Virus record (IMG/VR): IMGVR_UViG_2806310790_000002
Direction: 5' to 3' (one strand)
Length of the DNA: 64,000 bases
DNA from: an uncultured virus (IMG/VR IMGVR_UViG_2806310790_000002)
Lineage: Duplodnaviria > Heunggongvirae > Uroviricota > Caudoviricetes
Positions 1-64,000 of this stretch are shown here, in pieces; within the stretch, counting starts at the first letter, position 1; every line of letters starts with the position of its first letter. The position numbers and the translations under genes were made by a program. The notes beneath the pieces were generated by a model that was not told the DNA's origin, did no database searches, and worked only from the letters and a program-made list of their open reading frames with translations.

Positions 1-1251
1 ATGGCAACTCTTAAACTTACAATTTTCAAAGCAAAAGTTTTAAAAGACGGAAGGCATAAAATAAGAATAGCTGTATGTCATAAGAAAGAGACATGTTATA
101 TTGTAACACGTTTCATTATTGATAACTTATCGCAATTCAAGGATGGACAGGTAACAAAACGGCCTGATGCTTCAATTATTAATTCTAAACTAAGAAACAT
201 GATGAACGATATGCAGAATAAACTTGATGAAATAAAGCATCAATCTCTTTATTCTTGCAAACAAATCAAAGATATGCTAGTTTCTGACTTAGAAACAAAA
301 GACAAACAGAACATCACATATCAAAAAGCATGCTCCATATTTATAGATGAGCTAAACTCCGAAGGTAGAGAAAGTTATGCTGTATTGATTGAAAGGAGTT
401 GCAGATACTTTACAGAGTTTACTAAAGGAGAAATCCCCATGTCTGATATAACTCCAAATATGATTGAAGGATTTTCAAGATACTTGAAAACCAAAAAGGG
501 CATAGGAAATACAACAATTGGGATGATGATGTCTCAAATAAAAGCCGTAATAAATAGGAATATCAATTTAGGTTCCGTAAGATATGATATACATCCATTT
601 GTAAACAAGAAAATACCTAAATCTCCGGTTCGAGAAGTAGACATATCTTTGGAAAGTCTCAATATAATAAAACATAGTAATCCAAAAGAAAAGAAATATA
701 TTGTTGCGAGAGATGTTTTTATGCTTTCTTTTTATCTTGGGGGAATGAATCTAATAGACATAATGAATACTCGTTTTGGAGATGATAAGGTAGATTATGT
801 TAGAATAAAGACTAGATTTAAAACTGAAACCGAACAACATTGCCTACTTCCTATAACTGCCCCTGCTAAAAAAATAATAGATCGTTGGATAAATAATAAA
901 ACAAAAAAACTAGACTTTGGGTATAGTTTTTCATATCACAATTTCTCAAGATATATATGTAGATCTCTTGCCATACTTGCTAAAGAATTAGGAATAAAAG
1001 AAAAGGTGGTCTTTTATTCTGCTAGAAAGTCGTTTGCTCAATACGCTTTCGATTTGGGGATACCTGATAACGTTATAGACTATTGTCTTGCACATTCAGA
1101 CAAAGGTAGAGGAATTGTAAGATACTATACAAAAACCCGATTTAAACAAGCTGAAATAGCAATAAAGAGAGTTATTGATTATATAGAAGAACCAGACAAA
1201 TATAAAGAATATATTGAAATGAAGGCAGATATCATGTTGATGAAAACATAG
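1..1251 (+). CDS. Tyrosine recombinase / phage integrase (Arm-binding + SAM-like + catalytic domains)
   Basis: N-terminal arm-binding-like segment; catalytic region GMNLID, YSARKSFA, CLAH and YY typical of Bacteroides integrases. Confidence 0.9.
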   Translation: MATLKLTIFKAKVLKDGRHKIRIAVCHKKETCYIVTRFIIDNLSQFKDGQVTKRPDASIINSKLRNMMNDMQNKLDEIKHQSLYSCKQIKDMLVSDLETKDKQNITYQKACSIFIDELNSEGRESYAVLIERSCRYFTEFTKGEIPMSDITPNMIEGFSRYLKTKKGIGNTTIGMMMSQIKAVINRNINLGSVRYDIHPFVNKKIPKSPVREVDISLESLNIIKHSNPKEKKYIVARDVFMLSFYLGGMNLIDIMNTRFGDDKVDYVRIKTRFKTETEQHCLLPITAPAKKIIDRWINNKTKKLDFGYSFSYHNFSRYICRSLAILAKELGIKEKVVFYSARKSFAQYAFDLGIPDNVIDYCLAHSDKGRGIVRYYTKTRFKQAEIAIKRVIDYIEEPDKYKEYIEMKADIMLMKT

Positions 1252-1252
1252 A

Positions 1253-1278
1253 AAAGGCAGCTTACTCGGCTGCCTTCC
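1253..1278. terminator. Hairpin between convergent genes (probable terminator)
   Basis: aaggcagc...gctgcctt inverted repeat right after the integrase stop. Confidence 0.55.
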
Positions 1279-1497
1279 CTATTTCAATTCAACAGGTTCA
1301 TTTTCCCATGTTATTTCTCGACCGAGAATTTTCTTTATTGTACCTCTAGGGAGTTCGATACATACATCATTATGCGGATTATATCCCCAACAACATTCTT
1401 CAAACCTGTATGGGATTTTATTTCCTTTCCTTTCACAATATACCTCACATTCAATAATACGTTCGGTGCCGTCTTTGTCAACACATAAGTAAGTCAT
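1279..1497 (-). CDS. Small hypothetical phage protein
   Basis: 72-aa ORF ending IELPRGTIKKILGREITWENEPVEL, a motif typical of Bacteroides phage small proteins. Confidence 0.7.
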   Translation of the reverse strand: MTYLCVDKDGTERIIECEVYCERKGNKIPYRFEECCWGYNPHNDVCIELPRGTIKKILGREITWENEPVELK

Positions 1498-1498
1498 A

Positions 1499-1747
1499 TT
1501 ATACTCCTTTCTCTATCTTCTCCTTAAACAATCTCAACTGATCTATACTAGGATGAAAAGTAGGATTCTCCCAGTTCCTAGAGATAACCGAAATCATTGA
1601 ATCCAGATACTTCCCGCAGTCGAGAATCTTCGCACATTTATCCAATTGGAACTCTCCGGAAGGATATTTCTTGTTGTCAAGAACATCCTTAGCCCATGTC
1701 AGTAACTCATTCACCGAGTCGTGGTCGTATTTCTTTTCTTCTGCCAT
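1499..1747 (-). CDS. Hypothetical protein (DUF6965-like); likely start MAEEKKY
   Basis: ORF coupled to the downstream gene; start moved to the ATG after the upstream hairpin. Confidence 0.65.
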   Translation of the reverse strand: MAEEKKYDHDSVNELLTWAKDVLDNKKYPSGEFQLDKCAKILDCGKYLDSMISVISRNWENPTFHPSIDQLRLFKEKIEKGV

Positions 1748-1883
1748 AATGTTAGTTTTCGGCAAAGGTATAAAAAATCCCGGCATATCTAATACACCGG
1801 GAGGATTCCATTTTAAAGAGGCAGTTATAAATGGAAGGAGCTATTCACCAAACATATAATCCTCAAAGTACAAGAGATTCCTT

Positions 1884-2330
1884 TTATTGAGGATCATGTA
1901 CGCCATATATTTTGGCGGGGAGAGTAAAAGAAGGGAGTCCTGTGCGGACAATCATATTTTGAATATACTCTCTAAAATAAGGCCAGATAAATACTGATAA
2001 ACTTATCTCTTTAAAAACATCAAAGAAATCTTTTGTTATTGTGACCTCTTTTAATTTACTATATCTGACTTTAAACTCTCCAGATATAGTAAATAGTTTC
2101 TCCGCATTTTCTTGCTCGCCAATTATACCATCAAACTTAAAGGAAGCTATAAAACAAGCATTACTTTCAGATTCAGAAAACGAGTATTTATCTTTAAAAT
2201 TTAAATTGATAGAACCTCCTTCTGATACACACTCAAACACCTTAACATTCCCATCCGATAGAAATATATTATCTAATTTTATGGAAGTTAATATTGAAGA
2301 ATATTCTTCTGGGGTAATTTTATTTTTCAT
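1884..2330 (-). CDS. SecB-like chaperone of a toxin-antitoxin-chaperone (TAC) system
   Basis: SecB C-terminal signature FIWPYFREYIQNMIVRTGLPSFTLP; 148 aa; immediately downstream of the antitoxin. Confidence 0.85.
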   Translation of the reverse strand: MKNKITPEEYSSILTSIKLDNIFLSDGNVKVFECVSEGGSINLNFKDKYSFSESESNACFIASFKFDGIIGEQENAEKLFTISGEFKVRYSKLKEVTITKDFFDVFKEISLSVFIWPYFREYIQNMIVRTGLPSFTLPAKIYGVHDPQ

Positions 2331-2332
2331 AT

Positions 2333-2881
2333 TTATATAACTGATTTAAATTCGGTATGTTCATAAAAACGAGATTGAGTAGCATTACAAAACAAGGTAT
2401 TTGTTTTGTAATTAATTGAATTAAGGTTCCTTAAAATCATATCATTTTGGGCAGTAATCTTTTCATCAATCTCATCTATTTTTCTTTCACATTTCAATGA
2501 AACATCATGTTGCCCAATTCCGTATGCTAATAATTGATTAACATAAGAATTGAGGGAAACACCATTCATTTTAGCTTGTTGTATCAACGAAGAATGAACC
2601 CATGAGGATGTTCTAACTGAAAATGTACCACTTGAATTTTGCTCCTCATTTACAACTTCAGGGATAGGCTCTCCTTTTTCATACAACATTTCTATAAAAG
2701 CATCTTTTTCTTCAATAAAACTATTTAAAGCAGATACTTTATCTTCTCCTATCCCATGACATGCATTTAAACCAAGCTCATTGCAGTATGCAACATACCA
2801 CTTTTCGCCATCAAGTTCTTCTTTTTTAATAATAACATTGTACTCCAATGATTTGTAGTACTGTAAATCTTTTCGTGACAT
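2333..2881 (-). CDS. hicB: HicB-family antitoxin with C-terminal extension (putative chaperone-addiction tail)
   Basis: Partial RNase H-fold N-domain (YVAYCNEL...GEPIPE), RHH domain SGTFSVRTSSWVHSSLIQQAKMNGVSLNSYV, then about 60 extra residues. Confidence 0.85.
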   Translation of the reverse strand: MSRKDLQYYKSLEYNVIIKKEELDGEKWYVAYCNELGLNACHGIGEDKVSALNSFIEEKDAFIEMLYEKGEPIPEVVNEEQNSSGTFSVRTSSWVHSSLIQQAKMNGVSLNSYVNQLLAYGIGQHDVSLKCERKIDEIDEKITAQNDMILRNLNSINYKTNTLFCNATQSRFYEHTEFKSVI

Positions 2882-2901
2882 AATTGTATTGGGTTAGTGA
2901 G

Positions 2902-3225
2902 TTATTGCTTTTTCTTTATCCTTATTATTTCAATTAACACCGGATAAAGATACTGTTTAAAATTAGTCCTCTTTATTAGGACTTCATTGCCACCTTTATG
3001 AACAACGTGTACTCCAAAATATTTGCCAGGTGTTGGAGCTAAAGGGTGATAAAATCTTTCCATAGAACCACGTGGGCTATCTTGTAATTTTGCTCCAAGA
3101 AATTCCGCAATCTTAACCACATGATTAAAAGGCAGATCCACCACAGGTGCACTATAAAGATTTTCTAGTTCTTTTTCCGCATCCTCAATAGTGGTATCAT
3201 CCGTTATTTTAAACTTAAATTTCAT
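2902..3225 (-). CDS. hicA: HicA-like mRNA interferase toxin
   Basis: DLPFNHVVKIAEFLG..RGSMERFYHP..HVVH pattern of the longer HicA subfamily; first gene of the operon, upstream of hicB. Confidence 0.7.
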   Translation of the reverse strand: MKFKFKITDDTTIEDAEKELENLYSAPVVDLPFNHVVKIAEFLGAKLQDSPRGSMERFYHPLAPTPGKYFGVHVVHKGGNEVLIKRTNFKQYLYPVLIEIIRIKKKQ

Positions 3226-3245
3226 ATAAAACCGAATTTTGGTTG

Positions 3246-3253
3246 CAAATATA
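3246..3253 (-). promoter_or_regulatory. Bacteroidetes sigma-A -7 box (TATATTTG) for the TAC operon
   Basis: Matches TAnnTTTG, about 20 nt upstream of the hicA start. Confidence 0.65.
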
Positions 3254-3353
3254 ATACCAATATTCCAATTTATAACAGAAAAAAGATAAAAAAAGTTCTT
3301 TTTCTTACTCTATTTATACTTATATTCTTTATAATATATATAAAAATCCCCGA

Positions 3354-3443
3354 CTACATAGCCAGGGACAAGCACAAAGATATAACCCTTGCAATAATTG
3401 CAAGAGGAATCAGCCAACACAACCACTTTTCTAGGCGTTCCAT
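3354..3443 (-). CDS. 29-aa hydrophobic peptide MERLEKWLCWLIPLAIIARVISLCLSLAM (below ORF-track cutoff)
   Basis: Manual translation; overlaps the previous small ORF; followed by a terminator-like hairpin and U-tract. Confidence 0.45.
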   Translation of the reverse strand: MERLEKWLCWLIPLAIIARVISLCLSLAM

Positions 3444-3529
3444 AGCATTACTAACAGAAGCCGACAGAAATCCGAGTGGTATCGGTCGTCTGCTTGTTCA
3501 AGCAATATGTCAAGCTTTTCGTTTCTCAT
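3431..3529 (-). CDS. 32-aa peptide MRNEKLDILLEQADDRYHSDFCRLLLVMLWNA
   Basis: Manual translation; overlaps the flanking small ORFs. Confidence 0.4.
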   Translation of the reverse strand: MRNEKLDILLEQADDRYHSDFCRLLLVMLWNA

Positions 3530-3680
3530 TTTCAAGTACTGAATTTATTCGTTCTTCAGTAAAACCAAAACGGGCGGCAAACTTCTTGAAAGCCCGCATC
3601 CTGTTATCCGGAATAAGAGAATACATACTATTAATAGGAGTATTGCTACTTAATGCCTTCTGAACCTGTTTCTTTTTCAT
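3510..3680 (-). CDS. 56-aa basic protein MKKKQVQKALSSNTPINSMYSLIPDNRMRAFKKFAARFGFTEERINSVLENEKRKA
   Basis: Manual translation; overlaps the end of the HExxH gene. Confidence 0.55.
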   Translation of the reverse strand: MKKKQVQKALSSNTPINSMYSLIPDNRMRAFKKFAARFGFTEERINSVLENEKRKA

Positions 3681-4119
3681 GGAATTTATGTATCAAATGT
3701 TCAACTTTACTTTTACAGCAATTACACTCACATAGTAAAGACTTCGCGTATTCCCATGTCTTTTCAATAATATCATCTCCGATATACTGAATTTCTTCAC
3801 CGTACGGATCTATCCCGAATGCCTGGCAGATATGGGTAGCCATGTGACCACATTCATGCCTCCAAGACTTTGCAAATTCTTTTGAGGACGAAGTGAGGGC
3901 AATAACCATTACTGTTTCCCGTGTCCCGAAGTTGGAGTAAGTAACTCCGGTATTCAGGTTGCCGGAGTTTATGTTATCGTATGCAGTACGGAGCATATCA
4001 CCATCGCAGCCGATAGAGTGCATATTATCCAGTATCTCTTCTGTATAATATGTATCTACTGCATAATATGCCATGCAGCTCCAGCCATACTTGGGTAATG
4101 TAAACCGTTGTCTTATCAT
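3646..4119 (-). CDS. Putative zincin-like metallopeptidase (HExxH)
   Basis: WRHECGHMATH motif followed by YGEE (candidate third ligand). Confidence 0.65.
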   Translation of the reverse strand: MIRQRFTLPKYGWSCMAYYAVDTYYTEEILDNMHSIGCDGDMLRTAYDNINSGNLNTGVTYSNFGTRETVMVIALTSSSKEFAKSWRHECGHMATHICQAFGIDPYGEEIQYIGDDIIEKTWEYAKSLLCECNCCKSKVEHLIHKFHEKETGSEGIK

Positions 4120-4122
4120 TTA

Positions 4123-4545
4123 TCAGAGCATTTCGTCCCACTCTACCGGTTCTCCGGCCGCAATCATTGTCGCATACCACCGCCGCATTGTTGTTCCGTC
4201 AGGAGCATCAGAATCATCAATCGTATCTTTTATGTACAGAGCCAAATGCGCTTCATCAGGAATGGATGATTTCAGGAAGTCAGCCTTCCCCATGTTGGCA
4301 ACATATACATAGTCATACAATACGTTATTTTCAAGTTTTATACCGTAACGAGTAAGCAATTCATCAACTTTCTCTTTTGATATCGGCTCAATACGTTCCT
4401 TTTTCCCAGAAGAAGGATTAAGCTTCTTCATCAAAGATACGGCAAATTCACACATTTTCTTATTGAAGTGCCAACCGAAGTTGGACAGATATACCTCCAT
4501 TTCTTCCGGCCTTCTGTCTCTTATATCCAAAGGTTCTCTTCTCAT
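4123..4545 (-). CDS. Hypothetical helical protein
   Basis: 140-aa ORF in operon; no motif recognised. Confidence 0.75.
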   Translation of the reverse strand: MRREPLDIRDRRPEEMEVYLSNFGWHFNKKMCEFAVSLMKKLNPSSGKKERIEPISKEKVDELLTRYGIKLENNVLYDYVYVANMGKADFLKSSIPDEAHLALYIKDTIDDSDAPDGTTMRRWYATMIAAGEPVEWDEML

Positions 4546-4594
4546 GATTTTACAAAGTTATAGGGAGTAGAAAGCTCCACTCCCTAATTAAACA

Positions 4595-4882
4595 TTAACG
4601 ATAACGGGAATAGCGTCCTGTACCGCGCACGCCACGTCTCTCGCCATAGCCACCACGGTCGCCATAACCTCCACGGTCGGAACCACCGCCATAGCCACCA
4701 CGTTCGCCCATTTCGTCATAGCGTTCATCGTCATCGTCATAATAACGTTCACGTCTTCCCATGCTTTCACCTCCGGAAAGTTCCTCGATGCACTGCATCA
4801 GTTTACCACCGTATTTGAGCATCTTTTCAGCATAGTCGGACATTTTCTCGACTTTGCTTTCTGTGATTTCAATTATCTGCAT
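4595..4882 (-). CDS. Small protein with RG/RGG-rich low-complexity C-terminus
   Basis: ERGGYGGGSDRGGYGDRGGYGERRGVRGTGRYSRYR. Confidence 0.75.
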   Translation of the reverse strand: MQIIEITESKVEKMSDYAEKMLKYGGKLMQCIEELSGGESMGRRERYYDDDDERYDEMGERGGYGGGSDRGGYGDRGGYGERRGVRGTGRYSRYR

Positions 4883-4884
4883 AA

Positions 4885-5418
4885 TTATTTACTTTTAGGA
4901 TTGTTACTACCACTTCCCAAAGCCTTGGCAAGCATATCTTTTATATCGGTAAGGGTATTTTCAACACCGGATACCTTTTGTTCAAGAACGCCGATTTTCT
5001 CTTCCTGTTCTTTTTCTTTAGCCAGTTGAGGATTAAGCTCCCTAAGCATGGAATCACAGGAGGAAATTACCTTCTCGTGATAAGGTACACTTTCTATTAC
5101 TCCTCGGCTTATTCTCAACATGGATTCCACCTCAGCATTCATTGCTTCCCGGCTTTCCGATACAACAACTCCATTCGCACCAAAATTGGCTATCGAAAGA
5201 TTTGCCGGAAGTTGTTTAAAATCAATAGTTTCCTCACCAACCTTAACCGAAACGTCAACAACTGTTTCCATATTTTGGCCATAAGTCTGCCCTGGTACAT
5301 ACTGTCCGTATTTAGGTTGTGGATTACTTACGGAAACAACCTGCCCTACTTTCAATTCAGGGTTTTCCCCTTTTTGAAGGATATAAAATATATTGGATTG
5401 TCTTAGACTCTGAAACAT
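4885..5418 (-). CDS. Hypothetical protein, beta-rich N-domain plus C-terminal coiled coil
   Basis: 177-aa ORF; heptad-like C-terminus. Confidence 0.75.
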   Translation of the reverse strand: MFQSLRQSNIFYILQKGENPELKVGQVVSVSNPQPKYGQYVPGQTYGQNMETVVDVSVKVGEETIDFKQLPANLSIANFGANGVVVSESREAMNAEVESMLRISRGVIESVPYHEKVISSCDSMLRELNPQLAKEKEQEEKIGVLEQKVSGVENTLTDIKDMLAKALGSGSNNPKSK

Positions 5419-5463
5419 AATTTATTAACTCTTTAAGGAGCGGGATTACTCCCACTCCATATT

Positions 5464-5970
5464 TTACTTTGCCTTTACAGCATTTACGCTTGTCGCTGCC
5501 GGTTCGCCATTGCTGGCAGCAGCCGGTGTTGAAGCCGTAAATTCCAGAAAACGTATAACGCCTGTGCGCTTATTAAGATAAGCAAGACGTTCCGTAGTGC
5601 CTGTAACATCTGTTCCAGTAACCGGATTGTTGTTGCTGTCTACAACAGGGACCTTTGAAGTACCTGTAGTAGTACCGGCAACTGCCAATGTCGACTGTCC
5701 TAAGTTAGGAGCTATAACATTTATAGGTAAAGCTTCTCCACCTGCCGGAACATCTGCATGAACCTTCAACAGGATTATGCTTTCGCACGGAAGTGCATTA
5801 TAGCAGTGAGGATTAATACCATAATCTACACTTGCATCCGTTAACTGAACAGCGTTCGTTGAAAGTTCGTAGATACCATTAACGTCAACTCTCCTAATTC
5901 CTCTTGCGGAACGATTCATTAGGAAAGGGCTTGGAAGCCAGTAAGGATACATTAAGTTAGGATATAACAT
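5464..5970 (-). CDS. Hypothetical beta-rich protein; likely start MLYPNLM
   Basis: ORF preceded by AAGGAGGT; in operon. Confidence 0.7.
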   Translation of the reverse strand: MLYPNLMYPYWLPSPFLMNRSARGIRRVDVNGIYELSTNAVQLTDASVDYGINPHCYNALPCESIILLKVHADVPAGGEALPINVIAPNLGQSTLAVAGTTTGTSKVPVVDSNNNPVTGTDVTGTTERLAYLNKRTGVIRFLEFTASTPAAASNGEPAATSVNAVKAK

Positions 5971-5984
5971 AATTACCTCCTTTC

Positions 5985-6962
5985 TTAGCAACCGCAAGTT
6001 CCTAATGTAGATACACCGAAGTTTACAGGAACGGAATAGTTTACAGGAACATAATTACCACTGGCCGGGCAATAAGGCATCGGGAATGTAGGCGGTTGCG
6101 CACATTCGATCTTTGCCAGACGGCTACTCAAATCACTCAACGCAGCACCAAGAGGAGCAGTAGCCTGTGCCACAATCTGCGAAGTCATTGCGGAACTCTT
6201 GAATGTGCTGTTTTCTTCACGCAAGTGGTCAATTTTGTTCTGCATTTCACGCATTTCAGCCGCACGTTGTCCAGCAAGAATTTGCTGTGTGCTGTCCTTG
6301 ATAGAGTTTTGCAAATCACAAGTCTGTCTCTGAGTTTCATATGCAACAGTAGCGAAGCCTCTTTCTTGCCCTGTAGCAACACCGTTAATGGCATTCTGCA
6401 ATGTGTTGGTCTGTTGACAGATTGCCAATCGGTTTTCGCAGCAGCATGAAGCTATCTGTTGAGCGATCTGACAGTTACCCTGTTGGATAGCATTGATAAT
6501 CTGCATTGAACTTTGTCCCACCTGATTACCAACTTGTTGAACTTGAGACATTACACCATTGATGGCATTCTGAACCTGACCGATTGAACAATTCAAATTA
6601 GTAGCCAGATTGTTAATTGCTTGTCCGTTTCCTTGAATTGCGCTCATAAGTAGCTCCCTTCCTGCATCATTGTTAATTAAGTTAGGGATACCGGCTCCAG
6701 CAAATCCGCCACCGTTACCGCCATCTCCGTTGTTTCCCCAACCGTTGCGTCCGAAAAGTGGGAACAGGAAAAAGAGGAAGATTATCCACATGAACCATGA
6801 ACCATCACCGCCAAATCCATTGTTGTTTTTACCTTGCATAGCAACTAACAAATTGGGGTCAATACCTTTCTGCTGCAATAGTGGAGCAAGCATTGCCAGC
6901 ATTCCACTACCGCCACCGTTCCCGCCTGATTCCGGGAAAACGTAAGTCTTTGTTTCACTCAT
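5985..6962 (-). CDS. Gly-rich membrane/coiled-coil protein with CCCE cysteine cluster
   Basis: Gly-rich N-terminus, hydrophobic helix WFMWIIFLFFLFPLF, long N/Q-rich heptads, SCCCENRLAIC, C-terminal TCGC. Confidence 0.8.
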   Translation of the reverse strand: MSETKTYVFPESGGNGGGSGMLAMLAPLLQQKGIDPNLLVAMQGKNNNGFGGDGSWFMWIIFLFFLFPLFGRNGWGNNGDGGNGGGFAGAGIPNLINNDAGRELLMSAIQGNGQAINNLATNLNCSIGQVQNAINGVMSQVQQVGNQVGQSSMQIINAIQQGNCQIAQQIASCCCENRLAICQQTNTLQNAINGVATGQERGFATVAYETQRQTCDLQNSIKDSTQQILAGQRAAEMREMQNKIDHLREENSTFKSSAMTSQIVAQATAPLGAALSDLSSRLAKIECAQPPTFPMPYCPASGNYVPVNYSVPVNFGVSTLGTCGC

Positions 6963-7003
6963 AATAATATACAATTATAACACGGTCAATATCAACCGCA
7001 TCA

Positions 7004-7011
7004 CAAAAGTA
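7004..7011 (-). promoter_or_regulatory. -7 box (TACTTTTG) for the Gly-rich/CCCE operon
   Basis: TAnnTTTG match about 40 nt upstream of the 6962 start. Confidence 0.55.
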
Positions 7012-7031
7012 TATAATAGAAACTGCGTAAA

Positions 7032-7328
7032 TCAGAGCTCATTTTCAAGCGATTTGCGAATATTTTGCATATATATTGCAATCATTTTGTTTGTTGTTTT
7101 TCGACTCTCAAAAGTAGATATCAGGTAACGTACACTGGCTGATGTTTTGTGAAGAAAAATGGCGATCTGTTCAGGGTACAGACCGAATTCAGTAAGGAAG
7201 AATACTACAATGGAGCGGGCATCGACAACCTCAGTCACTTTACTTGATGAAAGGATTAATTCTGTGGAAACTTCAGTTTCTTTTCCTACAAGGTTCAATA
7301 TTTCGGCAAAAATCTCTGACTTACACAT
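7032..7328 (-). CDS. DnaA domain IV-like HTH DNA-binding protein; likely start MCKSEIF
   Basis: ILNLVGKETEVSTELILSSSKVTEVVDARSIVVFFLTEFGLYPEQIAIFLHKTSASVRY resembles Bac_DnaA_C. Confidence 0.65.
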   Translation of the reverse strand: MCKSEIFAEILNLVGKETEVSTELILSSSKVTEVVDARSIVVFFLTEFGLYPEQIAIFLHKTSASVRYLISTFESRKTTNKMIAIYMQNIRKSLENEL

Positions 7329-7361
7329 GGTAATTAATTTTTTTGTTGTATTTTTGCCTTT

Positions 7362-7501
7362 GCCAATCAGTACATATACCAAAAGAACAAAAGCATACTT
7401 CGGAATGTTAAGGATATTATACCCCCTGACACAACCGATGTATGCTTTGGTGTATTAAAGTATTGATTGGCGTCAACTTTAATGTGTCGGGGGTTCTTTT
7501 T
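7362..7501 (+). ncRNA. Candidate structured small RNA
   Basis: + strand TATTTTTG box at 7349-7356; nested pairings 7362-7373/7460-7471 and 7390-7398/7440-7448; GC stem 7422-7433/7483-7493 followed by a U-tract. Confidence 0.5.
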
Positions 7502-7698
7502 ACTCTGCCCCCAAAAGAGCTACATTTGTTATGATAACCGGCCTTCTACTTACCGGATAAACTTAGTGCTTAGTATTAATTAATGTATCATTTTAGCCTC
7601 CTTTCTTTTAAAACATTTTTCCATTGGAAATTGTTATTTAAGTAAAACTTAAACTTTTCATACCGGAAACGGTCTGTGAAGATAGTAGTTCCGGTAAT

Positions 7699-8169
7699 TT
7701 ACCACATAAACAAATTATAACTCACTCCGGCACCGAAGTACAAACCACCCGGATAACCATATCCTGCCTGCAAGCCCAATCCCAAGCGTTTTCTTTTCTG
7801 TACAGGAGTAAGAGTGATGATCTTATTGTCTCTATACACTTCCATGAAGTCAAGGGTCGGCTTATATCCACTGACTACCGCCCGGTAATCATCGGTCTTA
7901 TACTCCTTGCTTGTGATCGGTATCAGTACCGGAATAGAATCTCCTTCTACGGTTCTGTCAGTCGTTGTATCTATCAGAATAGGTAGATATACCGTATCGG
8001 TACGTTTCAGAGTTTCTTTTACCGGCTTAGGGATTGTGTCTCTTACTGTGTCCCGGATATGTACGGTATCTCCTTTAATGTACACAGTTGAAGGCTCGTG
8101 CGGATTACAACGCATCCACACGAGAACACCTACAAGCAGGCAGACTAATATCCAAGGGAGGGACTTCAT
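7699..8169 (-). CDS. Membrane-anchored protein (DUF6808-like; possible spanin-like lysis accessory)
   Basis: N-terminal TM helix, repeated DTV/DTI motifs, C-terminal beta-hairpin GLGLQAGYGY...GAGVSYNLF. Confidence 0.65.
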   Translation of the reverse strand: MKSLPWILVCLLVGVLVWMRCNPHEPSTVYIKGDTVHIRDTVRDTIPKPVKETLKRTDTVYLPILIDTTTDRTVEGDSIPVLIPITSKEYKTDDYRAVVSGYKPTLDFMEVYRDNKIITLTPVQKRKRLGLGLQAGYGYPGGLYFGAGVSYNLFMW

Positions 8170-8438
8170 AGAATACTTTCGTTCGAGGTCCATTCCGGAC
8201 TAGACAACAATACATTTAAATCCTCGCCCTCATAGGTAGGATACGGAAAAGACAGCTCTTCCGTTCCGTCATCAGCAATAGTCTTAATCATCTTATGAGG
8301 GAATAACGCAGCATAGTGCTGGCATTTCATCAAGGTTTCACTCTCATTTACGCTCTTGCGAGGAACAAGGTTACGCTTGTCTATCTCATCCTGAGGGACC
8401 TCTTGCAAGTCAATTGTTGGGAATACTGTGTATTTCAT
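8166..8438 (-). CDS. Hypothetical protein
   Basis: 90-aa ORF coupled to the next gene. Confidence 0.7.
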   Translation of the reverse strand: MKYTVFPTIDLQEVPQDEIDKRNLVPRKSVNESETLMKCQHYAALFPHKMIKTIADDGTEELSFPYPTYEGEDLNVLLSSPEWTSNESIL

Positions 8439-8494
8439 AAACTTTACTATTTAACCAACTATATAATATCTATTGGGATATAAAATTCAGTGAG

Positions 8495-10903
8495 TTATGC
8501 ATAAGTTTGCTCTCTTACTTCAAGTTCAGCTCCTCCCCCATTGTCAGCAGGCGCACCAATCCTGACAAGGCTGACTTTTTTTGCGTTTTTATTGATAATG
8601 ACCACATCGAATGCCTGTTCATTTATTGTTCCATTAGTTCGCTTACCATAAATATAAGAAGCCCTTTCACCAATCTCATCACTATCCGCATTAGCCTTGT
8701 CGCAAGTTGTAGAAAATATTGGTATACCACCATCTGTCTTTTTCATTAAGTCCATATGCGTATGCCCCTGCAACATACACGCAACATTTCCACTATGCGA
8801 ATCACATATATTAGCTATCTGCTGACCAATAGATGTTAATGTAGGAGTCCAAGATGTCGGATAATCATCAGACATATAATAATGAGCAACAACAACTGCA
8901 AGATAACCGTCTGGCATATTCGCTAGGGTATTGTTTAACCAAGTAGCCTGCGTTTCCTCAAATTTACCTGCCGAATCATCAGTAAACACCGAAAGGAACA
9001 CATACCTCATTTTCTGGACAGTGTTATCTACATAATAGTAATTTGTATTTGCATCGCCTATAACACAGTCTGTCATGCCACTTTGTAATGATGACCATAT
9101 TTCTGCGTCCGTGATATTGGTTTTTACCTGCACCTCATCTTCTTCAAAATAATTCATATATTCGTGATTGCCGATGGCGCGATATATCTTATTGCTTAAA
9201 GAATTAAACGCCAAGTTACAGTCTATGTTCAATCCGTCTGCATAATCTCCTCCCATTATAACTCTTGGTAACGGAACTCTGCTTGAAATGTAATTAATGA
9301 GCGCGGGGGAGTTTTTAGTATTGCGGAGCCAATGGATGTCCGTGATGAATACAAATGCATCGTAATTGCCTTGCGCATCCGCCATCTTACCTCTTATCGT
9401 TGATAGCTTATCCTTAAGGTAATTATCCTTCAAATAATATGCAGGTACAGGTTCGCTTCTAGTTTTTCGTATCTTAAGACCTGTATAAGTAGCATATGAT
9501 GCACTCATACCGCTTGTTGTCGGGTACAACCTTACAGACAAAGCTTCATATAACAAAGAAGGCAAAAAAACTATTTTACCCGCACCCATTGACTTAATCT
9601 CAGTTTTTTCACCGTTTTTCGTAAAACCATAAATTTGTATTGATCTAGCAGAAATAGCATCTTTTATGTTATCACAAGAAATTTCAACCTGTTCATCAGC
9701 CGCAACCCCGAATCGGGCGATATCCTTATAGATATAAGTTGCTTTATCTCCTCCTGTATTATCGTTATTTACATCCTCTCCGACAAGATACTCGTTATAA
9801 TCAAGTATTACGCCATCTTCAATATCCTTATCGTGGTATTTAGTTAAAGATATACCATCATAAATGTAAATAATTCCATTATATTTATACAATACACCTC
9901 TATCCAAGATATTAGTTTCTTCTGTATCAAATGGGGCTATGGAGCAACATCTATATATCTTATTTCTGGAGGTTGAATAATATAAATCACCGATTTTCCA
10001 ATCGCTATAAATGGCAGATGAAGCACCAATTCCAACCAGTTCAAACAATTTATCCTTACCATCAGCATAATCTTTTGCCTCTTTAATAATTAAGTTTGAG
10101 AAATCTGCATATAACTTGATTGTTCCAGACATAAGCACCGATGATCCTGTTAAGTAAATCGCTATAGCTTCAACATCGGAAGTAATATCTATCAATGTAT
10201 TTACATTTAATGCGGGGCTCCTTGTCTCATCTGTATACCATAAGTACACACTAGGATTCGAATTTATTATTCCATCTGCATCCACAACATTAAATGTCAC
10301 CTGAGAATCCTTTTTAATTATGCACGGGAACTTTACATCTGGTTCTACAGATAAACCCGCAGTTAGTGCTATATTTATCGTAGTTCTCCCTCCTGCTATT
10401 TTTTGCGTGTACGCAAGATTGTCAGAAACGCATTTAATACTTTCGTTTATCTCGGGAATAGACGTTGAAAGTGTTTCTACATCGTCTTCAACCCCATAAT
10501 ACTTGAATGAGGTGATAACATTTCCGGCATTATGACCTGTAATATAATATGCATAGCCAGTAATATCTCCACTTGTATAGGAGAATAGAGTACGCAGACT
10601 ATCGTAAGTAGTCTTATTCTTGATAGTTCTGCTTATCCGCATACCGTCATTCTTATAAATATAGAATGTCAGCATACAACCCGGCTGGAAAATAGCATCA
10701 GCATCTACATATAATCCGACATCTTCTCCATCTGCAAGAGTGAAATCCCGATTAACATATTCGCCATTGGCAGGTATTGCGTCAGTATTGCTTCGTGTGT
10801 ATCCAATTTTGGAAAATACTTCCTCAAAGTTCCCATCTATCCCTTGCGCAATGACTCCCCACTTTTGTTCGGAGTCTTTTGCTATATCAAATATCTTTTC
10901 CAT
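8495..10903 (-). CDS. Large protein with C-terminal calcineurin-like metallophosphoesterase domain
   Basis: Motifs TDIH, GGDYAD, GNHE, H and GHTH in the last ~290 aa; N-terminal beta-rich modules. Confidence 0.85.
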   Translation of the reverse strand: MEKIFDIAKDSEQKWGVIAQGIDGNFEEVFSKIGYTRSNTDAIPANGEYVNRDFTLADGEDVGLYVDADAIFQPGCMLTFYIYKNDGMRISRTIKNKTTYDSLRTLFSYTSGDITGYAYYITGHNAGNVITSFKYYGVEDDVETLSTSIPEINESIKCVSDNLAYTQKIAGGRTTINIALTAGLSVEPDVKFPCIIKKDSQVTFNVVDADGIINSNPSVYLWYTDETRSPALNVNTLIDITSDVEAIAIYLTGSSVLMSGTIKLYADFSNLIIKEAKDYADGKDKLFELVGIGASSAIYSDWKIGDLYYSTSRNKIYRCCSIAPFDTEETNILDRGVLYKYNGIIYIYDGISLTKYHDKDIEDGVILDYNEYLVGEDVNNDNTGGDKATYIYKDIARFGVAADEQVEISCDNIKDAISARSIQIYGFTKNGEKTEIKSMGAGKIVFLPSLLYEALSVRLYPTTSGMSASYATYTGLKIRKTRSEPVPAYYLKDNYLKDKLSTIRGKMADAQGNYDAFVFITDIHWLRNTKNSPALINYISSRVPLPRVIMGGDYADGLNIDCNLAFNSLSNKIYRAIGNHEYMNYFEEDEVQVKTNITDAEIWSSLQSGMTDCVIGDANTNYYYVDNTVQKMRYVFLSVFTDDSAGKFEETQATWLNNTLANMPDGYLAVVVAHYYMSDDYPTSWTPTLTSIGQQIANICDSHSGNVACMLQGHTHMDLMKKTDGGIPIFSTTCDKANADSDEIGERASYIYGKRTNGTINEQAFDVVIINKNAKKVSLVRIGAPADNGGGAELEVREQTYA

Positions 10904-10906
10904 AAC

Positions 10907-12913
10907 TTATTCGTTTTTAATTAATGTTTCATTGGTTATTAAAGTCTCGTTGTCTAACATTGTCAAGTAGCTGGAGATAACTATGTTGATCTTCTGTGGA
11001 GACTTGGTGACCTTTCCGGTTACTTCATAGACACCGTTGTCTCCAGATATGGATATGTCGCTAATGGCGTTAGATGACACACCGACCAGTTTATCAGAAG
11101 CATTTGACAAGGTTATGGTGATAGTGACTGCGCTACCCTCGGCAATGTATTCTCCTGGATTAACTGAGTAAGAGATTGAGGAGTAAGGGACATTGCTCTT
11201 GATAACCGGTCTAAACTCCACCATGCCCGGATATAAAGTGCCTAGTTTATGCTTCTTTAGCTGGCGCTCGATTAAGAATTTACTCATAGAGTAATGAAAA
11301 AGCATAAAGGAATACAGCGCTAAAGCGGAATAACCGTTATTGATACCATACCTAGCGATTGTTAATCCTGTGCCTAAACTAGTAGAAGAACCTTTATTAA
11401 TAACTGTATCTTTATACTGATATGTTGACTGATAACAAATCTCTCTTTCCTTATTGATAGATATAGTAGTATTAGCTAGATAGGAATAGGTAGATTCATT
11501 TGCGTTAACGCTTCTATGTTCTATTAAGAAGGGAGTATTAGCATTTTCACCAGCAGCATCACTTGTAGCTGTAAACTGAGGAGTACTTACTATTGGATAT
11601 GCTCTATCAATAACCACAGTGTAATCCTTCAATCCCAAGTCACCTACAAACTGACCATAGTCATCTACTCCGTCTGATTGCAAGCCTCCTTCTTCGTTAA
11701 TACCACTTTCTGGAGTTCTAGCATAATTATATAACGTCATATCACGTCCATTACCACTAAAGTCTTTAAGATACCAATCTTCATCGGGAGTATCGTTAGT
11801 AAGACCTTGCTTCTTCACATTGTAGTAAATATCAGGTTTAACATACTTGTCCAAGTTGTAGTAGGCTATTACTTGATTAATCTCGTCAGTGGTTAATGCT
11901 CGTTTGGCGATGAAAGTCCAGTACCAAGCAACAGAGGAAACTTCCGTAGGGCTACCGTCCTTGATATAACCAGCGACACTATAATGAATATCACTATAAT
12001 TAGTTATATTATAACCCATTGCTTCGTAATCAGCCTTATCACCAAGTATATTGTTGATTAGATTACTTGCTCCCACCTCTGTATTACCTTTAGATATCTT
12101 ATATCCATAGATACCTGTTTTACCGGAAGTCTTAACATTGGTTCTACTCCATATAGAACCTTCTCTTATATAATTAGTAAATCCATAGCTATCAGGGACT
12201 GGTGATACCTGGTGAATCATGGACACCACCGTTAACTCCTTGCTTCCGTCCAGCATCTCGGATACAGGATTCTGACTGACAATCATGTCGTTGACTCCGT
12301 CAGTAACAAAGGAACCCTCATATTCTGGAATTTGCTCAATAACTAATTTAGACCAGTCAACATTGGGAGTTTGAGCAACAAATCCGTGAATTTCTTCTGT
12401 ATTAGTTCTTGCAGGTAACTCATTTATTCCATTTATAAGATTTATCCAACTTCCGCCAGTATAATTAAGAACCCCGTCCTTAGGTATTCCAGAAACTCTA
12501 ACTTTATACGTAGGGGAAGGAGAATTAGTATAGCCTAACCAAAATCCTTTATCATAATCAAAAGATTTATCAAGATATATCTTACTAGAGGTACGAACAA
12601 TTCCCTTAGTACCATAATCTTTCATGGTACTAAAATCTTCAGCATACTTACCGAAGCCACTATTTAACTTATACGCAGCATTAAGTATCTCAAAATCCCC
12701 TCCCCTGCCAGGAAGCTTGTTCTTGATGATATTGCGGTCGGGATCAGTGTTGCTCTTGCCGTCAGCTATCCATACACCTGCCAAGGAAGACAATACATCG
12801 GGAGAGATGTAGGGACGGTCGGTGACAGAAGAACCAACGGAAGTTGAACCGATTCGATTCAAGCCGATACGGTTCAACCCTATTGTATTTAATGACAACT
12901 TGTTAAGCTTCAT
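10907..12913 (-). CDS. Putative virion-associated protein with duplicated LamG/ConA-like modules
   Basis: Two similar modules (TDGVNDM / SDGVDDY; KRALTTDEI); DFSGNGRD motif; C-terminal Ig-like segment. Confidence 0.7.
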   Translation of the reverse strand: MKLNKLSLNTIGLNRIGLNRIGSTSVGSSVTDRPYISPDVLSSLAGVWIADGKSNTDPDRNIIKNKLPGRGGDFEILNAAYKLNSGFGKYAEDFSTMKDYGTKGIVRTSSKIYLDKSFDYDKGFWLGYTNSPSPTYKVRVSGIPKDGVLNYTGGSWINLINGINELPARTNTEEIHGFVAQTPNVDWSKLVIEQIPEYEGSFVTDGVNDMIVSQNPVSEMLDGSKELTVVSMIHQVSPVPDSYGFTNYIREGSIWSRTNVKTSGKTGIYGYKISKGNTEVGASNLINNILGDKADYEAMGYNITNYSDIHYSVAGYIKDGSPTEVSSVAWYWTFIAKRALTTDEINQVIAYYNLDKYVKPDIYYNVKKQGLTNDTPDEDWYLKDFSGNGRDMTLYNYARTPESGINEEGGLQSDGVDDYGQFVGDLGLKDYTVVIDRAYPIVSTPQFTATSDAAGENANTPFLIEHRSVNANESTYSYLANTTISINKEREICYQSTYQYKDTVINKGSSTSLGTGLTIARYGINNGYSALALYSFMLFHYSMSKFLIERQLKKHKLGTLYPGMVEFRPVIKSNVPYSSISYSVNPGEYIAEGSAVTITITLSNASDKLVGVSSNAISDISISGDNGVYEVTGKVTKSPQKINIVISSYLTMLDNETLITNETLIKNE

Positions 12914-13202
12914 TGCCGGATTCGGTTAATATTCCACTTGTTACCTCACTGTCACTTTCGACGCGAATTGTCTTTGGATAAACTAATGCTGAAAAATCAC
13001 AGTCTATGGTTGTCCCTGCATTGTACGCAAGACTTCCAGGCAAAACAACGGACTCAAAATTCCCCTCACTTGTCGTCCGTTGAAGGATACTCACTCGACC
13101 GTAGTCGGCACGCTCCAAATGGATATTGAAATCAGAATTTACCTGAAATTCTGCATACCATACGCTACTGTTCTTTTTGAACTCCAAATTTATTGTTGCC
13201 AT
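12903..13202 (-). CDS. Small beta-rich hypothetical protein (paralog of 39675-39965)
   Basis: Shares a MA.I..LEF.K....EF......I...R...G..S pattern with 39675-39965. Confidence 0.7.
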   Translation of the reverse strand: MATINLEFKKNSSVWYAEFQVNSDFNIHLERADYGRVSILQRTTSEGNFESVVLPGSLAYNAGTTIDCDFSALVYPKTIRVESDSEVTSGILTESGNEA

Positions 13203-13220
13203 GATCGTTCCTCCTATTGA

Positions 13221-13628
13221 TTATAATTTTAAAACCTGTTTTTTCACATTGCAGCTATCATAGCTAACGTGAACCCATGAGAAATTCTTCTCGTCTATTA
13301 GCTGTGTAAAAGGAATTTCAAGCTCCTGTATGAGATTGAACAGCCTTTTGTTTTCCTCCTTTGTGTTCGGGGTACCAACTATATCAGCAGCCATTCCTTT
13401 CATATGTTCACTGGTCTTACTTCCTCCTACGGCCTTATTCAAGACCTCACAACGATACCCACTCGTTACAGTAACAGGCTTACCATAGGCTTCACGAAGA
13501 GGATCAAGAACATTGTCTATCAAACCATTCACATTACATATTAATGATTTTGGCAGACGATTGTCAATGCCGCACCTATCTGCCGTTTCACTCTTTACCA
13601 TTTCGGCTATCGTGAAATACTTTCCCAT
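13221..13628 (-). CDS. Endolysin, peptidase M15 family
   Basis: TSGYRC..LNKAVGG..TSEHMKGMAAD and WVHVSY motifs. Confidence 0.9.
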   Translation of the reverse strand: MGKYFTIAEMVKSETADRCGIDNRLPKSLICNVNGLIDNVLDPLREAYGKPVTVTSGYRCEVLNKAVGGSKTSEHMKGMAADIVGTPNTKEENKRLFNLIQELEIPFTQLIDEKNFSWVHVSYDSCNVKKQVLKL

Positions 13629-13640
13629 ATATCTTTCCTC

Positions 13641-13865
13641 CTATAAAATCAATATTAATACTACAACCTGGATCACCTGACCAATAACTCCTCCTATTAA
13701 TGTAGTAGCAATATCAAGCCAATCCCATTTATTCCCGTATGCGCGGTCTTTAAATTCCATGCCGGCAGCCAGCCCCGCGACAAACAAGATCGTCAGAAGT
13801 ACACCTGCCGGAATAGCGTAGAGCAAGTGCTTCATACGGTTACTTTCCCTTATCCAGCTCATCAT
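13641..13865 (-). CDS. Small membrane protein (lysis cassette)
   Basis: Two hydrophobic segments; WDWLDI motif. Confidence 0.7.
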   Translation of the reverse strand: MMSWIRESNRMKHLLYAIPAGVLLTILFVAGLAAGMEFKDRAYGNKWDWLDIATTLIGGVIGQVIQVVVLILIL

Positions 13866-14103
13866 TCTTTGTTTCTTTATTATTCAGTCTATCAACTAAA
13901 CTGTTAAACTTACCGTTAACATAGATGCCAATACCAAATATACTACCAGCATATATCAGACATTGAGCAAAAAACCATAATACGCTATCATGGATCTGTC
14001 CTAACGGCTCTACAACAAAACCCGCAACGGATAGTCCGACTCCTGCAAACAACATTCCTACTGCGGTCCATACCTGTATATCTTCTTTTGTATTCTTCTT
14101 CAT
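13840..14103 (-). CDS. Probable holin
   Basis: Two TM helices, charged C-terminal tail, upstream of the endolysin. Confidence 0.65.
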   Translation of the reverse strand: MKKNTKEDIQVWTAVGMLFAGVGLSVAGFVVEPLGQIHDSVLWFFAQCLIYAGSIFGIGIYVNGKFNSLVDRLNNKETKNDELDKGK

Positions 14104-14600
14104 ATCAAGCAAGTCAGATAAACGGTTAACAACGAAACTGTCTCAATCCAGAACATAGGCTTCCTTTTGACAAGAGTCGCAATGAAGTTACCCGTCCAGT
14201 TCTCACTTATCGCAATAGCCAGATATGCAATGAATCCCACCCATAAGAAGAGCCAATACCAGGCATTACAACCTACCCATATTTGGGAGAATATTAAAGA
14301 CATAGCAGCACCGATACAATGTGATACCTTCTGACTTCCTTTAAAGTTGGGAGACACACCTAGCACTCCCATTCCGACAACAGAAAGGAATACAAGAAAC
14401 TGGCTGTTCTCGGAACTGGCTTCCAATGCAGCCGGAAGAAGCAATGCGCCGGAACCGACCATGCAAAGAGTAAACCAAAACTTATGCGTCAGGGCGTAGT
14501 AGGTATCACTGATTGAATAAGGGATTTCTTTACCCTTCTTTATCATCGCAAGGACATACCCGGCGATGAGGATGAATGACATTAATACTAGTAGAATCAT
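14100..14600 (-). CDS. Multi-pass membrane protein
   Basis: About five hydrophobic segments; PYSISDTYY motif. Confidence 0.75.
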   Translation of the reverse strand: MILLVLMSFILIAGYVLAMIKKGKEIPYSISDTYYALTHKFWFTLCMVGSGALLLPAALEASSENSQFLVFLSVVGMGVLGVSPNFKGSQKVSHCIGAAMSLIFSQIWVGCNAWYWLFLWVGFIAYLAIAISENWTGNFIATLVKRKPMFWIETVSLLTVYLTCLI

Positions 14601-14619
14601 AGGTTTATCTGTTTATAGT

Positions 14620-15150
14620 TTATAATACAAAATTGAGTTTCTCCGGATAACCGGTTTTATAATTATAGGAATTAACCTCTTCTTTGCTAAGCAAATTTTT
14701 TACGGTTGCAATATGAGCCTGTGTAGTATTGTAGCAGTCAAGAGCGTACAACTCCAATGAGTTCAACATTAAGAAAGCACTAGATATGGGTATTGTATAT
14801 TTTACAGCATCAAACCACAGAACTGTATTAAGCCTTCCCGCTTGATTCTCAACATTAATTGAGTTAACTAATCCTACGCGGGTATCCTTATCTAGCCAGA
14901 TTTGCTTTCCGTCTAACATAAAAGAGTTTACGGCATCTGACTGATCGTAGGTTTTGATCTCTGCTATCTTCATATCTTTCAATTCATCTAGAGAAAATTG
15001 ATATTCAACCAATACCGGGTATCCGCTCTCATTCTCCTTGATTTCTTTTCCGGTAGATTGACCGTCAATTAATTCTTGCCAATATTCCTCCGTTATTTCT
15101 ATTGAACCTTCTATTGGTTCATCATAGAATCCTTGTTTCCAATACTTCAT
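14620..15150 (-). CDS. DUF4376-like tail fibre-associated protein
   Basis: EIKTYDQSDAVNSF..WLDKDTRVGL..LELYALDCYNTTQAH..GYPEKL pattern; follows the fibre gene. Confidence 0.7.
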   Translation of the reverse strand: MKYWKQGFYDEPIEGSIEITEEYWQELIDGQSTGKEIKENESGYPVLVEYQFSLDELKDMKIAEIKTYDQSDAVNSFMLDGKQIWLDKDTRVGLVNSINVENQAGRLNTVLWFDAVKYTIPISSAFLMLNSLELYALDCYNTTQAHIATVKNLLSKEEVNSYNYKTGYPEKLNFVL

Positions 15151-15166
15151 GACATTTGTTTTTAAA

Positions 15167-15568
15167 TTATTTCCAACGACCAATAGCTATCCAAAAGAAA
15201 TTCCAATTGCTGGGTAATACTCCATTTGAAATATTAGTTGCTGTTATTCCGCTCACAAATGTAGTTCTTGTTTTGTTGTTTACATAAGGCGATAGAATAA
15301 CTGATTCTGATAAATTTTTGTATTCAGCACAAATTGAAAATGAATAATTAATATCCAAAAAGGACATTGGAAGATAGTAAGTATGATAAGTTGTATATCC
15401 TCCTCCTTTCCCCCATTGAATCAACATCCCATTATTGAACTTGGCATAGCCGTTTTGATTGAGGTTTACCGTCATGGCATTGGAAAGGTCTGCTTTAGCC
15501 AAGTTTGGAATTTGTCCTAATAGCTCTTCAATCTTAGCTCCCGAATATTGACTGTTATAATCATTCAT
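15167..15568 (-). CDS. Short tail fibre / gp53-like receptor-binding domain protein
   Basis: NGYAKFNNGMLIQWG...WIAIG signature. Confidence 0.75.
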   Translation of the reverse strand: MNDYNSQYSGAKIEELLGQIPNLAKADLSNAMTVNLNQNGYAKFNNGMLIQWGKGGGYTTYHTYYLPMSFLDINYSFSICAEYKNLSESVILSPYVNNKTRTTFVSGITATNISNGVLPSNWNFFWIAIGRWK

Positions 15569-15836
15569 AAAACTTACTCTTTATAACGTTAAACGTACTA
15601 CCGTCAGACAGTAGAAACCGTCCTTCGGTCACAGCAAATGCCTGTCTTTTACCTTCTTGAGACACCGTAGTAGAAACAGAAGCTGGATTATTACCCTTAG
15701 TAGTTGAGAACACGACAATTTGTTGCCTGTCCAATCCTTCATTGGCAATGTCACTCATTACGCTTGCGGCCCCATTAGAGCCGGGCGTAATGACAATGTT
15801 TCCTTCTCCTTTCTTCCAAGGTACAAGTATATCCAT
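15561..15836 (-). CDS. Tail-associated hypothetical protein
   Basis: BACON-like strand pattern; position in the tail module. Confidence 0.65.
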   Translation of the reverse strand: MDILVPWKKGEGNIVITPGSNGAASVMSDIANEGLDRQQIVVFSTTKGNNPASVSTTVSQEGKRQAFAVTEGRFLLSDGSTFNVIKSKFYE

Positions 15837-16444
15837 TATGCAGCAGTCCAAGAAGTGTTAGACGTAACATTCACGGATACCGCAGAACCATTCTGAGGAA
15901 TAGTAATTTCTGTCGGAGAAACAGACAATGTAGCATCACCGGCAGCTTGTTTGATAGCAATCTGAGCTGCTTGTCCACCATTAGCTGTTACCTTTAAGGT
16001 TCTAACGACTTCTTCAATAGTATCGTTTTTAGGGAATTCCAATTCAATAGAAAAGGGAAATTCCGCAGTAACTCCTGGATCACCAGTAATAGCAGCCGCA
16101 TTGTTAGTCTGAGTTCCATTTGCACTATACTTTGCAGGTAAAGTAACATCAACCACACTTCCCGCCCATGCAAATGTTAGCTTCGAAGAGTTTGTTTTAC
16201 CCTCTACAGTAACAGTACCCGCTGTTTTGGGGGCAGACATTTCAGAGCCATTGTCAAAAGAAGCAAACTCAGACTTCGGAGATTGAGTTACCTTATAGGT
16301 AGAAGGGGTAGATACACCAACACCGGTAACTGTTACTGTTCCCGTGCGAGCTGTACGCCCAGTATGAGCGTCTGCGCTATTCGCAATTGTTCCGTTACCC
16401 GAACCGGTAGACGGATTTAGTTTTAACCAACTAGGTTTTGCCAT
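15836..16444 (-). CDS. BACON-domain tail protein
   Basis: PSWLKLNPSTGSGNG..HTGRTARTGTVTV and VNVTSNTSWT motifs. Confidence 0.8.
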   Translation of the reverse strand: MAKPSWLKLNPSTGSGNGTIANSADAHTGRTARTGTVTVTGVGVSTPSTYKVTQSPKSEFASFDNGSEMSAPKTAGTVTVEGKTNSSKLTFAWAGSVVDVTLPAKYSANGTQTNNAAAITGDPGVTAEFPFSIELEFPKNDTIEEVVRTLKVTANGGQAAQIAIKQAAGDATLSVSPTEITIPQNGSAVSVNVTSNTSWTAA

Positions 16445-16478
16445 AATTCAATTCATTAAATAATTAAACAATATATTT

Positions 16479-16730
16479 TTATTCTTCTGTTGACGTAGTC
16501 CATACCACATTTGATAGCACATCAACGTTATCCTCAAAATTATTAGAAGGCATTAACCATATATAATCCGGAGACACACTCAAATAAGCATCCTTTCCTA
16601 CATCGCAAACAACACCTGCCGTAACTCGGATTGAAGGAGCAAAACAAGCAGAGACATTTATACCTCCTGTATCACCTGCCTTGACCTCAATCTTCGGGTT
16701 AACTATTATGTTTACTTGTATGCAACTCAT
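16479..16730 (-). CDS. Tail-associated hypothetical protein
   Basis: YLSVSPDYIWL...VLSNVVW, similar to BACON linker motif. Confidence 0.65.
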   Translation of the reverse strand: MSCIQVNIIVNPKIEVKAGDTGGINVSACFAPSIRVTAGVVCDVGKDAYLSVSPDYIWLMPSNNFEDNVDVLSNVVWTTSTEE

Positions 16731-16734
16731 ATTG

Positions 16735-17034
16735 TCAAACCGTTTTAATGCCTGTACTTATTCGGTCTATTTCCTTACGAATCCCCCCCTCACAATCCGA
16801 ATCAGGAATGTATGCGGTAGTTTCAATATTTATATCTCCACTCCCTATAATTCCGGTATCAATATAAGCCTCGTAATTCTTCTCATCAACACGTTTCATG
16901 TCCTTCTTCTCTATAAATTGGGACCGATTTGAATATACATAGAACTTACAAGAGAAGTCTACATCGTCCATTGTTAACCCCGAGGGGAACTCAATGGAGA
17001 GCATCACCTTTATTATTGATCCTTTTACTCGCAT
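16735..17034 (-). CDS. Tail-associated hypothetical protein (BppU-like beta fold possible)
   Basis: 99-aa ORF in the tail operon. Confidence 0.6.
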   Translation of the reverse strand: MRVKGSIIKVMLSIEFPSGLTMDDVDFSCKFYVYSNRSQFIEKKDMKRVDEKNYEAYIDTGIIGSGDINIETTAYIPDSDCEGGIRKEIDRISTGIKTV

Positions 17035-17285
17035 ACTGAAAGAGCTTCGTTGACAGCAACCTGAACAAATGCTACAAAATTTGTTTTCACATACCCTTTG
17101 ATTTGTTCTGCCTGTTCAGGAGACAATTCCACTTCACCGTTCTTATAAATGTTTTGCGCAAGCTCCAATTCTCCTAAATCAGAAGTCTTTTGGTAAATCG
17201 CATTACCTAACATTTTTGAAATATCAAGTGAATTCTCCTTTCCCTCGATATCCTTTACTTCAATTTTTCTAAAATCTATTTTCAT
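17025..17285 (-). CDS. Hypothetical protein
   Basis: 86-aa ORF in the tail operon. Confidence 0.7.
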   Translation of the reverse strand: MKIDFRKIEVKDIEGKENSLDISKMLGNAIYQKTSDLGELELAQNIYKNGEVELSPEQAEQIKGYVKTNFVAFVQVAVNEALSVCE

Positions 17286-17297
17286 AATTATCTAGTT

Positions 17298-20200
17298 TTA
17301 CCAAAGGTTTGAATTATTACCTATTATCACCATATCCCATGCGAAGTCCGCTTCGGTCCTTCCATACCGAACTCGAAATGCAAATTCGTTAGCATTGCTC
17401 CACCTAATGGTGGCACCGGCCCATGTATCCCAAGTATCTTCTCGAGCCGTAATCATCACATAGTAGTCATTGGTGCCTAGATTATGCGTTATAATCCACC
17501 TACCAGTTCCTTCTTTGCGTGCACTTAGTGGGGCTCCTTGTGACCAATATCCGAAACTAGATCCATTAGAAGTACCAGCCGCCAATACTCCAGGGGCGTT
17601 CCAACGTTCTCCTTTACGGCATTTAAAAAAATGTGCACCCGCGCTTTCAATCGCAGCCCTAGCATTGTTGTTTGCTAAAATACTCAACGTAGGCATACCT
17701 CCACCTCCACTAAGAACCACGGCTGCTCCAGTATCGTTTCGAATATTAAGAAGCTCATTTACTGGAGCTGAATCTCCATATTCATTTATCCTAAGAAATC
17801 GGGTCCCACTATCAACACCAACACCAATATATCCAGAACTTAAAGTAATTAAGTTATCTCCTTCAACTGTAAATCCCCCAATCTTCGCTCCCGTAGTAAC
17901 CACTAGATTCTCCGTATTGATATTCTTTGCATCAATCATCGGAACACCGTCAACCTCTTTAAATAGAGCTATATCTTTACCTGTATTAGTGCGGATTAGA
18001 GTACTATTAGCAGTCAATATCAATTGACCGTTGGCAGTATTTATTCCACCATCAGGAGTTAATTCAAAACCTGTCTGGTTATGCTTGATACCTCCTTCAG
18101 TTATCATCCAACCCTCTGTCTTCTCCAGATTACCCACAAATATCCCCGAAGTACCGAGGACATCAATAGTTGCGTTCTGAGCCAAAAGGACGTTGGTAGC
18201 TACGTTTTCAAAATCGTGGAAATCTTCCCATTTCGTTGAATCGAAAGAAGAGGTAGACGTATGAGTTGTCTTACATAACCAATTTAAGCCGTCGTATATT
18301 ACAACATCTACAAATGCATCATTATGATAATACTCAGTATTTTTATCCCATTTACCTCGTGGACGAATCATAGCACCGGGTAATCCTGTTTGTCCTTGGC
18401 TTCCAGTGATGCAAGCCGGATCGCTTTCCCATGTAGAATTATCTGTATAAGTGACCTTGGTCTTAGACCATAAGTATTTGCCGTTTTGCCACGTGGGAGA
18501 AGTGCTAGACCAAGAGCCACCAACCAAAGAACTGGAAGAAGTAGAAAGGTAGTATAAGACATCAACTGCTTTCACTCCTTTGCCGTCATTACCGCTAGGT
18601 CCCTTTCCGCCTGTCACACATACGGGGGTAGTTTCCGTATAAGAATTGTCTGTATAAGTTATAATGGAACGTGTCCAAATATATTTACCGTCCTTCCATG
18701 CCGGAACAGTAGTAGACCATGAGCCACCCGTAGTGGTACTATATGATGTAGACAAATAGTATTGCTCGGAAACACTCTTAACGCCAATTCCCGTAGCCCC
18801 CTTACCACCCGTAACACATATCGGATCGGTTGTCGTTGATGCACTATCTGTATATGTTATTACTGACCTAGTCCAGATATATTTCCCATTTTCCCATGTC
18901 GGAGGTGTTGTACTCCAAGAGCCACCAACCAAGGAATTAGAAGAAGTAGATAGATAATACTCTTCGACAATGCTTGAGACTCCCCTACCATTATCTCCAG
19001 TACTGCCTTTACCTCCGGTGATACAAGCCGGATTGGTTTCAATAGACGAACCGTCTGTATAGACCACTTTGGTTTTACTCCAAATGTATTTCCCATCTAC
19101 CCAAGTTGGTGAGTTCGTAGACCATGAACCACCGGAAAGGGAGGTTGAAGAACTGGAAAGATAATAAAGAACATCAACGCTCTGTACACCTTTACCGTCT
19201 TTTCCTGCTTCGCCCTTGATTTTAGACCAAGTATAATCGGCAAACACATTGCTATCTGCCTGTACAAAATCTACATATACACCCATGTATACACCGGGAG
19301 TCTCACCATTATTAGCGGTGAAGGTTTTCCCGTCATCAGAGTATTTGATGTGAAGGTAGCTGGTCTTCCCATTTTCTCCATTTGTACCAGGTATGCCATC
19401 ACCTCCTTCAAATTTAGTCCATGTATACTTAGAAGGATCGCTGCTACTTGCTTGAACAAAGTCAACATAAGTACCAATATATTTATTGGGGGTATCAGTC
19501 ATTTGAGAAGCCGTAGGATTCTGGACGGGAGAATACTTGATATGAAAATATGAAGTTTTTCCGTCAGCACCATCTTTCCCGGGTATTCCATCCTTTCCGG
19601 GCGCTCCTTGTGAGCCTGTATCCCCTTTAGATATAGCTTTCAACCAGTCCGTAGAAGAATCTGACGGTTCCTGCGTAGTAGTAGACTCAATACATATCCA
19701 TGTACTGCCGTTATGAGTCACTTCATCGTAGTACCAATACGTACCAGACTTCCATTTACCCTTGAATACCGGAACGGGAGCCTCAGTCACACCGTCACTG
19801 GATATCTGCCTGATAGTTCCGGTCATATATACTCTATTGAGATATGCGCTATGACCGGACATATCAATGCCAAACAGCTTCAGGTTAGATAAGTCACCCA
19901 ACTGCATGGCTATCATTTCCTTCGTTATTTCCCAGTTATTAACACCCTTAAGGAAGCGAATGTAATTCTGTGTAGAGTAACATGACTTTTGGCGCTCAGC
20001 GTTAGTGAAATTACCGTATGCAACAAAATGCATCGCCTTACAAGGATTAAAAGTATATCCACTACGGAGGACGTATTTAAAGGAAGCGTTGTCTATCTTT
20101 TCTGTAATCCGAAAATACGCAGTCTGGAAACCGGTATCGTTATTGAATACTCCCTTACAGATATCATCAATCTCTACTTGTGATACCTCCCCGGGTTCCA

Positions 20201-20816
20201 GCTTTAAATGAACGGTCTTGTTCGCTACATCTACTGATTCAATGATACCACCGCCGGGAGCATTCCATTCTTCACCGGATACAATAGACACACGGTTATA
20301 CCGCAACTCCGGTACTTCCAAGAAATCACGCAGCCGCAAAGACTTTGCGTCAATATGGCCTTCGGGAGTAATCAGCCAGCCTAGGAGGTTCTGCACGTAG
20401 TCTTTTGATGATATTTCCTTTGAGAAAGTTGCGTCTTCAGCTATCAATTTCTGAATAACAGCCTTGATCTTAACATTAATACCGGCAAGGAAAGTTATCA
20501 ACCCTCTAGCTTCATCATCCTCTATCTTGCTAAGATATTTGTTCCCGGATTCTTCTTCCGTAATAATCGGAGATAATCGATAATGCTTTCTACCATCTTC
20601 TTCAGATATAGTATCATCCTTCACCAGTTTATACACGCCTTCGCCTTTTTCGACAGAAATAATCTGACCGGCATACGGGAAATACTCTTCCGCGTCCGTA
20701 TTGCGGGCATACGATGTCGCATCCTCCAATGTCTTGAAGGTTTCAGTGGAATCAATAGGTCTTCCCGTTGTTCTTTTATATTGTAATGCAAAACTACTTC
20801 CGTTTATCTTCACCAT
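17298..20816 (-). CDS. Tail fibre / host-specificity protein with collagen-like linkers and tandem repeats; likely start MVKING
   Basis: G-x-x triplets, duplicated TSY(F/L)HIKYS...YTW modules, four 66-69-aa repeats, CBM-like GxW..YY.D.V..nG.tW.C modules. Confidence 0.85.
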   Translation of the reverse strand: MVKINGSSFALQYKRTTGRPIDSTETFKTLEDATSYARNTDAEEYFPYAGQIISVEKGEGVYKLVKDDTISEEDGRKHYRLSPIITEEESGNKYLSKIEDDEARGLITFLAGINVKIKAVIQKLIAEDATFSKEISSKDYVQNLLGWLITPEGHIDAKSLRLRDFLEVPELRYNRVSIVSGEEWNAPGGGIIESVDVANKTVHLKLEPGEVSQVEIDDICKGVFNNDTGFQTAYFRITEKIDNASFKYVLRSGYTFNPCKAMHFVAYGNFTNAERQKSCYSTQNYIRFLKGVNNWEITKEMIAMQLGDLSNLKLFGIDMSGHSAYLNRVYMTGTIRQISSDGVTEAPVPVFKGKWKSGTYWYYDEVTHNGSTWICIESTTTQEPSDSSTDWLKAISKGDTGSQGAPGKDGIPGKDGADGKTSYFHIKYSPVQNPTASQMTDTPNKYIGTYVDFVQASSSDPSKYTWTKFEGGDGIPGTNGENGKTSYLHIKYSDDGKTFTANNGETPGVYMGVYVDFVQADSNVFADYTWSKIKGEAGKDGKGVQSVDVLYYLSSSSTSLSGGSWSTNSPTWVDGKYIWSKTKVVYTDGSSIETNPACITGGKGSTGDNGRGVSSIVEEYYLSTSSNSLVGGSWSTTPPTWENGKYIWTRSVITYTDSASTTTDPICVTGGKGATGIGVKSVSEQYYLSTSYSTTTGGSWSTTVPAWKDGKYIWTRSIITYTDNSYTETTPVCVTGGKGPSGNDGKGVKAVDVLYYLSTSSSSLVGGSWSSTSPTWQNGKYLWSKTKVTYTDNSTWESDPACITGSQGQTGLPGAMIRPRGKWDKNTEYYHNDAFVDVVIYDGLNWLCKTTHTSTSSFDSTKWEDFHDFENVATNVLLAQNATIDVLGTSGIFVGNLEKTEGWMITEGGIKHNQTGFELTPDGGINTANGQLILTANSTLIRTNTGKDIALFKEVDGVPMIDAKNINTENLVVTTGAKIGGFTVEGDNLITLSSGYIGVGVDSGTRFLRINEYGDSAPVNELLNIRNDTGAAVVLSGGGGMPTLSILANNNARAAIESAGAHFFKCRKGERWNAPGVLAAGTSNGSSFGYWSQGAPLSARKEGTGRWIITHNLGTNDYYVMITAREDTWDTWAGATIRWSNANEFAFRVRYGRTEADFAWDMVIIGNNSNLW
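18400..19196 (-). repeat. Four tandem in-frame repeats (198-207 bp) within the tail fibre gene
   Basis: GxGV.SV...YYLSTS...GGSWST..PTW..GKYIW.....YTD......P.C.TG repeated four times. Confidence 0.9.
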
Positions 20817-20820
20817 AATC

Positions 20821-23800
20821 TTATGCAGTTTTAAAAGTGAAAGTATCAGGGTCATTCAATCCGGGTGTCTGAATAACCCACATCTTATAACTAATAGCGG
20901 CACTTCCATTGGCTCCTTCTACGGAAATATCCACCGGACCGGTAGTAATACCCGTATCTTCTATGAAGTTACCCGGGTAAGCTGTCAATGTCAATTCCTT
21001 GATCACATCTGCTGGAATACACACAGCAATCGTTTTCCATTTATCTACAGAGAACTTATATGTGCCTGGACCCTTATAAAGTCCACTTGTTCCTAATGCA
21101 CGTACTTCAGCAGAAGTGACGGGAACAGAAGAACATATGCCGGCAAACCATTTACGGCGAACATTTACACTGATTGTATCTCTAAGTTCTTGTCTTGGCA
21201 ATGACCCATCCTCACTAGCAGCATATACAATCATTGCTTCATAGGTTTCACTACGAGTATATATACCCTCCAACTGTCTGACAGCAGTTTGGATACCTCC
21301 AACTTCTTCTGAGAAGTTCAGTTTATTATTAGGGTTGCCGTCGTAATACGCAGACTCCATAGGTCCCTGACCGTTCCTTGATGCAGTATACGTGATGTAA
21401 CCTTTGTCTGTACCGAACTCAACATCATTGGGAGTTGATATTTTGCTTTTCAATTCTCCTACTGATTTTTGAGATAACATTCGAATAAATGCATCTACTA
21501 CCGTAGTTCCTTCTAGAATGACATCACCGGCCTTAAAATATCCGGCCTTATCGACGGTAACTTCTACATTTTTTGTGAACTTGGCAGTTATTTCACCTGT
21601 ATCGGTAGATGTCCCTCCACTACTGATTACTTGTTGCTTAATCTTTTCTTTACGATAAGTAATAGAATCAATTTTATTTTCCAGATCCCCCAACTTAGAG
21701 TAAGGAGCAGTCTCACCGACAGTATATATCAAGGAATCATACGGAATATCCAAGGGGTATTCATAACCAATTATCCGTGATATTCTTCCGTCCTCAAAAT
21801 ATGCCTTATTGATCAGATTCACTTTTTGTCCGATGGAAAACCGCTTAGAAAATGCGGGGTCATACATGCCAGTATCAGGGTCAATACCATAGACATAGTC
21901 CGGCATCATCGTAGTGTCGTAAGTAGAAGGGTCCTGCTTTAATTCATTGATATACTCCCTTGCTCTTTTTTCAACTTCTTTCTCTGCGTCAGGAATAAGC
22001 TTATCGGATATAAACTGAGGATCATATCCGTAAAGGATATATGCATCGCCACTGGTAGGATGCAATATTTCATCCGGAAGCATACGCCCATAATCATCGT
22101 TGCGCTTTACTTCATATACCTGCGCTTTGGGATTCCACGTCCCGTCTTCAAGAAGTTCAGACTGATATATGTCAGATGAGGGGTCATAGGGGTTAAATAT
22201 GACTTCAAAATCCATACCGGCTAAAGGACCGGATTGAAATATAACACGCAATTCCTCTCCGGGTAATTGATAACTTTTTGAGAAATGAAACCCTAGGTCC
22301 GCATCTTTAAATCGCCACGCGGTCCATTTTTCTTCATCCTTACTACCATCTGGTTTCTCTGTTATATCAGTATATGAATGCGTATATACATCCCCTACTC
22401 CACCTACACGACTTGGATAAATATCGTCAAAAACAACAATCTGTTCAATTGCTTCCTCTGTATACATGTCGGGGTATGCGTCAATGTATGGAACCCCTTC
22501 CGGCATCATCAAGCGTTTGGTTACAATCCCTTCAACGGTCAACAGATCCTTATCGTCAGAAAAATAACTTATAGGGACCTGACTTTTTATTATATTGTTG
22601 ATAGTATACCGATTACCAATGGAAGCTGTGACCCCTTCCGGCAAACGTATAACATTGGAGTCATCACCCGTTAACAGATCAGGGTTATAAGTAGCCGAAA
22701 AAGTTTTTTCCGAATTGGTACCGGAGAGAAAGGTTACAGATACGTCTGCCGATGCAGATAGGCACTCTATTTTGACATTCTTTTCTCCTGCCCGTCCGAT
22801 AGTGTATATCACCGTTTTTCCTGGATGATTCAGAGTAAAGCTGAATGTAAACAAGAGCTTGCAATTATCGGCCTTTTCAGAAAGAGAGAAATCGGTGTCG
22901 CTAAATCCAATAGTAAGACTTGAGACTGAATCATTCAAAGCTTTCTCTTGAATATCCAGTACTTTCTCTACGCCCCTGACATGGTAAACTAATGATAATT
23001 TTGCCTTAAAGTTTTCAATATTTGATGTGAATCGAGTGCTAAAGTATAGCGTCATTGAATTGAATGATATACGATATTTGCTTGCCGGCATAGAAGAAGC
23101 AAAAACATCTGTCGTAACTTTATAGGCACTCTGCTCCCCTTCCATTTCTCCCTCTTTGAAAACATTCATGTTGATAGGAGATATCCCTGTATGGGAAGAT
23201 GAAGGGAAAAATTTTATATTTAGAGGCCTTGAAGTATCGGAAATATCTCTTCCTGTAACATTTTTAACATCAAATATCAAATTCTTCCGGTAAGTAGAAG
23301 GAATGTTTCGTGTAGAACCAAAAGCATATACTCTAGTAGCGTAGGAAGTCTGGCTATCGCTTCGATTCATAGAACCGACATTAACTCCAATCTCAAAGTT
23401 AACAGGATCACCATGTTCACAACGACCAAAATGGATCACCCCTTTCTCTACCCACCATTCGCATTCAAAAGTCTCCGCCATCTGAGATAGGGCGTCTAAC
23501 ATATTCATGTTATTATATGAAATCAGTTTGGATGATTCATCAACAGAAGCATCAATCTCATAAGTAAATGCTTTATCTTTATACTTATATCCTAAGACCT
23601 CCAGATTCTTTAGAAATACATCCATGTGGACATTTAAGGTATCAGTCAAATTCCAACTAGCCTCTTTACCGCCACTCTGTGGAGTATAGAAGAATTTCTT
23701 ATTCTTCCATTTCCAGTAATAAGCGTCAAGGCGGAGTTCGTAGTCATAGCCTCCGGTAGTAGTATTATAGGTAGGTTTATACAGGTCTACTACTTCAAAT

Positions 23801-23970
23801 ATTCCCAACTCATTGTCTATGTAGTCCCCTAACTTGAAATAGATAGGACTGGCAAGGGAAAACTTTAGAGTTACATAATCTTCCTGCATCAAAAGGAAGT
23901 GTCTTTTCGAACCCTCATTGATAGGAGTCGAAAAACGAATGTTGCCGGATATGTCTTTGATGTCTATCAT
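20821..23970 (-). CDS. Baseplate hub / tail tip protein
   Basis: 1049 aa after the distal tail gene; ATRVYAFGSTRN and DDIYP motifs typical of Bacteroides siphophage hub proteins. Confidence 0.75.
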   Translation of the reverse strand: MIDIKDISGNIRFSTPINEGSKRHFLLMQEDYVTLKFSLASPIYFKLGDYIDNELGIFEVVDLYKPTYNTTTGGYDYELRLDAYYWKWKNKKFFYTPQSGGKEASWNLTDTLNVHMDVFLKNLEVLGYKYKDKAFTYEIDASVDESSKLISYNNMNMLDALSQMAETFECEWWVEKGVIHFGRCEHGDPVNFEIGVNVGSMNRSDSQTSYATRVYAFGSTRNIPSTYRKNLIFDVKNVTGRDISDTSRPLNIKFFPSSSHTGISPINMNVFKEGEMEGEQSAYKVTTDVFASSMPASKYRISFNSMTLYFSTRFTSNIENFKAKLSLVYHVRGVEKVLDIQEKALNDSVSSLTIGFSDTDFSLSEKADNCKLLFTFSFTLNHPGKTVIYTIGRAGEKNVKIECLSASADVSVTFLSGTNSEKTFSATYNPDLLTGDDSNVIRLPEGVTASIGNRYTINNIIKSQVPISYFSDDKDLLTVEGIVTKRLMMPEGVPYIDAYPDMYTEEAIEQIVVFDDIYPSRVGGVGDVYTHSYTDITEKPDGSKDEEKWTAWRFKDADLGFHFSKSYQLPGEELRVIFQSGPLAGMDFEVIFNPYDPSSDIYQSELLEDGTWNPKAQVYEVKRNDDYGRMLPDEILHPTSGDAYILYGYDPQFISDKLIPDAEKEVEKRAREYINELKQDPSTYDTTMMPDYVYGIDPDTGMYDPAFSKRFSIGQKVNLINKAYFEDGRISRIIGYEYPLDIPYDSLIYTVGETAPYSKLGDLENKIDSITYRKEKIKQQVISSGGTSTDTGEITAKFTKNVEVTVDKAGYFKAGDVILEGTTVVDAFIRMLSQKSVGELKSKISTPNDVEFGTDKGYITYTASRNGQGPMESAYYDGNPNNKLNFSEEVGGIQTAVRQLEGIYTRSETYEAMIVYAASEDGSLPRQELRDTISVNVRRKWFAGICSSVPVTSAEVRALGTSGLYKGPGTYKFSVDKWKTIAVCIPADVIKELTLTAYPGNFIEDTGITTGPVDISVEGANGSAAISYKMWVIQTPGLNDPDTFTFKTA

Positions 23971-24002
23971 AAGTTTCGTATACCTTCATACGATGTTTGT
24001 TG

Positions 24003-24039
24003 CAAAGATAATAAAAGTGACATAAAAAGTGCCACTTTT
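24003..24039 (-). promoter_or_regulatory. Promoter -7 box TATCTTTG plus palindromic operator (copy 1)
   Basis: aaaagtgac-N9-gccactttt, 2 nt from the -7 box. Confidence 0.75.
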
Positions 24040-24043
24040 ATTG

Positions 24044-24469
24044 TTAAATAGTACGATTTTCCGGTGAGGGATTATATTCAACCAATTTAAGTGAAAATTT
24101 AGCTATACCTCTCATAAACTGAGTGAACTGATTACATGAAAGATATTCTGTACGATACATAATATCAGGTTGGTACTTTGTTCTAATATTCAATATACCG
24201 GTAGCGAGTTCTTTACAGAAATTGTTGTATTTCTCGAAAAATTCATCTTCATCTTTAGCCGTGAGATGAATAGTCAAAATAAGATTCCGTTCATCTATTT
24301 TAGGATTAGAAGTTATTATACGTTTCCCATGTTCTAATCTTGACTTATTCTCTATGAACTCCTTATTAGGTGAGGGAGTCATCAATGCTGATAGAGAAGA
24401 CGTATCCATGCTGATTCCCCAGTTATCATAGGCATCTTTGTTGTTTATAAAAAGTTCACCTTTGGGCAT
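24044..24469 (-). CDS. Distal tail protein (Dit-like)
   Basis: Follows tape measure; LFINNKDAYDNWG...KLVEYNP pattern. Confidence 0.7.
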   Translation of the reverse strand: MPKGELFINNKDAYDNWGISMDTSSLSALMTPSPNKEFIENKSRLEHGKRIITSNPKIDERNLILTIHLTAKDEDEFFEKYNNFCKELATGILNIRTKYQPDIMYRTEYLSCNQFTQFMRGIAKFSLKLVEYNPSPENRTI

Positions 24470-24496
24470 ATTTCTATATTTTTATAAGATTCAATA

Positions 24497-27400
24497 TTAA
24501 CGTGTTGATAAACCTTTGGTATTGGCCCTAACCTCCGAAATATCTGTTTTTATATCATTCAACAACTTAGTATATTTTGCAATATCATCTAAGTAGTTGT
24601 TGGTAATAACGTGTTGATTTAAAATGTTATTTAGGATTTCATTACCAGATGATGAGATTCCAATAAGGGAATTAATGCCAACTACAGCAGATATCATTTG
24701 ATTCTTGATTTCTTCACCGGCGATCTGAAGAGCAGTGAAGCGACCGGACACCTCATCTATAGAATCTTGGGTGACCGATGCGGATACTTTCTTTGACGAT
24801 TCCTGAGAAGTAACAGAAGCATCCCAACCGAAAGACTTAGCCATTTCTTCACGGTCACGCATCATATCATTGACAATCTGCTGATATTGATTTTTCAATG
24901 CATTTGCTTCTTCTTCTGTTATTTTCTTATCGCTTTGGGCAGCATCACTCCATTGTTCATAAAGAGCATTTATACGGTCTTGATACTGGCTAGCAACTAG
25001 CCCCGCCATGATTGACTTACGTAAATATCCCTCAAAGTTATCACACATATCTTCAAAAGAAGTATCCATATCGGATAACTGATCAATAAACCCATTGTAG
25101 AAGGAATCAAAATCAACCCCTGTCATGGCTTGATTAAGAGCATCCCTCAGTTCATTCGCTTCATCTTTACAGGCTACGATGCTATCCAAATTTTCACGGA
25201 TTCTGGCATCAATCAAGCTCCATGCTTCCGGCATTTGGGACTGAATAAGGAACAATTCATCTCCTGACAAACTATACAAGTCTGTCATGGAGCTTATTGA
25301 TTTACCTAGGATGTCGCTCATCTGCTCAAAACCACCTATTGCACCAACATTTTTGTTAGAATGCCATTCCGCACTATGAGACTTCCAACTTGCACCGGCA
25401 CGCCCTGAAGCTGCGGCAATCTTTTGGAGATTGATTACTTTCTTCTCGTAATTATCCATGGCTCGTGTAGCTGCTTGAACAGATGCAAATCCACCACCGA
25501 AAACTATATCTTCCTTGCTTTTGTCAATAATACGATCATAGACCTTATTTATTGCTTCAAGCTGTTCCTTTACTCCTTCATAATAAGCGGTACCGTCCGG
25601 CCCGAACAAATTACCCATTGCATTGACAAGCTGAGAGACTCCACTTACAGCACTCATGATACCTCCGGCAATATCTCCAGACATTATTTGTCCTACTCCT
25701 ACTGCCGTTTGCCCAAGACCGGAAAGACCGTCAATAACGTTATTTATTTCATCGTTCAAATCTTCTCCAAATATGGAAGATATATCACTCCCAAACTGTT
25801 TGATAGCAGGAGAAAACTCTGTTATAGCTCCCCCTATAGTTGATATGCCCTGGCCGAGCTTCCTTGTATCACCATTAGCATTCTTTATATCATCGATTCC
25901 TTTTTTCATATCCGAGAAAAAAGATAACCAAGGGGATTTACCTTTAACTTCTTCTTTTAGCCTTTTTATGGCATCCGTTATATCCTTGATATTGATTGTC
26001 CCATTCTCAAGATTTGCGATATCCTTGTCTGTGAAACCTACTGATTTTAAATTGATAAGAGATACTGACTCATCCGTTCCAGACATATACTTGATTAACA
26101 ATTCATACTTATCAATAATATCTTGAATAGATGATACACTCTTTTCACTTGCATCTTCAAACAAATCAGCCATGACATGAGTAGATTTCCCGAACTGTTC
26201 GTCCAGCTGATCTATTGCTTGATTCTTCTCAGCAATTTTAGTAGCTCTTTCAGCACTATGTTCTTCCAATTTAGCTATTTCATCATCATACTTCTGAATA
26301 AGATTCTTCCGTTTCTCTTGATAATTACCAAATTGGATAAAATATTCCTGCCATGCTTTTTTATCAGCCTCTAATCTTTCATTATTAGTACTTGTTATAC
26401 CTTTTTCTCTATTTCTTGCAGCGTTAGAAGCCCATATTCCCAGTTGATTAGTTTGCTCATCTGTCAATCTTCCGCTTTGAGACGACTCCCAACTAGCTTT
26501 CTGTTTCTTAATGGCATCTATTTCCTTCTGGTAATCCAAATCGATTTGTTTCAACTTCCTTTCCGTACCTTCTTTCATAAGATCTATTTCGGCCTGTTGG
26601 TTTTGGCGGCGGATAGCAAGAAGTTCCTCATTGAGCCTCTCTTGTTCTTTCTTACGTTTATCTGCTTCTTTTTGAGAATTAGAAAGAGATTTATTTGTTT
26701 TAGGATCTGAGTACTTATCAATTTGCGCTTGCGCTTCCTGAATTTGCTTGGTATATCTATTCCATTCTTCTGAATTTTCTTTAGAAGAGTCTAAAGCTGC
26801 ACGGGCATCTTCGGCTTCCTTTTTTCTTTCTTCCCAATATTTTTTATTATATACTACTGGCTTTTCAGATTCTTTTTTAGCCTGCTCATCAGCTTTTTCA
26901 AAGTCTTCTAAAGCCTTTGTGTAAATCTCGAGTTCTTTTTTAGCGGCGTCTAAATCTTCTTTTAGTGCGCCTGTATACCCCCCTCTATTAGTAGTTCTTA
27001 TTATGCTATTTTCTAAACCTTGTATTTTTTGCTGAGACATCACAACTTTAGTTTTTAAGCCAATACGTTGTTGCCGCAACAGTTCGTCTGCCTCTAGCCT
27101 AATTAACTCTGCATTTGTTTTTCTTTTTGCTGTTTCCCAATCCATATTCTGGAATATTTCAGGCATCAAACGTTGCAATTGGCGATAGGCAATAAAACGT
27201 TCTTCTATGGATTTGGATTCGTTACTTAGAATATTAGACAATTCTCCTGCTTTATTTTTCAGTTCATCATAATGATTTTTTTGAGATTCAAGAGAATCAT
27301 TTGTTTCACGTATTGCTCGTTCTATTTCACTTTCTGCTGTTGCTAATTTATATGCACCATAAACTAATCCTGTTATAGCGGCTGCGGCTAGTACATACGG

Positions 27401-28414
27401 ATTTTTCAACATTGACAAGTTTAAAGCGTCTTGAGCCTTTTTGGTTAAGACTAACCAACCATAGTGAACTGCCTCTTTGGCTGTCAAGGCTGTTATACCA
27501 GACGCTTGTATAGCTTGTAAAGCGCTAGTTGCCATTAAAGCAGTGCGATATACTCCATAGGTCCCTACTATTTCTAATAATATTTGTCCCACTTTCTCAT
27601 AGTTTTCAACAAGATAGGAAACTCCAGATAAAGCATCATTAATAATACCTTCATTAGCTTTCCCTATTTCATTAAACATGGCAGAAATTGCGTCCTCTAT
27701 ATTGGAAATCTGACCAGTTATTGTTTTGGACTGTTCCTGCATCAGATTATAGAACATTCCCCCTTCATTGGTAAGGGACATGATAACCTTCTGAACTTCC
27801 GGGAAACCAACCTTACCAGCTTCAACAAGGGATTTAACTTCATTTTCTGCAACACCGAACTGTTTCGCCAGTTCCCGAATCATAGGAATACCACGTCCTG
27901 TGAACTGATTAAGATCTTGTGTATATAAACGCCCCTGCGTCATGGTAGTACCATAGAGATAAACAATGTCTCCAAGAGGTTGAGACAAACCAGCCGCAAT
28001 ATTTCCTAAACGTATCAAATCATCGTTTATGTTTTCAACATTTTCTCCATAAGCAAGAAGTTGCTTAGCTCCATTAGCGACTCCCTGTAAATCAAATGGT
28101 GTAGTAGCGGCTGTCTTTACTAGCTGTTGCATAAGTGCATTCGCTTTATCTTCACTACCAAGCATTGTTTTAAATGCGACCTCCAACTGTTGGAACTCAC
28201 CACGAACCCTTGCGATATTCGTAATTAATTCCTTTGCTGTAAATCCAGCTCCAAAAGCGGCAGCAGCTTTAGTCATACGATTAAACAAATCTTCAATGCC
28301 TAGCCCGCTTTGTTCTATTTGTTTGGAAGTATTTCTTACTCCATTTTCGCACTCATGAAGTTTACGTATAAAATTGGAGTTGTCACCAGTTATATCGAAG
28401 TGTAATCCAGCCAT
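24497..28414 (-). CDS. Tape measure protein
   Basis: 1305 aa; tape-measure domain AATTPFDLQGVANGAKQLLAYG..DLNQFTGRGIP; long helical regions. Confidence 0.92.
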   Translation of the reverse strand: MAGLHFDITGDNSNFIRKLHECENGVRNTSKQIEQSGLGIEDLFNRMTKAAAAFGAGFTAKELITNIARVRGEFQQLEVAFKTMLGSEDKANALMQQLVKTAATTPFDLQGVANGAKQLLAYGENVENINDDLIRLGNIAAGLSQPLGDIVYLYGTTMTQGRLYTQDLNQFTGRGIPMIRELAKQFGVAENEVKSLVEAGKVGFPEVQKVIMSLTNEGGMFYNLMQEQSKTITGQISNIEDAISAMFNEIGKANEGIINDALSGVSYLVENYEKVGQILLEIVGTYGVYRTALMATSALQAIQASGITALTAKEAVHYGWLVLTKKAQDALNLSMLKNPYVLAAAAITGLVYGAYKLATAESEIERAIRETNDSLESQKNHYDELKNKAGELSNILSNESKSIEERFIAYRQLQRLMPEIFQNMDWETAKRKTNAELIRLEADELLRQQRIGLKTKVVMSQQKIQGLENSIIRTTNRGGYTGALKEDLDAAKKELEIYTKALEDFEKADEQAKKESEKPVVYNKKYWEERKKEAEDARAALDSSKENSEEWNRYTKQIQEAQAQIDKYSDPKTNKSLSNSQKEADKRKKEQERLNEELLAIRRQNQQAEIDLMKEGTERKLKQIDLDYQKEIDAIKKQKASWESSQSGRLTDEQTNQLGIWASNAARNREKGITSTNNERLEADKKAWQEYFIQFGNYQEKRKNLIQKYDDEIAKLEEHSAERATKIAEKNQAIDQLDEQFGKSTHVMADLFEDASEKSVSSIQDIIDKYELLIKYMSGTDESVSLINLKSVGFTDKDIANLENGTINIKDITDAIKRLKEEVKGKSPWLSFFSDMKKGIDDIKNANGDTRKLGQGISTIGGAITEFSPAIKQFGSDISSIFGEDLNDEINNVIDGLSGLGQTAVGVGQIMSGDIAGGIMSAVSGVSQLVNAMGNLFGPDGTAYYEGVKEQLEAINKVYDRIIDKSKEDIVFGGGFASVQAATRAMDNYEKKVINLQKIAAASGRAGASWKSHSAEWHSNKNVGAIGGFEQMSDILGKSISSMTDLYSLSGDELFLIQSQMPEAWSLIDARIRENLDSIVACKDEANELRDALNQAMTGVDFDSFYNGFIDQLSDMDTSFEDMCDNFEGYLRKSIMAGLVASQYQDRINALYEQWSDAAQSDKKITEEEANALKNQYQQIVNDMMRDREEMAKSFGWDASVTSQESSKKVSASVTQDSIDEVSGRFTALQIAGEEIKNQMISAVVGINSLIGISSSGNEILNNILNQHVITNNYLDDIAKYTKLLNDIKTDISEVRANTKGLSTR

Positions 28415-28460
28415 AAGTCTTTTCGATAGAAATAGTTCCGTGCAACATCACACGGCATTG

Positions 28461-28497
28461 CAAATATACAAAAAATGACGTTCTTAATGCCACTTTT
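28461..28497 (-). promoter_or_regulatory. Promoter -7 box TATATTTG plus palindromic operator (copy 2)
   Basis: aaaaatgac-N9-gccactttt upstream of the tape measure gene. Confidence 0.7.
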
Positions 28498-28600
28498 ACA
28501 TTTAAAACATCCTTAAAAGTTTATTTCTTTATATTTAATTTTGTTTGTATTGATGTATAAAGTATATTTGTACATATATATAAATACACAACTTAGAGCA

Positions 28601-29722
28601 ATGGATTTTAAAGACAAAATTATGCAGCTATCCGATAATATAAAAAAGCAAAAGGATAGGATAGCAACAGAAGAAGCAACTAAAAATGCTTTCATAATGC
28701 CAATGATAGCAGCTTTGGGGTATGATGTATTCAATCCATTCGAGGTAATCCCTGAAATGGATTGTGATCTTATAAGAAAGAAAGGAGAAAAGATTGATTA
28801 TGCTATTATGAGAGAAGATGTTCCGATTCTTCTTATTGAGTGTAAACATTGCAAACAGGATTTGAATTTGCATGATACCCAATTACAAAAGTATTTCGTT
28901 GCATCGAACGCACGTTTTGGAGTTTTGACAAACGGTATTGTCTATAAGTTTTATACAGACTTGGAGAAACCCAATATAATGGATACTAAACCATTTCTGT
29001 CAATAAATATGTTAGACTTATCTGATTCAGACATAGAACAGCTCAAAAAGTTCCACAAGTCATATTACAACGAAGAAAATGTATTAGGAACCGCCAATGA
29101 ATTAAAATACACAACAGAGATAAAGGAAATTTTCAACAATGAACTTCAATCACCTACATCTGATTTTATTAGATTCTTTGCAAAACAAATATACACAACC
29201 GGGCAAATAACACAAAAGGTAGTTGAAATGTTCAACCCACTTGTGAAAAAGTCAATGTCTATGGTAATAAATGATATCATAGCTGAAAGGCTTAATACAG
29301 CAATGAAAAATGAGAACCAGGTCGAAGACATTACTAATCCTTCTAGTAATTTACCTAATTCCTCCAAAGAAAATGCAGACAGCAAACTACCTGACGGAGT
29401 AGTTTATATGGACAAGGAAACAGGGATTGTCACCACGCAAGAAGAAATGGACGCTTATAATATTGTGAGAAGCATACTTAGGCGTAGTGTAGATGCTTCA
29501 CGGATTACATATAAAGACTATAAGACTTATTTCGTTATAAGTTTAGACAACAGTCAATGGTATTGGATATGTCGTATTTCTATTGGAGCTAGAAAGAAGC
29601 AAATTGGAATACCAGTAGATAACTATAAAAGTTGCGAATGGATTCAAATTGATAATATAGATGATATATTTAAATATGCAGATAAACTAGAAGGGTCACT
29701 TAAAATGGCAATGAAAGAATAA
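28601..29722 (+). CDS. Stand-alone type I restriction enzyme HsdR N-terminal-like PD-(D/E)xK nuclease (moron)
   Basis: TEEATKNAFIMP..LGYDVFNP.EV.PE, KIDYAI, LIECK, QLQKYF, GVLTNG motifs; no helicase domain. Confidence 0.85.
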   Translation: MDFKDKIMQLSDNIKKQKDRIATEEATKNAFIMPMIAALGYDVFNPFEVIPEMDCDLIRKKGEKIDYAIMREDVPILLIECKHCKQDLNLHDTQLQKYFVASNARFGVLTNGIVYKFYTDLEKPNIMDTKPFLSINMLDLSDSDIEQLKKFHKSYYNEENVLGTANELKYTTEIKEIFNNELQSPTSDFIRFFAKQIYTTGQITQKVVEMFNPLVKKSMSMVINDIIAERLNTAMKNENQVEDITNPSSNLPNSSKENADSKLPDGVVYMDKETGIVTTQEEMDAYNIVRSILRRSVDASRITYKDYKTYFVISLDNSQWYWICRISIGARKKQIGIPVDNYKSCEWIQIDNIDDIFKYADKLEGSLKMAMKE

Positions 29723-29735
29723 TAACCAACAAATT

Positions 29736-30605
29736 ATGAAGAAAATATCATTTTTTATTATAGCAATAATTCTATTAACAAATTGCAGTTCAAATGAAAG
29801 CCCTATTATATATGAACCGGAACCCCCAAAATACAATATTAATAGTACAGTTCAAGTAGGTGACATCAAACTACAATCTTATATTTTTGAAGGAGATTAT
29901 TATATAGAGGCTATTGACGAATCAGACAACAAGGCGTTTACTATCAAGGACAAAGCAGAAGGATATATAGAGGATTTAGGGTTTGGGGAGACAAAAGAGT
30001 ATCCTGTTAGAGGCTGCTATATACAAAGCACTTTGAAAAAGGATGATTATCTCTACATATTGGTCAGTTTATATGGTGACTTAATCGCTCATCCACATAA
30101 ATTTATATTAAAGATAAAGGGTGGAAAAGTGGTTAAGAAAGAATTTTTTGATAAAATGTATTATGATGGTTATGACGAAGTGCTTTTATATCCTGAAGCA
30201 ATAGCAGATTGGTATGGAGAGTATATTGCCATTTATACAACGATAAGAACCAGTAGTGATGCTATAGTTATATTAGATAAAGATTTGAAAAACGTATATG
30301 GTAGAAATTATGCCCACAATTGGACCGAATATATAGGAAAAAATAACTATATATCTTTATCTTTAAAAAATATGGTATATATATCCAATAATGAGGTTGT
30401 ATGTGTAGATGTATCAAAATATTCGTATAAAGACTATCTGTTATGGCACACCCCTATCACCGATGAAGAAATAAGAGTAGACAAGACCTCATATTCGTTG
30501 GAAGGAGACAACGTAATAGTAGACGTTGAAGCAACCACTAAGGCAGGAGAAAAAAAGAAATATCATCTGGCCTTGAATAAGGAAACTGGGAGAATTGCAT
30601 TCTAA
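29736..30605 (+). CDS. Lipoprotein (moron; possible superinfection exclusion)
   Basis: Signal peptide MKKISFFIIAIILLTN-C with lipobox cysteine; beta-rich body. Confidence 0.75.
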   Translation: MKKISFFIIAIILLTNCSSNESPIIYEPEPPKYNINSTVQVGDIKLQSYIFEGDYYIEAIDESDNKAFTIKDKAEGYIEDLGFGETKEYPVRGCYIQSTLKKDDYLYILVSLYGDLIAHPHKFILKIKGGKVVKKEFFDKMYYDGYDEVLLYPEAIADWYGEYIAIYTTIRTSSDAIVILDKDLKNVYGRNYAHNWTEYIGKNNYISLSLKNMVYISNNEVVCVDVSKYSYKDYLLWHTPITDEEIRVDKTSYSLEGDNVIVDVEATTKAGEKKKYHLALNKETGRIAF

Positions 30606-30638
30606 TTATGCATTATTAATATTGTTCTATTTCACCGG

Positions 30639-30678
30639 AAAATCACGAGATTTTTTGTATAACTCTCGTGATTTTTTT
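30639..30678. terminator. Bidirectional intrinsic terminator
   Basis: aaaatcacgaga / tctcgtgatttt inverted repeat between convergent genes. Confidence 0.75.
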
Positions 30679-30713
30679 ATCCCCAATTTCTAATATTATT
30701 CTATTTGTCGTAT

Positions 30714-31430
30714 TTAGTCCCATTTCATAGCCTTAATTTTTGCCATATTTTTCGGATCGTCCGCATTGACAAATGTCCTATCATCAGAAATACGGGCTTC
30801 TTTCTTTTCTTCATCAGTAAGATATACGGAAGTAATAGCATCTGCCATCAACATTTGAAGGAGTGAAAAACTAATTTCCCATACAATCTGCTGTGGAGTC
30901 ATATTGAGTTTTTCACATGCCGGTAATATCAAAGAACCAAATACGCTTTTACCGCCAAAAGTGATAGAATTGCCTTTCTTGTTTTTTATCATTGAAACTT
31001 TAGCTAGCTCTTTACGTTCCCGATCAATCCCGAAATATTTGATAAAATCATCCGTATTATCTTTAGTAATAACCATAACAAGAAGTTGAGCCATTTCTTC
31101 ATTTGAAAGATTTTTCCTCAAGAACTGACATCTGCCATTTACAATTCTATTATTAAAAAGTTCTTCTTTCTTGTTGAGCGTGTGATAAGATAGTAGTCGG
31201 CAAACAATATCTTTTTTTTCTTGGCATAATCTTAATGCCTCCATATATGGGTTTGATTTAATAATATCAGTATTCATATCAAGGCTTTCTATAAGTCTTG
31301 ATAGCAGATATGTCTTACCTAGCGTTATTGGATATAAATAAAAATGCCGTTTATTAACCCGAAAACCGTATGGCCTTTCCATTATGGTATCCGCAATATT
31401 CATTTCTATTATTTTCTTATCTTCAACCAT
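30714..31430 (-). CDS. Probable tail assembly chaperone
   Basis: Position between major tail and tape measure genes. Confidence 0.6.
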   Translation of the reverse strand: MVEDKKIIEMNIADTIMERPYGFRVNKRHFYLYPITLGKTYLLSRLIESLDMNTDIIKSNPYMEALRLCQEKKDIVCRLLSYHTLNKKEELFNNRIVNGRCQFLRKNLSNEEMAQLLVMVITKDNTDDFIKYFGIDRERKELAKVSMIKNKKGNSITFGGKSVFGSLILPACEKLNMTPQQIVWEISFSLLQMLMADAITSVYLTDEEKKEARISDDRTFVNADDPKNMAKIKAMKWD

Positions 31431-31507
31431 ATTTGATTATTTTAAAACGAACAGGCTATCTTCACAGATAGCCAATTCAAAACATGACAACAAACCAAAT
31501 TCATTAG

Positions 31508-31579
31508 AGCGGACTAGTGGAACTGCACCACTCCCTTCGCTCAGGTAGAACGACGCACGTCTATGTGTGCTTAATCCGC
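31508..31579 (-). tRNA. Non-canonical tRNA-Gly-like cloverleaf, anticodon ACC
   Basis: GCGGATT-AA-GCAC-ACATAGAC-GTGC-G-TCGTT-CTACCTG-AGCGA-AGGG-AGTGG-TGCAGTT-CCACT-AGTCCGC-T; all four stems pair; Gly identity elements (G1:C72, C2:G71, G3:C70, U73, C35C36); lacks U8, D-loop GG and TTC. Confidence 0.75.
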
Positions 31580-31630
31580 AAATGTGCATCTATAAAGCTG
31601 ATGCACTGAGCCTTTTTACTTTATTAGAAA

Positions 31631-32176
31631 TTATACCATTGAATTAGGGGCGACTTCAAACTTATCTCCATCACCTTCTTCGTTATCCGGATCGCATTCA
31701 ATTTTTGTAATAGGAGATCCAGTTGTAGGAGTAACAATAATTTTACCCCATTGGACTTGATTCTTATTAGCAGCAGATTTTAAAGCGTCAAATGTATATG
31801 CCCACACACCACCATCTGCACTAGTAAATGTGTCTTCAACTGATACAGTTGTCTTTTCCATACAAAATCCAGGAACTTCAGGATCTTCCGGTTGTAACGC
31901 AATAGCATAATTGTGAGTGACTACGCCATCACTATCGCTGATAGGTCTTTTGCGCCCCTTTGCTGCACGTATGTTGAGTACAAGAGCATAGGTATTTTTG
32001 CCATATTTGACATCTTCGTTTTCTCCGCCTTCAATTTTGGCTTCTTGCTTATCGCCTTTTGTTGTTGTCAACTGTGTGGAATTTTCCACTGGTGTAGGAA
32101 GTTCTTCCCACTTAGGAGAGGAAGCATCCAAGTCTTTTACGAAAATCCGGGGTTTTCCCCAGCCGATTACTGCCAT
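31631..32176 (-). CDS. Major tail (tube) protein
   Basis: MAVIGWGKP start; position after the tail terminator gene. Confidence 0.75.
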   Translation of the reverse strand: MAVIGWGKPRIFVKDLDASSPKWEELPTPVENSTQLTTTKGDKQEAKIEGGENEDVKYGKNTYALVLNIRAAKGRKRPISDSDGVVTHNYAIALQPEDPEVPGFCMEKTTVSVEDTFTSADGGVWAYTFDALKSAANKNQVQWGKIIVTPTTGSPITKIECDPDNEEGDGDKFEVAPNSMV

Positions 32177-32205
32177 AGTTCTATATCACTTAATATAGTT
32201 AATAC

Positions 32206-32628
32206 TTATTCGTTATTTATCTCAATATACAGTTTGTTATTGATGAAATGTTCGGTATGCCCATTTTCGAAGGAAACATTTGTAGGATTAGTATTCTGAC
32301 TACATTTTGAAGGTATCGTATGATACTCATCCTTGCGTATGGAAACAAGAAACTTGCATAGTTCACACAGTTCACTTATACGTTCAGTATCTATTTCCCA
32401 TGATTTTGTTTCTGAATTCCATTGATCACTTACATACACATTGACATTTACATAAGCTCTTTGAATCTGCCCGCACCCCTCATTAGCAAGTATAGATATA
32501 ACTATATCCTCTTTATCTGATTTGTTAGGCCTTCCTCTGTCACTCAATTTACCGGTAACATTCCGTTCAAGGTCAGTACCTTTAATTTTGTGATAGACAA
32601 ACTTTTGTATTTCAATGTCTGATTTCAT
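32206..32628 (-). CDS. Tail terminator / completion protein
   Basis: Size and position in the neck module. Confidence 0.6.
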   Translation of the reverse strand: MKSDIEIQKFVYHKIKGTDLERNVTGKLSDRGRPNKSDKEDIVISILANEGCGQIQRAYVNVNVYVSDQWNSETKSWEIDTERISELCELCKFLVSIRKDEYHTIPSKCSQNTNPTNVSFENGHTEHFINNKLYIEINNE

Positions 32629-33170
32629 TATTTAGCAATCTGTCTTTTTAACTTTTCAAGCATTTGCGGAATTTTGTCTGTCGCCCATAATTCCGTCGAT
32701 GCAAGTACATCCTTATTATCCATCGCTTCTACATATTCAGCGTAATTCATTCCGGCGACAATGACAAGTACATAATCATTTGAATACCTTTTTATGAGTT
32801 CTTCAGCAAGGTCTTTACCAGCTTTTGCGCCTTCCTGGCCTCCTGCTTTGACACGTGCTGTAAATGAAACTTTTTTACCCTCTTTAGTAACATATTCAAC
32901 TTGTTTTGCATGAGCTGCTTTTCCCATACTACTATCAAAACCGTAGCTTGAAACAATGTTGCCATTATGGGAAATAATATATCCAACGGAACTTCTAAGA
33001 TTACCGGACTGGTCAAACCAGCTTTTTTCTCCGGGACGATCTCGGATTCTTTGTACACATTGCTCTCCGAGATAAGCTAAAGCACGTATTGTAAGTATTT
33101 CTACGCGTTCCGCTTCTTTCATCAAAACCTTATGTATTTCGTCTAGTTTACCAGATAATTTTACTCCCAT
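32628..33170 (-). CDS. HK97 gp10-like neck protein
   Basis: DQSGNLRSS and AGMNYAEYVE motifs. Confidence 0.75.
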   Translation of the reverse strand: MGVKLSGKLDEIHKVLMKEAERVEILTIRALAYLGEQCVQRIRDRPGEKSWFDQSGNLRSSVGYIISHNGNIVSSYGFDSSMGKAAHAKQVEYVTKEGKKVSFTARVKAGGQEGAKAGKDLAEELIKRYSNDYVLVIVAGMNYAEYVEAMDNKDVLASTELWATDKIPQMLEKLKRQIAK

Positions 33171-33173
33171 ATT

Positions 33174-33500
33174 CTAAACCCAAATTTTACACTGAAGTTG
33201 GTATCGATGAAAACCTTTTACCTCAAATTCTCTTTCAATTCCTCCAAGAAGCATTATCTTGACTCTGTCGCCAATAGTAAAGGTATGACAATTGCTTGGA
33301 AGACAGACCGTATATGAATAGCTCCTTACAACACCATCCTCAAATTTCCTTTCTTCAGCCTTTCCAGAAGGTACAGCATCACAAGGAATCGAGCCTTTCC
33401 ATTCAGACGAACCGGCATGATAATTGCCATTTTCATCTTCGTAGCCAGGTACAGCAACTAGGTATTGTAAACGATGTGGATTTCTATTCGCTACTGCCAT
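33174..33500 (-). CDS. Head-closure (stopper) protein
   Basis: GYEDENGNY...IPCDA...GDRVKI pattern; position. Confidence 0.65.
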   Translation of the reverse strand: MAVANRNPHRLQYLVAVPGYEDENGNYHAGSSEWKGSIPCDAVPSGKAEERKFEDGVVRSYSYTVCLPSNCHTFTIGDRVKIMLLGGIEREFEVKGFHRYQLQCKIWV

Positions 33501-33501
33501 A

Positions 33502-33840
33502 CTACAACAAGCAATCACCCACATATACTATTGGTTTTGCTTCCAGTTCTACTGAAGGCTCACCAATAGTATTGTAGATGTAGTTTACGCGTAAAAGTAT
33601 TCGTTCTTTATCTTTGTCAGACAAAGCCCCAAAAGACTTGTCAGCTTCAGAGAAATTGATAGCTTGAACCAAAGACCAAAGACAATCAGCTAGAGCTCCC
33701 TGATATTCGCTAGAATGAGCTATGTCGTAATTAAACTCATCATCACCATTGAGATTACGTTTAATCATAACATTCTCTACAAAACCGATAGGGATCGGAT
33801 AATGTATTTCGTCTATGAGGGCTTGCTGAATTGTCTTCAT
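33502..33840 (-). CDS. Head-tail adaptor (DUF6706-like)
   Basis: Position right after the major capsid gene. Confidence 0.65.
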   Translation of the reverse strand: MKTIQQALIDEIHYPIPIGFVENVMIKRNLNGDDEFNYDIAHSSEYQGALADCLWSLVQAINFSEADKSFGALSDKDKERILLRVNYIYNTIGEPSVELEAKPIVYVGDCLL

Positions 33841-33843
33841 GGT

Positions 33844-35181
33844 TTACGATGCTTTATGAGATTCAACCGCCTTTTTCAATGCTTCTTCGTCTGCGTCACT
33901 CAATCTGTTGACTGCTGCGATTAGCTTATCATCGGAAACGGTGGAAGTAAGGTTCTTGCCTGCAATCTTGTTATATTCCGTCACAAACTCCGGCTTTTTG
34001 TAAGTTGCTCCCCAAATTGTAATCTTAACATCAGAAGTATCTTTCCCTTCTTCTGTTGTGTCTACTGTTTGGGCTTCCAGTATATCCAAAGAATAGATTT
34101 GATCTACGTTTTCGATAACCGGTAAACAGATAGCCTGTCCGTTTGTAAATTCCTGCAGCGGGTCTGTTTTAGAGTAGCGACTAATCAACTTATATTCGTC
34201 AATAGTAGTATATTCCACTCCATTAACGGGATTAGTTGCTTCAGCCAAAGTTCCCCATACAAAAGAACCTACATTATCAGCAGAAGGGAGGAATATCAGT
34301 TTATTCGCATTCCACGGCTTATAAGATACCCTTTTGCCATTCTTTTCATAAGTTACTGAACGATCAATCTTCAAGAATGAAATACCATTATATTGGTCAG
34401 AGAACGCTTCATCAAATAATGTAGAAGTAGGTACAGGCAGCTTAGTCTCATTATCAAAGGTTTGACCTCGATAATTTGCGGCTAGTTCTTTAGCCCATTG
34501 AGATTGACGCATTTTGTTGTATGTAGATAAAGCCAGCATAATAACTGAAATACTGTTGCCGTCATCGTTAGCTTTGCTTATAACTCTTTCAATATCATCT
34601 CCTGTAACTTCCCCAGTAGTAACAACACCAAAACTATGTTCTGGCAAATAACCATAATCAACACGAAGACCTATACCAGTATTTTTATCATCGTCACCCT
34701 CAACAATGATGACACCATCGGATAATCCTGTAAGGAAATTTGCTTCATTTCTTTCGTCAATACCAACAGAACATGAGGTTCCGTCATCTGTTAAACGAGA
34801 GAAAATTCTGTTTTTAAGAGATTTTTGTGCTTCTTCCGTAGTGGCATTAGATAAATGCGCTTTCATGATGTTGATAGCATTAATTTGAGTCTCTCTTAGA
34901 ATCTTTTTAATTCCAATCTTAGGCAATACTCCGTTTGACCGTGCAATAGAATCTCGCTTTTTGGGTGAAAGCGGAGAATCCATAGCAACCATATCAGCAG
35001 CTACATATGTGGTGTTGGCGGATGTTCCTTCCCATTTTTGATCAGGGGAGTACACTTTAGTAAGCATCGTTTTGTGAAGATAGGTCAATGTTTTGTTTGT
35101 ATCATTGATCTTTTCTTTCACATACAGGCTTAATTTAGGCCATATTCTTCTTACAAATTCAATAAACAATGATTCATTCAT
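33844..35181 (-). CDS. Major capsid protein
   Basis: 445 aa; VAADMVAMDSPLSPKKRD pattern; follows scaffold and decoration genes. Confidence 0.85.
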   Translation of the reverse strand: MNESLFIEFVRRIWPKLSLYVKEKINDTNKTLTYLHKTMLTKVYSPDQKWEGTSANTTYVAADMVAMDSPLSPKKRDSIARSNGVLPKIGIKKILRETQINAINIMKAHLSNATTEEAQKSLKNRIFSRLTDDGTSCSVGIDERNEANFLTGLSDGVIIVEGDDDKNTGIGLRVDYGYLPEHSFGVVTTGEVTGDDIERVISKANDDGNSISVIMLALSTYNKMRQSQWAKELAANYRGQTFDNETKLPVPTSTLFDEAFSDQYNGISFLKIDRSVTYEKNGKRVSYKPWNANKLIFLPSADNVGSFVWGTLAEATNPVNGVEYTTIDEYKLISRYSKTDPLQEFTNGQAICLPVIENVDQIYSLDILEAQTVDTTEEGKDTSDVKITIWGATYKKPEFVTEYNKIAGKNLTSTVSDDKLIAAVNRLSDADEEALKKAVESHKAS

Positions 35182-35194
35182 CTTTCACCTCCTT

Positions 35195-35596
35195 TTAATC
35201 GTGTAGAAAAGTTAATTGTGGTAATGCCGTCTTTAATGCAGCCTTGATGCTGTCAACAGGATAAGGACTCGCCACATCATTAACTTCGCCAGCATACATA
35301 ATGCCTACAAATGGTTTGTCGGCGGGTTTGGAACAAACAACAACGCCAACATATTCATGATTACCTGGCAATGATTCGTAGGCTGTACCTGCTGAATTAA
35401 CAGGCATCGGCTTATAAGTATCATTCTCTGTATCGCGGATAACGATATGTCCGGCTTTGATTACAGACTGTTTAAATCCAGTCATATCTAGCGTCCGGCC
35501 ATTCATAATTCCGCCCAAATAGTTACGAATAACAATCGAATCCATTCCGGTTAAGATTGTTTCTTGTTCGTTGACTAAATCAGCTTTTGCGCCCAT
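35195..35596 (-). CDS. Head decoration protein
   Basis: GRTLD..VIKAGH motif; between scaffold and capsid. Confidence 0.7.
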   Translation of the reverse strand: MGAKADLVNEQETILTGMDSIVIRNYLGGIMNGRTLDMTGFKQSVIKAGHIVIRDTENDTYKPMPVNSAGTAYESLPGNHEYVGVVVCSKPADKPFVGIMYAGEVNDVASPYPVDSIKAALKTALPQLTFLHD

Positions 35597-35613
35597 TTTT
35601 AATTTGTTTTTGA

Positions 35614-36324
35614 TTAAAGGCCTTTAGCTATTGCTATGACCTCTTCGTCTGTTAATACTTCATTTTTTTCTTGTTTCTTACTACCTGAACCTGGAGGATT
35701 ACCTAAACTAGAAAGCCCTGCATCGGCACGTTCTTGGTTGTAAGATTTCAAATCTTCCTCAACTTCGGAATAGAATTCTTCAAATTCTTCATCATTTTCA
35801 AACTTCATTTTATTGAAGGATTTTAATGTGCGAGCTCCGAATGTACCAGCGTCTTTCAATAAGGATTCAAGTTTTTCTCTACGTGTAGTGACAACTTTTT
35901 CACCTTTCAATGCTGCGATTTCGTCATTCAGTGTTTGTACTGTTTGAACCAAACCTCTAGCCCACTCTGGAGCATCATCATTCTTTCCTCTGTTTTTGGG
36001 ATTCTTTTTGTTTAAACCCGGCTGGCGATTAGTTGGATTCGATGGTTCATCGTCATCATCGTCATCGGTTTCATCGTCGTCGTCATTCTTTTTGCGGTTT
36101 TCTTCGATTACTCGATTTGCAAAAGACTGGCTGACTTGTAGGTAGGGGAGAACCGCATCAATAGCTGTATCAATTTCTGCGTTTACGTCCTCATCGGAGG
36201 CATCGTCTGTGGAAGTTAGATTGTCGGCAATCTTGGCAGCGACACTCATCAGTTCCTTTTTATTGAACCCGAATGCCTTCACTTTCGGTTTCAATTTTAG
36301 AAACACTTGTTGTTTTCTGTCCAT
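35614..36324 (-). CDS. Capsid scaffolding protein
   Basis: Acidic low-complexity linker, APEWA motif, coiled coil. Confidence 0.75.
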   Translation of the reverse strand: MDRKQQVFLKLKPKVKAFGFNKKELMSVAAKIADNLTSTDDASDEDVNAEIDTAIDAVLPYLQVSQSFANRVIEENRKKNDDDDETDDDDDDEPSNPTNRQPGLNKKNPKNRGKNDDAPEWARGLVQTVQTLNDEIAALKGEKVVTTRREKLESLLKDAGTFGARTLKSFNKMKFENDEEFEEFYSEVEEDLKSYNQERADAGLSSLGNPPGSGSKKQEKNEVLTDEEVIAIAKGL

Positions 36325-36347
36325 TGTACAATGTTTTGGTTACTAAA

Positions 36348-36460
36348 ATAGTCTGCGAAGCACGTATACCAGCAGACTATTCGCTTAGAACTTTACCAAA
36401 CAATAGAGCAATGAGTTTTTACGACAAGTTCTGTGGCGTACGTCTTCATACGCATCTGAC
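36348..36460 (-). promoter_or_regulatory. Structured leader (terminator/antiterminator) of the head operon
   Basis: Hairpin aatagtctgc/gcagactatt followed by a U-tract on the - strand; upstream segment GAAGACGTACGCCA complementary to its loop. Confidence 0.55.
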
Positions 36461-36461
36461 A

Positions 36462-36498
36462 CAAAGGTAGCAAAAGTGACGTTTAAAACGTCACTTTC
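36462..36498 (-). promoter_or_regulatory. Promoter -7 box TACCTTTG plus palindromic operator (copy 3)
   Basis: aaaagtgac-N9-gtcactttc. Confidence 0.75.
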
Positions 36499-36521
36499 AA
36501 TGTTAAACTATCATAATAAAC

Positions 36522-36557
36522 GCACGGCACGAGAGTAATCTTGTACTTCGTGCCGTG
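36522..36557 (-). terminator. Terminator after the MuF toxin cassette
   Basis: cacggcacga / tcgtgccgtg inverted repeat. Confidence 0.65.
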
Positions 36558-36584
36558 AAACTGAATGTAATTGTACATCAGCGA

Positions 36585-37016
36585 TTATTCTTTAAGATAT
36601 TTATATGCTTTTATGTATTTGTTTAATCTGTAAATATCCTTTTCTGTAAGTTCATTCAAACGTGTTATATCCATGTTGTCTTCTAAATCATGTAGTTTTA
36701 CTTGTCTTCCTATAGGATTAAGTCTAGAACGTTTTATGAAATCGTCATAGCTTTCATCCTCGTTGCGAGTGACAGAAAGTATAGCATCTACTATATTACG
36801 AGGAAACCCTTCCATAAGTAAATATTCAGCGGTAACTTCGGTATCTTCTATTGTATCGTGCAGTAAAGCGACAATCCTTTCGTCATCAGTAGAACATCTG
36901 TTTGAGACACGGATAGGATGGAAGATGTAGGCTGATCCAGCTTTATCGATTTGTCCGCTATGGGCTTTGACGGCGATTTGAAGAGCTTTTTCTAATAAAG
37001 TACTAGTATTTGTCAT
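36585..37016 (-). CDS. HD-domain small alarmone hydrolase (Aph1/Mesh1-like)
   Basis: KAHSGQIDKAG..YIFHP, ALLHDTIED, VKLHDLEDN motifs. Confidence 0.88.
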   Translation of the reverse strand: MTNTSTLLEKALQIAVKAHSGQIDKAGSAYIFHPIRVSNRCSTDDERIVALLHDTIEDTEVTAEYLLMEGFPRNIVDAILSVTRNEDESYDDFIKRSRLNPIGRQVKLHDLEDNMDITRLNELTEKDIYRLNKYIKAYKYLKE

Positions 37017-37230
37017 ATTCTGATTTTGAAATTTCTTTTCCTCCAAGAATTATATCACAAACTGTCTCATTGGATTGAGGAATTCCTATCTCGTTACACC
37101 CACGATGTTTTATATATGATTTTGTTTGACCGTTATCGAGATATAAACGGACAACAGCTTCTTCAAAATCGTCAAGTAAATAAACCGTTTCGCCTGACTG
37201 TAATTTATTATATAATTCCTGTTGGTTCAT
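37003..37230 (-). CDS. Small probable immunity protein (IapK-like by position)
   Basis: 75-aa ORF between toxin and hydrolase, ending GKEISKSEYDKY; own promoter-like TATCTTTA box upstream. Confidence 0.6.
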   Translation of the reverse strand: MNQQELYNKLQSGETVYLLDDFEEAVVRLYLDNGQTKSYIKHRGCNEIGIPQSNETVCDIILGGKEISKSEYDKY

Positions 37231-37254
37231 TTTTATATGTAAAGATAGTGATTT

Positions 37255-38871
37255 TTATTGGAAATGACTATAATATTCGATTGATTTTTCAGCTATTTTT
37301 TGCGCCTTTTTATCAGCCTTGTCTAATACTCGCCATTCTTCATAATATTTATGTCCTAGTCCCCCTTTCATACCTGTTTGCTTTTGTATTTCTTTCCAAC
37401 GTTTTTCTCCAAGAATTCGTTTTGCGTCTTCCGGCTTTTCTTTGGCATAAATCATACGATCTGTATTGACTTGAATCTCGGCAATTAATCCGTTAGACGC
37501 TTGGATATTAACTATATTCCCACTATATCCCATAAACGATTCCGGTTTTTGTCTTTTCAGTCGAACAAATGAATCGCTTTCAGACAGTTCGTTCAAGACT
37601 TGATCTATTTGTGATTTAGGAACTATAATTGTCGTCCTAACAGCGTCTTTTATATCATATGGAGTTATACTCTCCGTTGTCACCTTTCTTGTTATTGATG
37701 AAATACTTTTGTAATTGATTGGAGTTACAAATCCTTTGTGCTTTTTAGCTATGGATTCCGCTAAACTTTGTACCTCATTACCAACTAAAGAAGCACGATT
37801 AACAAGCTCCTTAGCTGAATTATCGGTATTTATATTCTGAATAATTGATTTGTTATCTCTCAAAAAATAAGGTAAGGTGTTTCTTTTCCGGGCTTTTTCT
37901 ATCTTTTGTTGGTTTTCGAGTACCCATTTTTTGAATTCGTCAGGAACATCCTTTACTTCATTTATACTTTCTGTAGAAACATCGATCCGCCCATCCCATT
38001 CCCAGAATTCTTCTTCTGTTTTGAGGATAGGAACTTTATAACATAAATCATTCGGATGCCATCCTGTCCATGTGAAGTCTTTAGGATATTTACCGGCAAG
38101 TGTATCACAAATGTCTCCATGTGGCATACGGCTATGATGAGAAGAACTTAGTTTTATTTCATATCCGACTACGAAATCCATTTGTTTCCATCTTTCGTTT
38201 TCAGCTGTTCTATAAGCCATATTTATTTCTGAACGGGCTAGACGTATGGAACGATATTCACAATCTTGTATATGTTCAGCACTGCCATATCTGTCTTTGT
38301 AATCTTTTTGCAGTAATGGGAAATCAAGAAGATACTTACTTATTTGCTTACTCAACGTAACAGCACTGGTTCCTTTTTGAATAGCGCATGAGATCGCGGC
38401 CTCCAGTTCTTCTTTGTAGATCATAGATTGTTGCCAAAGTTTTGCAGATATATTTAATCCTTTATCTTTTCGGTTCTGGAATGCTTTCAAAGCATCTGAA
38501 TTTGTTTGATACAAAACTTTATATTTCTCTTTGTCAACTTGGGCGTTATAAGCTCTTAATACTTTGTTGGCTATTAAATCCTGTGCTTCATTACTGTTCT
38601 TCCATTCTTCAGATGTGCCACGATAGATAGCGGCATGAATGTCATCAACAAATTGAGCCTGTATGTCATCTATCTGTTTCTTCGTTTGAGGATAGTCAGA
38701 CCATTTAAACGGCTTATCGCTATCAGGGGAATATTTAGTACGTGAAACAGATTTGGCAGCTTCCAAATTCAGGGTATCGTATATTTGCTCAACGAGGGAT
38801 ACATATCCGTTTAATCTCCCGTTGAGTTCTTGGTACTTTTTTTTCTGATTTGGAATCTTGGGTTTTGCCAT
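37255..38871 (-). CDS. MuF-family minor head protein with C-terminal RelA/SpoT-like alarmone synthetase toxin (Apk2-like); likely start MAKPKIP
   Basis: MuF motifs RLARSEINMAY, DICDTLAG, GWHPNDLC; synthetase motifs KSISSITRK, IKDAVR, GYSG, AEIQVNT, GHKYYE. Confidence 0.85.
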   Translation of the reverse strand: MAKPKIPNQKKKYQELNGRLNGYVSLVEQIYDTLNLEAAKSVSRTKYSPDSDKPFKWSDYPQTKKQIDDIQAQFVDDIHAAIYRGTSEEWKNSNEAQDLIANKVLRAYNAQVDKEKYKVLYQTNSDALKAFQNRKDKGLNISAKLWQQSMIYKEELEAAISCAIQKGTSAVTLSKQISKYLLDFPLLQKDYKDRYGSAEHIQDCEYRSIRLARSEINMAYRTAENERWKQMDFVVGYEIKLSSSHHSRMPHGDICDTLAGKYPKDFTWTGWHPNDLCYKVPILKTEEEFWEWDGRIDVSTESINEVKDVPDEFKKWVLENQQKIEKARKRNTLPYFLRDNKSIIQNINTDNSAKELVNRASLVGNEVQSLAESIAKKHKGFVTPINYKSISSITRKVTTESITPYDIKDAVRTTIIVPKSQIDQVLNELSESDSFVRLKRQKPESFMGYSGNIVNIQASNGLIAEIQVNTDRMIYAKEKPEDAKRILGEKRWKEIQKQTGMKGGLGHKYYEEWRVLDKADKKAQKIAEKSIEYYSHFQ

Positions 38872-38887
38872 TAGTTCATTTGCTTTT

Positions 38888-39250
38888 TTATTCCTCCGAA
38901 ATTCTATCAGGTGCTGGCATCTCCAATAATCGGATAGCTTTAATTGTCTCCTTGCCCTCCAATATCGCTTTACATAAACGATGGTAGCCATCGGCAATTT
39001 GACCTACTTCGTCAAGGATAATAGGATATTCAAGAGAGCATTGATTCACCCGTTTGCATTGAAAAATGAAACTGTGAAGCTGATTACATTCAAATGGTTC
39101 AGCTGTAAGGTCTATATTCCATAATGGCATATCAAGCACTGGATATTCTTTTGCCTTAGCAAAATCGTAGAGTGTTTGAGCTTTCCATATCTTGTCTCCA
39201 CGATGATATTCACTTTCGCTAAAAGTTATGTTATCTATAGGAACCTGCAT
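38888..39250 (-). CDS. ParB/Srx-like N-terminal domain protein
   Basis: YPIILDEVGQIADGYHRLCKA motif. Confidence 0.75.
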   Translation of the reverse strand: MQVPIDNITFSESEYHRGDKIWKAQTLYDFAKAKEYPVLDMPLWNIDLTAEPFECNQLHSFIFQCKRVNQCSLEYPIILDEVGQIADGYHRLCKAILEGKETIKAIRLLEMPAPDRISEE

Positions 39251-39251
39251 A

Positions 39252-39599
39252 TTATTCTTTTTTTATATATACTTTAATTTCACCAGTAACATAGAGTTCA
39301 TCACCAACTTTTTCAACGGAGTATTCTATTAGTCCCCTTTGGTTGATCGAACTGATAATTGATTGGCGAACTTCATCCTTAACTTCCTTGAGGAACATTT
39401 CATCTGATTTTCGATTAGACCAACCTTCATCAAGTTTCTTCTTTTTCCGGTAATCCTTGATTTCTTTTTTAGTCCGGACAAGGCAGATACCAAGCTTCTT
39501 CGCTTCGTAGTTATCAACTCGTTCAATACTACTCAATCTTTCTTGTGGATTGATTTTTTCTGCTAATCTAATAAGCCAGTTTGATATTTTTGTCTTCAT
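39252..39599 (-). CDS. Hypothetical protein
   Basis: 115-aa basic ORF. Confidence 0.7.
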   Translation of the reverse strand: MKTKISNWLIRLAEKINPQERLSSIERVDNYEAKKLGICLVRTKKEIKDYRKKKKLDEGWSNRKSDEMFLKEVKDEVRQSIISSINQRGLIEYSVEKVGDELYVTGEIKVYIKKE

Positions 39600-39674
39600 G
39601 ATTTTAAGTTTTAAGTCGGCAGCATAAACATATGTCTACGCTGCCTTTACCTTTTCTACAAGTTGGCAAATAGG

Positions 39675-39965
39675 TTATAAATCTTCATCTTCATAAGCCA
39701 TCTTTGCACTCATAACACCGACTGTGCTTAGGATCTTGATAGAAAGCCCCTTTTGTACGTCAAGCTCAAAAATCACATTATCATTAAATTGAGCAGAAGG
39801 GTATTGATACAACAGTGCATAATCCATACCCTCCAATTTTGCAAATAGGCTAAGTGTCCCATTCATTTCTCTATCTATCTGTATTACACATTTCCCAACA
39901 GAAGTAAATTCACAGGAATAACCTTGTTTTTCTTTACTAAATTCTAATACATCTATTTTTGCCAT
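39675..39965 (-). CDS. Small beta-rich hypothetical protein (paralog of 12903-13202)
   Basis: See 12903-13202. Confidence 0.7.
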   Translation of the reverse strand: MAKIDVLEFSKEKQGYSCEFTSVGKCVIQIDREMNGTLSLFAKLEGMDYALLYQYPSAQFNDNVIFELDVQKGLSIKILSTVGVMSAKMAYEDEDL

Positions 39966-39984
39966 AATGATTATATTTTGATTA

Positions 39985-41385
39985 TTATTCCGATTGTTCG
40001 AAAATATTGCTTATCCTGCTTTTGGAAGCCTCTGCATCTTCTTTTTGAATTTGGGAAAGAGTATCTTGTGGATCAGTAGAGATACCTAAGTTCTTGATGG
40101 CTTCTAATTGGCTGACAACTGCTTTTCCACCACTTGCCGTAACCCACTTTTCTATTTCTGACTTTTCGTCATTTTGAATAAACGGAGTTATGATGTGCTC
40201 AACCTCAACATTATCTACTTCGTCTTTCCAAGAGACATTCATCATTTTTAGGAAAGCTTTGATTACGCTACATTCACGTTCAAATGCTTCTATCCATGCA
40301 CCACTTTCATCTCCAACCTTTAAATGAGCGTCAGTAAGTAAAGTCTGCCTTGCGTCAAATCCGATATTGCCAAGAGACTTCATGTTTTCAAAAGAAATAT
40401 CCGGCATTTGTGATTGTGACCAAAATAACTTAATAAGGGTATCGACATGATATTTTAACGCTTCGATAGATTGTGCCCATGAAACATAGGACACATCCCC
40501 GTTTTGTTCTACGCGATAAACTCTACGGCTTTCTCCTTTATCTTCTCCACCTTTTATGCCGCCAGCTATTTTTAGGATTGGAGCGGAGTTATATGCTATG
40601 ACATCGCTATTGCGTGAAAGGGTGTATTCGATTTCTTTTCTGATATAGGAAAGACCGTGATAAATGGGAACAGGACGATAAACGTATACTCCAGGTATTT
40701 TCAGAATAACGACTGGTTCTGATTTAACTAATTCCCAGCCGTTTCCTTGTTGTTCCCATTTATAATGAATATTTGCCGTGTATGTCTCAAAATACGTAAC
40801 TTCTACATTTTTGACCTTTTTTGTGTATTCAAAAGACATTGCAATCATATCGCCAAGCTCATCAAGTAAAGGATATAACCTAACACCGTCCATTGGTGAG
40901 TAGGTCTTACATTTTAGCTTATACTTACTTTTAAAGCCGTATAGAGTGTTGAAACTCTCAACTGTGTACCAAATGGTAAACACTTCGCATGAAGCAAAGT
41001 AAGCATTTCCTCGCTTAATATTTTCACTGTCAATACGGGAATACTTATATATCGCTTCAATCGCTTTCGCAATACTTTGGCGGGTTTCATTGTCTTCTAT
41101 ATTGTGATATACACGTTTAACAGGGATAGCAAACATGAATTCAGTCATTCGTTTGGTGAGAAGTTTTTCAAGCCCAATGTAGATACGGGAAGCTTTTTCT
41201 ATATCTCCATTAGATCGAATCTTGTCTTTACGAGTAACTGTGTCAGATACTATCTCATGTTCTGTTGGTTCGTAGTCTTTGAGAAGTTTATCCCATGAGG
41301 GGACTGTTACAGACTTTTCTTTCAAATCGTTGATTATGTTATCAACGGGCCGTGTACTGTCTAAGATAGAGGTGATTTCGTCCAT
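39985..41385 (-). CDS. Portal protein (SPP1 gp6-like)
   Basis: 466 aa; downstream of terminase; FMFAIPV, SQMPDISF and SLGNIG patterns. Confidence 0.88.
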   Translation of the reverse strand: MDEITSILDSTRPVDNIINDLKEKSVTVPSWDKLLKDYEPTEHEIVSDTVTRKDKIRSNGDIEKASRIYIGLEKLLTKRMTEFMFAIPVKRVYHNIEDNETRQSIAKAIEAIYKYSRIDSENIKRGNAYFASCEVFTIWYTVESFNTLYGFKSKYKLKCKTYSPMDGVRLYPLLDELGDMIAMSFEYTKKVKNVEVTYFETYTANIHYKWEQQGNGWELVKSEPVVILKIPGVYVYRPVPIYHGLSYIRKEIEYTLSRNSDVIAYNSAPILKIAGGIKGGEDKGESRRVYRVEQNGDVSYVSWAQSIEALKYHVDTLIKLFWSQSQMPDISFENMKSLGNIGFDARQTLLTDAHLKVGDESGAWIEAFERECSVIKAFLKMMNVSWKDEVDNVEVEHIITPFIQNDEKSEIEKWVTASGGKAVVSQLEAIKNLGISTDPQDTLSQIQKEDAEASKSRISNIFEQSE

Positions 41386-41424
41386 TTGAGTAGAATATTA
41401 CTTAATATTCGTTTTTACTTGGTG

Positions 41425-41461
41425 CAAATATAATAAAAGTCGCGTAATTTATATCACTTTT
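41425..41461 (-). promoter_or_regulatory. Promoter -7 box TATATTTG plus palindromic operator (copy 4, degenerate)
   Basis: aaaagtcgc-N9-atcactttt upstream of the portal gene. Confidence 0.65.
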
Positions 41462-41463
41462 AT

Positions 41464-41736
41464 TTATAAATATCCAACTAATTTGATAGCTTTATGCATA
41501 TAATAAGGGAAATTTATGACAGCAATCTTACCAGAATATCCACAACGCCATAATTCAGCCTGCCAATCTTGTATATCATCACGTTCATCAATATTGTACT
41601 TCTTCATTAAATCTCTCATGATAGCGCAATCTTCATATCTTTCCGTAACTTTAGCAAAAGAATAAAGATCGAGTAAGACGTATTCTCCATAGAGGAAGAG
41701 TACTTTTTCAAATATATCAAGTCGTTCTTGTGTCAT
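41464..41736 (-). CDS. Hypothetical protein
   Basis: 90-aa ORF in the cassette between terL and portal. Confidence 0.65.
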   Translation of the reverse strand: MTQERLDIFEKVLFLYGEYVLLDLYSFAKVTERYEDCAIMRDLMKKYNIDERDDIQDWQAELWRCGYSGKIAVINFPYYMHKAIKLVGYL

Positions 41737-41744
41737 ATCTATTT

Positions 41745-42062
41745 TTAAAAGTCACACATTATAGTATATTTAGTTTGCAAAATCTTTAGAACCTTCTCTG
41801 TTACATGAATTATATTTTCATTATACCTTCTTACGTTTCTACCATATCCCTGTATGTCTTTGTTTATCTTCTGGCGAAGTGTAGCACTTTTAGGCAAACT
41901 GATTTCATAGAAATTGCCATCAATAGAAGTTATTAACATATCAGCTTGCTTCTTTTGATAATCCAGTTCTGTTTCTTTGTATTCACCTTTGGGAATGAAA
42001 TTAGGATTGGGTACCAAGTATCCTTCTGCTACTACGTTCCCATTTATATCATACACTTTCAT
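41745..42062 (-). CDS. Hypothetical protein
   Basis: 105-aa ORF. Confidence 0.65.
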   Translation of the reverse strand: MKVYDINGNVVAEGYLVPNPNFIPKGEYKETELDYQKKQADMLITSIDGNFYEISLPKSATLRQKINKDIQGYGRNVRRYNENIIHVTEKVLKILQTKYTIMCDF

Positions 42063-42073
42063 AATCGTATGTA

Positions 42074-42256
42074 TTAAGCGTTAATACCAATTGCGTTTCT
42101 CATAAAATCACTTGCTTGTTCTACTGACATATCTAGTTTCTTTTGAATCAGTAGAAGCATACAGCTAACTTGTTCTTTGGTATCTAAGTTACCTTGTGCA
42201 AACTCTGACATGATGAATTTTTCTATTATTCTCTGTTGGATTGCTGTTGCTTTCAT
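42074..42256 (-). CDS. Hypothetical protein (start lies inside repeat copy A)
   Basis: 60-aa ORF with AGAGCAATG start. Confidence 0.65.
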   Translation of the reverse strand: MKATAIQQRIIEKFIMSEFAQGNLDTKEQVSCMLLLIQKKLDMSVEQASDFMRNAIGINA

Positions 42257-42390
42257 TGCTCTTGTCTTTTAATTGTTAGTAATATTGGTTTCTTTTAGTA
42301 TTGTAAAGATACTCATTATCAGTGATTTAGCCAAATATCTACACAATTATTTTAAGTATAAAACACTCATAATCAAAGATTTAACTTTTG
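42245..42390. repeat. 146-bp direct repeat, copy A (promoter + leader + first codons)
   Basis: Identical to 50238-50383 except one base; contains TTTG-N20-TATCTTTA on the - strand. Confidence 0.95.
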
Positions 42391-42496
42391 ACATAGAACA
42401 AAAATGGCACCGACTTTCACAAGCCAGTGCACATAAGAGCAATGAAAACACAAATTAGAAGTGTTTTCAAAGGCAAAGGTACTAAAAGAAACACAA

Positions 42497-44038
42497 CTAC
42501 AAAAAATCTTTGAGCAACTCTTCATCACTAATAAAACTATAATTTCTAGGATAAAACGTATTCGCTAATGCGTCCATATAGTCAGGAGAACGCTTAATAC
42601 GTTTTTTGACATCTTCCTTAGGTTCAATAATAACCTTTCCATTACTAAGGAATTTCCACTTGGTTTCAGTCGCTTCTTCCATCAACTGGTCGCACGGTGG
42701 CAAAGCTGCACCAAAACCATTTTTAGGATTGAGCCAATCACGTAAAGCCCAATACAGATATGCACGCATGTTGGCAAATTCGTACTCTCCGGTAATATCA
42801 TGCAATCCATCTGTCCCTTCCGAATATTTGCATGAAAAAGCATTCGTAAATTCTTCCTCCAACAAACGAGAATAGACACCTGCCCCCTCTCCTATCGTAT
42901 CAATAAATGCTTTTGCTCCCTTCTTCTTTAAATATGGTATTGTCATACCTACTACATGCATGTGATCCGCACGTCCAGCAGATTGATGAACATCAAATTG
43001 TGGAACATAATTCCCGTATCTCGGACAAAGGACACTATTGTCGCGTCCCATACCGGCAACATCAACACCTAGCTTACAAGATTTGGCTGGAATGAAACCA
43101 CTTGCCTGTAATTCCTGCCAATTCCTATTTGCTATCTCTATCCATTCATAAGGAATAAGAACATCTTCAGATACTTTCGGGAACATACCAAGTACCTTGA
43201 CGCGAAACAAATCGTTAGGTCGGTATAGCTTACCTTCCCAATTAAAATCTCCTTCTCCCTCATTGAAGTCCGTTTGTTGAATGGGGGAGCACCAATTTAT
43301 AACCTTGTCCTTAACCCATTCATAATCCACTTGACCGGGTATTACTATTTGCTTCTTTACTACATTTTCTGCATTTAGAGAGCTAAGCCTGAATTTCGCA
43401 AAACGGTCAGACTTCATGGCACGAGCTGCGTAACCAGTAGTAATATTCGGGTTAAATACTATGAGCATCCGAGAATTGCCCTGCAAGTTACCTTCTATTG
43501 CATTATAAACAATTTCGGATATACCTGATGCCTCCGTGATAACAAACATGGTATTCGCTGCATGAAATCCAGACCATGATTCGGTTGCATTATCATCCGC
43601 TTTAAATCCTGTCAGAAACCATTCTTCATAATCCGTTCTTATATCATCAGCAACCAATCTGCCAGGACAACAAAAAGGGAACTTTGTCCTTGCAGCACGA
43701 ATCAGCCTTCTTATTTCAGGAGTCATAATATTTTTCACTTGCCGCCCTGTTGGTGCTGTCATAGCCACCTTAGTATTCCCAACAAGCACACCTTTTTCAT
43801 TAAATCTAGGAGTTAGATACATAAAACATAGCGAAGCACAGGCAGCAACAAAATCTTTTCCACGAGCAGTTCCACTTGCAACAGCAGTCATTGGATTATG
43901 CTGAACAGACTCAATAATAGCTTGCTGCTCACGATCTAATCTTGCACATAATGCGTCACGAACGAACTTATTCCAGTCATTAGACCAGTATGCTATAATT
44001 TCACTGATTAGTTCCTTCTTTTCATCCTTTGTCACCAT
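42497..44038 (-). CDS. terL: Terminase large subunit
   Basis: Walker A VASGTARGKD, Walker B-like FVITEASG, LIVFNP coupling motif, nuclease LGVDVAGMGRD and RSPDYMDAL. Confidence 0.92.
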   Translation of the reverse strand: MVTKDEKKELISEIIAYWSNDWNKFVRDALCARLDREQQAIIESVQHNPMTAVASGTARGKDFVAACASLCFMYLTPRFNEKGVLVGNTKVAMTAPTGRQVKNIMTPEIRRLIRAARTKFPFCCPGRLVADDIRTDYEEWFLTGFKADDNATESWSGFHAANTMFVITEASGISEIVYNAIEGNLQGNSRMLIVFNPNITTGYAARAMKSDRFAKFRLSSLNAENVVKKQIVIPGQVDYEWVKDKVINWCSPIQQTDFNEGEGDFNWEGKLYRPNDLFRVKVLGMFPKVSEDVLIPYEWIEIANRNWQELQASGFIPAKSCKLGVDVAGMGRDNSVLCPRYGNYVPQFDVHQSAGRADHMHVVGMTIPYLKKKGAKAFIDTIGEGAGVYSRLLEEEFTNAFSCKYSEGTDGLHDITGEYEFANMRAYLYWALRDWLNPKNGFGAALPPCDQLMEEATETKWKFLSNGKVIIEPKEDVKKRIKRSPDYMDALANTFYPRNYSFISDEELLKDFL

Positions 44039-44513
44039 TCTTATATGAAGTGGTTAATGATTTTAAAGCATCTACCCAATCATTGTTAGTTACGTTTACA
44101 TCCTGTTTATCTTTCCATTCATTTGGCCTACGATTTTTCAACCAGAATATTTGTGCCGTTGTATCTCCTGCGACATGCTTTTTCGTCTTCTTAACAACGG
44201 TAGTTTGACCTGATCCGTCCTCTCCTATTCTCACTTCAGTTGTAGTTTCCTCGATATCATAGCCAATAGCTCTTTTATATAAAGCACTCTCTACTTTCAT
44301 GTCAGCTTCTTCCTTACCTTCTCTCAATAAATCTACAACTTCAGGATGCTTTTTTAATATACTTTTAAATGTAGTAAGTCCTATTCCAAGACGTACACAT
44401 AAACCTTTGTTATCAGCTCCATTCCTACAGTCTGCTATAATAATATCCTCTTTACCTTTTATATATTTATCATAAAGAGACATCTCTAATTTGGGCCTAC
44501 CTCTACCTGCCAT
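44022..44513 (-). CDS. terS: Terminase small subunit
   Basis: GRPK start, HTH, VESALYKRAIG, DTTAQIFWLKNRRPNEW. Confidence 0.85.
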   Translation of the reverse strand: MAGRGRPKLEMSLYDKYIKGKEDIIIADCRNGADNKGLCVRLGIGLTTFKSILKKHPEVVDLLREGKEEADMKVESALYKRAIGYDIEETTTEVRIGEDGSGQTTVVKKTKKHVAGDTTAQIFWLKNRRPNEWKDKQDVNVTNNDWVDALKSLTTSYKNGDKG

Positions 44514-44514
44514 A

Positions 44515-45279
44515 TTACACCTCCTTGTCTTTCATTTCTTGCAAATAAGCTTTGCATATATCAACCATACGAGCAAAAGCAACAGTATTACTCTTTATAT
44601 TAAATTTCTTCTTTACTTCTGTAGCTACCTTTATAAATTCTTCATAAGAACCTACAACTATCGAACTATTTGCAGATATTTTCTGTTTTTCAAGTTCAGC
44701 TAGAACAGCTTTGACATCATTACTCCTGCTTTCAGTAAACAAGAACTTCATTTCCGTAAGCTCTATATCCCCATCATTAATAGAAACGGTAGGAATCTTA
44801 TCTGTATCAATAAATTGAATACCGTTAAGGCCAGAAAACTCTCTTGCTTCAATAGTGCGCATCTCGCTATAAATTTCCTTAAGCATTTGAGCATCATCTT
44901 TGCCTACTAAAGCATTATGACTAAGCACATAGGCAATCTGTTTGTCTTTATCAACCTCTTCAATATACAAGATTAGAATATATTCCAGCTTAGCTTTAAT
45001 AGCAGCTTTTAAACGATGATTTCCCGACAAAATAAGATATTTCCCATCATCTCGTTTCATTGCGAACGGAAGCTGAGATAAAAAACCGTCTTCAGCCACA
45101 TTTGCTGTTAGTCTATCCAGTGTGGATTTTTCCATATAGTGAGCATTCTTCTCCAACGGAATGCAATCATCTATAGGGCTTACATATGCTAACTTATACG
45201 GAGCAATCAATTTGTTTACATCATCCAGTTTCCCCTGAATAAGATGAACATCTTTCACTTCTTGTATTTTTTCAACCAT
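44515..45279 (-). CDS. ParB-like N-terminal domain protein
   Basis: KNAHYM..LTANVAEDG..YLILSGNHRLKAA..LSHNALVGKDD. Confidence 0.85.
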   Translation of the reverse strand: MVEKIQEVKDVHLIQGKLDDVNKLIAPYKLAYVSPIDDCIPLEKNAHYMEKSTLDRLTANVAEDGFLSQLPFAMKRDDGKYLILSGNHRLKAAIKAKLEYILILYIEEVDKDKQIAYVLSHNALVGKDDAQMLKEIYSEMRTIEAREFSGLNGIQFIDTDKIPTVSINDGDIELTEMKFLFTESRSNDVKAVLAELEKQKISANSSIVVGSYEEFIKVATEVKKKFNIKSNTVAFARMVDICKAYLQEMKDKEV

Positions 45280-46556
45280 AATCTATATAAATCCTTTAAT
45301 GAATCATCTAAAAAACTAGCAGAATACATTAGTTTGCCTTCATCTCTCCTGTCAAGATTGAATACACTGCGGTATTTCATACTTACTGGTGAAGATGTAT
45401 ACACAGTTGTCTTAATCCCTTCATAATAGTGACCCATTTTTCTTGCAATGAGCATCCTCACATCGTGGGACTTAGTAAGCATAATCAGCAATTTACTAAG
45501 CCTCTGTGTATTTGAGTTTACAACAAAATCACTCTGCATAAATATCTTCTCAAGTGTAGATAACTGTTTGATGAAAGAAGTAAATCCAAACGCTTTACCG
45601 TCAGCCATAAATACCATACCTAAATCTCCACCAGTTGTATAATTAACCTTGTTTGCCATGTAAAACGCTTTATAATAATTCACATCACTAACCGGACATA
45701 ATTTTGCAGATATTACCGTATTATCTGTAAATTCATAATCTATTGGTAAAATATGAGTATATGATGACTTTACATTTTTATCACGTTCAATGTAATAATG
45801 CTTATTTTGATTTACGCTAGAGTAAGTGTATATAGGATTCTTGCCTGGCCCCAAGTTTATTTTGCCAACAAGGAAGTTGTCTATCTCCTTGAAATATCTA
45901 TCAGAATAGATGATGTTTTCATCATTCTCAAGGAGGTTCTTGAATATATTTCCACCCTCTTTGGGATCAAAGACATTATAAGTAGCACGCATATAATTAA
46001 AGCTTTCTTCGACATAGCTAAACATCTTCTCATACCCTCCTTTATACGTAGGAGGAAAGCTTATACCAACACCTTTACCTTTTTTGCTTTTTAGGAAGTC
46101 AAAAAAATCACCATAGAAGAAACTCTTAATATTAAAATTAAGTGCGCCTTTTTCAATCTTAGATATAGTATTATGATAATAAACTTTTGATTGCTCAATA
46201 AAAGCGTTAAACATTTCTTCTTGGTAATCGTTTTTCCTTTGGTGAAAGTTCGACACTCTCATTGCAAACATTACTTGAATAAGCTTTTTGTATTTAGTGT
46301 CATCCCATGTGTCAAAAACCATACGTAATTCAGGATTCACAACTTCAATATCAGTATTTGTATCAAGTAATAGATCAGAAATTAGTTTGGAATATAGACT
46401 TACATCATTAGAATGTACTGTGTATCCCATACTACTCATAATTTTATCTGTTGTAAAATTACCAGAGCACCCGATGAAAACATCTTTATTTTCAACTCCT
46501 TTCATTAAGTCTTGGAGGAGAATCTTTACTTCTGGAGGTGTTGTTCCCTGAAACAT
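45255..46556 (-). CDS. Dam-like adenine methyltransferase domain fused to a Mom-like GNAT domain
   Basis: N-half VFIGCSGNFT (motif I), VHSNDVS, YGDFFDFL, FPPTY (divergent motif IV); C-half MVFMADGKAFGF..SDFVV..RLSKLL..IKTTVY..SMKYR follows the GNAT/Mom strand-helix order. Confidence 0.65.
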   Translation of the reverse strand: MFQGTTPPEVKILLQDLMKGVENKDVFIGCSGNFTTDKIMSSMGYTVHSNDVSLYSKLISDLLLDTNTDIEVVNPELRMVFDTWDDTKYKKLIQVMFAMRVSNFHQRKNDYQEEMFNAFIEQSKVYYHNTISKIEKGALNFNIKSFFYGDFFDFLKSKKGKGVGISFPPTYKGGYEKMFSYVEESFNYMRATYNVFDPKEGGNIFKNLLENDENIIYSDRYFKEIDNFLVGKINLGPGKNPIYTYSSVNQNKHYYIERDKNVKSSYTHILPIDYEFTDNTVISAKLCPVSDVNYYKAFYMANKVNYTTGGDLGMVFMADGKAFGFTSFIKQLSTLEKIFMQSDFVVNSNTQRLSKLLIMLTKSHDVRMLIARKMGHYYEGIKTTVYTSSPVSMKYRSVFNLDRRDEGKLMYSASFLDDSLKDLYRLWLKKYKK

Positions 46557-46595
46557 ATTATTATCTTTATTGGGTTGTATATAACTTCATATACA

Positions 46596-46763
46596 TTTTG
46601 CGTTAAATGCCTGCCGAGCGTATTCCCGACAGGCTTAACACAAAATTCAATCATTCTGCAAGCTACTTGCAAGAACACTTATGCAATCTATTCGGCTTCT
46701 TTCAGTCGTGTCAGATGGCAATTTCCATCACCCCGTAAATTGCATAAGCTTTAATGTTCTTGC
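46596..46763 (-). ncRNA. Two long stem-loops in the leader of the methyltransferase-GNAT gene
   Basis: ttttg-gttaa-gcctg / caggc-ttaac-caaaa (46596-46645); gcaagaaca-cttatgcaat / attgcataag-tgttcttgc (46669-46763). Confidence 0.55.
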
Positions 46764-46790
46764 TTTTGCTTATCTCTACTATAAGGGTTG

Positions 46791-46979
46791 AGGGATAAGT
46801 AGGAGTCGAACCTACACAAGTATCGTCTGCTTTCTCGCTTTCGTCCGTAGATTGGTTATCCTACGATTCTTAAACTACTCAACCTGTTACTAACAGCACC
46901 GGTCTTGATGACATCCATTCTTATGTACACTTAGAATTTCCGTTCATTTAATCTTAGCGCCCTATGATCATTTTATCCC
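46791..46979 (-). ncRNA. 189-nt tRNA-like RNA with a large internal insert
   Basis: Acceptor GGGATAA/TTATCCC + T, perfect T-arm GTAGG-TTCGACT-CCTAC, D-like arm TGATC/GATTA; ~130 nt with several hairpins replaces the anticodon/variable region. Confidence 0.7.
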
Positions 46980-46983
46980 TACG

Positions 46984-47105
46984 TGGTGGTAGCAGGACTT
47001 GAACCTGCAATGATAGGTTTAGCGACTGAGCTGTTGTTAGCTTCCTCAGCGTCCTATTCAGTACTATCTACCGCAATGTATCGTTTACCATTCCGACATA
47101 CCACC
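46984..47105 (-). tRNA. 122-nt class II-like tRNA-like RNA, anticodon unassignable
   Basis: Acceptor GGTGGTA/TACCACC + A, D-arm TCG-GAATGGTAAA-CGA, T-arm GCAGG-TTCAAGT-CCTGC; weak anticodon stem; ~50-nt hairpin variable arm. Confidence 0.7.
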
Positions 47106-47220
47106 AAATTTGCGTGTCTTTCCACGCTGTCAGATTTGCAGCTACCGGCTAAATACATGGAGTTGAACCATATGCAATTTACCATAATCTCAATCACCGA
47201 GCCGACTTGAACGGCATTAG

Positions 47221-47290
47221 AGCGGAAACAGGGAATCGAACCCCACTCTTTGGCTGGAATGCCAACGCTCTACCGATGAGCTATTTCCGC
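47221..47290 (-). tRNA. tRNA-Gly(TCC)-like gene with a 6-nt anticodon loop
   Basis: GCGGAAA-TA-GCTC-ATCGGTA-GAGC-G-TTGGC-ATTCCA-GCCAA-AGAG-TGGGG-TTCGATT-CCCTG-TTTCCGC-T; no encoded CCA. Confidence 0.8.
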
Positions 47291-47376
47291 AAATGCTTGT
47301 CTATTCCAAGCTGTCAATGGTTTCCGTTTTCAATTGACGTGTGTATCCATAACCATAAAAAGCCTCACACATATCT

Positions 47377-47781
47377 TTAAAACAAACTAGCTTGTTCGTA
47401 CTTAGGCTCTTTCTTCTCAACTACCCCAAACTCCGTTATTTTAATGCCAGTATTTTCAGTAAGCCATTTTGCCAAAATATGACGATGGCAAAAATCACCC
47501 GGTTTTTCGTAACAGCAGAGAGCGACATCTTTACCTTCACTTAACGATTCTATTTGTTCGATTACCTTATAAGCATCTTGATTTGCAAGAATCTCATCAT
47601 AAAGTCTAAGATACTCATCATGAGAACATGCAGCACTTATCATATACCTTGTTGGAGCCACATTAACCATTTGTGGTACTCCACTAATAAATCTTGGCCT
47701 TCCAATAGCTACGCAAATAATTTTAACTCCTGCCTCTTTCAATTTTCGGTTATTACCGAAATAACTTGTGTAAATTTTCAT
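47377..47781 (-). CDS. DUF488-family protein; likely start MKIYTSYF
   Basis: IYTSYF, VAPT, ALCCYEKPGDFCHRHILAKWL motifs. Confidence 0.8.
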   Translation of the reverse strand: MKIYTSYFGNNRKLKEAGVKIICVAIGRPRFISGVPQMVNVAPTRYMISAACSHDEYLRLYDEILANQDAYKVIEQIESLSEGKDVALCCYEKPGDFCHRHILAKWLTENTGIKITEFGVVEKKEPKYEQASLF

Positions 47782-47805
47782 TGCTCTTTTTTTATTTTTA
47801 TGGTG

Positions 47806-47842
47806 TAAAGATACAAAATATGACATAAAAAGCGTCACTTTT
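47806..47842 (-). promoter_or_regulatory. Promoter -7-like box TATCTTTA plus palindromic operator (copy 5)
   Basis: aaatatgac-N9-gtcactttt; heads the DUF488 / tRNA-like / MTase / terminase unit. Confidence 0.7.
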
Positions 47843-47856
47843 AGTCATAAAATTAC

Positions 47857-48042
47857 CTAATTTGATGATTTTATTGTCTCAACTTTGTAACATTTCATCA
47901 TGTGATCTGTTTCTCGTCCCATGTTAAAGATATTACCGAGATAGTATCTATGGGCTTCTTGTTCTGATAAGTTGATAGGGGTAACGAACCAGTCTTTATT
48001 GCCTTGTTCGTCTTTTAAATACACTTTTACTGTTGTTCTCAT
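47857..48042 (-). CDS. Small hypothetical protein
   Basis: 61 aa; AGAGCAATG start. Confidence 0.7.
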   Translation of the reverse strand: MRTTVKVYLKDEQGNKDWFVTPINLSEQEAHRYYLGNIFNMGRETDHMMKCYKVETIKSSN

Positions 48043-48046
48043 TGCT

Positions 48047-48238
48047 CTATATTTTACTAAAGTACTTAATTAATTTAAAAACAAGATATTCAGGAGAAAT
48101 ACTTTTAGCTTCACAAAAAGCAAGAATATCCTCTTTTTTTATATTTAAGATTTCAATTCCTTGAATATCAATTTCTTGTATTTGGGTTATTTCTTCACAA
48201 TAATCTATACGATTGAATCTGTCTTTGTAATCATTCAT
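48047..48238 (-). CDS. Small hypothetical protein
   Basis: 63-aa AT-rich ORF. Confidence 0.55.
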   Translation of the reverse strand: MNDYKDRFNRIDYCEEITQIQEIDIQGIEILNIKKEDILAFCEAKSISPEYLVFKLIKYFSKI

Positions 48239-48273
48239 AATTTGTATCGTTATTAGTTATTATACTCTATATT

Positions 48274-48558
48274 TTATCCATTATATGATGCTGTTATTTC
48301 TTTAGCATGAAGTTCTTTTTTCAACTCACCGTTCTTGTATATTCTTACAGATACGATTCTAACCGTATCGGACAGGAAACGTCCACAATCATTGGTTAAC
48401 TTCACTTTTAGCTTGATTGCCTTGGCTAAACTTTTTGTACGCTTCTTGATTGTATCTTTGAATCCGAAAACGAAATCTTCGGTATCAATTTCAAACTGAT
48501 ATATATCAGAATACAATATCTGATTCAGGTCTGATGTCATTTGCTCTATCTTACTCAT
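48274..48558 (-). CDS. Hypothetical protein
   Basis: 94-aa ORF. Confidence 0.65.
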   Translation of the reverse strand: MSKIEQMTSDLNQILYSDIYQFEIDTEDFVFGFKDTIKKRTKSLAKAIKLKVKLTNDCGRFLSDTVRIVSVRIYKNGELKKELHAKEITASYNG

Positions 48559-48564
48559 ATTATA

Positions 48565-48831
48565 TCATTTCAAATTAAGGAACTTCGCAACCTTATTGGT
48601 TACGCCTGCCGGAGTTGAACAATAAGAAGCGGGTTCAACAGCACGTTCTTTACCATCTTGCCAATAGGTAATTTGAATTTGAATTCTATTCGGGGTAAAG
48701 ATGTAATATATGCGAGCATATCTGCTTCCATTACGAATATCTCCCTCGAAATAATTGTAACGGTGTCCATCAAATGTTATCGCAGATTTAAGTTCTGCTT
48801 TGCTTGCGGGAGTAAGATTATTTGTTGTCAT
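48565..48831 (-). CDS. Hypothetical protein
   Basis: 88 aa; AGAGCAATG start; own TATCTTTA promoter at about 48866-48873. Confidence 0.7.
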   Translation of the reverse strand: MTTNNLTPASKAELKSAITFDGHRYNYFEGDIRNGSRYARIYYIFTPNRIQIQITYWQDGKERAVEPASYCSTPAGVTNKVAKFLNLK

Positions 48832-48936
48832 TGCTCTTATTGATTAATTTGTTATTTTTGATATGTAAAGATACAAATAATATATTGAATATCAATATAT
48901 TACATCTAAAATATCATCTTATTAAACTTTGTTTAA

Positions 48937-49176
48937 CTATTTCATTTTCAGATACTTGGAAGTCAATATATACTTGCTTTTTTCAACTTCTTTGTCGGTA
49001 TCAATTCCAAGTTGACGATAGAACGAGGAATTTCCGGAAAGACTTTCATTTGCAATTTGCAGTGTTCTGCGTTCTTCTTTGGTGAATCCGATGCGAAAAG
49101 TGCAAAAGATCGCCAATGCTTCTTTCAGGCGACCAGAGCGGAACTGGGATATGGCTTTACTTGTTTTCGTTTGCAT
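48937..49176 (-). CDS. Hypothetical protein; likely start MQTKTSK
   Basis: FRIGFTKEERRTLQIA..FYRQLGID pattern. Confidence 0.65.
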   Translation of the reverse strand: MQTKTSKAISQFRSGRLKEALAIFCTFRIGFTKEERRTLQIANESLSGNSSFYRQLGIDTDKEVEKSKYILTSKYLKMK

Positions 49177-49207
49177 TGCTGTTTTTAGTAATATCATTGC
49201 ACCCCAT

Positions 49208-49393
49208 TCAATAGTTTTCATCTACTTTCTTTTCGACACGTTTGACAAACCTACCTATCATCTTTTCCAACTCATATCGCAAATCATCCTTATCTAGATA
49301 CGAACAGAAGGTCTTAGCATTATCCAATGATTGCAGAATATTACTTACCGCATACTCTTGTTTGTCAGTAAGGCTTAATAATGATATGTTCAT
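49208..49393 (-). CDS. Small hypothetical protein
   Basis: Coupled to the upstream DUF3560-like gene. Confidence 0.6.
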   Translation of the reverse strand: MNISLLSLTDKQEYAVSNILQSLDNAKTFCSYLDKDDLRYELEKMIGRFVKRVEKKVDENY

Positions 49394-50040
49394 ACTTGTT
49401 CTCCCCATAACTTTTTAGCCAGTTCGTATTTCTTTTGCAGTTCGTTCACCTCTTTCTTGGCATAAGTGAGAGTATACGCATGTTCACGTGGATATTTGCC
49501 AGACTTTACACCTTCATGGTATTCTTTAGCTTGTTCCAACTTGTGTTCGTAGAAGTCGATACTTTCTGGCATTGAGAGATTAATCGTATTGGCTCTTTCT
49601 TCCCAATATTTGGCTACTCTTTCATGTTCGGCAGCTTTATTACTAAGCTCAACGCTTTTCCCCATGTTATTCCAAGCATCATCTATCATTTTGCGATGTC
49701 CTCGTTCGCTATGGTGTCCAACTTTGATAGGCTCACCCAAAGAAAGGAAATCGCGATGTTTATTTGATTTCTGAAAATACTCATTACTTTTTTGTACTGC
49801 CGATGACGCCCATTCATGCCTGCGTTCCGCTCTTTGCTTCGCCCATTCCTGAACATTGAATCCGTCAGCTCTTACGATAGAGTAATAGTAAAAACCGTCT
49901 TTCTCGAAAATCAGATTGAAAACTATGTTTTCGTTTTCTTTGCCATACTTGGTGGTAACTAGAATTACTTCACCTCTCTTGTGCTTTTCTTCGCACCTTG
50001 CCAAAAATACGTTTGGCGCAAATTTGTAATATGTGTTCAT
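49390..50040 (-). CDS. DUF3560-like protein
   Basis: LGEPIKVGHHSERGHR signature. Confidence 0.8.
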   Translation of the reverse strand: MNTYYKFAPNVFLARCEEKHKRGEVILVTTKYGKENENIVFNLIFEKDGFYYYSIVRADGFNVQEWAKQRAERRHEWASSAVQKSNEYFQKSNKHRDFLSLGEPIKVGHHSERGHRKMIDDAWNNMGKSVELSNKAAEHERVAKYWEERANTINLSMPESIDFYEHKLEQAKEYHEGVKSGKYPREHAYTLTYAKKEVNELQKKYELAKKLWGEQV

Positions 50041-50060
50041 TGCTCTTATATATTAAATCG

Positions 50061-50249
50061 TTATGCTATTTCGAATTTGCAGTTAGGATTATATGTTTCT
50101 AGTCTTTTGAGAATGTCTTCTGCACTCTTTTCTAAACCGATAAAAGTGTAGAATGTAGGTTGGGCGTATCTTTCGCCATTCTTCTTGATTGAATAAATAA
50201 ATGCTCCTTTAGATAAACCTTTCGAATTTGTGTACTTTGTTGCTTTCAT
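50061..50249 (-). CDS. Small hypothetical protein (start lies inside repeat copy B)
   Basis: 62 aa; AGAGCAATG start. Confidence 0.65.
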   Translation of the reverse strand: MKATKYTNSKGLSKGAFIYSIKKNGERYAQPTFYTFIGLEKSAEDILKRLETYNPNCKFEIA

Positions 50250-50383
50250 TGCTCTTGTCTTTTAATTGTTAGTAATATTGGTTTCTTTTAGTATTGTAAA
50301 GATACTCATTATCAGTGATTTAGCCAAATATTTACACAATTATTTTAAGTATAAAACACTCATAATCAAAGATTTAACTTTTG
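50238..50383. repeat. 146-bp direct repeat, copy B
   Basis: Matches 42245-42390 with one mismatch. Confidence 0.95.
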
Positions 50384-50563
50384 CTTACAATACAACCAAC
50401 ACACACCAAAACAATAGTAGCCTATGCGTTTAACCCTTATTTTTCATCCATTTCTTTGCGCATCTCTGCAATCTATTTAGTATATCCGTTTCCGTTGCGT
50501 CAATCTTCTTGTATTTCTCCGGGATGCATGTATTCTTATTTCTAATTATCCTTTCAGTTTTTC

Positions 50564-50761
50564 TCATGATTTTTTACATTTTTCAGACCATTCGTCAAGT
50601 AAAAGTTTGGAAAACTTGTACATTAACACAATTATAAGTACTATTAGTATAAATCCAAATACAATTCTAGCTAACAAGAACTGTTCAACAGACCAACGTA
50701 TAGCAAAAATCGCAGGTAAAAATAGTGTAGCTATAACACCCGCTATGATCTTATTCTTCAT
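50564..50761 (-). CDS. Small two-TM membrane protein
   Basis: Two hydrophobic stretches. Confidence 0.6.
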   Translation of the reverse strand: MKNKIIAGVIATLFLPAIFAIRWSVEQFLLARIVFGFILIVLIIVLMYKFSKLLLDEWSEKCKKS

Positions 50762-50762
50762 T

Positions 50763-50969
50763 TCATATCTCCTTCCGACTATTTATCCTGTTCACTTTGA
50801 TTTTTTTCTTTCTCAAATATTGCCAAGCAGCAATTATTGACCAGAATAGATTGAATGACGTTACAATTACAAGAATACCTGTCAACCATGATATGTTCAA
50901 GTGATAAGATATCAGGCAACATATAAATGACAACCAAAACGTTATCTCTTCAAATTGATAATCTTTCAT
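50763..50969 (-). CDS. Small two-TM membrane protein
   Basis: Two hydrophobic stretches, basic tail. Confidence 0.6.
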   Translation of the reverse strand: MKDYQFEEITFWLSFICCLISYHLNISWLTGILVIVTSFNLFWSIIAAWQYLRKKKIKVNRINSRKEI

Positions 50970-50970
50970 T

Positions 50971-51171
50971 TTATTCCTCCTTTTTTAATTCTTCACAATG
51001 CAACTTATAAGCATAGGCAAACATCTTCAAAGTAATAGGTTCAAAGTGAAAGTCTGCCTGCTTGCCCTCTACCACAACAGAGACACACAAATCTCCATCA
51101 CAAAAATCGAAATACGCCACAGCATCGTTATCTCCTTTGATAGAAAAGGTTTGTGTCTGTACGCTATCCAT
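50971..51171 (-). CDS. Hypothetical protein
   Basis: 66-aa ORF in tightly packed operon. Confidence 0.65.
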   Translation of the reverse strand: MDSVQTQTFSIKGDNDAVAYFDFCDGDLCVSVVVEGKQADFHFEPITLKMFAYAYKLHCEELKKEE

Positions 51172-51577
51172 GGTTCACCTCCTTCTCTTTAAAGTGTTCG
51201 ATTAGCTCTTTTACGGTTGCCTTGTGAATGGTATCTGTGTTAACATCAATATCATTGTAAGCCCAATAAGTAGAGAACTTGATTTCCGGACACATAATCC
51301 ATTTATCCCCATCCGTAAACCATTGGTACTTGTCTGTATCATCCCTGAGTGAAGCGATAGACAAGAAAAGTTCCTCGTTGGCTCCGCAATCAATAGAACG
51401 AGATAGTTCTTCCAAATACCCTAAAGGTCTATTTAAATAATATTCTCTATTTACAAATAGATAATTCCCTCTATCATCGTCTATACATTCAGGATGCAAA
51501 TAATATCCCAACTCTTCCAACTTCTTCCTAAGCTCCGGTGTATTTTTGCGTATAAAGCACGGTGTAGTAAATCCCAT
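51164..51577 (-). CDS. Hypothetical protein
   Basis: MGFTTPCFIRKNTPELRKKLEELGY...HKATVKELIEHF, a pattern typical of Bacteroides phages. Confidence 0.75.
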   Translation of the reverse strand: MGFTTPCFIRKNTPELRKKLEELGYYLHPECIDDDRGNYLFVNREYYLNRPLGYLEELSRSIDCGANEELFLSIASLRDDTDKYQWFTDGDKWIMCPEIKFSTYWAYNDIDVNTDTIHKATVKELIEHFKEKEVNHG

Positions 51578-51588
51578 AATTTGCTAAT

Positions 51589-51795
51589 TTAATCAATCCA
51601 TATAACTTTAAGAATTAACACAAGAAAGGACAATCCGATTGCTCCTAATGTAAAAGCACCGAATGTTTTTACAACATTGTTTAGCTTTTGGCTATTCCTA
51701 GATTCTTTGTCCCAGTTAACTGCTATTGTTAGTCCTAATTGTACAAATATCATTGTTATTGCTATTGAAAATAACACTTTTAATAAGTAATCCAT
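51589..51795 (-). CDS. Small two-TM membrane protein
   Basis: Hydrophobic segments. Confidence 0.6.
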   Translation of the reverse strand: MDYLLKVLFSIAITMIFVQLGLTIAVNWDKESRNSQKLNNVVKTFGAFTLGAIGLSFLVLILKVIWID

Positions 51796-51797
51796 AG

Positions 51798-52145
51798 TTA
51801 TTCCTCCTTCTGTTCACTCACTTCCTTAACAAACTCATCAAACTCGACTTGTAGGCGATTCATTTCTTTTTTCGCTTCAACCACTTCTTCTAGAGTATAA
51901 TCTTGCTGATTTTCAATCACGCCAAAACATTGAAACACCAAGTCTTTATCTCGCTTTTCAAGAATTTCAGAGAACGGTCTGACAAAGAGAGGATTCTGCA
52001 AATCTAACCGTGCTTCTTTTCTTGCGCACTCGGCACGATATTCTATATAATCTTCCTCAGTCATATCGTAATGAGTGAGATTATCCACTATACTACTCCA
52101 ACGGCAGAGCAATCCGTTAGGTTGTCTTGCTATAAATGATCCCAT
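51798..52145 (-). CDS. Hypothetical protein
   Basis: FIARQPNGLLCRWSSIVD..MTEEDYI motif. Confidence 0.7.
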   Translation of the reverse strand: MGSFIARQPNGLLCRWSSIVDNLTHYDMTEEDYIEYRAECARKEARLDLQNPLFVRPFSEILEKRDKDLVFQCFGVIENQQDYTLEEVVEAKKEMNRLQVEFDEFVKEVSEQKEE

Positions 52146-52335
52146 AATTATTACTGTTTCTTATATGTTTCTTTTAGTATTGTTGGCATAGTTAATCCTC
52201 CCATTCTTCGTCTTCGTATTGCATACAATATCCTAATAAGTTCAACTCTGGATCGTCCAATAAACATTCTTCTTGGTGTACACAATTCATGCAGCACCAT
52301 TCGTCTGATAATATACTCATTGTTATTCGTTTTAA

Positions 52336-52593
52336 CTACTTTGTTACTATTGTTCTATCACCCCTTACTACTTTCATCTTAGGCTTCTTAAACTGTTTGT
52401 CGCACGATGTATAAGGAAGCCAATACGATCTATCTTCATAATAATCTAAGTCAATGGGAACAAGATGAAATAATTCGTGATCAAAGTCTAGTCCTATCAA
52501 CATACATTCAATATCTATTTCTGGGTGCTTTTGGTGCCAGATAATGATTTCGCTATGCCGATAAGAGTAATGAATAAATTGATTGCGAGTCAT
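52336..52593 (-). CDS. Hypothetical protein
   Basis: 85-aa ORF. Confidence 0.65.
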   Translation of the reverse strand: MTRNQFIHYSYRHSEIIIWHQKHPEIDIECMLIGLDFDHELFHLVPIDLDYYEDRSYWLPYTSCDKQFKKPKMKVVRGDRTIVTK

Positions 52594-52640
52594 GATTAAA
52601 TCATTTTTTGTTTTTAATTGTTACCTTAGTTATTCCCATA

Positions 52641-53033
52641 TTAATCTCCTTTCTCTTTAATCCGTTCTAATACATCTCTGTTGGCTTCAAGTATTTCATC
52701 GAAAGAAGGGATAGGCATCCATCCGACAACATCATATACATATCCAAATCCATATATAAGCCAGCTCTTGTTTCTTAAATTGCAACAAGATTCACAGATT
52801 GACCCATTATTACGGACAACTAAAACACGTTGTTTTTCTTCCGGCAATCGTTCTTTCACGCTTATCCACGGTGATTGCTTCGACTGCCATTCTGCACCAC
52901 ACTGAAAATCCTCCATACAATTATCATGTCTGGAAACATAGTTATCTGCGTCCACTTCTTTTAGAACGTCTTTTCTGAATTTCGTTTTATGAGTAGCATA
53001 ATCATACGCTGCTTCTTCTAATGTCTGTTTCAT
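52641..53033 (-). CDS. DUF551-domain protein, paralog 1
   Basis: WISVKERLPE...VVGWMPIP. Confidence 0.8.
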   Translation of the reverse strand: MKQTLEEAAYDYATHKTKFRKDVLKEVDADNYVSRHDNCMEDFQCGAEWQSKQSPWISVKERLPEEKQRVLVVRNNGSICESCCNLRNKSWLIYGFGYVYDVVGWMPIPSFDEILEANRDVLERIKEKGD

Positions 53034-53049
53034 ATTATGGTTTATTAGA

Positions 53050-53613
53050 TTAATATTTCTTCCCGTGCATTTTTTCACGGAGTTCGTTATACTTCATTTT
53101 CTGCTCGATGTGCCACATAAGGTCAATACTAAGATATTTAGCAAGTCCAAAGATTTCAAGCAGAAGCATTTCTGGTACGACACACGAGCGTATAAAGACT
53201 TCATTATTTGAAGTAATAAACTTTATGATATGGAATATTGATTCTGTAAATGATTTATTACAGTAGGTCGCAGAATATTCTGATATTGTTTCCTCGTCGA
53301 ATGCATCCTCGTCTAAGTCAATTCCTAGAAGTCCATATAAATCAAGCAGGCGTATGCAGGCATCGGCAAGCTCTTCGGCAACTGTACCTTTAATGCAGTA
53401 GTCATATACCTGCTTTAAGTTATTCTTTGGATATGATATACCGCAGTTAAATTGCTCTATAAGAGGCTGTTTCCCTTTTCTATCCGCTTCCACAGCCTCC
53501 ATTAGCTCCGATATTACTAGGCAAAGACAATGTTCATTGCTCAACTCCTGATCGTGAAATCCATGCTCACAAGCGTTTTTGTAGGACTTATCTCTTAATT
53601 CGTTTAAATTCAT
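53050..53613 (-). CDS. MazG-like nucleotide pyrophosphohydrolase
   Basis: ISELMEAVEADRK and EELADACIRLLD motifs; KMKYNELR. Confidence 0.8.
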   Translation of the reverse strand: MNLNELRDKSYKNACEHGFHDQELSNEHCLCLVISELMEAVEADRKGKQPLIEQFNCGISYPKNNLKQVYDYCIKGTVAEELADACIRLLDLYGLLGIDLDEDAFDEETISEYSATYCNKSFTESIFHIIKFITSNNEVFIRSCVVPEMLLLEIFGLAKYLSIDLMWHIEQKMKYNELREKMHGKKY

Positions 53614-53754
53614 TTCTATTTTATATTGATAAAAGGGCACGATTTCCAAGAGAAGTATAAATTGTCACATTTAAAACTTTATCGTCAAAAATGGAGAACG
53701 TGCCCATATTATTATTACTTTTGTTATGTCACATTTAAATATTAATTTATCGTT

Positions 53755-54000
53755 ATGAAATTAACAGAAGAACAAAAATTAAAACTTCAGCAAAACCTAA
53801 AAGGAAAAGGAATTTGCTCTAACTGTGGATTTGCTGGCGGCATAGAGCCTCTAAATGCACAATTTCAACTGCAATCCCCTGTAATTAACAATGGAGTGAT
53901 TGATCTCAATTCACCAGTTAATTCATGGCCTGTTATTGCCGTTAGATGCCCTAAATGCGGATTAATTTCGCTTTTTGACGCTAACTTCCTTGACATTTAA
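53755..54000 (+). CDS. Small zinc-ribbon protein on the opposite strand (moron)
   Basis: CSNC...CPKC; + strand TACTTTTG box at about 53716-53723. Confidence 0.7.
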   Translation: MKLTEEQKLKLQQNLKGKGICSNCGFAGGIEPLNAQFQLQSPVINNGVIDLNSPVNSWPVIAVRCPKCGLISLFDANFLDI

Positions 54001-54110
54001 CCATTGTAGTACTCGCAATGGTTGCAATCTTTTGGACTGCCGTACTTGTTTTAAACTTGTACGGCTTTTTTCTATATTCTTCATTTCTATTTTGATTTGA
54101 ATTAAACTTC

Positions 54111-55016
54111 TTATTCGCAAAGTCCATGATAAAGGCTCATGCAACTATATCCGCCTTCTGGTTCAAACATATCATCCATACCTACATCGTTACGGTTTAC
54201 ATACTCGAAAACTTCCTGTACTGTTGGATAAGTCCTATTCTTGCAGAAGCGATTGGGGATGTAACCGGGTGAGAAGAAAGACGAACCTTTTGGAGTTTCT
54301 TCTTTCATCCTTTGCTCTGCATCTATCAAGCGGTTACGCCCGAACTCTTCTTGTGAAATGAGTTTGACTTCCTGCTTTCGACACATAATACAAGGATAGC
54401 AACCAACACGGGAAAATCCACGAGAATACAAAGGATTTGGCTTTTGTCCGGCAGATAAGATATGATTTATTACTTCTTGTGCCGACCACTGAAAAATCGG
54501 ACGGGAAACGCTTGCATCATAGTGTTCACACCATTTAAGTACATCTTTTCTACGATAATCCTGCTTCCATACTTCAACAATCTTTCCTTTGCGATTCTTT
54601 TTAATGCGTTCGTAATACTCCCCAAAGTAATTGCATTCATAGGGAAGTTTAGCACGCTCTTCACTTTCCTTTGCCCGGATGCCTTGTATAATCACGCAAG
54701 GTTCAGTAAGTGAGAGAATGTAATCAATCATCGGTTTAATTTTCAATTCTGAAGTACAAAACCTTCTTTGGGAAGACGGGAACCGGGAGCGCTTGATAGA
54801 CATATCTACAAAATCAGTATATTTCTTGCTTCTCAAAACTACTAATTTAACATCAAGCTGTTTGCACACGTCACTAATATGTTGATAGGTTTCGGGATGC
54901 TCCCAACCAGTATCACAGAAAACAGCTTCTATTTTATCGGCTCCGTATTTATTGGCAGCTTGGATCAAGCAAGCTTGTGAATCCTTTCCGCCAGAAAAAC
55001 TTACTATTATCTTCAT
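54111..55016 (-). CDS. Phosphoadenosine phosphosulfate reductase-family (CysH/DndC-like) protein
   Basis: SFSGGKDS PP-loop, DTGWEH, RFCTSELK, GIRAKES, RVGCYPC. Confidence 0.9.
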   Translation of the reverse strand: MKIIVSFSGGKDSQACLIQAANKYGADKIEAVFCDTGWEHPETYQHISDVCKQLDVKLVVLRSKKYTDFVDMSIKRSRFPSSQRRFCTSELKIKPMIDYILSLTEPCVIIQGIRAKESEERAKLPYECNYFGEYYERIKKNRKGKIVEVWKQDYRRKDVLKWCEHYDASVSRPIFQWSAQEVINHILSAGQKPNPLYSRGFSRVGCYPCIMCRKQEVKLISQEEFGRNRLIDAEQRMKEETPKGSSFFSPGYIPNRFCKNRTYPTVQEVFEYVNRNDVGMDDMFEPEGGYSCMSLYHGLCE

Positions 55017-55042
55017 TTGATTCCTTTCTAAATTTATTTAAA

Positions 55043-55807
55043 TTACACAAATAGCGATTGCTGGATACGTGATAACACAAATTTATTCGCATCAGCAAAG
55101 AACTTTTTTTTAATCTCAAATCCGTATGCCCTGCGTCCCAACTGGGCAGCAGCTAATAAGGTAGAACCGCTTCCGGCACATGGATCAATAACGACATCAC
55201 CTTTGTCGGTGAATATCTCTATCAGCCTACGAAGCAAAGGAACCGGTTTTTGCGTGCTATGAACCTTCGGAGTTTCATTGTCCACCACCCAATCAAAGCA
55301 ATTGAAGATCATCCGACCATCGTTGTTAAACTTTGGAAGTTTATCGCGGTAAAGCAACAATCCATATTCACAATTGCCGACTATCTTCATATTGGCTTTC
55401 AAGACTTGCGCTGAAAAGTTCTTTCTAAATACAAGATTGATGTAATTATTCAGCCCATATCTTTTACCCAGTTCAATATACCGGAACTGGTCTTCAAATT
55501 CACAAAATATTATCATGCAAGGCGCCTTGCCTTTTTCCTTGGGTTCCTTTACAAGCATCTGGGAGCAGAAGTGCATAAACTCGGCAGGGCGAAAATCTTT
55601 ATCGGTATCAAAGAATTCTTTACCCGCTTTATCGCTTTCTCCATTCTTATTATCACCATCCACATACCATGAAGGGTTAGAAGCATAAGCACTATTGCCT
55701 AAATTATAAGGGACATCGGCTATAATTAACTGGGCTTTTGGGATTCCATAAGAACGGAAATTTTGGAAATGGTCATTGAATAACTTAGGTTTTATATTTT
55801 TATCCAT
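55043..55807 (-). CDS. DNA methyltransferase (beta-class N6A/N4C)
   Basis: IIADVPY motif IV, HSTQKP, DPCAGSGST motif I. Confidence 0.9.
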   Translation of the reverse strand: MDKNIKPKLFNDHFQNFRSYGIPKAQLIIADVPYNLGNSAYASNPSWYVDGDNKNGESDKAGKEFFDTDKDFRPAEFMHFCSQMLVKEPKEKGKAPCMIIFCEFEDQFRYIELGKRYGLNNYINLVFRKNFSAQVLKANMKIVGNCEYGLLLYRDKLPKFNNDGRMIFNCFDWVVDNETPKVHSTQKPVPLLRRLIEIFTDKGDVVIDPCAGSGSTLLAAAQLGRRAYGFEIKKKFFADANKFVLSRIQQSLFV

Positions 55808-56346
55808 TTTAATCCTCCTGATGTTTTACTCCTGCCATTTAATACTTGAGATATAGCCCCTTTACATAAACCTTTTGATTTTTCTGCTAATCTTACAGAT
55901 TCAAAAACCTCGCCTGTGTTAACACATTTTACCATTGTATAAGAATGTCTCTTTTGATGTAATTCCCTATATGCATGTTTTAAATTATCACTTCGGCTAC
56001 ACCACTCTAAATTATCAACATGGTTATTGCATTTATTACCATCTTTATGATTAACTTGTTCAAGGTTTAAAGGGTTATTTATAAAGGTTTTTGCAACAAG
56101 TCTATGAACTGTGAAAGCCTTAGTTTTATTCCCTATTCTTAGCCAAACGATACAATATCCATTATTTTGAATACCGTATTTAATAATTCTTCCTTTATGT
56201 ATACATGTATGTCCATTTTTACAATATCTTTTTCTATCAACAGATTTTATTCTACCAAAAGAAGATGCTTGGTATGAATAGTCTGTTTCAGGAATAATTT
56301 TCCAAACTTCTTGGAAATGATCATTATATAGTTCTATTTCTTTCAT
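55792..56346 (-). CDS. NUMOD4 + HNH homing endonuclease (C-terminal NUMOD1-like)
   Basis: EVWKIIP..YQASSFGRIKS, VHRLVAKTFI, VNHKDGNKCNNHVDNLEWC. Confidence 0.92.
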   Translation of the reverse strand: MKEIELYNDHFQEVWKIIPETDYSYQASSFGRIKSVDRKRYCKNGHTCIHKGRIIKYGIQNNGYCIVWLRIGNKTKAFTVHRLVAKTFINNPLNLEQVNHKDGNKCNNHVDNLEWCSRSDNLKHAYRELHQKRHSYTMVKCVNTGEVFESVRLAEKSKGLCKGAISQVLNGRSKTSGGLKWIKI

Positions 56347-56650
56347 TTCTATTCTGTTTTACTCTATTTGACTTCTACTTTAAACGGAAGAGGATAACCG
56401 CCAATCAAACGATTGTAGACATCTTCCCAGCAGTACGGCATATTGGCATTATTTGCCAATTCCTTTGCTATCTCTTGTAACCTTTCTTTGCTCATTACTA
56501 TTCTGTTATACGCAAATCCTTGATAATCATTCAAGAACTTGCAAGGTTAATTAATTGTATCCATTAAGTAGTCTGATATTGCGTAGACTACCAGATAAAA
56601 TAAGATGTTAACTCCTAGGAGAAGGAGGATGTTTAGCAACACTCTCATAA

Positions 56651-57055
56651 CTAATCCAGCTCCTCACTACTTTTGAAAATATGAGCGAACGTACTTTTTT
56701 CGTCTGATAGATTGAGACCAAGTTGTGACGGAAAACGCTTGATGTAATTATAAAATTCAAACATCTTTTTGTCATCATCTCCGCACCGGTCTACCAATAG
56801 ACGGATGAAAGCTAGAAGACAATCGGAGTCGTTGCCGAAATTTTCCTGAGTGGAGAACTGGGTTTTGTCAACATCTTGTTTTAATTTACGGATAGCGGCT
56901 ATTGCAGTGTTGAAATTACGTTTTGCATCGTAACGCAGTTCATAGCCTTGTTTACCCATTTCACTTCTCAAGTCATAGAGAAGGGTTTCTACAACATCTG
57001 TCAACACATAGGTTAAGTTGAGTGTTGTATTAAGATTTGTTGTTCCTACTAACAT
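56651..57055 (-). CDS. Hypothetical helical protein
   Basis: 134-aa ORF. Confidence 0.7.
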   Translation of the reverse strand: MLVGTTNLNTTLNLTYVLTDVVETLLYDLRSEMGKQGYELRYDAKRNFNTAIAAIRKLKQDVDKTQFSTQENFGNDSDCLLAFIRLLVDRCGDDDKKMFEFYNYIKRFPSQLGLNLSDEKSTFAHIFKSSEELD

Positions 57056-57212
57056 GATTTATTATACATTTATCGATTCCATTTATACGCCATGACTTAT
57101 GAAATGGCTGCTTTACTTTTGTATATAACCGGCACCGTTTGCATATTGGTTTCAGATGCCTTCCGTCGTAATGAATACCGTTACAGATTACCGGATAACC
57201 TTGGAGTATCAT
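57030..57212 (-). CDS. Small Cys-containing protein
   Basis: 60 aa; C..CKRC..C pattern. Confidence 0.55.
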   Translation of the reverse strand: MILQGYPVICNGIHYDGRHLKPICKRCRLYTKVKQPFHKSWRINGIDKCIINHVSRNNKS

Positions 57213-57331
57213 CTATTCGGGTATTAGCATTGTCATTTAGTAGGTAGATCACAAGCATAGATTGTGTGAGCCTGTTAAGTACCACTTCTTTTTCTGTTAA
57301 TTTTTTAATTGTTTTCATTGCTCTTATATTT

Positions 57332-57682
57332 TTATTTATTGATAAGCATTGACTTAGTCTTAAATCCAGACATTGTATTGACTATTTTCCCATAAAGAAA
57401 TAAAGCGTTGGAACAATCGATTTCAAGACTAGAATTAGATGATTTTACAATATCACTTCTTAAATCTTGATTAGCGATAAGGAATGCTTCTTTTTGACTT
57501 ATAGAATCAAAAGTTAATTGAACTGCAATAATTACTCGACAAGGAGCATTTAATTTACTAGCAAAATCCATAGCCGACACTTCGTCATCAAAACTTTTTG
57601 GTTTATTGGGGCTATAAACTTTATAAATACATCCCTTAAAATAAGAACAGTTTTTTAAACGTTTAATGTTGCTTGATTTCAT
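57332..57682 (-). CDS. AT-rich hypothetical protein with its own promoter-like box
   Basis: 116-aa ORF between the DnaC-like gene and the downstream cluster. Confidence 0.55.
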   Translation of the reverse strand: MKSSNIKRLKNCSYFKGCIYKVYSPNKPKSFDDEVSAMDFASKLNAPCRVIIAVQLTFDSISQKEAFLIANQDLRSDIVKSSNSSLEIDCSNALFLYGKIVNTMSGFKTKSMLINK

Positions 57683-57796
57683 AACTTATATAATTTTTAA
57701 TTTACAGGTATAAAGTTACTCATTTTGCTAATTGTAAACAAACGTTACTTTCCTGATTTATATGGCTTTATATTAAATTAACTTGCTGTAAATCAG

Positions 57797-58585
57797 CTAT
57801 TTTCTTCTACTATTCCCTCTAAGGGGGATAAGGTTGAAACTTTTAAATCGGTCAACAAGTCGATCAGCAAAACGCTTTTTAAATTCTTCTGCATCAAGAT
57901 TACTTGTTATGTGATACATCTTGCCAAATTGTTGGTAAATCTCATATCTTGCATATAAAAATTCATCTATCACACTATTTAGACTAGTGCCATAACTTTT
58001 CTGATTCTCCGTTTCCAGTCCTATATCGTTTAAGCAGATATTAAAAGGTTCCGGTTTAAACCCTTTCGATTGTCCTTCATTGAACGTATGTCGGTCGATA
58101 TGACCATTCATCTTGTAATAGTTCATCATTTGAGTAACCGATAGATTCTCAAAAGTATTCGGGTTATGAGTCAATCGTAAATAATCAGAAAAAATCTGCA
58201 TAAGCATCGTTTTACCAGTACCGGGTTCTCCGACAAGTAGCAGGTTTTTATGGATTTTGTAATCTTCATCTGGAAAAACTTGTTCTGCATACCGGCATCC
58301 ATTGAAGTAGTAAAGCAGGAAAGACAACACTTTCGAGTTGTTTTCGTCTACTTCAAACTCTCTGAATTCACGCCCCATATAGTTATTCCCGATATACCTG
58401 ATAAAATCACGATGGGCATAAAACTCATTGGGATTCGTCAAGTCATATTCAAAATCTTGAAGAATAGTCTTTCTGTGGCGCTCTATCAGATTCCCTATCT
58501 GCTCCTTTTTCAGCTTTGCTGCAAACGAATTTCTCTGTTGAACCTGTTGTAGTTGATCCGATAGTTCCTTTTCCTGAATTTCCAT
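57797..58585 (-). CDS. DnaC/IstB-like P-loop ATPase (helicase loader)
   Basis: GEPGTGKT Walker A, CLNDIG Walker B-like, ITSNL, RLVDRF. Confidence 0.85.
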   Translation of the reverse strand: MEIQEKELSDQLQQVQQRNSFAAKLKKEQIGNLIERHRKTILQDFEYDLTNPNEFYAHRDFIRYIGNNYMGREFREFEVDENNSKVLSFLLYYFNGCRYAEQVFPDEDYKIHKNLLLVGEPGTGKTMLMQIFSDYLRLTHNPNTFENLSVTQMMNYYKMNGHIDRHTFNEGQSKGFKPEPFNICLNDIGLETENQKSYGTSLNSVIDEFLYARYEIYQQFGKMYHITSNLDAEEFKKRFADRLVDRFKSFNLIPLRGNSRRK

Positions 58586-59507
58586 TTTTTGCCTTAGAAA
58601 CGATTTCGTTATACTTCGAGTTAATATTAGCTACGCTAAAGTTATCCAGTAACCAACTATCCTTGACGGAAGTGAGGAACACTTGGAGAGCGTACAACAC
58701 AGAGGCATCATCAACGGGCATCTGTCTTTGTTCCCGTGAAAATGTTAGCTTACGAAGCAACTGGGACATATTGCCAGCATCTTTGGCAGTCCAGTAATAT
58801 TCTTCGCCAAAAGTATTTCTGAAATGTTCTTCAAAAGCCTTTCGAGCGTTAGCATTTAGGATATTAGCCCGTTTAGGCTTTGCAGGATTGTCTTTAGCAA
58901 TCTTTTCTTCAAGTTCCTTAATTCTGGCTAAAGCCTCATTCAAGGCATGATCTTTTTCAGAAATAGCTTTTTCTAAATCCTCAAACCCCTTGGGGGGTGT
59001 GGGGGGAATAATAATATTCTCTTTACTTTCCTTTACTTTACTTTGTGTGATTACTTCGGAGTTTATTGGCATTTCTTCCGAATTAATAGCTATTTCTTCC
59101 GAAGGAATTACAGTTTCTTCATCAGGAACAATAATAGAGAACTCTTCGACTCTACTTTTCCGCTTCGCTTGTCTGCATATAAAGTTGTACTGTTTCTGAA
59201 TTCCTTTAGATGTTAAAATCTTCTCCTTATCATATAATTCTTTGGATAATAACCCTAGTGCCATACAGCATTTAATGACCTCAAGTATATACGACTCTTC
59301 AAACCCGGTTTGTTCCGATATAATGAAAGCCAACTCTTCATCCCACCTCACGTAGTACCCACTTTTGTAGATAAGACATAGCAGGAGAGCATATACAGTT
59401 ATAGCCTTGCCACTCTGGTACTTGATTAGTTTCCTTATCTTTATGTCTTGAAAGAAATTTATATCAAAAGGAAAGTAGTCCAGCCCAACTTCTTTATTTC
59501 GAGCCAT
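58449..59507 (-). CDS. Replication initiator, DUF4373 (Lin1244-like) N-terminal domain
   Basis: GLDYFPFDINFFQDIKIRKL..LLCLIYK.GYY..ILTSKGIQKQY; upstream of the DnaC-like gene. Confidence 0.85.
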   Translation of the reverse strand: MARNKEVGLDYFPFDINFFQDIKIRKLIKYQSGKAITVYALLLCLIYKSGYYVRWDEELAFIISEQTGFEESYILEVIKCCMALGLLSKELYDKEKILTSKGIQKQYNFICRQAKRKSRVEEFSIIVPDEETVIPSEEIAINSEEMPINSEVITQSKVKESKENIIIPPTPPKGFEDLEKAISEKDHALNEALARIKELEEKIAKDNPAKPKRANILNANARKAFEEHFRNTFGEEYYWTAKDAGNMSQLLRKLTFSREQRQMPVDDASVLYALQVFLTSVKDSWLLDNFSVANINSKYNEIVSKAKNGNSGKGTIGSTTTGSTEKFVCSKAEKGADRESDRAPQKDYSSRF

Positions 59508-59650
59508 ATTAAGTATTCATATATTAAAAACAGCGGCTTTCAAGTTTCTATACCTTTGATGTGGGATTAAGGTATGTACTCCAAGAAAGCCTGTTTAATA
59601 TCTTGTTTATCATCAAATCCCACTAAGATGATTAATTATTTTTCACGGTG

Positions 59651-59688
59651 TAAAGCTAAACAAAAGTGACATAAAAACAATCACTTAA
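59651..59688 (-). promoter_or_regulatory. Promoter -7-like box TAGCTTTA plus palindromic operator (copy 6)
   Basis: aaaagtgac-N9-atcacttaa upstream of the replication operon. Confidence 0.6.
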
Positions 59689-59720
59689 TATCTATTATTT
59701 TTCCGTTATTAACTTTTTTT

Positions 59721-60173
59721 CTAATATCCAGTCTTATTTAGCCGTAAAGCTTCCTTTTCATAACTCAATAGAGTGCGTAATGCGTCTAACTGATGCGTTG
59801 CTGAAGCGTTAAGTCGATCTAGTCGATCAACTAAGAATGATTCGTTTTCTGCAATACTATCAAGTAGGGCATTTTGTACTTTTGCAGACAAACAGTTTTC
59901 CTGCGCTATCTTAATAATGGTGTTTTGTATTTCATCCGATTTTCTTTTGCGAAGCATTCTTTTAGCATCTGCAAGCATTTCACCGGTTCTTACTACATAT
60001 ACCATAGTAGCCGCAATCCTTTCCTGTATTTCTGTAGGGTTGTTTTGGCATGTGATATTCAAGAATCCACTTATTTCTTCCATTTCCTTTATGATAGGAA
60101 GTAGAGGACAATCATCTATCTTGCATTCTCCTGAAGCATTATTTTTAGGGCAGTATTTACAGTTTATTTCCAT
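59721..60173 (-). CDS. Helical protein with N-terminal Cys cluster (UvsY-like possible)
   Basis: CKYC..C...C then a long amphipathic helix ending LRTLLSYEK. Confidence 0.6.
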   Translation of the reverse strand: MEINCKYCPKNNASGECKIDDCPLLPIIKEMEEISGFLNITCQNNPTEIQERIAATMVYVVRTGEMLADAKRMLRKRKSDEIQNTIIKIAQENCLSAKVQNALLDSIAENESFLVDRLDRLNASATHQLDALRTLLSYEKEALRLNKTGY

Positions 60174-60185
60174 AATGATGTAATA

Positions 60186-60527
60186 TTAATCTTTTGATGA
60201 AAATTCATATTTGATCTCTTTATCGTCAAGTATGTATTTCTTGAATAACTCATTTACATCTATTCCGTTATGTTCCAGATATAAGATGTATGTATAGAAA
60301 AGAGCAGCTGCACTTCCTTCTGTCAAATACATATTCGTTTGGGTAGCGCGTCCGGAACTTTGAGGATTTTCTACCGATAGCAGGTAGGCATCTTCTTCTG
60401 TATGCGCAACGGTAACAAGACGGTGATCTGAAAATTCGCACCGGACCATATCTGTGATTGCTACTTTTCTTGCAGATTCATTATCAAATCCAATGGTAAT
60501 TTCACCAATGTTTTTATTTTCTTCCAT
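60186..60527 (-). CDS. Hypothetical protein
   Basis: 113-aa ORF. Confidence 0.7.
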   Translation of the reverse strand: MEENKNIGEITIGFDNESARKVAITDMVRCEFSDHRLVTVAHTEEDAYLLSVENPQSSGRATQTNMYLTEGSAAALFYTYILYLEHNGIDVNELFKKYILDDKEIKYEFSSKD

Positions 60528-60535
60528 AAGAGGTA

Positions 60536-61084
60536 CTATGCTTTTATAGAGTCGTTAATGTATAATACCAACATTTCTCCTAATGGATGAAAACACTTAA
60601 GACCATTAAAAACAAGTCCTGCACTCATGCCGCTGTGACCTTGCTTGGAGAACAAAGACCGGCATATTTCAAATCTTTCCAGTTCTTTTTTAGAGGTATC
60701 ATTCAATACTGCAACCAATTCTAACCAGCAGTCAAGTTCCATGCCATGATAGAGATCATTCAACCTGATAGGAACAATTTCATTCCATAATTCCAAATAT
60801 CCTTCCGGAATAATGCCTATTGCACGTTTTCTGTAATCTTCGGTTAATTGCGGAATTTTAGCCTTAAACTCCGCTTCTTTACGGTCATACTCTTCGTGTA
60901 TCTTACGGATATATTCATCGTGTTCCGCTTTTGACTTACCGGTCACTTTAACAAACACTTCATCGAGAGAATCAGTAGAATACAACGTTTTCTCGTTAAA
61001 TTCACCATAACATGGTGCATTGTCCTGCAATTCTTGATATGCTTTATCAAGATTGATTCCTGGGTAAAATTCAATTTTCTTCAT
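60536..61084 (-). CDS. Hypothetical protein
   Basis: VPIRLNDLYHGMELD..QGHSGMS motifs. Confidence 0.7.
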   Translation of the reverse strand: MKKIEFYPGINLDKAYQELQDNAPCYGEFNEKTLYSTDSLDEVFVKVTGKSKAEHDEYIRKIHEEYDRKEAEFKAKIPQLTEDYRKRAIGIIPEGYLELWNEIVPIRLNDLYHGMELDCWLELVAVLNDTSKKELERFEICRSLFSKQGHSGMSAGLVFNGLKCFHPLGEMLVLYINDSIKA

Positions 61085-61097
61085 TGTTATATTAATA

Positions 61098-61850
61098 TTA
61101 TAAGTCAAATAGACTTGTTTGTACTAAAGTTCCTTTTTCTGTTTTTATTTCTCCGTGACATTCATAACGGAAACGAGAATTACCTTCTTTAAAATGAAAC
61201 TTGTCTTTTTCACATCCCCAATAGTCGAATCTTAGCTTGTAAGCTGCAATCCGGCTACTTTGACTACCCATGTGAGCATCACCGATCTTATAACCGGGGT
61301 TGGCATATTGATTGAGTAACCATGCGTATAAAATTACAGGTTTTTGGCAGGGGTGAATCCGCTTTTCATTCAACTTTTTGTTTCCTTGCTGTATAATTGC
61401 CTTAGATAAATCCTTTCCGCAATAGGTTCCCTGAATCATGCCTCGCCACATGCAATATACAAGGTCAGTTCTGTTATTCATACTGCAGTATGCTATTTCA
61501 CAATCGTATTGGTCAGTATCACCATTTAGCTTATCCCAAACAATGCGTCCACCAGTAAAGTCGTAATTAAAGTAGTTTACTCCCCATATTATCTGATTTC
61601 GGCTGACCCTTTTTACTTCATCGAAATATTCTGGAGGGGGAACTCGTGAATCCCAGTCTGATTTCGGATAAACGGATTGTTTAACATACAGTATATTACC
61701 ATTACTTTGTTTTACAGTATTGGGCTTGATCGAAGGATTATCCGCTCCAATTCCGTATGGTGGATCATCTATGAACAAGTCAAAGAAGTTATCTGGGAAT
61801 TTCTTTAAGAAATCCATTCGGTCTATATTATATACTTCGCTTATTGGCAT
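61098..61850 (-). CDS. DNA methyltransferase (beta-class N6A/N4C)
   Basis: DDPPYGIG, IHPCQKP, DAHMGSQS motifs. Confidence 0.9.
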   Translation of the reverse strand: MPISEVYNIDRMDFLKKFPDNFFDLFIDDPPYGIGADNPSIKPNTVKQSNGNILYVKQSVYPKSDWDSRVPPPEYFDEVKRVSRNQIIWGVNYFNYDFTGGRIVWDKLNGDTDQYDCEIAYCSMNNRTDLVYCMWRGMIQGTYCGKDLSKAIIQQGNKKLNEKRIHPCQKPVILYAWLLNQYANPGYKIGDAHMGSQSSRIAAYKLRFDYWGCEKDKFHFKEGNSRFRYECHGEIKTEKGTLVQTSLFDL

Positions 61851-61852
61851 GG

Positions 61853-62188
61853 CTATTCCTTCTTCTTTAATTCTTCAATAAGAGCATCAGCAAATATAAC
61901 TGCGGCACGTGCAATATTAGTTTGAATTTGTCTTTGACCATGCTCTGCTCCCTCACATAAAACCTGATGATAGAAATCTTCATTTGACATTATTGCAGTA
62001 ACTGTTTCCTTTGCTATTTCATAACGTTTCTGTTCCCAATCAATATTATCAGACATTTCTTGAAGTATTTCAACATCATCAAAACTTAATTCAATAGGAT
62101 TACCGTAACTATCACACTTATCAAGTGTGACACGTGCGTAATCAGCAATATTGATAATTTCTCCAGTTTCTTTTACTCTTACTTTCAT
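61853..62188 (-). CDS. Hypothetical protein
   Basis: IDWEQKRYEIAK...ADALIEELK motif typical of Bacteroides phages. Confidence 0.75.
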   Translation of the reverse strand: MKVRVKETGEIINIADYARVTLDKCDSYGNPIELSFDDVEILQEMSDNIDWEQKRYEIAKETVTAIMSNEDFYHQVLCEGAEHGQRQIQTNIARAAVIFADALIEELKKKE

Positions 62189-62190
62189 AA

Positions 62191-62607
62191 CTATTCTTTA
62201 GTTTTAATATATCCGTTTTCAATACACCAGCAAAGCATCTCGTAGGCTGCGTCAATTAATGAATCTGATTTAAACTCTTTATAGTAATCAAATTCATCAG
62301 ACATTGAATAGTATATAGACCATACATCACAATCATAAGTGGATATTGTAAGATAATAAGTATCTGTAACTATATTAATTTCTTTCGGCAGTAATTCTAT
62401 TATGTCCTGAAAGGTATAAGTAGGGACTATTTCCCAAAATGTACTATCTCTTTTTTGATTAATTACATCTTCATATATTTCAAGTTCCCATTCTTCCTTT
62501 ATATTGCCATAAAAACAGCAATAACACATACTTGCATCACTTGTGTCCAATCTAAGTTCCTGTAAATGTTTCATCTGTTCGACTGATAATACCTGTTTTG
62601 ATTTCAT
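62191..62607 (-). CDS. Hypothetical protein
   Basis: VLSVEQMKHLQEL..DTSDAS..LIDAAYEMLCWCIENGYI motif. Confidence 0.75.
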   Translation of the reverse strand: MKSKQVLSVEQMKHLQELRLDTSDASMCYCCFYGNIKEEWELEIYEDVINQKRDSTFWEIVPTYTFQDIIELLPKEINIVTDTYYLTISTYDCDVWSIYYSMSDEFDYYKEFKSDSLIDAAYEMLCWCIENGYIKTKE

Positions 62608-62630
62608 AATTCATCCTCCAATTTTCACTG

Positions 62631-62816
62631 TTATTTGATTTTTAAAAATATCATTATCCTATCCCACAATAGTAGATAGCCCTCCCAATAGTCACTAAAT
62701 CTAAAGTAGTACCAGCTCATTTGTATATACCATATTGGCAGGTAAACAAAAAATAAGGCTAACCATAAAGGGGTAAGCAACAATCTGATTATTAATCTAA
62801 GTTTAGCCATAATCAA
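62631..62816 (-). CDS. Small aromatic-rich hydrophobic protein
   Basis: 61-aa ORF, TM-like. Confidence 0.55.
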   Translation of the reverse strand: MIMAKLRLIIRLLLTPLWLALFFVYLPIWYIQMSWYYFRFSDYWEGYLLLWDRIMIFLKIK

Positions 62817-63262
62817 TCTCCTTTCTCTTTAATCCGTTCTAGTACATCTCTGTTGGCTTCAAGTATTTCATCGAAAGACGGAATTGGCATCCAACATATA
62901 ACCTTAATATCATCTTTCTCGACACTTTTTCCTAAATATGATATATCACTATCAGTAGTCCATATACCATTTTCATACGTGAATACATCTATATACTTAC
63001 GTGATTCAGCTTCTCTATCATCGTATTTATAGTAATATAAAAATCCGACTAAAACACGCTGACCTTTATCCGGTAATCGTTCCTCAATACTTATCCAAGG
63101 AGATTGCTTTGCCTGCCATTCTGCACCAAATTGAAAATCTTCCATACAATCAGATTTCCGACTAACATAGTTATCTGGATCAACCTCCTTTAAAACCTCT
63201 TTTCTAAACTTTGTTTTATTAGTAGCATAGTCGTATGCTGCTTCTTCTAATGTCTGTTTCAT
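62813..63262 (-). CDS. DUF551-domain protein, paralog 2
   Basis: WISIEERLPD...VICWMPIP; ends shared with paralog 1. Confidence 0.8.
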   Translation of the reverse strand: MKQTLEEAAYDYATNKTKFRKEVLKEVDPDNYVSRKSDCMEDFQFGAEWQAKQSPWISIEERLPDKGQRVLVGFLYYYKYDDREAESRKYIDVFTYENGIWTTDSDISYLGKSVEKDDIKVICWMPIPSFDEILEANRDVLERIKEKGD

Positions 63263-63263
63263 A

Positions 63264-63458
63264 TTACTCTGTTTTACGATTTTCTCTTAATTTTTCTTCA
63301 CTGACGGTAGTATTAGAAATTGTATTTGTATTATTGGGTTTGCAATACAAACACATTTGGGTAAAAGGTGAATATACCCTGCCACACTTCGGACAAATCC
63401 AACCTTGCTGCCCGAACACTCCGTTATACGGATTAACTGCGCTTGATTCTTGTTTCAT
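63264..63458 (-). CDS. Small zinc-finger protein
   Basis: GWICPKCGRVYSP....CLYC. Confidence 0.7.
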   Translation of the reverse strand: MKQESSAVNPYNGVFGQQGWICPKCGRVYSPFTQMCLYCKPNNTNTISNTTVSEEKLRENRKTE

Positions 63459-63473
63459 AATTTGATATTTTAG

Positions 63474-63695
63474 TTATTTCTTATGGTTAAGTCGTTTAAT
63501 AGCGTCCTTTTTGGAATATGCCATAACTTTCTGTCCTTTTATGGTAAACTCTCTTAACTCTTTAACTGATGACTTAACTTTATAGTTAGGATTAAAAGTC
63601 ATTCCTTCTTTACGATTCACAGAGTATGGATCGTTACTTTGTGCTGCTGCGCACATAGCTGCTGTTGCCAGTAACATTTGCTTTAATTTGCTCAT
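63474..63695 (-). CDS. Hypothetical protein
   Basis: FTIKGQKVMAYSKKDAIKRL motif. Confidence 0.65.
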   Translation of the reverse strand: MSKLKQMLLATAAMCAAAQSNDPYSVNRKEGMTFNPNYKVKSSVKELREFTIKGQKVMAYSKKDAIKRLNHKK

Positions 63696-63886
63696 ACCAT
63701 TCTATTATTGCATTGTAAATAAATTGTCGTTCCATCAGTACTGATACAGCCTACTTCAAATTGCGTCCAAGAGTTATCCCAACATTTTGTCCCGGGTGGC
63801 ACCTGTATGGAGATATAAATATCTTCGTTTCTATCGCATTGATCTAGTGCTTCTTCAAACTTTTCTAAGAATTCATCTAAGCTCAT
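63692..63886 (-). CDS. Hypothetical protein
   Basis: 64-aa ORF coupled to the next gene. Confidence 0.6.
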   Translation of the reverse strand: MSLDEFLEKFEEALDQCDRNEDIYISIQVPPGTKCWDNSWTQFEVGCISTDGTTIYLQCNNRMV

Positions 63887-64000
63887 ATTACCAATGTTAT
63901 TTAGAGGTGGGGAGTAATAATTCTGCTATATCTTCTTTCATCAAGCCATGTTCGTCCAGCTTGGCTACGATTTGAGATGCAAATAGTAAATCATATCTTT

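Follow-up and report, generated by a model that had tools for sequence, protein, structure and literature searches.

A tRNA-Gly-derived cloverleaf in a phage tail operon and its possible role as a transcript processing mark

The tRNA genes of phages are commonly interpreted as supplementing codon use or as countering nucleases, and the locus considered here raises the question of what other function a tRNA-shaped RNA may have when it is located within a tail operon and appears unable to decode. The window, meaning the whole stretch of 64,000 nucleotides that was analyzed (IMG/VR record IMGVR_UViG_2806310790_000002, Caudoviricetes), is a prophage, the host genome of which has a GC content of 41.9% and encodes the tmRNA tag GETNYALAA, which we take to be typical of Bacteroidota. 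A first-pass annotation of the window had placed a hidden tRNA-Gly(ACC)-like cloverleaf between the major tail and chaperone genes and had reasoned that it may be a chargeable, non-ribosomal glycine carrier or a decoy against anticodon nucleases. The placement holds, with both gene identities being probable. On the minus strand, the genes for terminase, portal, head protein and connectors are followed by a gene for a 181-aa protein, the element and a gene for a 238-aa protein, after which an HSDR_N endonuclease gene and a 289-aa ORF, both on the plus strand, precede the tape measure gene. The features of the junction are, in transcript order:

31631 to 32176, minus strand: 181-aa gene upstream of the element, probable major tail (tube) protein, from its position and ESM Atlas neighbours
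31584 to 31606, minus strand: hairpin 1, with a 7-bp stem and a 9-nt loop, from the sequence; the 45 nt upstream of the element fold at -9.9 kcal/mol
31580 to 31583, minus strand: 4-nt spacer AUUU between hairpin 1 and the element, from the sequence
31508 to 31579, minus strand: tRNA-Gly(ACC)-like cloverleaf of 72 nt, type A1, with the U73 discriminator at 31508 and C74 at 31507
31441 to 31473, minus strand: hairpin 2, GGCUAUCU-GUGA-AGAUAGCC (31454-31473), then a U-rich run; terminator-like, from the sequence
30714 to 31430, minus strand: 238-aa gene downstream of the element, probable tail assembly chaperone, from weak BFVD matches

The transcript thus runs from the stop codon through hairpin 1, AUUU, the cloverleaf, about 34 nt and hairpin 2 (GUGA loop, U-rich tail) to the start of the 238-aa gene. 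The 181-aa protein belongs to PHROG 17745, which has no named function; its gene follows those for the head protein and connectors and precedes the chaperone-like and tape measure genes, its ESM Atlas neighbours were automatically named 'phage tail protein', and the nearest Pfam-bearing ESM Atlas cluster is Phage_TTP_16 (0.92), to be taken as no more than a lead. Position and ESM Atlas neighbours taken together, it is probably the tail tube protein. For the 238-aa protein neither a PDB match nor a Pfam family was found; its model is all-helical (pLDDT 74.8) and its BFVD matches are weak (E 0.02-1), many of them being annotated as tail assembly chaperone, GT or tape-measure chaperone, so that it is probably a tail assembly chaperone as far as the model and these matches indicate. 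A function of this protein as tRNA-dependent transferase was rejected, as it is all-helical and not GNAT-like, has no PDB match and yields weak, chaperone-like BFVD matches. Likewise, the idea of the element being a frameshift helper for the chaperone was dropped, since no overlapping extension ORF is found behind the 238-aa gene on the minus strand.

The RNA of the element (31508-31579, minus strand) reads GCGGAUU AA GCAC ACAUAGAC GUGC G UCGUU CUACCUG AGCGA AGGG AGUGG UGCAGUU CCACU AGUCCGC U and forms 21 of 21 cloverleaf pairs, with stems of 7, 4, 5 and 5 bp and standard spacers. A search rule for perfect cloverleafs (stems of 7/4/5/5 bp in which G-U counts as a pair, a 6-11-nt D loop and a 4-5-nt variable loop, both strands) identified 46 sites within the 4.57-Mb genome, namely 45 of its 71 ARAGORN tRNAs and the window element, while five locally shuffled genomes used as control gave 0, 1, 0, 0 and 1 sites. 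The element is hence the only perfect cloverleaf of the genome outside the ARAGORN tRNAs, and the earlier claim of a fully paired 72-nt cloverleaf was borne out. The minimum free energy fold (-27.9 kcal/mol, z -3.0) reproduces the arms of acceptor, D and anticodon but not the canonical pairing of the T region, and it closes C32:G38, which leaves a 5-nt anticodon loop; the canonical T arm rests on covariation instead. With default settings ARAGORN did not call the element at 31508-31579, its sole call in the window being the tRNA at 47220-47290, and Rfam including RF00005 gave zero matches to the element even at E<=10. At the 90% threshold (-ps90), ARAGORN called tRNA-Gly(acc) at c[31507,31579] as the sole extra call in the window. 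The expectation that standard finders may miss the element was therefore correct, and the relaxed threshold recovers it; default tRNA finders overlook a conserved structured RNA here, and a label by anticodon, 'tRNA-Gly(ACC)' being an example, can be misleading.

The canonical tertiary nucleotides of tRNA are U8, G18-G19, U54-U55-C56 and A58, and the window copy does not carry this set: A8 replaces U8, the D loop (ACAUAGAC) is devoid of GG, and the T loop possesses U54-G55-C56 and G58 and thus lacks U55 and A58. The anticodon loop is CUACCUG with the anticodon ACC, whereby U33 is present, position 37 is U and C32:G38 is pairable, which departs from a decoding-type loop (7 nt, U33, purine at 37, 32:38 not Watson-Crick). 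All nucleotide oddities that had been claimed earlier (A8, no D-loop GG, U54-G55-C56, the ACC anticodon) are read in the sequence, and the features of ordinary decoding are missing as stated (A8, no GG, G55, G58, U37). The claim that the GlyRS identity elements are kept likewise stands, as G1:C72, C2:G71, G3:C70, U73, C35 and C36 are all found in the window copy, by sequence; G3:C70 is counted here as general knowledge and as listed in the first-pass annotation. The host GlyRS is of the dimeric type. For S. aureus GlyRS, the passages of PMC7826273 on its determinants name G1:C72, the 2:71 pair (printed as C2-G70), U73, C35 and C36. Taken together, the element is confirmed to be a genuine cloverleaf derived from tRNA-Gly. 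Flanks shared with the tRNA at 47221-47290, from which a common origin had been suggested, are present in the window (CAUUU before, CUAAUG after) but are not conserved in relatives and are therefore weak evidence for common origin; the 'C' after U73 occurs in host tRNA-Gly genes too.

A megablast of positions 30700-32200 against the phage collection gave zero matches, the 200-nt intergenic region searched against 301 family genomes matched only its own genome and one 27-nt stretch elsewhere, and the scan of genome contigs yielded one distant relative, without a tRNA. In viral contigs, 180 relatives of the 181-aa protein were identified, and for the best 80 of these the hairpin and a tRNA-like element were found at the same place in 80 of 80. 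ARAGORN called 42 of these best 80 loci (41 tRNA-Gly(tcc) and one tRNA-Gly(acc)) and was silent on the remaining 38, which are of type A like the window and were found by BLAST with the window's intergenic region. Metagenome loci gave an ARAGORN tRNA-Gly call at the site in 17 of 19 cases. When the best 80 of the 180 relatives are joined by a second set from a more distant query, 156 of 159 loci have a GCG...CGCU tRNA-like that separates the tail gene from the chaperone gene, a number in which some contigs are counted twice. These 156 loci comprise 22 distinct site-1 sequences, which were aligned and sorted into types: A1-A3, the D and T loops of which are degenerate although A2 and A3 keep the D-loop GG; B, C and D, which have the canonical GG and a T loop with UUCG/UUCA; and the singletons E (L163) and F (L161). 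Hairpin 2 is kept in types A, B and D, is missing from type C and has an inverted loop in L010.

Among the 22 distinct sequences, 97.7% of the cells are paired as compared to 75.2% after shuffling and 27-54% after sliding, 15 of 22 pairs show change on both sides, and the covariation score is 0.693 versus 0.253 for shuffles, with 0 of 500 shuffles reaching the observed value. Compensatory changes in homologs, the absence of which had been named as refuting the cloverleaf, are thus present with strong signal; covariation backs every arm, acceptor pairs 4-7 covary, and the D and anticodon stems are likewise kept by compensatory change. Type A taken alone has 99.4% of its cells paired (one of 176 unpaired), with two T-stem pairs being compensated (G:C to A:U, A:U to G:C) and three changes preserving wobble pairing. 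Between type-A lineages the element diverges by 14-17% with zero indels. For the adjacent unstructured spacers the divergence amounts to 36-78% and includes indels, and for the flanking coding DNA it amounts to 10-13%. The compensatory changes and the low divergence relative to the spacers place the window's degenerate copy under selection for its fold, rather than marking it as a decaying pseudogene.

C2, G3, A5, G10, G53 (column 52), U54 (column 53), C61 (column 60) and U73 are invariant in the 22 sequences, and G1:C72 occurs in 21 of them (one has G1:U72). Both C35 and C36 are retained in 21 of the 22 sequences, whereas their neighbours at 33, 34 and 37 are variable: U33 is found in 11 of 22, being replaced by A in type B and some of type D and by C in type C, the wobble position is occupied by either U or A, and position 37 is A, U or G. 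Positions 32 and 38 are pairable in all 22 sequences (CG 16, AU 5, UG 1), lineages E and F have 6-nt anticodon loops, and the CC is lost in F (L161). The glycine codon use of the phage (late genes) resembles that of the host and does not track the U34/A34 switch. Codon compensation was rejected in view of this likeness, and the element looks unfit for ordinary decoding as judged from these positions.

More distant relatives were collected with tail proteins that are 42-65% identical to whichever relative was the query. Relatives with a tail protein 42-58% identical to the query proteins of L161 or L399 revealed other tRNA-likes at the same junction, all of them defective in the anticodon domain, with L399, L401, L396 and L454 being single records each. 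At the L454 junction a tRNA-Arg(tct) was called, which is Arg(UCU)-like yet possesses C33 and C37, and at L401 the call was tRNA-??? (tg), with a 6-nt loop UAUGCG and discriminator C. The L399 junction shows an acceptor stem, a canonical D arm and a T arm with the anticodon arm missing, an element for which no close relatives were found in viral or metagenome contigs, and at L396 only the acceptor and T arm are recognisable, located after a full terminator. Further junctions carry a terminator-like hairpin alone (L160, L164/165, L394, L473, L474), or a hairpin without a U run (L162). When the 45 nt upstream of each element were folded, every one of the 12 lineages examined gave a hairpin that ended 0-6 nt ahead of the 5' end of the tRNA-like, with folding energies of -8.6 to -15.9 kcal/mol and z values of -1.2 to -4.7, several of which are weak (-1.2 to -1.8). 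The occurrence of non-Gly or armless tRNA-likes at the same spot speaks for a role independent of glycine, and the comparison of junction sequences argues that the site matters more than the glycine identity.

Expression data were available as metatranscriptome contigs from four runs of one study. Two contigs with depths of 68.5 and 37.7 (X1, X2) span the head-to-tail genes and end at 31610, and a third one (X3, depth 22.7) continues from the tail gene via hairpin 1 into the element, reaching its position 47 (31533), all three being assembled contigs that show neither transcript ends nor strand and for which DNA carry-over is possible. Downstream (30700-31530), the RNA contig depth is 0-7, while the runs X5-X10 cover small shares of the region only. 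Across the site the depth hence falls from 38-68 to 0-7, put at an at least 10-fold drop, to which termination at hairpin 1 would equally give rise. The contig depths fit a strong 3' boundary at the hairpin and tRNA-like, together with at least some co-transcription into the element.

Considering these findings, the element is tentatively suggested to be a non-decoding tRNA-like that derives from a phage tRNA-Gly gene and is kept in the late transcript of the tail genes as a punctuation mark for cleavage by RNase P and RNase Z, a reading which is given a likelihood just short of even. It is favoured because of the hairpin-spacer-tRNA architecture, the exchangeable tRNA identity and the alternation with plain terminators. 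The suggested mechanism assumes that initially the element is co-transcribed with the major tail gene. Next, RNase P would cut at the 5' end of the element, 4 nt past hairpin 1, whereupon the tail-gene mRNA would end in a protective hairpin that may affect its stability. Finally, RNase Z or a similar enzyme would release the 3' end of the element, whereby the message for the chaperone and tape-measure proteins would become detached and be present at lower abundance. If late transcription is antiterminated, a cut beside the hairpin would achieve what a terminator cannot. RNase P and RNase Z need just the acceptor and T arms, and such an acceptor and T-arm module is found at the cistron junction and is kept even in the armless L399. 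In favour of a processing mark, the element is independent of the GNAT gene described below, its fold is constrained and its decoding hallmarks are lost. The RNA may in addition be glycylated, which the processing-mark reading does not need. If excision by RNase P and RNase Z sets the mRNA 3' end, phages would tune the gene dosage of a late operon via the tRNA-processing machinery of the host. A whole phage lineage retains tRNA-shaped RNAs that are seemingly unable to decode and that are in each case preceded by the most abundant tail gene and a hairpin.

Against a purely cis-acting role stands that the D and anticodon stems are compensated as well, which is beyond the need of RNase P and RNase Z, and the retention of C35 and C36 in 21 of 22 sequences together with near-invariant G1-C2-G3 and U73 is better accounted for by selection for GlyRS recognition than by a cis role alone. 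Since the D and anticodon stems are maintained and lineages A-E retain the GlyRS identity set, the element may act in trans as a tRNA that is glycylated but non-ribosomal. The corresponding explanation, i.e., the glycine carrier or decoy of the first-pass annotation, assumes that the element is excised, CCA-tailed and glycylated by the dimeric host GlyRS, with the closed anticodon loop and the weak elbow barring it from the ribosome, and that it either supplies glycine to a tRNA-dependent transferase or sequesters a host factor attacking Gly-tRNA. It is consistent with the complete identity set, with C35/C36 being held while 33, 34 and 37 vary, with the maintenance of all four arms and with the dimeric host enzyme. 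Precedents are known as well: Mu Mom, a GNAT, moves glycine from Gly-tRNAGly onto adenine in DNA according to the sections of PMC13219725 considered, and the staphylococcal non-proteinogenic tRNA-Gly are described in the relevant part of PMC4574755 as missing G18, G19, U55 and C56 altogether. Moreover, the same phage encodes a further odd tRNA-Gly at 47221-47290 (site 2), which is linked to a GNAT gene:

45255 to 46556: protein with DAM-like-phage1 and GNAT-phage-like domains (PF22555, PF22559), adjoining the tRNA at 47221-47290

The distribution of this gene speaks against its being the consumer of the tail-operon element. Of 50 records, 40 contain PF22559, and among the 22 records that are at least 90% complete it occurs in 14; it is absent from seven of 21 near-complete records that bear the element. 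Both the complete genome G303, the sole tRNA of which is the element, and G331 keep the element with the GNAT being absent. Coupling of the tail-operon element to the DAM-like and GNAT gene is thus ruled out by element-positive, PF22559-negative near-complete genomes. The site-2 tRNA-Gly, in contrast to the tail-operon element, tracks the GNAT gene: it is located upstream of that gene in 61 of 62 loci with an essentially invariant 6-nt anticodon loop (AUUCCA), three of three GNAT-positive genomes have it and two of two GNAT-negative genomes are without it. The stretch 46789-46980 was considered as a possible third tRNA-like and gave a fold z of -0.3 and no Rfam match. As to the GNAT protein itself, Mu Mom matches PF25680 and the window protein matches only PF22555 and PF22559, BLASTP between the two gave E 1.7, no PDB sequence match was found for the window protein, and a fold search with its GNAT domain model (pLDDT 84) returned generic GNATs only. 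Membership in the Mom family (PF25680) was rejected on these grounds, namely the missing profile match, the missing similarity to Mu Mom and the generic GNAT fold. The GNAT-linked tRNA-Gly with its 6-nt loop offers a connection, open to direct testing, with the tRNA-dependent modification of DNA that was recently shown for Mom.

No consumer enzyme was thus found to co-occur with the tail-operon element: among the 59 ORFs of G303 that were scanned there is no GNAT or Mom family, a Fem-type transferase partner was found neither among these nor in near-complete relatives, and the downstream 238-aa protein is all-helical and not GNAT-like. In addition, CC is lost in lineage F, distant relatives carry non-Gly or armless tRNA-likes at the site, and the element evolves fast, unlike the near-invariant site-2 tRNA. 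The GlyRS identity set on which the first-pass annotation had built its proposal persists, but the carrier or decoy is no longer the leading explanation and is considered rather unlikely. Unlikely, too, is the broader proposal that the element, its relatives and the tRNA at 47221-47290 are excised and glycylated while being barred from the ribosome, and together form a non-translational Gly-tRNA pool serving as glycine donor for DNA hypermodification or as decoy for host factors attacking Gly-tRNA; if true, this pool would be the first dedicated viral 'non-proteinogenic' tRNA.

A further explanation regards the element as a working tRNA-Gly, the altered loop of which escapes a host anticodon nuclease and which reads GGN codons late in infection. 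The sister types B, C and D with their canonical D and T loops, called by ARAGORN as tRNA-Gly(tcc/acc), are in line with it, as is the variation at loop positions 32, 33, 34, 37 and 38 around fixed C35/C36, and phage tRNAs that evade nucleases by anticodon-loop mutations have been proposed (PMC10264068, as far as its text was covered), in which, however, a term search gave no mention of tRNA-Gly, U33 or loop size. Decoding is contradicted by U33 missing from 11 of 22 sequences, by 32:38 being always pairable and by the 6-nt loops of two lineages; the window copy is devoid of U8, G18, U55 and A58 and has U37, and in close relatives the wobble base flips between U and A without a change in glycine codon use. 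This explanation is held to be distinctly improbable. Least probable of all, and hardly to be expected, is a functionless, decaying tRNA pseudogene at an intergenic position of the kind at which tRNA genes often insert, as the loss of U8, G18, U55 and A58 in type A, the short loops and missing arm in other lineages and the silence of default tools, which would suit it, are opposed by the compensatory stem changes with one unpaired cell of 176 in type A, by zero indels at a divergence 2-5 times below that of the adjacent spacers and by the presence of the tRNA-like in 156 of 159 loci.

Among known systems, the staphylococcal non-proteinogenic tRNA-Gly, which are glycine donors for FmhB and the Fem transferases, had been put forward as a parallel. 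With these the element shares the kept Gly identity, and the window copy also the absence of the D-loop GG and of U55; unlike them, the element keeps C56, and neither the GG nor the canonical T loop is lost from its sisters, so that the likeness is a partial one. The staphylococcal species bind EF-Tu and the ribosome poorly and form a lineage restricted to staphylococci, as stated in the passages of PMC7826273 that deal with them. By its GC content and tmRNA tag the host is not a staphylococcus, and the element is not part of the staphylococcal non-proteinogenic tRNA-Gly lineage. The Mu Mom system is resembled in that a phage GNAT enzyme with a DNA-adenine-methylase-like domain is adjoined by an odd tRNA-Gly (site 2). 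It differs in that the window GNAT has PF22555/PF22559 and not PF25680, that the tail-operon element is not tied to the GNAT gene, and that Mu scavenges isoacceptors from the host tRNAs, the term 'phage-encoded tRNA' not occurring in the main text of PMC13219725, of which parts were considered.

With ordinary phage tRNA genes, such as those of the T4 and T5 clusters, the element has in common that it is a phage-encoded cloverleaf derived from tRNA-Gly, the sisters of which are callable as tRNA-Gly(UCC/ACC). It is unlike them in its family-wide non-canonical anticodon loop, in the missing elbow tertiary nucleotides of the window copy, in the absence of a codon-usage rationale and in its fixed place behind a hairpin within the tail operon. 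To our knowledge, a tRNA-like mark in a phage structural operon, or one with a fixed hairpin 0-6 nt upstream, has not been described; a literature search on Bacteroides prophage tRNA-Gly in tail regions yielded nothing of relevance. tRNAs and tRNA-likes that serve as processing marks are known from mitochondrial 'tRNA punctuation', from the MALAT1 mascRNA and from E. coli mRNA-tRNA co-transcripts cut by RNase P. The element differs from these in residing in a phage structural operon with a hairpin at a fixed 0-6 nt upstream, and in that cleavage is a prediction here. As in these systems, a tRNA-shaped fold is located between cistrons, the upstream RNA would acquire its 3' end when this fold is excised, and the anticodon domain appears dispensable, as in L399.

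In the prophage stretch analyzed here, a run of minus-strand features precedes the terminase, which follows directly downstream, and comprises an array of tRNA-like RNAs together with a GNAT gene, flanked by two further protein-coding genes:

47377-47838 (-), DUF488-N3a protein, flanking the array and the GNAT gene
47221-47290 (-), tRNA-Gly(UCC)-like, referred to as the site-2 tRNA, with a 6-nt anticodon loop (AUUCCA)
46984-47105 (-), 122-nt tRNA-like RNA
46789-46980 (-), possible third tRNA-like, directly after the 122-nt RNA
45255-46556 (-), DAM-like-phage1 + GNAT-phage-like gene
44515-45279 (-), weak ParB_N-like protein, flanking the array and the GNAT gene

Taken together, this arrangement looks like a DNA-modification island. 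Next to the site-2 tRNA, which scores 53 bits with the Rfam tRNA model, the 122-nt RNA likewise matches this model (37.8 bits) and possesses acceptor, D arm, T arm and encoded CCA, its anticodon arm being replaced by 64 nt. As relatives in which 'AACCCUUAUAGU' directly follows the site-2 tRNA lack the 122-nt RNA, the latter looks like part of an inserted cassette. The adjoining stretch may be a third tRNA-like of the array: a closing stem of 8 bp (AGGGAUAA/UUAUCCCU) and a T-arm-like GUAGGUUCGACUCCUAC enclose approximately 150 nt. Its fold z-score is -0.3, and an Rfam search of 46789-46980 gave no match.

An apparent site of gene insertion also resides in the tail region:

28541-30605 (+), two genes lodged between those for the chaperone-like protein and the tape measure

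One of the two encodes an HSDR_N-domain endonuclease of 393 aa; the other is a 289-aa ORF for which no family was found. Relatives hold different cargo at the chaperone/tape-measure junction, which suggests an insertion hot spot. Separately, in the related contig L010 the loop of hairpin 2 (3204-3228), the terminator-like hairpin 3' of the tail-operon cloverleaf, reads UCAC as opposed to GUGA in the window and is hence inverted, the stem being intact.

Many phages with canonical D and T loops in their tail-operon tRNA-like (types B, C and D) encode a longer version of the window's 433-aa GNAT enzyme, namely a protein of 675-699 aa (e.g., L146 4-2031; relatives including G302, G304, G309 and others) which combines the GNAT-phage-like domain with Amidoligase_2 and a weak DAM-like match and is followed by a ParB_N protein. 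G303 (L156 8332-9318), a complete relative devoid of GNAT, carries genes for a Dam methylase and a reverse transcriptase (RVT_1) as well as two Tad2-like anti-Thoeris domains. In 61 of 62 related loci the site-2 tRNA lies upstream of the DAM-like-phage1 + GNAT-phage-like gene, with its anticodon loop essentially invariant, and at the genome level it was present in all three GNAT-positive and absent from both GNAT-negative genomes. The site-2 tRNA is likely to be dedicated to donating glycyl groups in a Mom-like modification of DNA.

Follow-up and report, generated by a model that had tools for sequence, protein, structure and literature searches.

The locus lies on the − strand of a 64,000-nt stretch of DNA from an uncultured Caudoviricetes phage (IMGVR_UViG_2806310790_000002), the whole of which is here called the window. 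Read along that strand, it carries a DUF488-N3a gene (47377..47838), a tRNA-Gly-like gene (#1, 47221..47290), two longer tRNA-like RNAs (#2, 46984..47105; #3, 46791..46979), a structured leader (46557..46790), a gene for a 433-aa fusion protein (45255..46556) and a ParB-like gene (44515..45279). terS (44022..44513, −; phrog_309 at 5.2e-41) and terL (42497..44038, −; phrog_2 at 1.5e-26) follow directly downstream of this module. The initial annotation had listed these genes, RNAs and stem-loops, and all were found on the − strand. It had also joined them into one transcription unit with a promoter at 47806–47842. The shared strand and the count of terminator-like sites (0 in 44400–48300) are consistent with such a unit, whereas the promoter had no − strand match in a sigma-70 scan whose scope excludes Bacteroidetes-type promoters; co-transcription is a prediction from sequence.

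The two protein-coding neighbors accompany the fusion gene with different frequency. The ParB-like gene (phrog_7405 at 1e-59), whose start overlaps the fusion 3′ end by 25 nt, is a near-obligate partner, with a homolog directly downstream of the fusion in 36/40 loci. Its product scored 17.9 bits against Pfam ParB_N, under the 26.3 cut-off; within its SGNHR motif, S85, G86, H88 and R89 are invariant and N87 nearly so (26 sequences). DUF488 (PF22751, E 5.9e-12; PF04343, E 2.5e-06; phrog_2450) is a frequent upstream partner, found directly upstream of the fusion in 24/40 loci by iterated hmmsearch and in one further locus (L017) by Pfam. Its listed start is a GTG at 47838; the ATG at 47781 gives 134 aa.

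The fusion protein (phrog_7858, 2.6e-115) is composed of an N-terminal Dam-like domain (residues 2–254, 46553..45795, −; PF22555, E 3.1e-44) and a C-terminal GNAT domain (residues 290–432, 45689..45261, −; PF22559, phage GNAT-like, E 3.8e-28), with phrog_2443 matching residues 282–400 at 2.7e-09 and no amidoligase domain in the 433 residues. Homolog searches returned 758 sequences, and both domains are present in 117 of the 120 listed. The earlier reading of a Dam-like–GNAT fusion from motifs was right, because this combination is a curated Pfam architecture. The altered motif IV it had described, FPPTY, is present at residues 167–171 (46058..46044, −). The first residue of this motif matters in amino-methyltransferases; here it is F or Y in 32/32 sequences and D, N or S in none, giving the pattern [F/Y]-x-P-[T/F/S]-x in all 32 instead of (D/N/S)PP(Y/F/W). 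Across 32 sequences, motif I (G-CSG-N-F) and motif II (HSNDVSLYS) hardly vary, a pattern also compatible with a Dam-like domain that uses a ligand and may still be catalytic. GNATs of the CoA type carry the motif Q/RxxGxG/A. No glycine occurs in the β4–α3 stretch (..RLSKL..) of any of the 31 aligned GNAT domains.

Structure prediction extended the comparison to fold level. AF2 models reached a pLDDT of 86.5 for the whole fusion and 93.0 for the GNAT domain modeled alone; the whole model and then the domain model were used as queries in an all-against-all search of 48,161 chains. The N-terminal half (residues 2–250) adopts the fold of the Dam family, with best matches to E. coli Dam (2ore, Z 13.5), Mcbe1 (13.3), T4 Dam (1q0s, 11.8) and DpnM (2dpm, 10.9). 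For the C-terminal half, phage Mu Mom (8bv8_B) ranked first of all chains, at Z 10.2 from the whole model and Z 10.5 from the domain model (rmsd 3.1, 133 aligned), with a lead of <1 Z unit over ordinary acetyl-CoA GNATs (next 9.8–9.9) that amounts to an effective tie. Foldseek with the fusion models listed ordinary GNATs only, without Mom; sequence similarity between the GNAT half and Mom was nil (hhalign probability 0.06); and the helix-turn-helix-like insertion described as essential in Mom (PMC13219725) is absent from the GNAT domain model. The GNAT assignment made in the initial annotation therefore stands by family and predicted fold, whereas its "Mom-like" qualifier applies to the modeled fold only.

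tRNA-Gly-like #1 (Rfam tRNA, 53 bits; ARAGORN "tRNA-??? (tc)") holds a UCC triplet inside a 6-nt anticodon loop, AUUCCA. Its acceptor stem (G1–C72, C2–G71, G3–C70, discriminator U73) is identical to that of host tRNA-Gly(GCC). A second tRNA-Gly-like gene lies among the head–tail genes at 31508..31579 (−), recovered by our own cloverleaf scanner with 0 mismatches and as the sole extra ARAGORN call in the 64 kb at the 90% threshold. This copy has anticodon ACC, A8, a D loop without GG and T loop UGCAGUU, and its sequence is identical in 7 viral contigs. Both tRNA features noted earlier, the 6-nt loop and the GUGC T-loop copy, were thus recovered. The host, a gut bacterium, already has 7 canonical tRNA-Gly genes (2 UCC, 4 GCC, 1 CCC), and the prophage adjoins host tRNA-Thr, not tRNA-Gly.

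Across relatives, U73, G1–C72, C2–G71, G3–C70, C35 and C36, the bacterial Gly identity set given in Table 1 of PMC9976931, are constant in all 14 distinct copies, while the anticodon varies among UCC, CCC and ACC. Most copies break invariants related to decoding. The window clade and L096 share the 6-nt anticodon loop; the T loop reads UGC in L021 and the 31508 copy and departs from UUC in other ways in L026, L027, L096 and L112; position 8 is A in L006, L091, L092, L104 and the 31508 copy; and position 33 is A or G in L006, L027 and L091. The 6-nt loop is kept in 61/61 copies, and with 7 canonical genes in the host the tRNA appears translation-poor, as had been suggested. The same loop deletes or shifts a nucleotide beside C35/C36 and might hinder GlyRS.

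Co-occurrence of the fusion with an atypical tRNA-Gly, which the initial annotation had put forward as a check, was strongly positive. Of the 62 close viral loci, 61 carry a co-oriented tRNA-Gly-like gene a short distance upstream of the fusion; these genes comprise 15 sequence variants, and every variant has the 6-nt loop. The loop recurs in L096 (62% protein identity), together with a compensatory change in the stem at 30–40. In 48 distant loci (503,749 nt), default ARAGORN called 11 tRNAs, of which 9 were Gly; at the 90% threshold, 10/48 had a co-oriented Gly-type tRNA ≤610 nt upstream. Binomial tails were 2.7e-6 for 7 Gly among 9 tRNAs at the host Gly share of 7/71, and 2.7e-7 for 5/7 Gly in the upstream zone. 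When the proteins are clustered at 50% identity, the linkage is seen in 5/14 clusters; L026 would make a sixth, but its tRNA-Gly, 5.2 kb away beside tRNA-Ser, may belong to the host. A tRNA-Gly at this position occurs in phages of Bacteroidota, Chlorobiota, Planctomycetota, Chloroflexota, Negativicutes and Actinomycetota. Both cultured phages inspected were positive: an annotated tRNA-Gly(tcc) touches the fusion homolog in Mycobacterium phage Megabear, and a degenerate, unannotated copy lies at the same place in Gordonia phage Clawz. Taptic (Cluster W) has tRNA-Gly as its single tRNA, according to its abstract. Of the distant loci, 44 extend far enough upstream to be evaluated; 34 of these, among them every one of the 8 Leptospira loci, had no detectable tRNA, and a phage tRNA is therefore not required. 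The novelty is comparative and consists in the fusion/tRNA-Gly pairing across these close and distant loci, Megabear and Clawz.

The longer RNAs are less constant. tRNA-like #2 (122 nt; Rfam tRNA, 37.8 bits) combines tRNA-type acceptor, D and T arms with a 64-nt segment replacing the 17-nt anticodon arm; its relatives share the 5′ and 3′ tRNA parts and differ in the middle (L079:3655–3779, 39.5 bits). tRNA-like #3 (189 nt), read from the sequence, places a 7-bp acceptor helix and a canonical T arm around an insert of ~150 nt, and Rfam matched its T-arm fragment only (E 0.67). A separate RNA-library contig covers 46790–46967, in the region of #3. Both had been proposed as parts of the system; they are instead variable cargo outside it, because a full copy of #2 is present in 8/62 and #3 in 23/62 close loci, and only the ~220-nt leader separates tRNA-Gly from the fusion gene in 29/61.

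A fusion enzyme thus lies beside a seemingly non-decoding tRNA-Gly, and the pairing recurs in relatives from many phyla; tRNA-borne glycine is therefore probably used for modification of the phage's own DNA, by analogy with phage Mu. We assign a probability of roughly 60% to a Mom-like modification of adenine that depends on Gly-tRNA, the donor being a non-decoding tRNA supplied by the phage. The observations beneath this reading are the domain families, folds, conserved gene order, tRNA-Gly linkage and tRNA anomalies. From them we infer charging, glycyl transfer, target base, timing and the roles of the ParB-like and DUF488 proteins. The module would be a late-expressed DNA modification system with the working principle of Mu Mom and a different set of components. 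Its GNAT domain would transfer glycine from Gly-tRNA-Gly to a DNA base, while the Dam-like domain, which keeps the Dam fold and highly conserved pocket motifs but no longer the catalytic D/N/S of motif IV, would bind DNA and present the flipped target base, most likely at N6 of adenine. The ParB-like product may join the fusion on DNA at packaging or shortly before it. The phage would provide its own glycyl donor, tRNA-Gly-like #1. With its full identity set and a host-type acceptor stem, this tRNA should remain chargeable by host GlyRS; the 6-nt loop should exclude it from decoding, and the result would be a glycyl pool not consumed by translation.

Two known systems bear on this proposal. 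In a report that now shows the donor named in the initial annotation (Silva et al., Nat Commun 2026, PMC13219725), Mom takes glycine from Gly-tRNA-Gly and attaches it to adenine N6 in dsDNA. Mom and the fusion are both phage late-region enzymes with a GNAT fold and no CoA-type glycine loop, and by analogy they would share the donor and a flipped adenine in dsDNA as target. Unlike Mom, the fusion belongs to a different Pfam family and has a Dam-like domain in place of the HTH-like insertion; its partner is ParB-like, with DUF488 nearby, where Mu has Com, and Mu itself encodes no tRNA (0 found in 45 Mu-like loci). The second system is the non-proteogenic tRNA-Gly species NP1–3 of Staphylococcus aureus/epidermidis, described as serving FmhB/FemA/FemB (PMC7826273). 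These too are extra tRNA-Gly genes in which GlyRS identity is kept and the D and T loops deviate (TGC/TGT for TTC), as in the UGC T loops of the 31508 copy and L021. They are dedicated to non-ribosomal glycyl transfer, the role proposed here by analogy; here, however, the tRNAs are phage-encoded, the proposed acceptor is DNA rather than lipid II, and the main copy has a normal T loop and is predicted to be disabled by its anticodon loop instead.

It is unlikely, if conceivable, that the fusion acylates DNA or protein from acyl-CoA or another small donor, the tRNA-Gly then having another role, such as that of a translation supplement or of a decoy or replacement against host tRNA-targeting nucleases. 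Such an enzyme would agree with the best Foldseek matches, all acetyl-CoA GNATs, with the near-tie in Z and with the many distant loci without a tRNA. tRNA-Phe (15/62) and tRNA-Cys (10/62) also occur in the same intergenic region of close loci; together with the odd tRNA-like RNAs, they mark it as a general RNA-cargo site in the window clade, which we count against the glycyl-donor reading. Against a small donor stand the absent glycine-rich CoA loop (31/31) and the predominance of Gly (9/11 default calls) at one position across six named phage–host groups. A translation supplement, moreover, has no need of a 6-nt loop or UGC T loop, nor does a host with 7 normal tRNA-Gly genes call for one.

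An anti-restriction adenine methyltransferase with a variant motif IV, its GNAT regulatory or acting on a separate target, is distinctly improbable. Dam is the closest fold, motifs I and II are retained in the fusion homologs, and one NCBI record names the protein "putative antirestriction adenine methyltransferase"; yet motif IV opens with F or Y, the phage already has two ordinary DNA methyltransferase genes (55046–55807 and 61101–61850), and the tRNA-Gly linkage and the obligate GNAT fusion would go unexplained. Less probable still is a TacT-like GNAT acting on charged tRNA-Gly, with the phage tRNA as target, decoy or regulator and the DNA unmodified. TacT is a toxin GNAT reported to acetylate Gly-tRNA-Gly with specificity through U73 and G71 (PMC9976931; PMC13219725), both kept in all linked tRNAs, but the Dam-fold fusion, the ParB-like partner and the position before terS/terL point to DNA, and the CoA-type loop is missing. 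A recoding tRNA (frameshift suppressor) for programmed frameshifting, placed beside the fusion incidentally, is very improbable: the abnormal loop (6 nt, or 8 nt if pair 31–39 opens) is conserved and G39 is A in 2 loci, which would open the last anticodon-stem pair, but several C31-to-U variants keep a wobble pair with G39, L096 compensates at 30–40, and normal-looped, CCC, ACC or T-loop-defective tRNA-Gly at the same position elsewhere would have no explanation.

The leader (about 220–225 nt) ends at the fusion start codon, contains three conserved hairpins (fold z −4.86 and −3.81) and is homologous in 56/62 close loci. RNAalifold of 13 variants gave 56 pairs with compensatory changes in 7; the leader is a candidate translational or transcriptional control element.

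The best-supported reading of the locus is a module for Mom-like, Gly-tRNA-dependent DNA modification, all of whose biochemistry we infer. The fusion enzyme would place glycine from Gly-tRNA-Gly on DNA, probably on adenine N6 because a Dam-like domain is present, and would act shortly ahead of packaging, jointly with the ParB-like protein. The donor, in many lineages, would be a phage-encoded tRNA-Gly that is chargeable and withdrawn from translation. The precedent is firm, as phage Mu Mom uses Gly-tRNA-Gly to glycylate dA (N6-adenine) in double-stranded DNA (PMC13219725).

The module belongs to a prophage inside a complete 4.57-Mb chromosome (G000:C1:2690734-2754733). A host tRNA-Thr(CGU) located 154-227 nt past window position 1, outside the phage end (G000:C1:2754888-2754961), is a likely integration site. 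On the - strand, the gene order starts with the replication module (58-63 kb) and continues through two ordinary DNA methyltransferases (55046-55807 and 61101-61850) and small genes to the locus, after which come terS, terL and the genes for portal, head, tail and lysis. Within the locus, the members listed in the initial annotation were all found in the proposed - strand order: DUF488 (47838..47377; PF22751 'DUF488-N3a', E 5.9e-12), a tRNA-Gly-like gene (tRNA #1, 47290..47221; Rfam 53 bits), two further tRNA-like RNAs (#2, 122 nt, 47105..46984; #3, 189 nt, 46979..46791), a structured leader of ~225 nt recognized by its fold (46790..46557), the 433-aa fusion gene (46556..45255) and a ParB-like gene (45279..44515) that overlaps it by 25 nt and precedes terS and terL. 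The promoter placed at 47806-47842 fared less well, drawing no match in a sigma-70 scan that cannot judge Bacteroidetes promoters. RNA-library contigs (Logan contigs only, four runs from 2 studies) cover DUF488 and the RNA region; pieces inside the fusion gene occur in X1 only and none lies on 44000-45700, such gaps carrying no weight.

The fusion protein combines PF22555 ('Phage DNA Adenine Methylase-like domain 1', DAM-like-phage1; residues 2-254, 3.1e-44, 151.7 bits against a cut-off of 27) with PF22559 ('Phage GNAT-like domain', GNAT-phage-like; residues 290-432, 3.8e-28, 98.8 bits against a cut-off of 27), an architecture already curated in Pfam. A Pfam scan at E <= 0.01 returned nothing beyond these two families, NCBIfam covers neither the fusion nor DUF488, and phrog_2443 'amidoligase enzyme' matches the C-terminal half at 2.7e-09. 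The homologs form 758 clusters, many from gut Bacteroidales phages; among those listed, 117/120 contain both domains and nearly all are ~433 aa long. A search for longer homologs found no amidoligase fusion and one weakly evidenced 770-aa form with an added HNH domain.

The GNAT fold of the C-terminal half is established. In VIA, a structure search run without prefilter against 48,161 PDB representatives, the best GNAT match to the whole-protein AlphaFold model (pLDDT 86.5) was Mom (8bv8_B, Z 10.2), and the GNAT domain folded alone from 31 sequences (pLDDT 93) again ranked Mom first (Z 10.5, rmsd 3.1, 133 aligned). The next GNATs score Z 9.8-9.9 in the two VIA searches, which counts as a tie, and hhalign of the fusion against Mu Mom gave a probability of 0.06 (E 0.79). 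Because Mom is tied with other GNATs and the profile comparison is empty, 'Mom-like' is a lead at the level of the predicted fold only; of the Mom-like GNAT half originally proposed, the fold thus stands, while the closest match is shared with other GNATs and sequence kinship did not emerge. As another route to a sequence link, a profile search of PDB sequences did not find Mom and yielded only chance eEF1A matches at E ~1. The 166-residue domain model comprises the GNAT core (strand, helix, three strands, two helices, three strands, helix), and an HTH-like insertion was not found in it; Mom, in contrast, carries such an insertion (residues ~175-209) that is essential for activity (PMC13219725). 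Invariant residues of the 31 GNAT domains cluster in ..RLSKL.. and ..VSMKYRG... An acyl-CoA donor is a less likely rival to glycyl-tRNA at this point. The Foldseek matches listed are all ordinary acetyltransferases, Mom not being among them. Against this rival, acetyl-CoA GNATs carry a Q/RxxGxG/A loop, and glycine occupies the acetyl-CoA loop site in 0/31 of the GNAT domains.

For the N-terminal half, the same search points to a Dam-like Rossmann fold in the model, with E. coli Dam at Z 13.5 (196 aligned), Mcbe1 at 13.3, T4 Dam at 11.8 and DpnM at 10.9. Dam-type enzymes share the catalytic motif IV (D/N/S)PP(Y/F/W). The fusion has their fold but lacks the D/N/S of motif IV, which opens with F or Y in 32/32 aligned sequences and reads FPPTY in the window; the annotated Dam-like motifs, altered motif IV and GNAT half are all recovered here. 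Motif I (G-CSG-N-F) and motif II (HSNDVSLYS) hardly vary among 32 Dam-like domains whose overall identity goes down to ~24%. With these two motifs preserved and F or Y first in motif IV, the domain resembles, judging from sequence, a conserved pocket for a ligand or base that lacks the residue canonical for methyl transfer. This SAM-like pocket may have been re-used for a flipped adenine or for the glycyl-adenosine end of the tRNA. A residual methyltransferase is an unlikely alternative account of the protein; the Dam fold and the near-invariant motifs I and II speak for it, the motif IV change against it.

The tRNA-Gly linkage, which is the indirect evidence for glycyl transfer from Gly-tRNA-Gly to DNA, is almost complete among close relatives. 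In 62 viral contigs with 72-100% protein identity to the fusion, a tRNA #1 homolog lies upstream of the fusion gene in 61, the exception being L085. Its distance from the gene falls into two ranges, 218-224 nt (29 loci) and 460-935 nt (32 loci). The 15 sequence variants of tRNA #1 all have a six-base anticodon loop, and the intergenic DNA around the tRNA is far more variable than the tRNA itself. Together with 10/48 distant loci, these counts bear out the co-occurrence with an atypical tRNA-Gly expected from the initial annotation. Canonical tRNA genes sit directly upstream of the tRNA-Gly-like gene in some close loci, namely tRNA-Phe GAA in 15 (L031-L037, L041-L043, L053-L055, L070, L072, L086) and tRNA-Cys GCA in 10 (L057, L061, L068, L079-L084, L087); the window has neither.

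Distant relatives were represented by 28 genome loci from many phyla and 20 viral loci (503,749 nt in all); four of the 48 hold <100 nt of upstream DNA, too little to be judged. Default ARAGORN called 11 tRNAs, comprising nine Gly (L010, L017, L021, L026, L027, L091, L092-094), one Glu and one Ser. A 90% threshold, under which the 64-kb window gains a single extra call, contributed Gly-type genes directly upstream of the fusion in L006 (ACC), L104 (UCC) and L096, the last with the same AUUCCA six-base loop and a compensatory change in the stem; 11 further calls were taken as noise. Overall, a same-strand Gly-type tRNA within 610 nt upstream of the fusion occurs in 10/48 loci. The tRNA-Gly of L017 lies 912 nt downstream of the fusion, and that of L026, 5.2 kb away beside a tRNA-Ser, may be a host gene. 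When 51 proteins were grouped into 14 clusters at 50% identity, the linkage appeared in 5 (6 if L026 is counted); the loci lacking it include all 8 from Leptospira.

Binomial tails were computed against the Gly share of host tRNA genes (7/71). Seven Gly among 9 dereplicated tRNAs gave a tail probability of 2.7e-6, and five of 7 in the 'upstream, same strand' zone (2.7% of the search space) gave 2.7e-7. A Mu-like control of 45 Mom loci (205 kb, 85-99% identity) contained 0 tRNAs by default ARAGORN, which says little as a single lineage, and 14 noise calls at the 90% threshold, giving the error rate of that threshold. A strict tRNA-Gly scanner returned 7 matches against 0.2; a relaxed one returned 29 against 15.8 per shuffle and was used only to confirm matches at the expected place.

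Cultured phages with a fusion homolog comprise 15 records (10 Mycobacterium, 5 Gordonia), of which two were inspected. In Mycobacterium phage Megabear, an annotated tRNA-Gly(tcc) abuts the fusion homolog. As annotated (L111, MH001446), the tRNA-Gly (3893-3964) and gene 70 (3947-5335) overlap by 18 nt; the deposited start of gene 70 is probably too far upstream, since homology to the window protein begins only at locus position 4001. In Gordonia phage Clawz (L112, NC_071004), the 218-nt gap before gp29 contains a degenerate tRNA-Gly(UCC)-like sequence (3823-3896) whose CCA is encoded; it is absent from the annotation and was missed by ARAGORN even at an 85% threshold. The genome announcement of Taptic gives tRNA-Gly as the single tRNA of that phage. 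Literature outside subscription journals gave no description of this tRNA-Gly/fusion linkage and, under six phrasings, no text on a six-nucleotide anticodon loop; nor did it connect DNA modification with DUF488, with the PF22559 GNAT family or with a phage tRNA-Gly.

The linked tRNAs combine intact glycine identity with damaged decoding features. The bacterial GlyRS identity set (U73, G1-C72, C2-G71, G3-C70, C35, C36; PMC9976931 Table 1) is kept in 14/14 distinct copies, comprising tRNA #1, a second tRNA-Gly-like gene of the window (31579..31508, -) and 12 other linked copies, of which that of Clawz came from a scanner that demanded Gly identity features. Their anticodons vary (UCC, CCC, ACC). 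The anticodon loop is AUUCCA (GUUCCA in one variant), 6 nt long, in 61/61 close copies and L096, and a seven-membered loop with U33 was found in none of these; the six-base loop explains why ARAGORN labels tRNA #1 'tRNA-??? (tc)'. Elongator tRNAs near-universally have a 7-nt anticodon loop, U33, U8, G18-G19 and T-loop UUC. At least one of these features is broken in 11/14 distinct copies: U33 is replaced in L006, L027 and L091; U8 in the 31508 copy, L006, L091, L092 and L104; T-loop UUC in the 31508 copy, L021, L026, L027, L096 and L112; and G18-G19 is missing from the 31508 copy, L021 and L027. The six-base loop of tRNA #1 and the aberrant T loop of the 31508 copy, both noted initially, are as described. 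The latter copy has ACC as its anticodon, carries A8 and T loop UGCAGUU, and lacks GG in its D loop. An exact search found 7 identical copies of it, hence no variation to analyse. In S. aureus, a non-proteogenic tRNA-Gly marked by a UGC T loop binds EF-Tu poorly and feeds FmhB/FemA/FemB (PMC7826273). The UGC/UGU T-loop hallmark is shared by the 31508 copy and L021 (UGCAAGU), but not by tRNA #1 (UUCGAUU).

The host has seven canonical tRNA-Gly genes, all with 7-nt loops and together covering all Gly codons, and tRNA #1 has the same acceptor stem as host tRNA-Gly(GCC). On these sequences, tRNA #1 closes no gap in decoding, and GlyRS should accept it as a substrate. Two unlikely rivals concern the tRNA itself. 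In one, the fusion would instead act TacT-like on the tRNA, with the GNAT fold and the adjacent tRNA-Gly speaking for it and the Dam-like half against it. In the other, tRNA #1 would be a recoding tRNA with an abnormal six-base loop. The broadest form of the glycine-donor reading, in which phages of at least six bacterial phyla carry a decoding-incompetent tRNA-Gly whose sole job is to bring glycine to a Dam-like/GNAT DNA-modifying enzyme, is tentative, at a probability of roughly 0.45.

If true, no viral 'non-proteogenic' tRNA would precede this one, which would extend the S. aureus idea to viruses, and the enzyme would be a second, independent family, sequence-unrelated to Mom, for tRNA-dependent DNA hypermodification, a process established recently and for Mom only. 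A phage supplying its own donor tRNA would explain a class of 'odd' phage tRNAs to which tRNA finders assign no identity or which they overlook. An unknown DNA adduct would be expected, which could block restriction enzymes and disturb nanopore/SMRT base-calling of gut phage DNA. The proposal is directly testable because cultured phages, Cluster W mycobacteriophages and Gordonia phage Clawz, carry homologs with an adjacent tRNA-Gly.

Partner genes recur around the fusion. A ParB-like homolog lies directly downstream in 36/40 loci and a DUF488 homolog directly upstream in 24/40, plus L017 by Pfam; loci that have DUF488 as well as the tRNA (the window, L006, L027, L092, L096, L104) share the order DUF488, tRNA-Gly, fusion, ParB-like. 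The ParB-like protein reaches 17.9 bits for Pfam ParB_N against a cut-off of 26.3, matches 11 ParB- or nuclease-named PHROGs (E 4.7e-12 to 8.6e-4) and has an SGNHR motif with four invariant residues and a nearly invariant N87 across 26 sequences. PDB sequence searches with the DUF488 and ParB-like proteins gave nothing useful. In archaea, a fusion of a ParB-CTPase protein with DUF488-HTH is reported in a 2025 preprint (10.1101/2025.10.10.680097). The leader is conserved with the gene, forming three hairpins with 7/56 pairs compensatory among 13 variants, and matches no Rfam family. It may be an undescribed cis-regulatory RNA and, by analogy with Com and its hairpin for mom, may control fusion expression.

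The two further tRNA-like RNAs, initially counted as parts of the system, are instead cargo of a variable RNA site, because full #2 occurs in only 8/62 and #3 in 23/62 close loci. In other variants the site carries tRNA-Phe, seen in 15 loci, tRNA-Cys, seen in 10, or long tRNA-like RNAs of another kind. RNA #2 scores 37.8 bits in Rfam, with 64 nt replacing the anticodon arm. It belongs to a family of ~120-140-nt tRNA-like RNAs with a class-II-tRNA-like D arm, a T arm/acceptor and a variable, non-anticodon-like middle (window 46984-47105, -; L079:3655-3779; equivalents in L030, L090 and L056), which are interchangeable cassettes between tRNA-Gly and leader. The two ends of #3 form an acceptor helix and a T arm that enclose an insert of ~150 nt; in Rfam it matches only a tmRNA T-arm fragment (E 0.67), and its fold z is -0.18. 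In an RNA library of a cultured organism, a short contig of its own (46790-46967) spans #3; its word depth is 435, that of the neighbouring contig 17.6, depth being a poor measure of expression. A second run has a contig at 46811-47154 (127 against 7.7). RNA #3 may be an abundant, stable prophage RNA.

Elsewhere in the phage, pyrophosphatase, PAPS-reductase-like, DNA methyltransferase and HNH endonuclease genes cluster at 53053-56346 (-), a second, separate block of nucleic-acid-modification type. The head-morphogenesis protein (phrog_7625; 37258-38997, -) also matches phrog_16625 'Bxa ADP-ribosyl transferase' (1.4e-69). Two + strand genes (28541-30602) in the otherwise - strand phage, an endonuclease (phrog_4225, 2.8e-126) and a 289-aa unknown, separate the tape-measure gene from the upstream tail genes and look like a moron or defence island.
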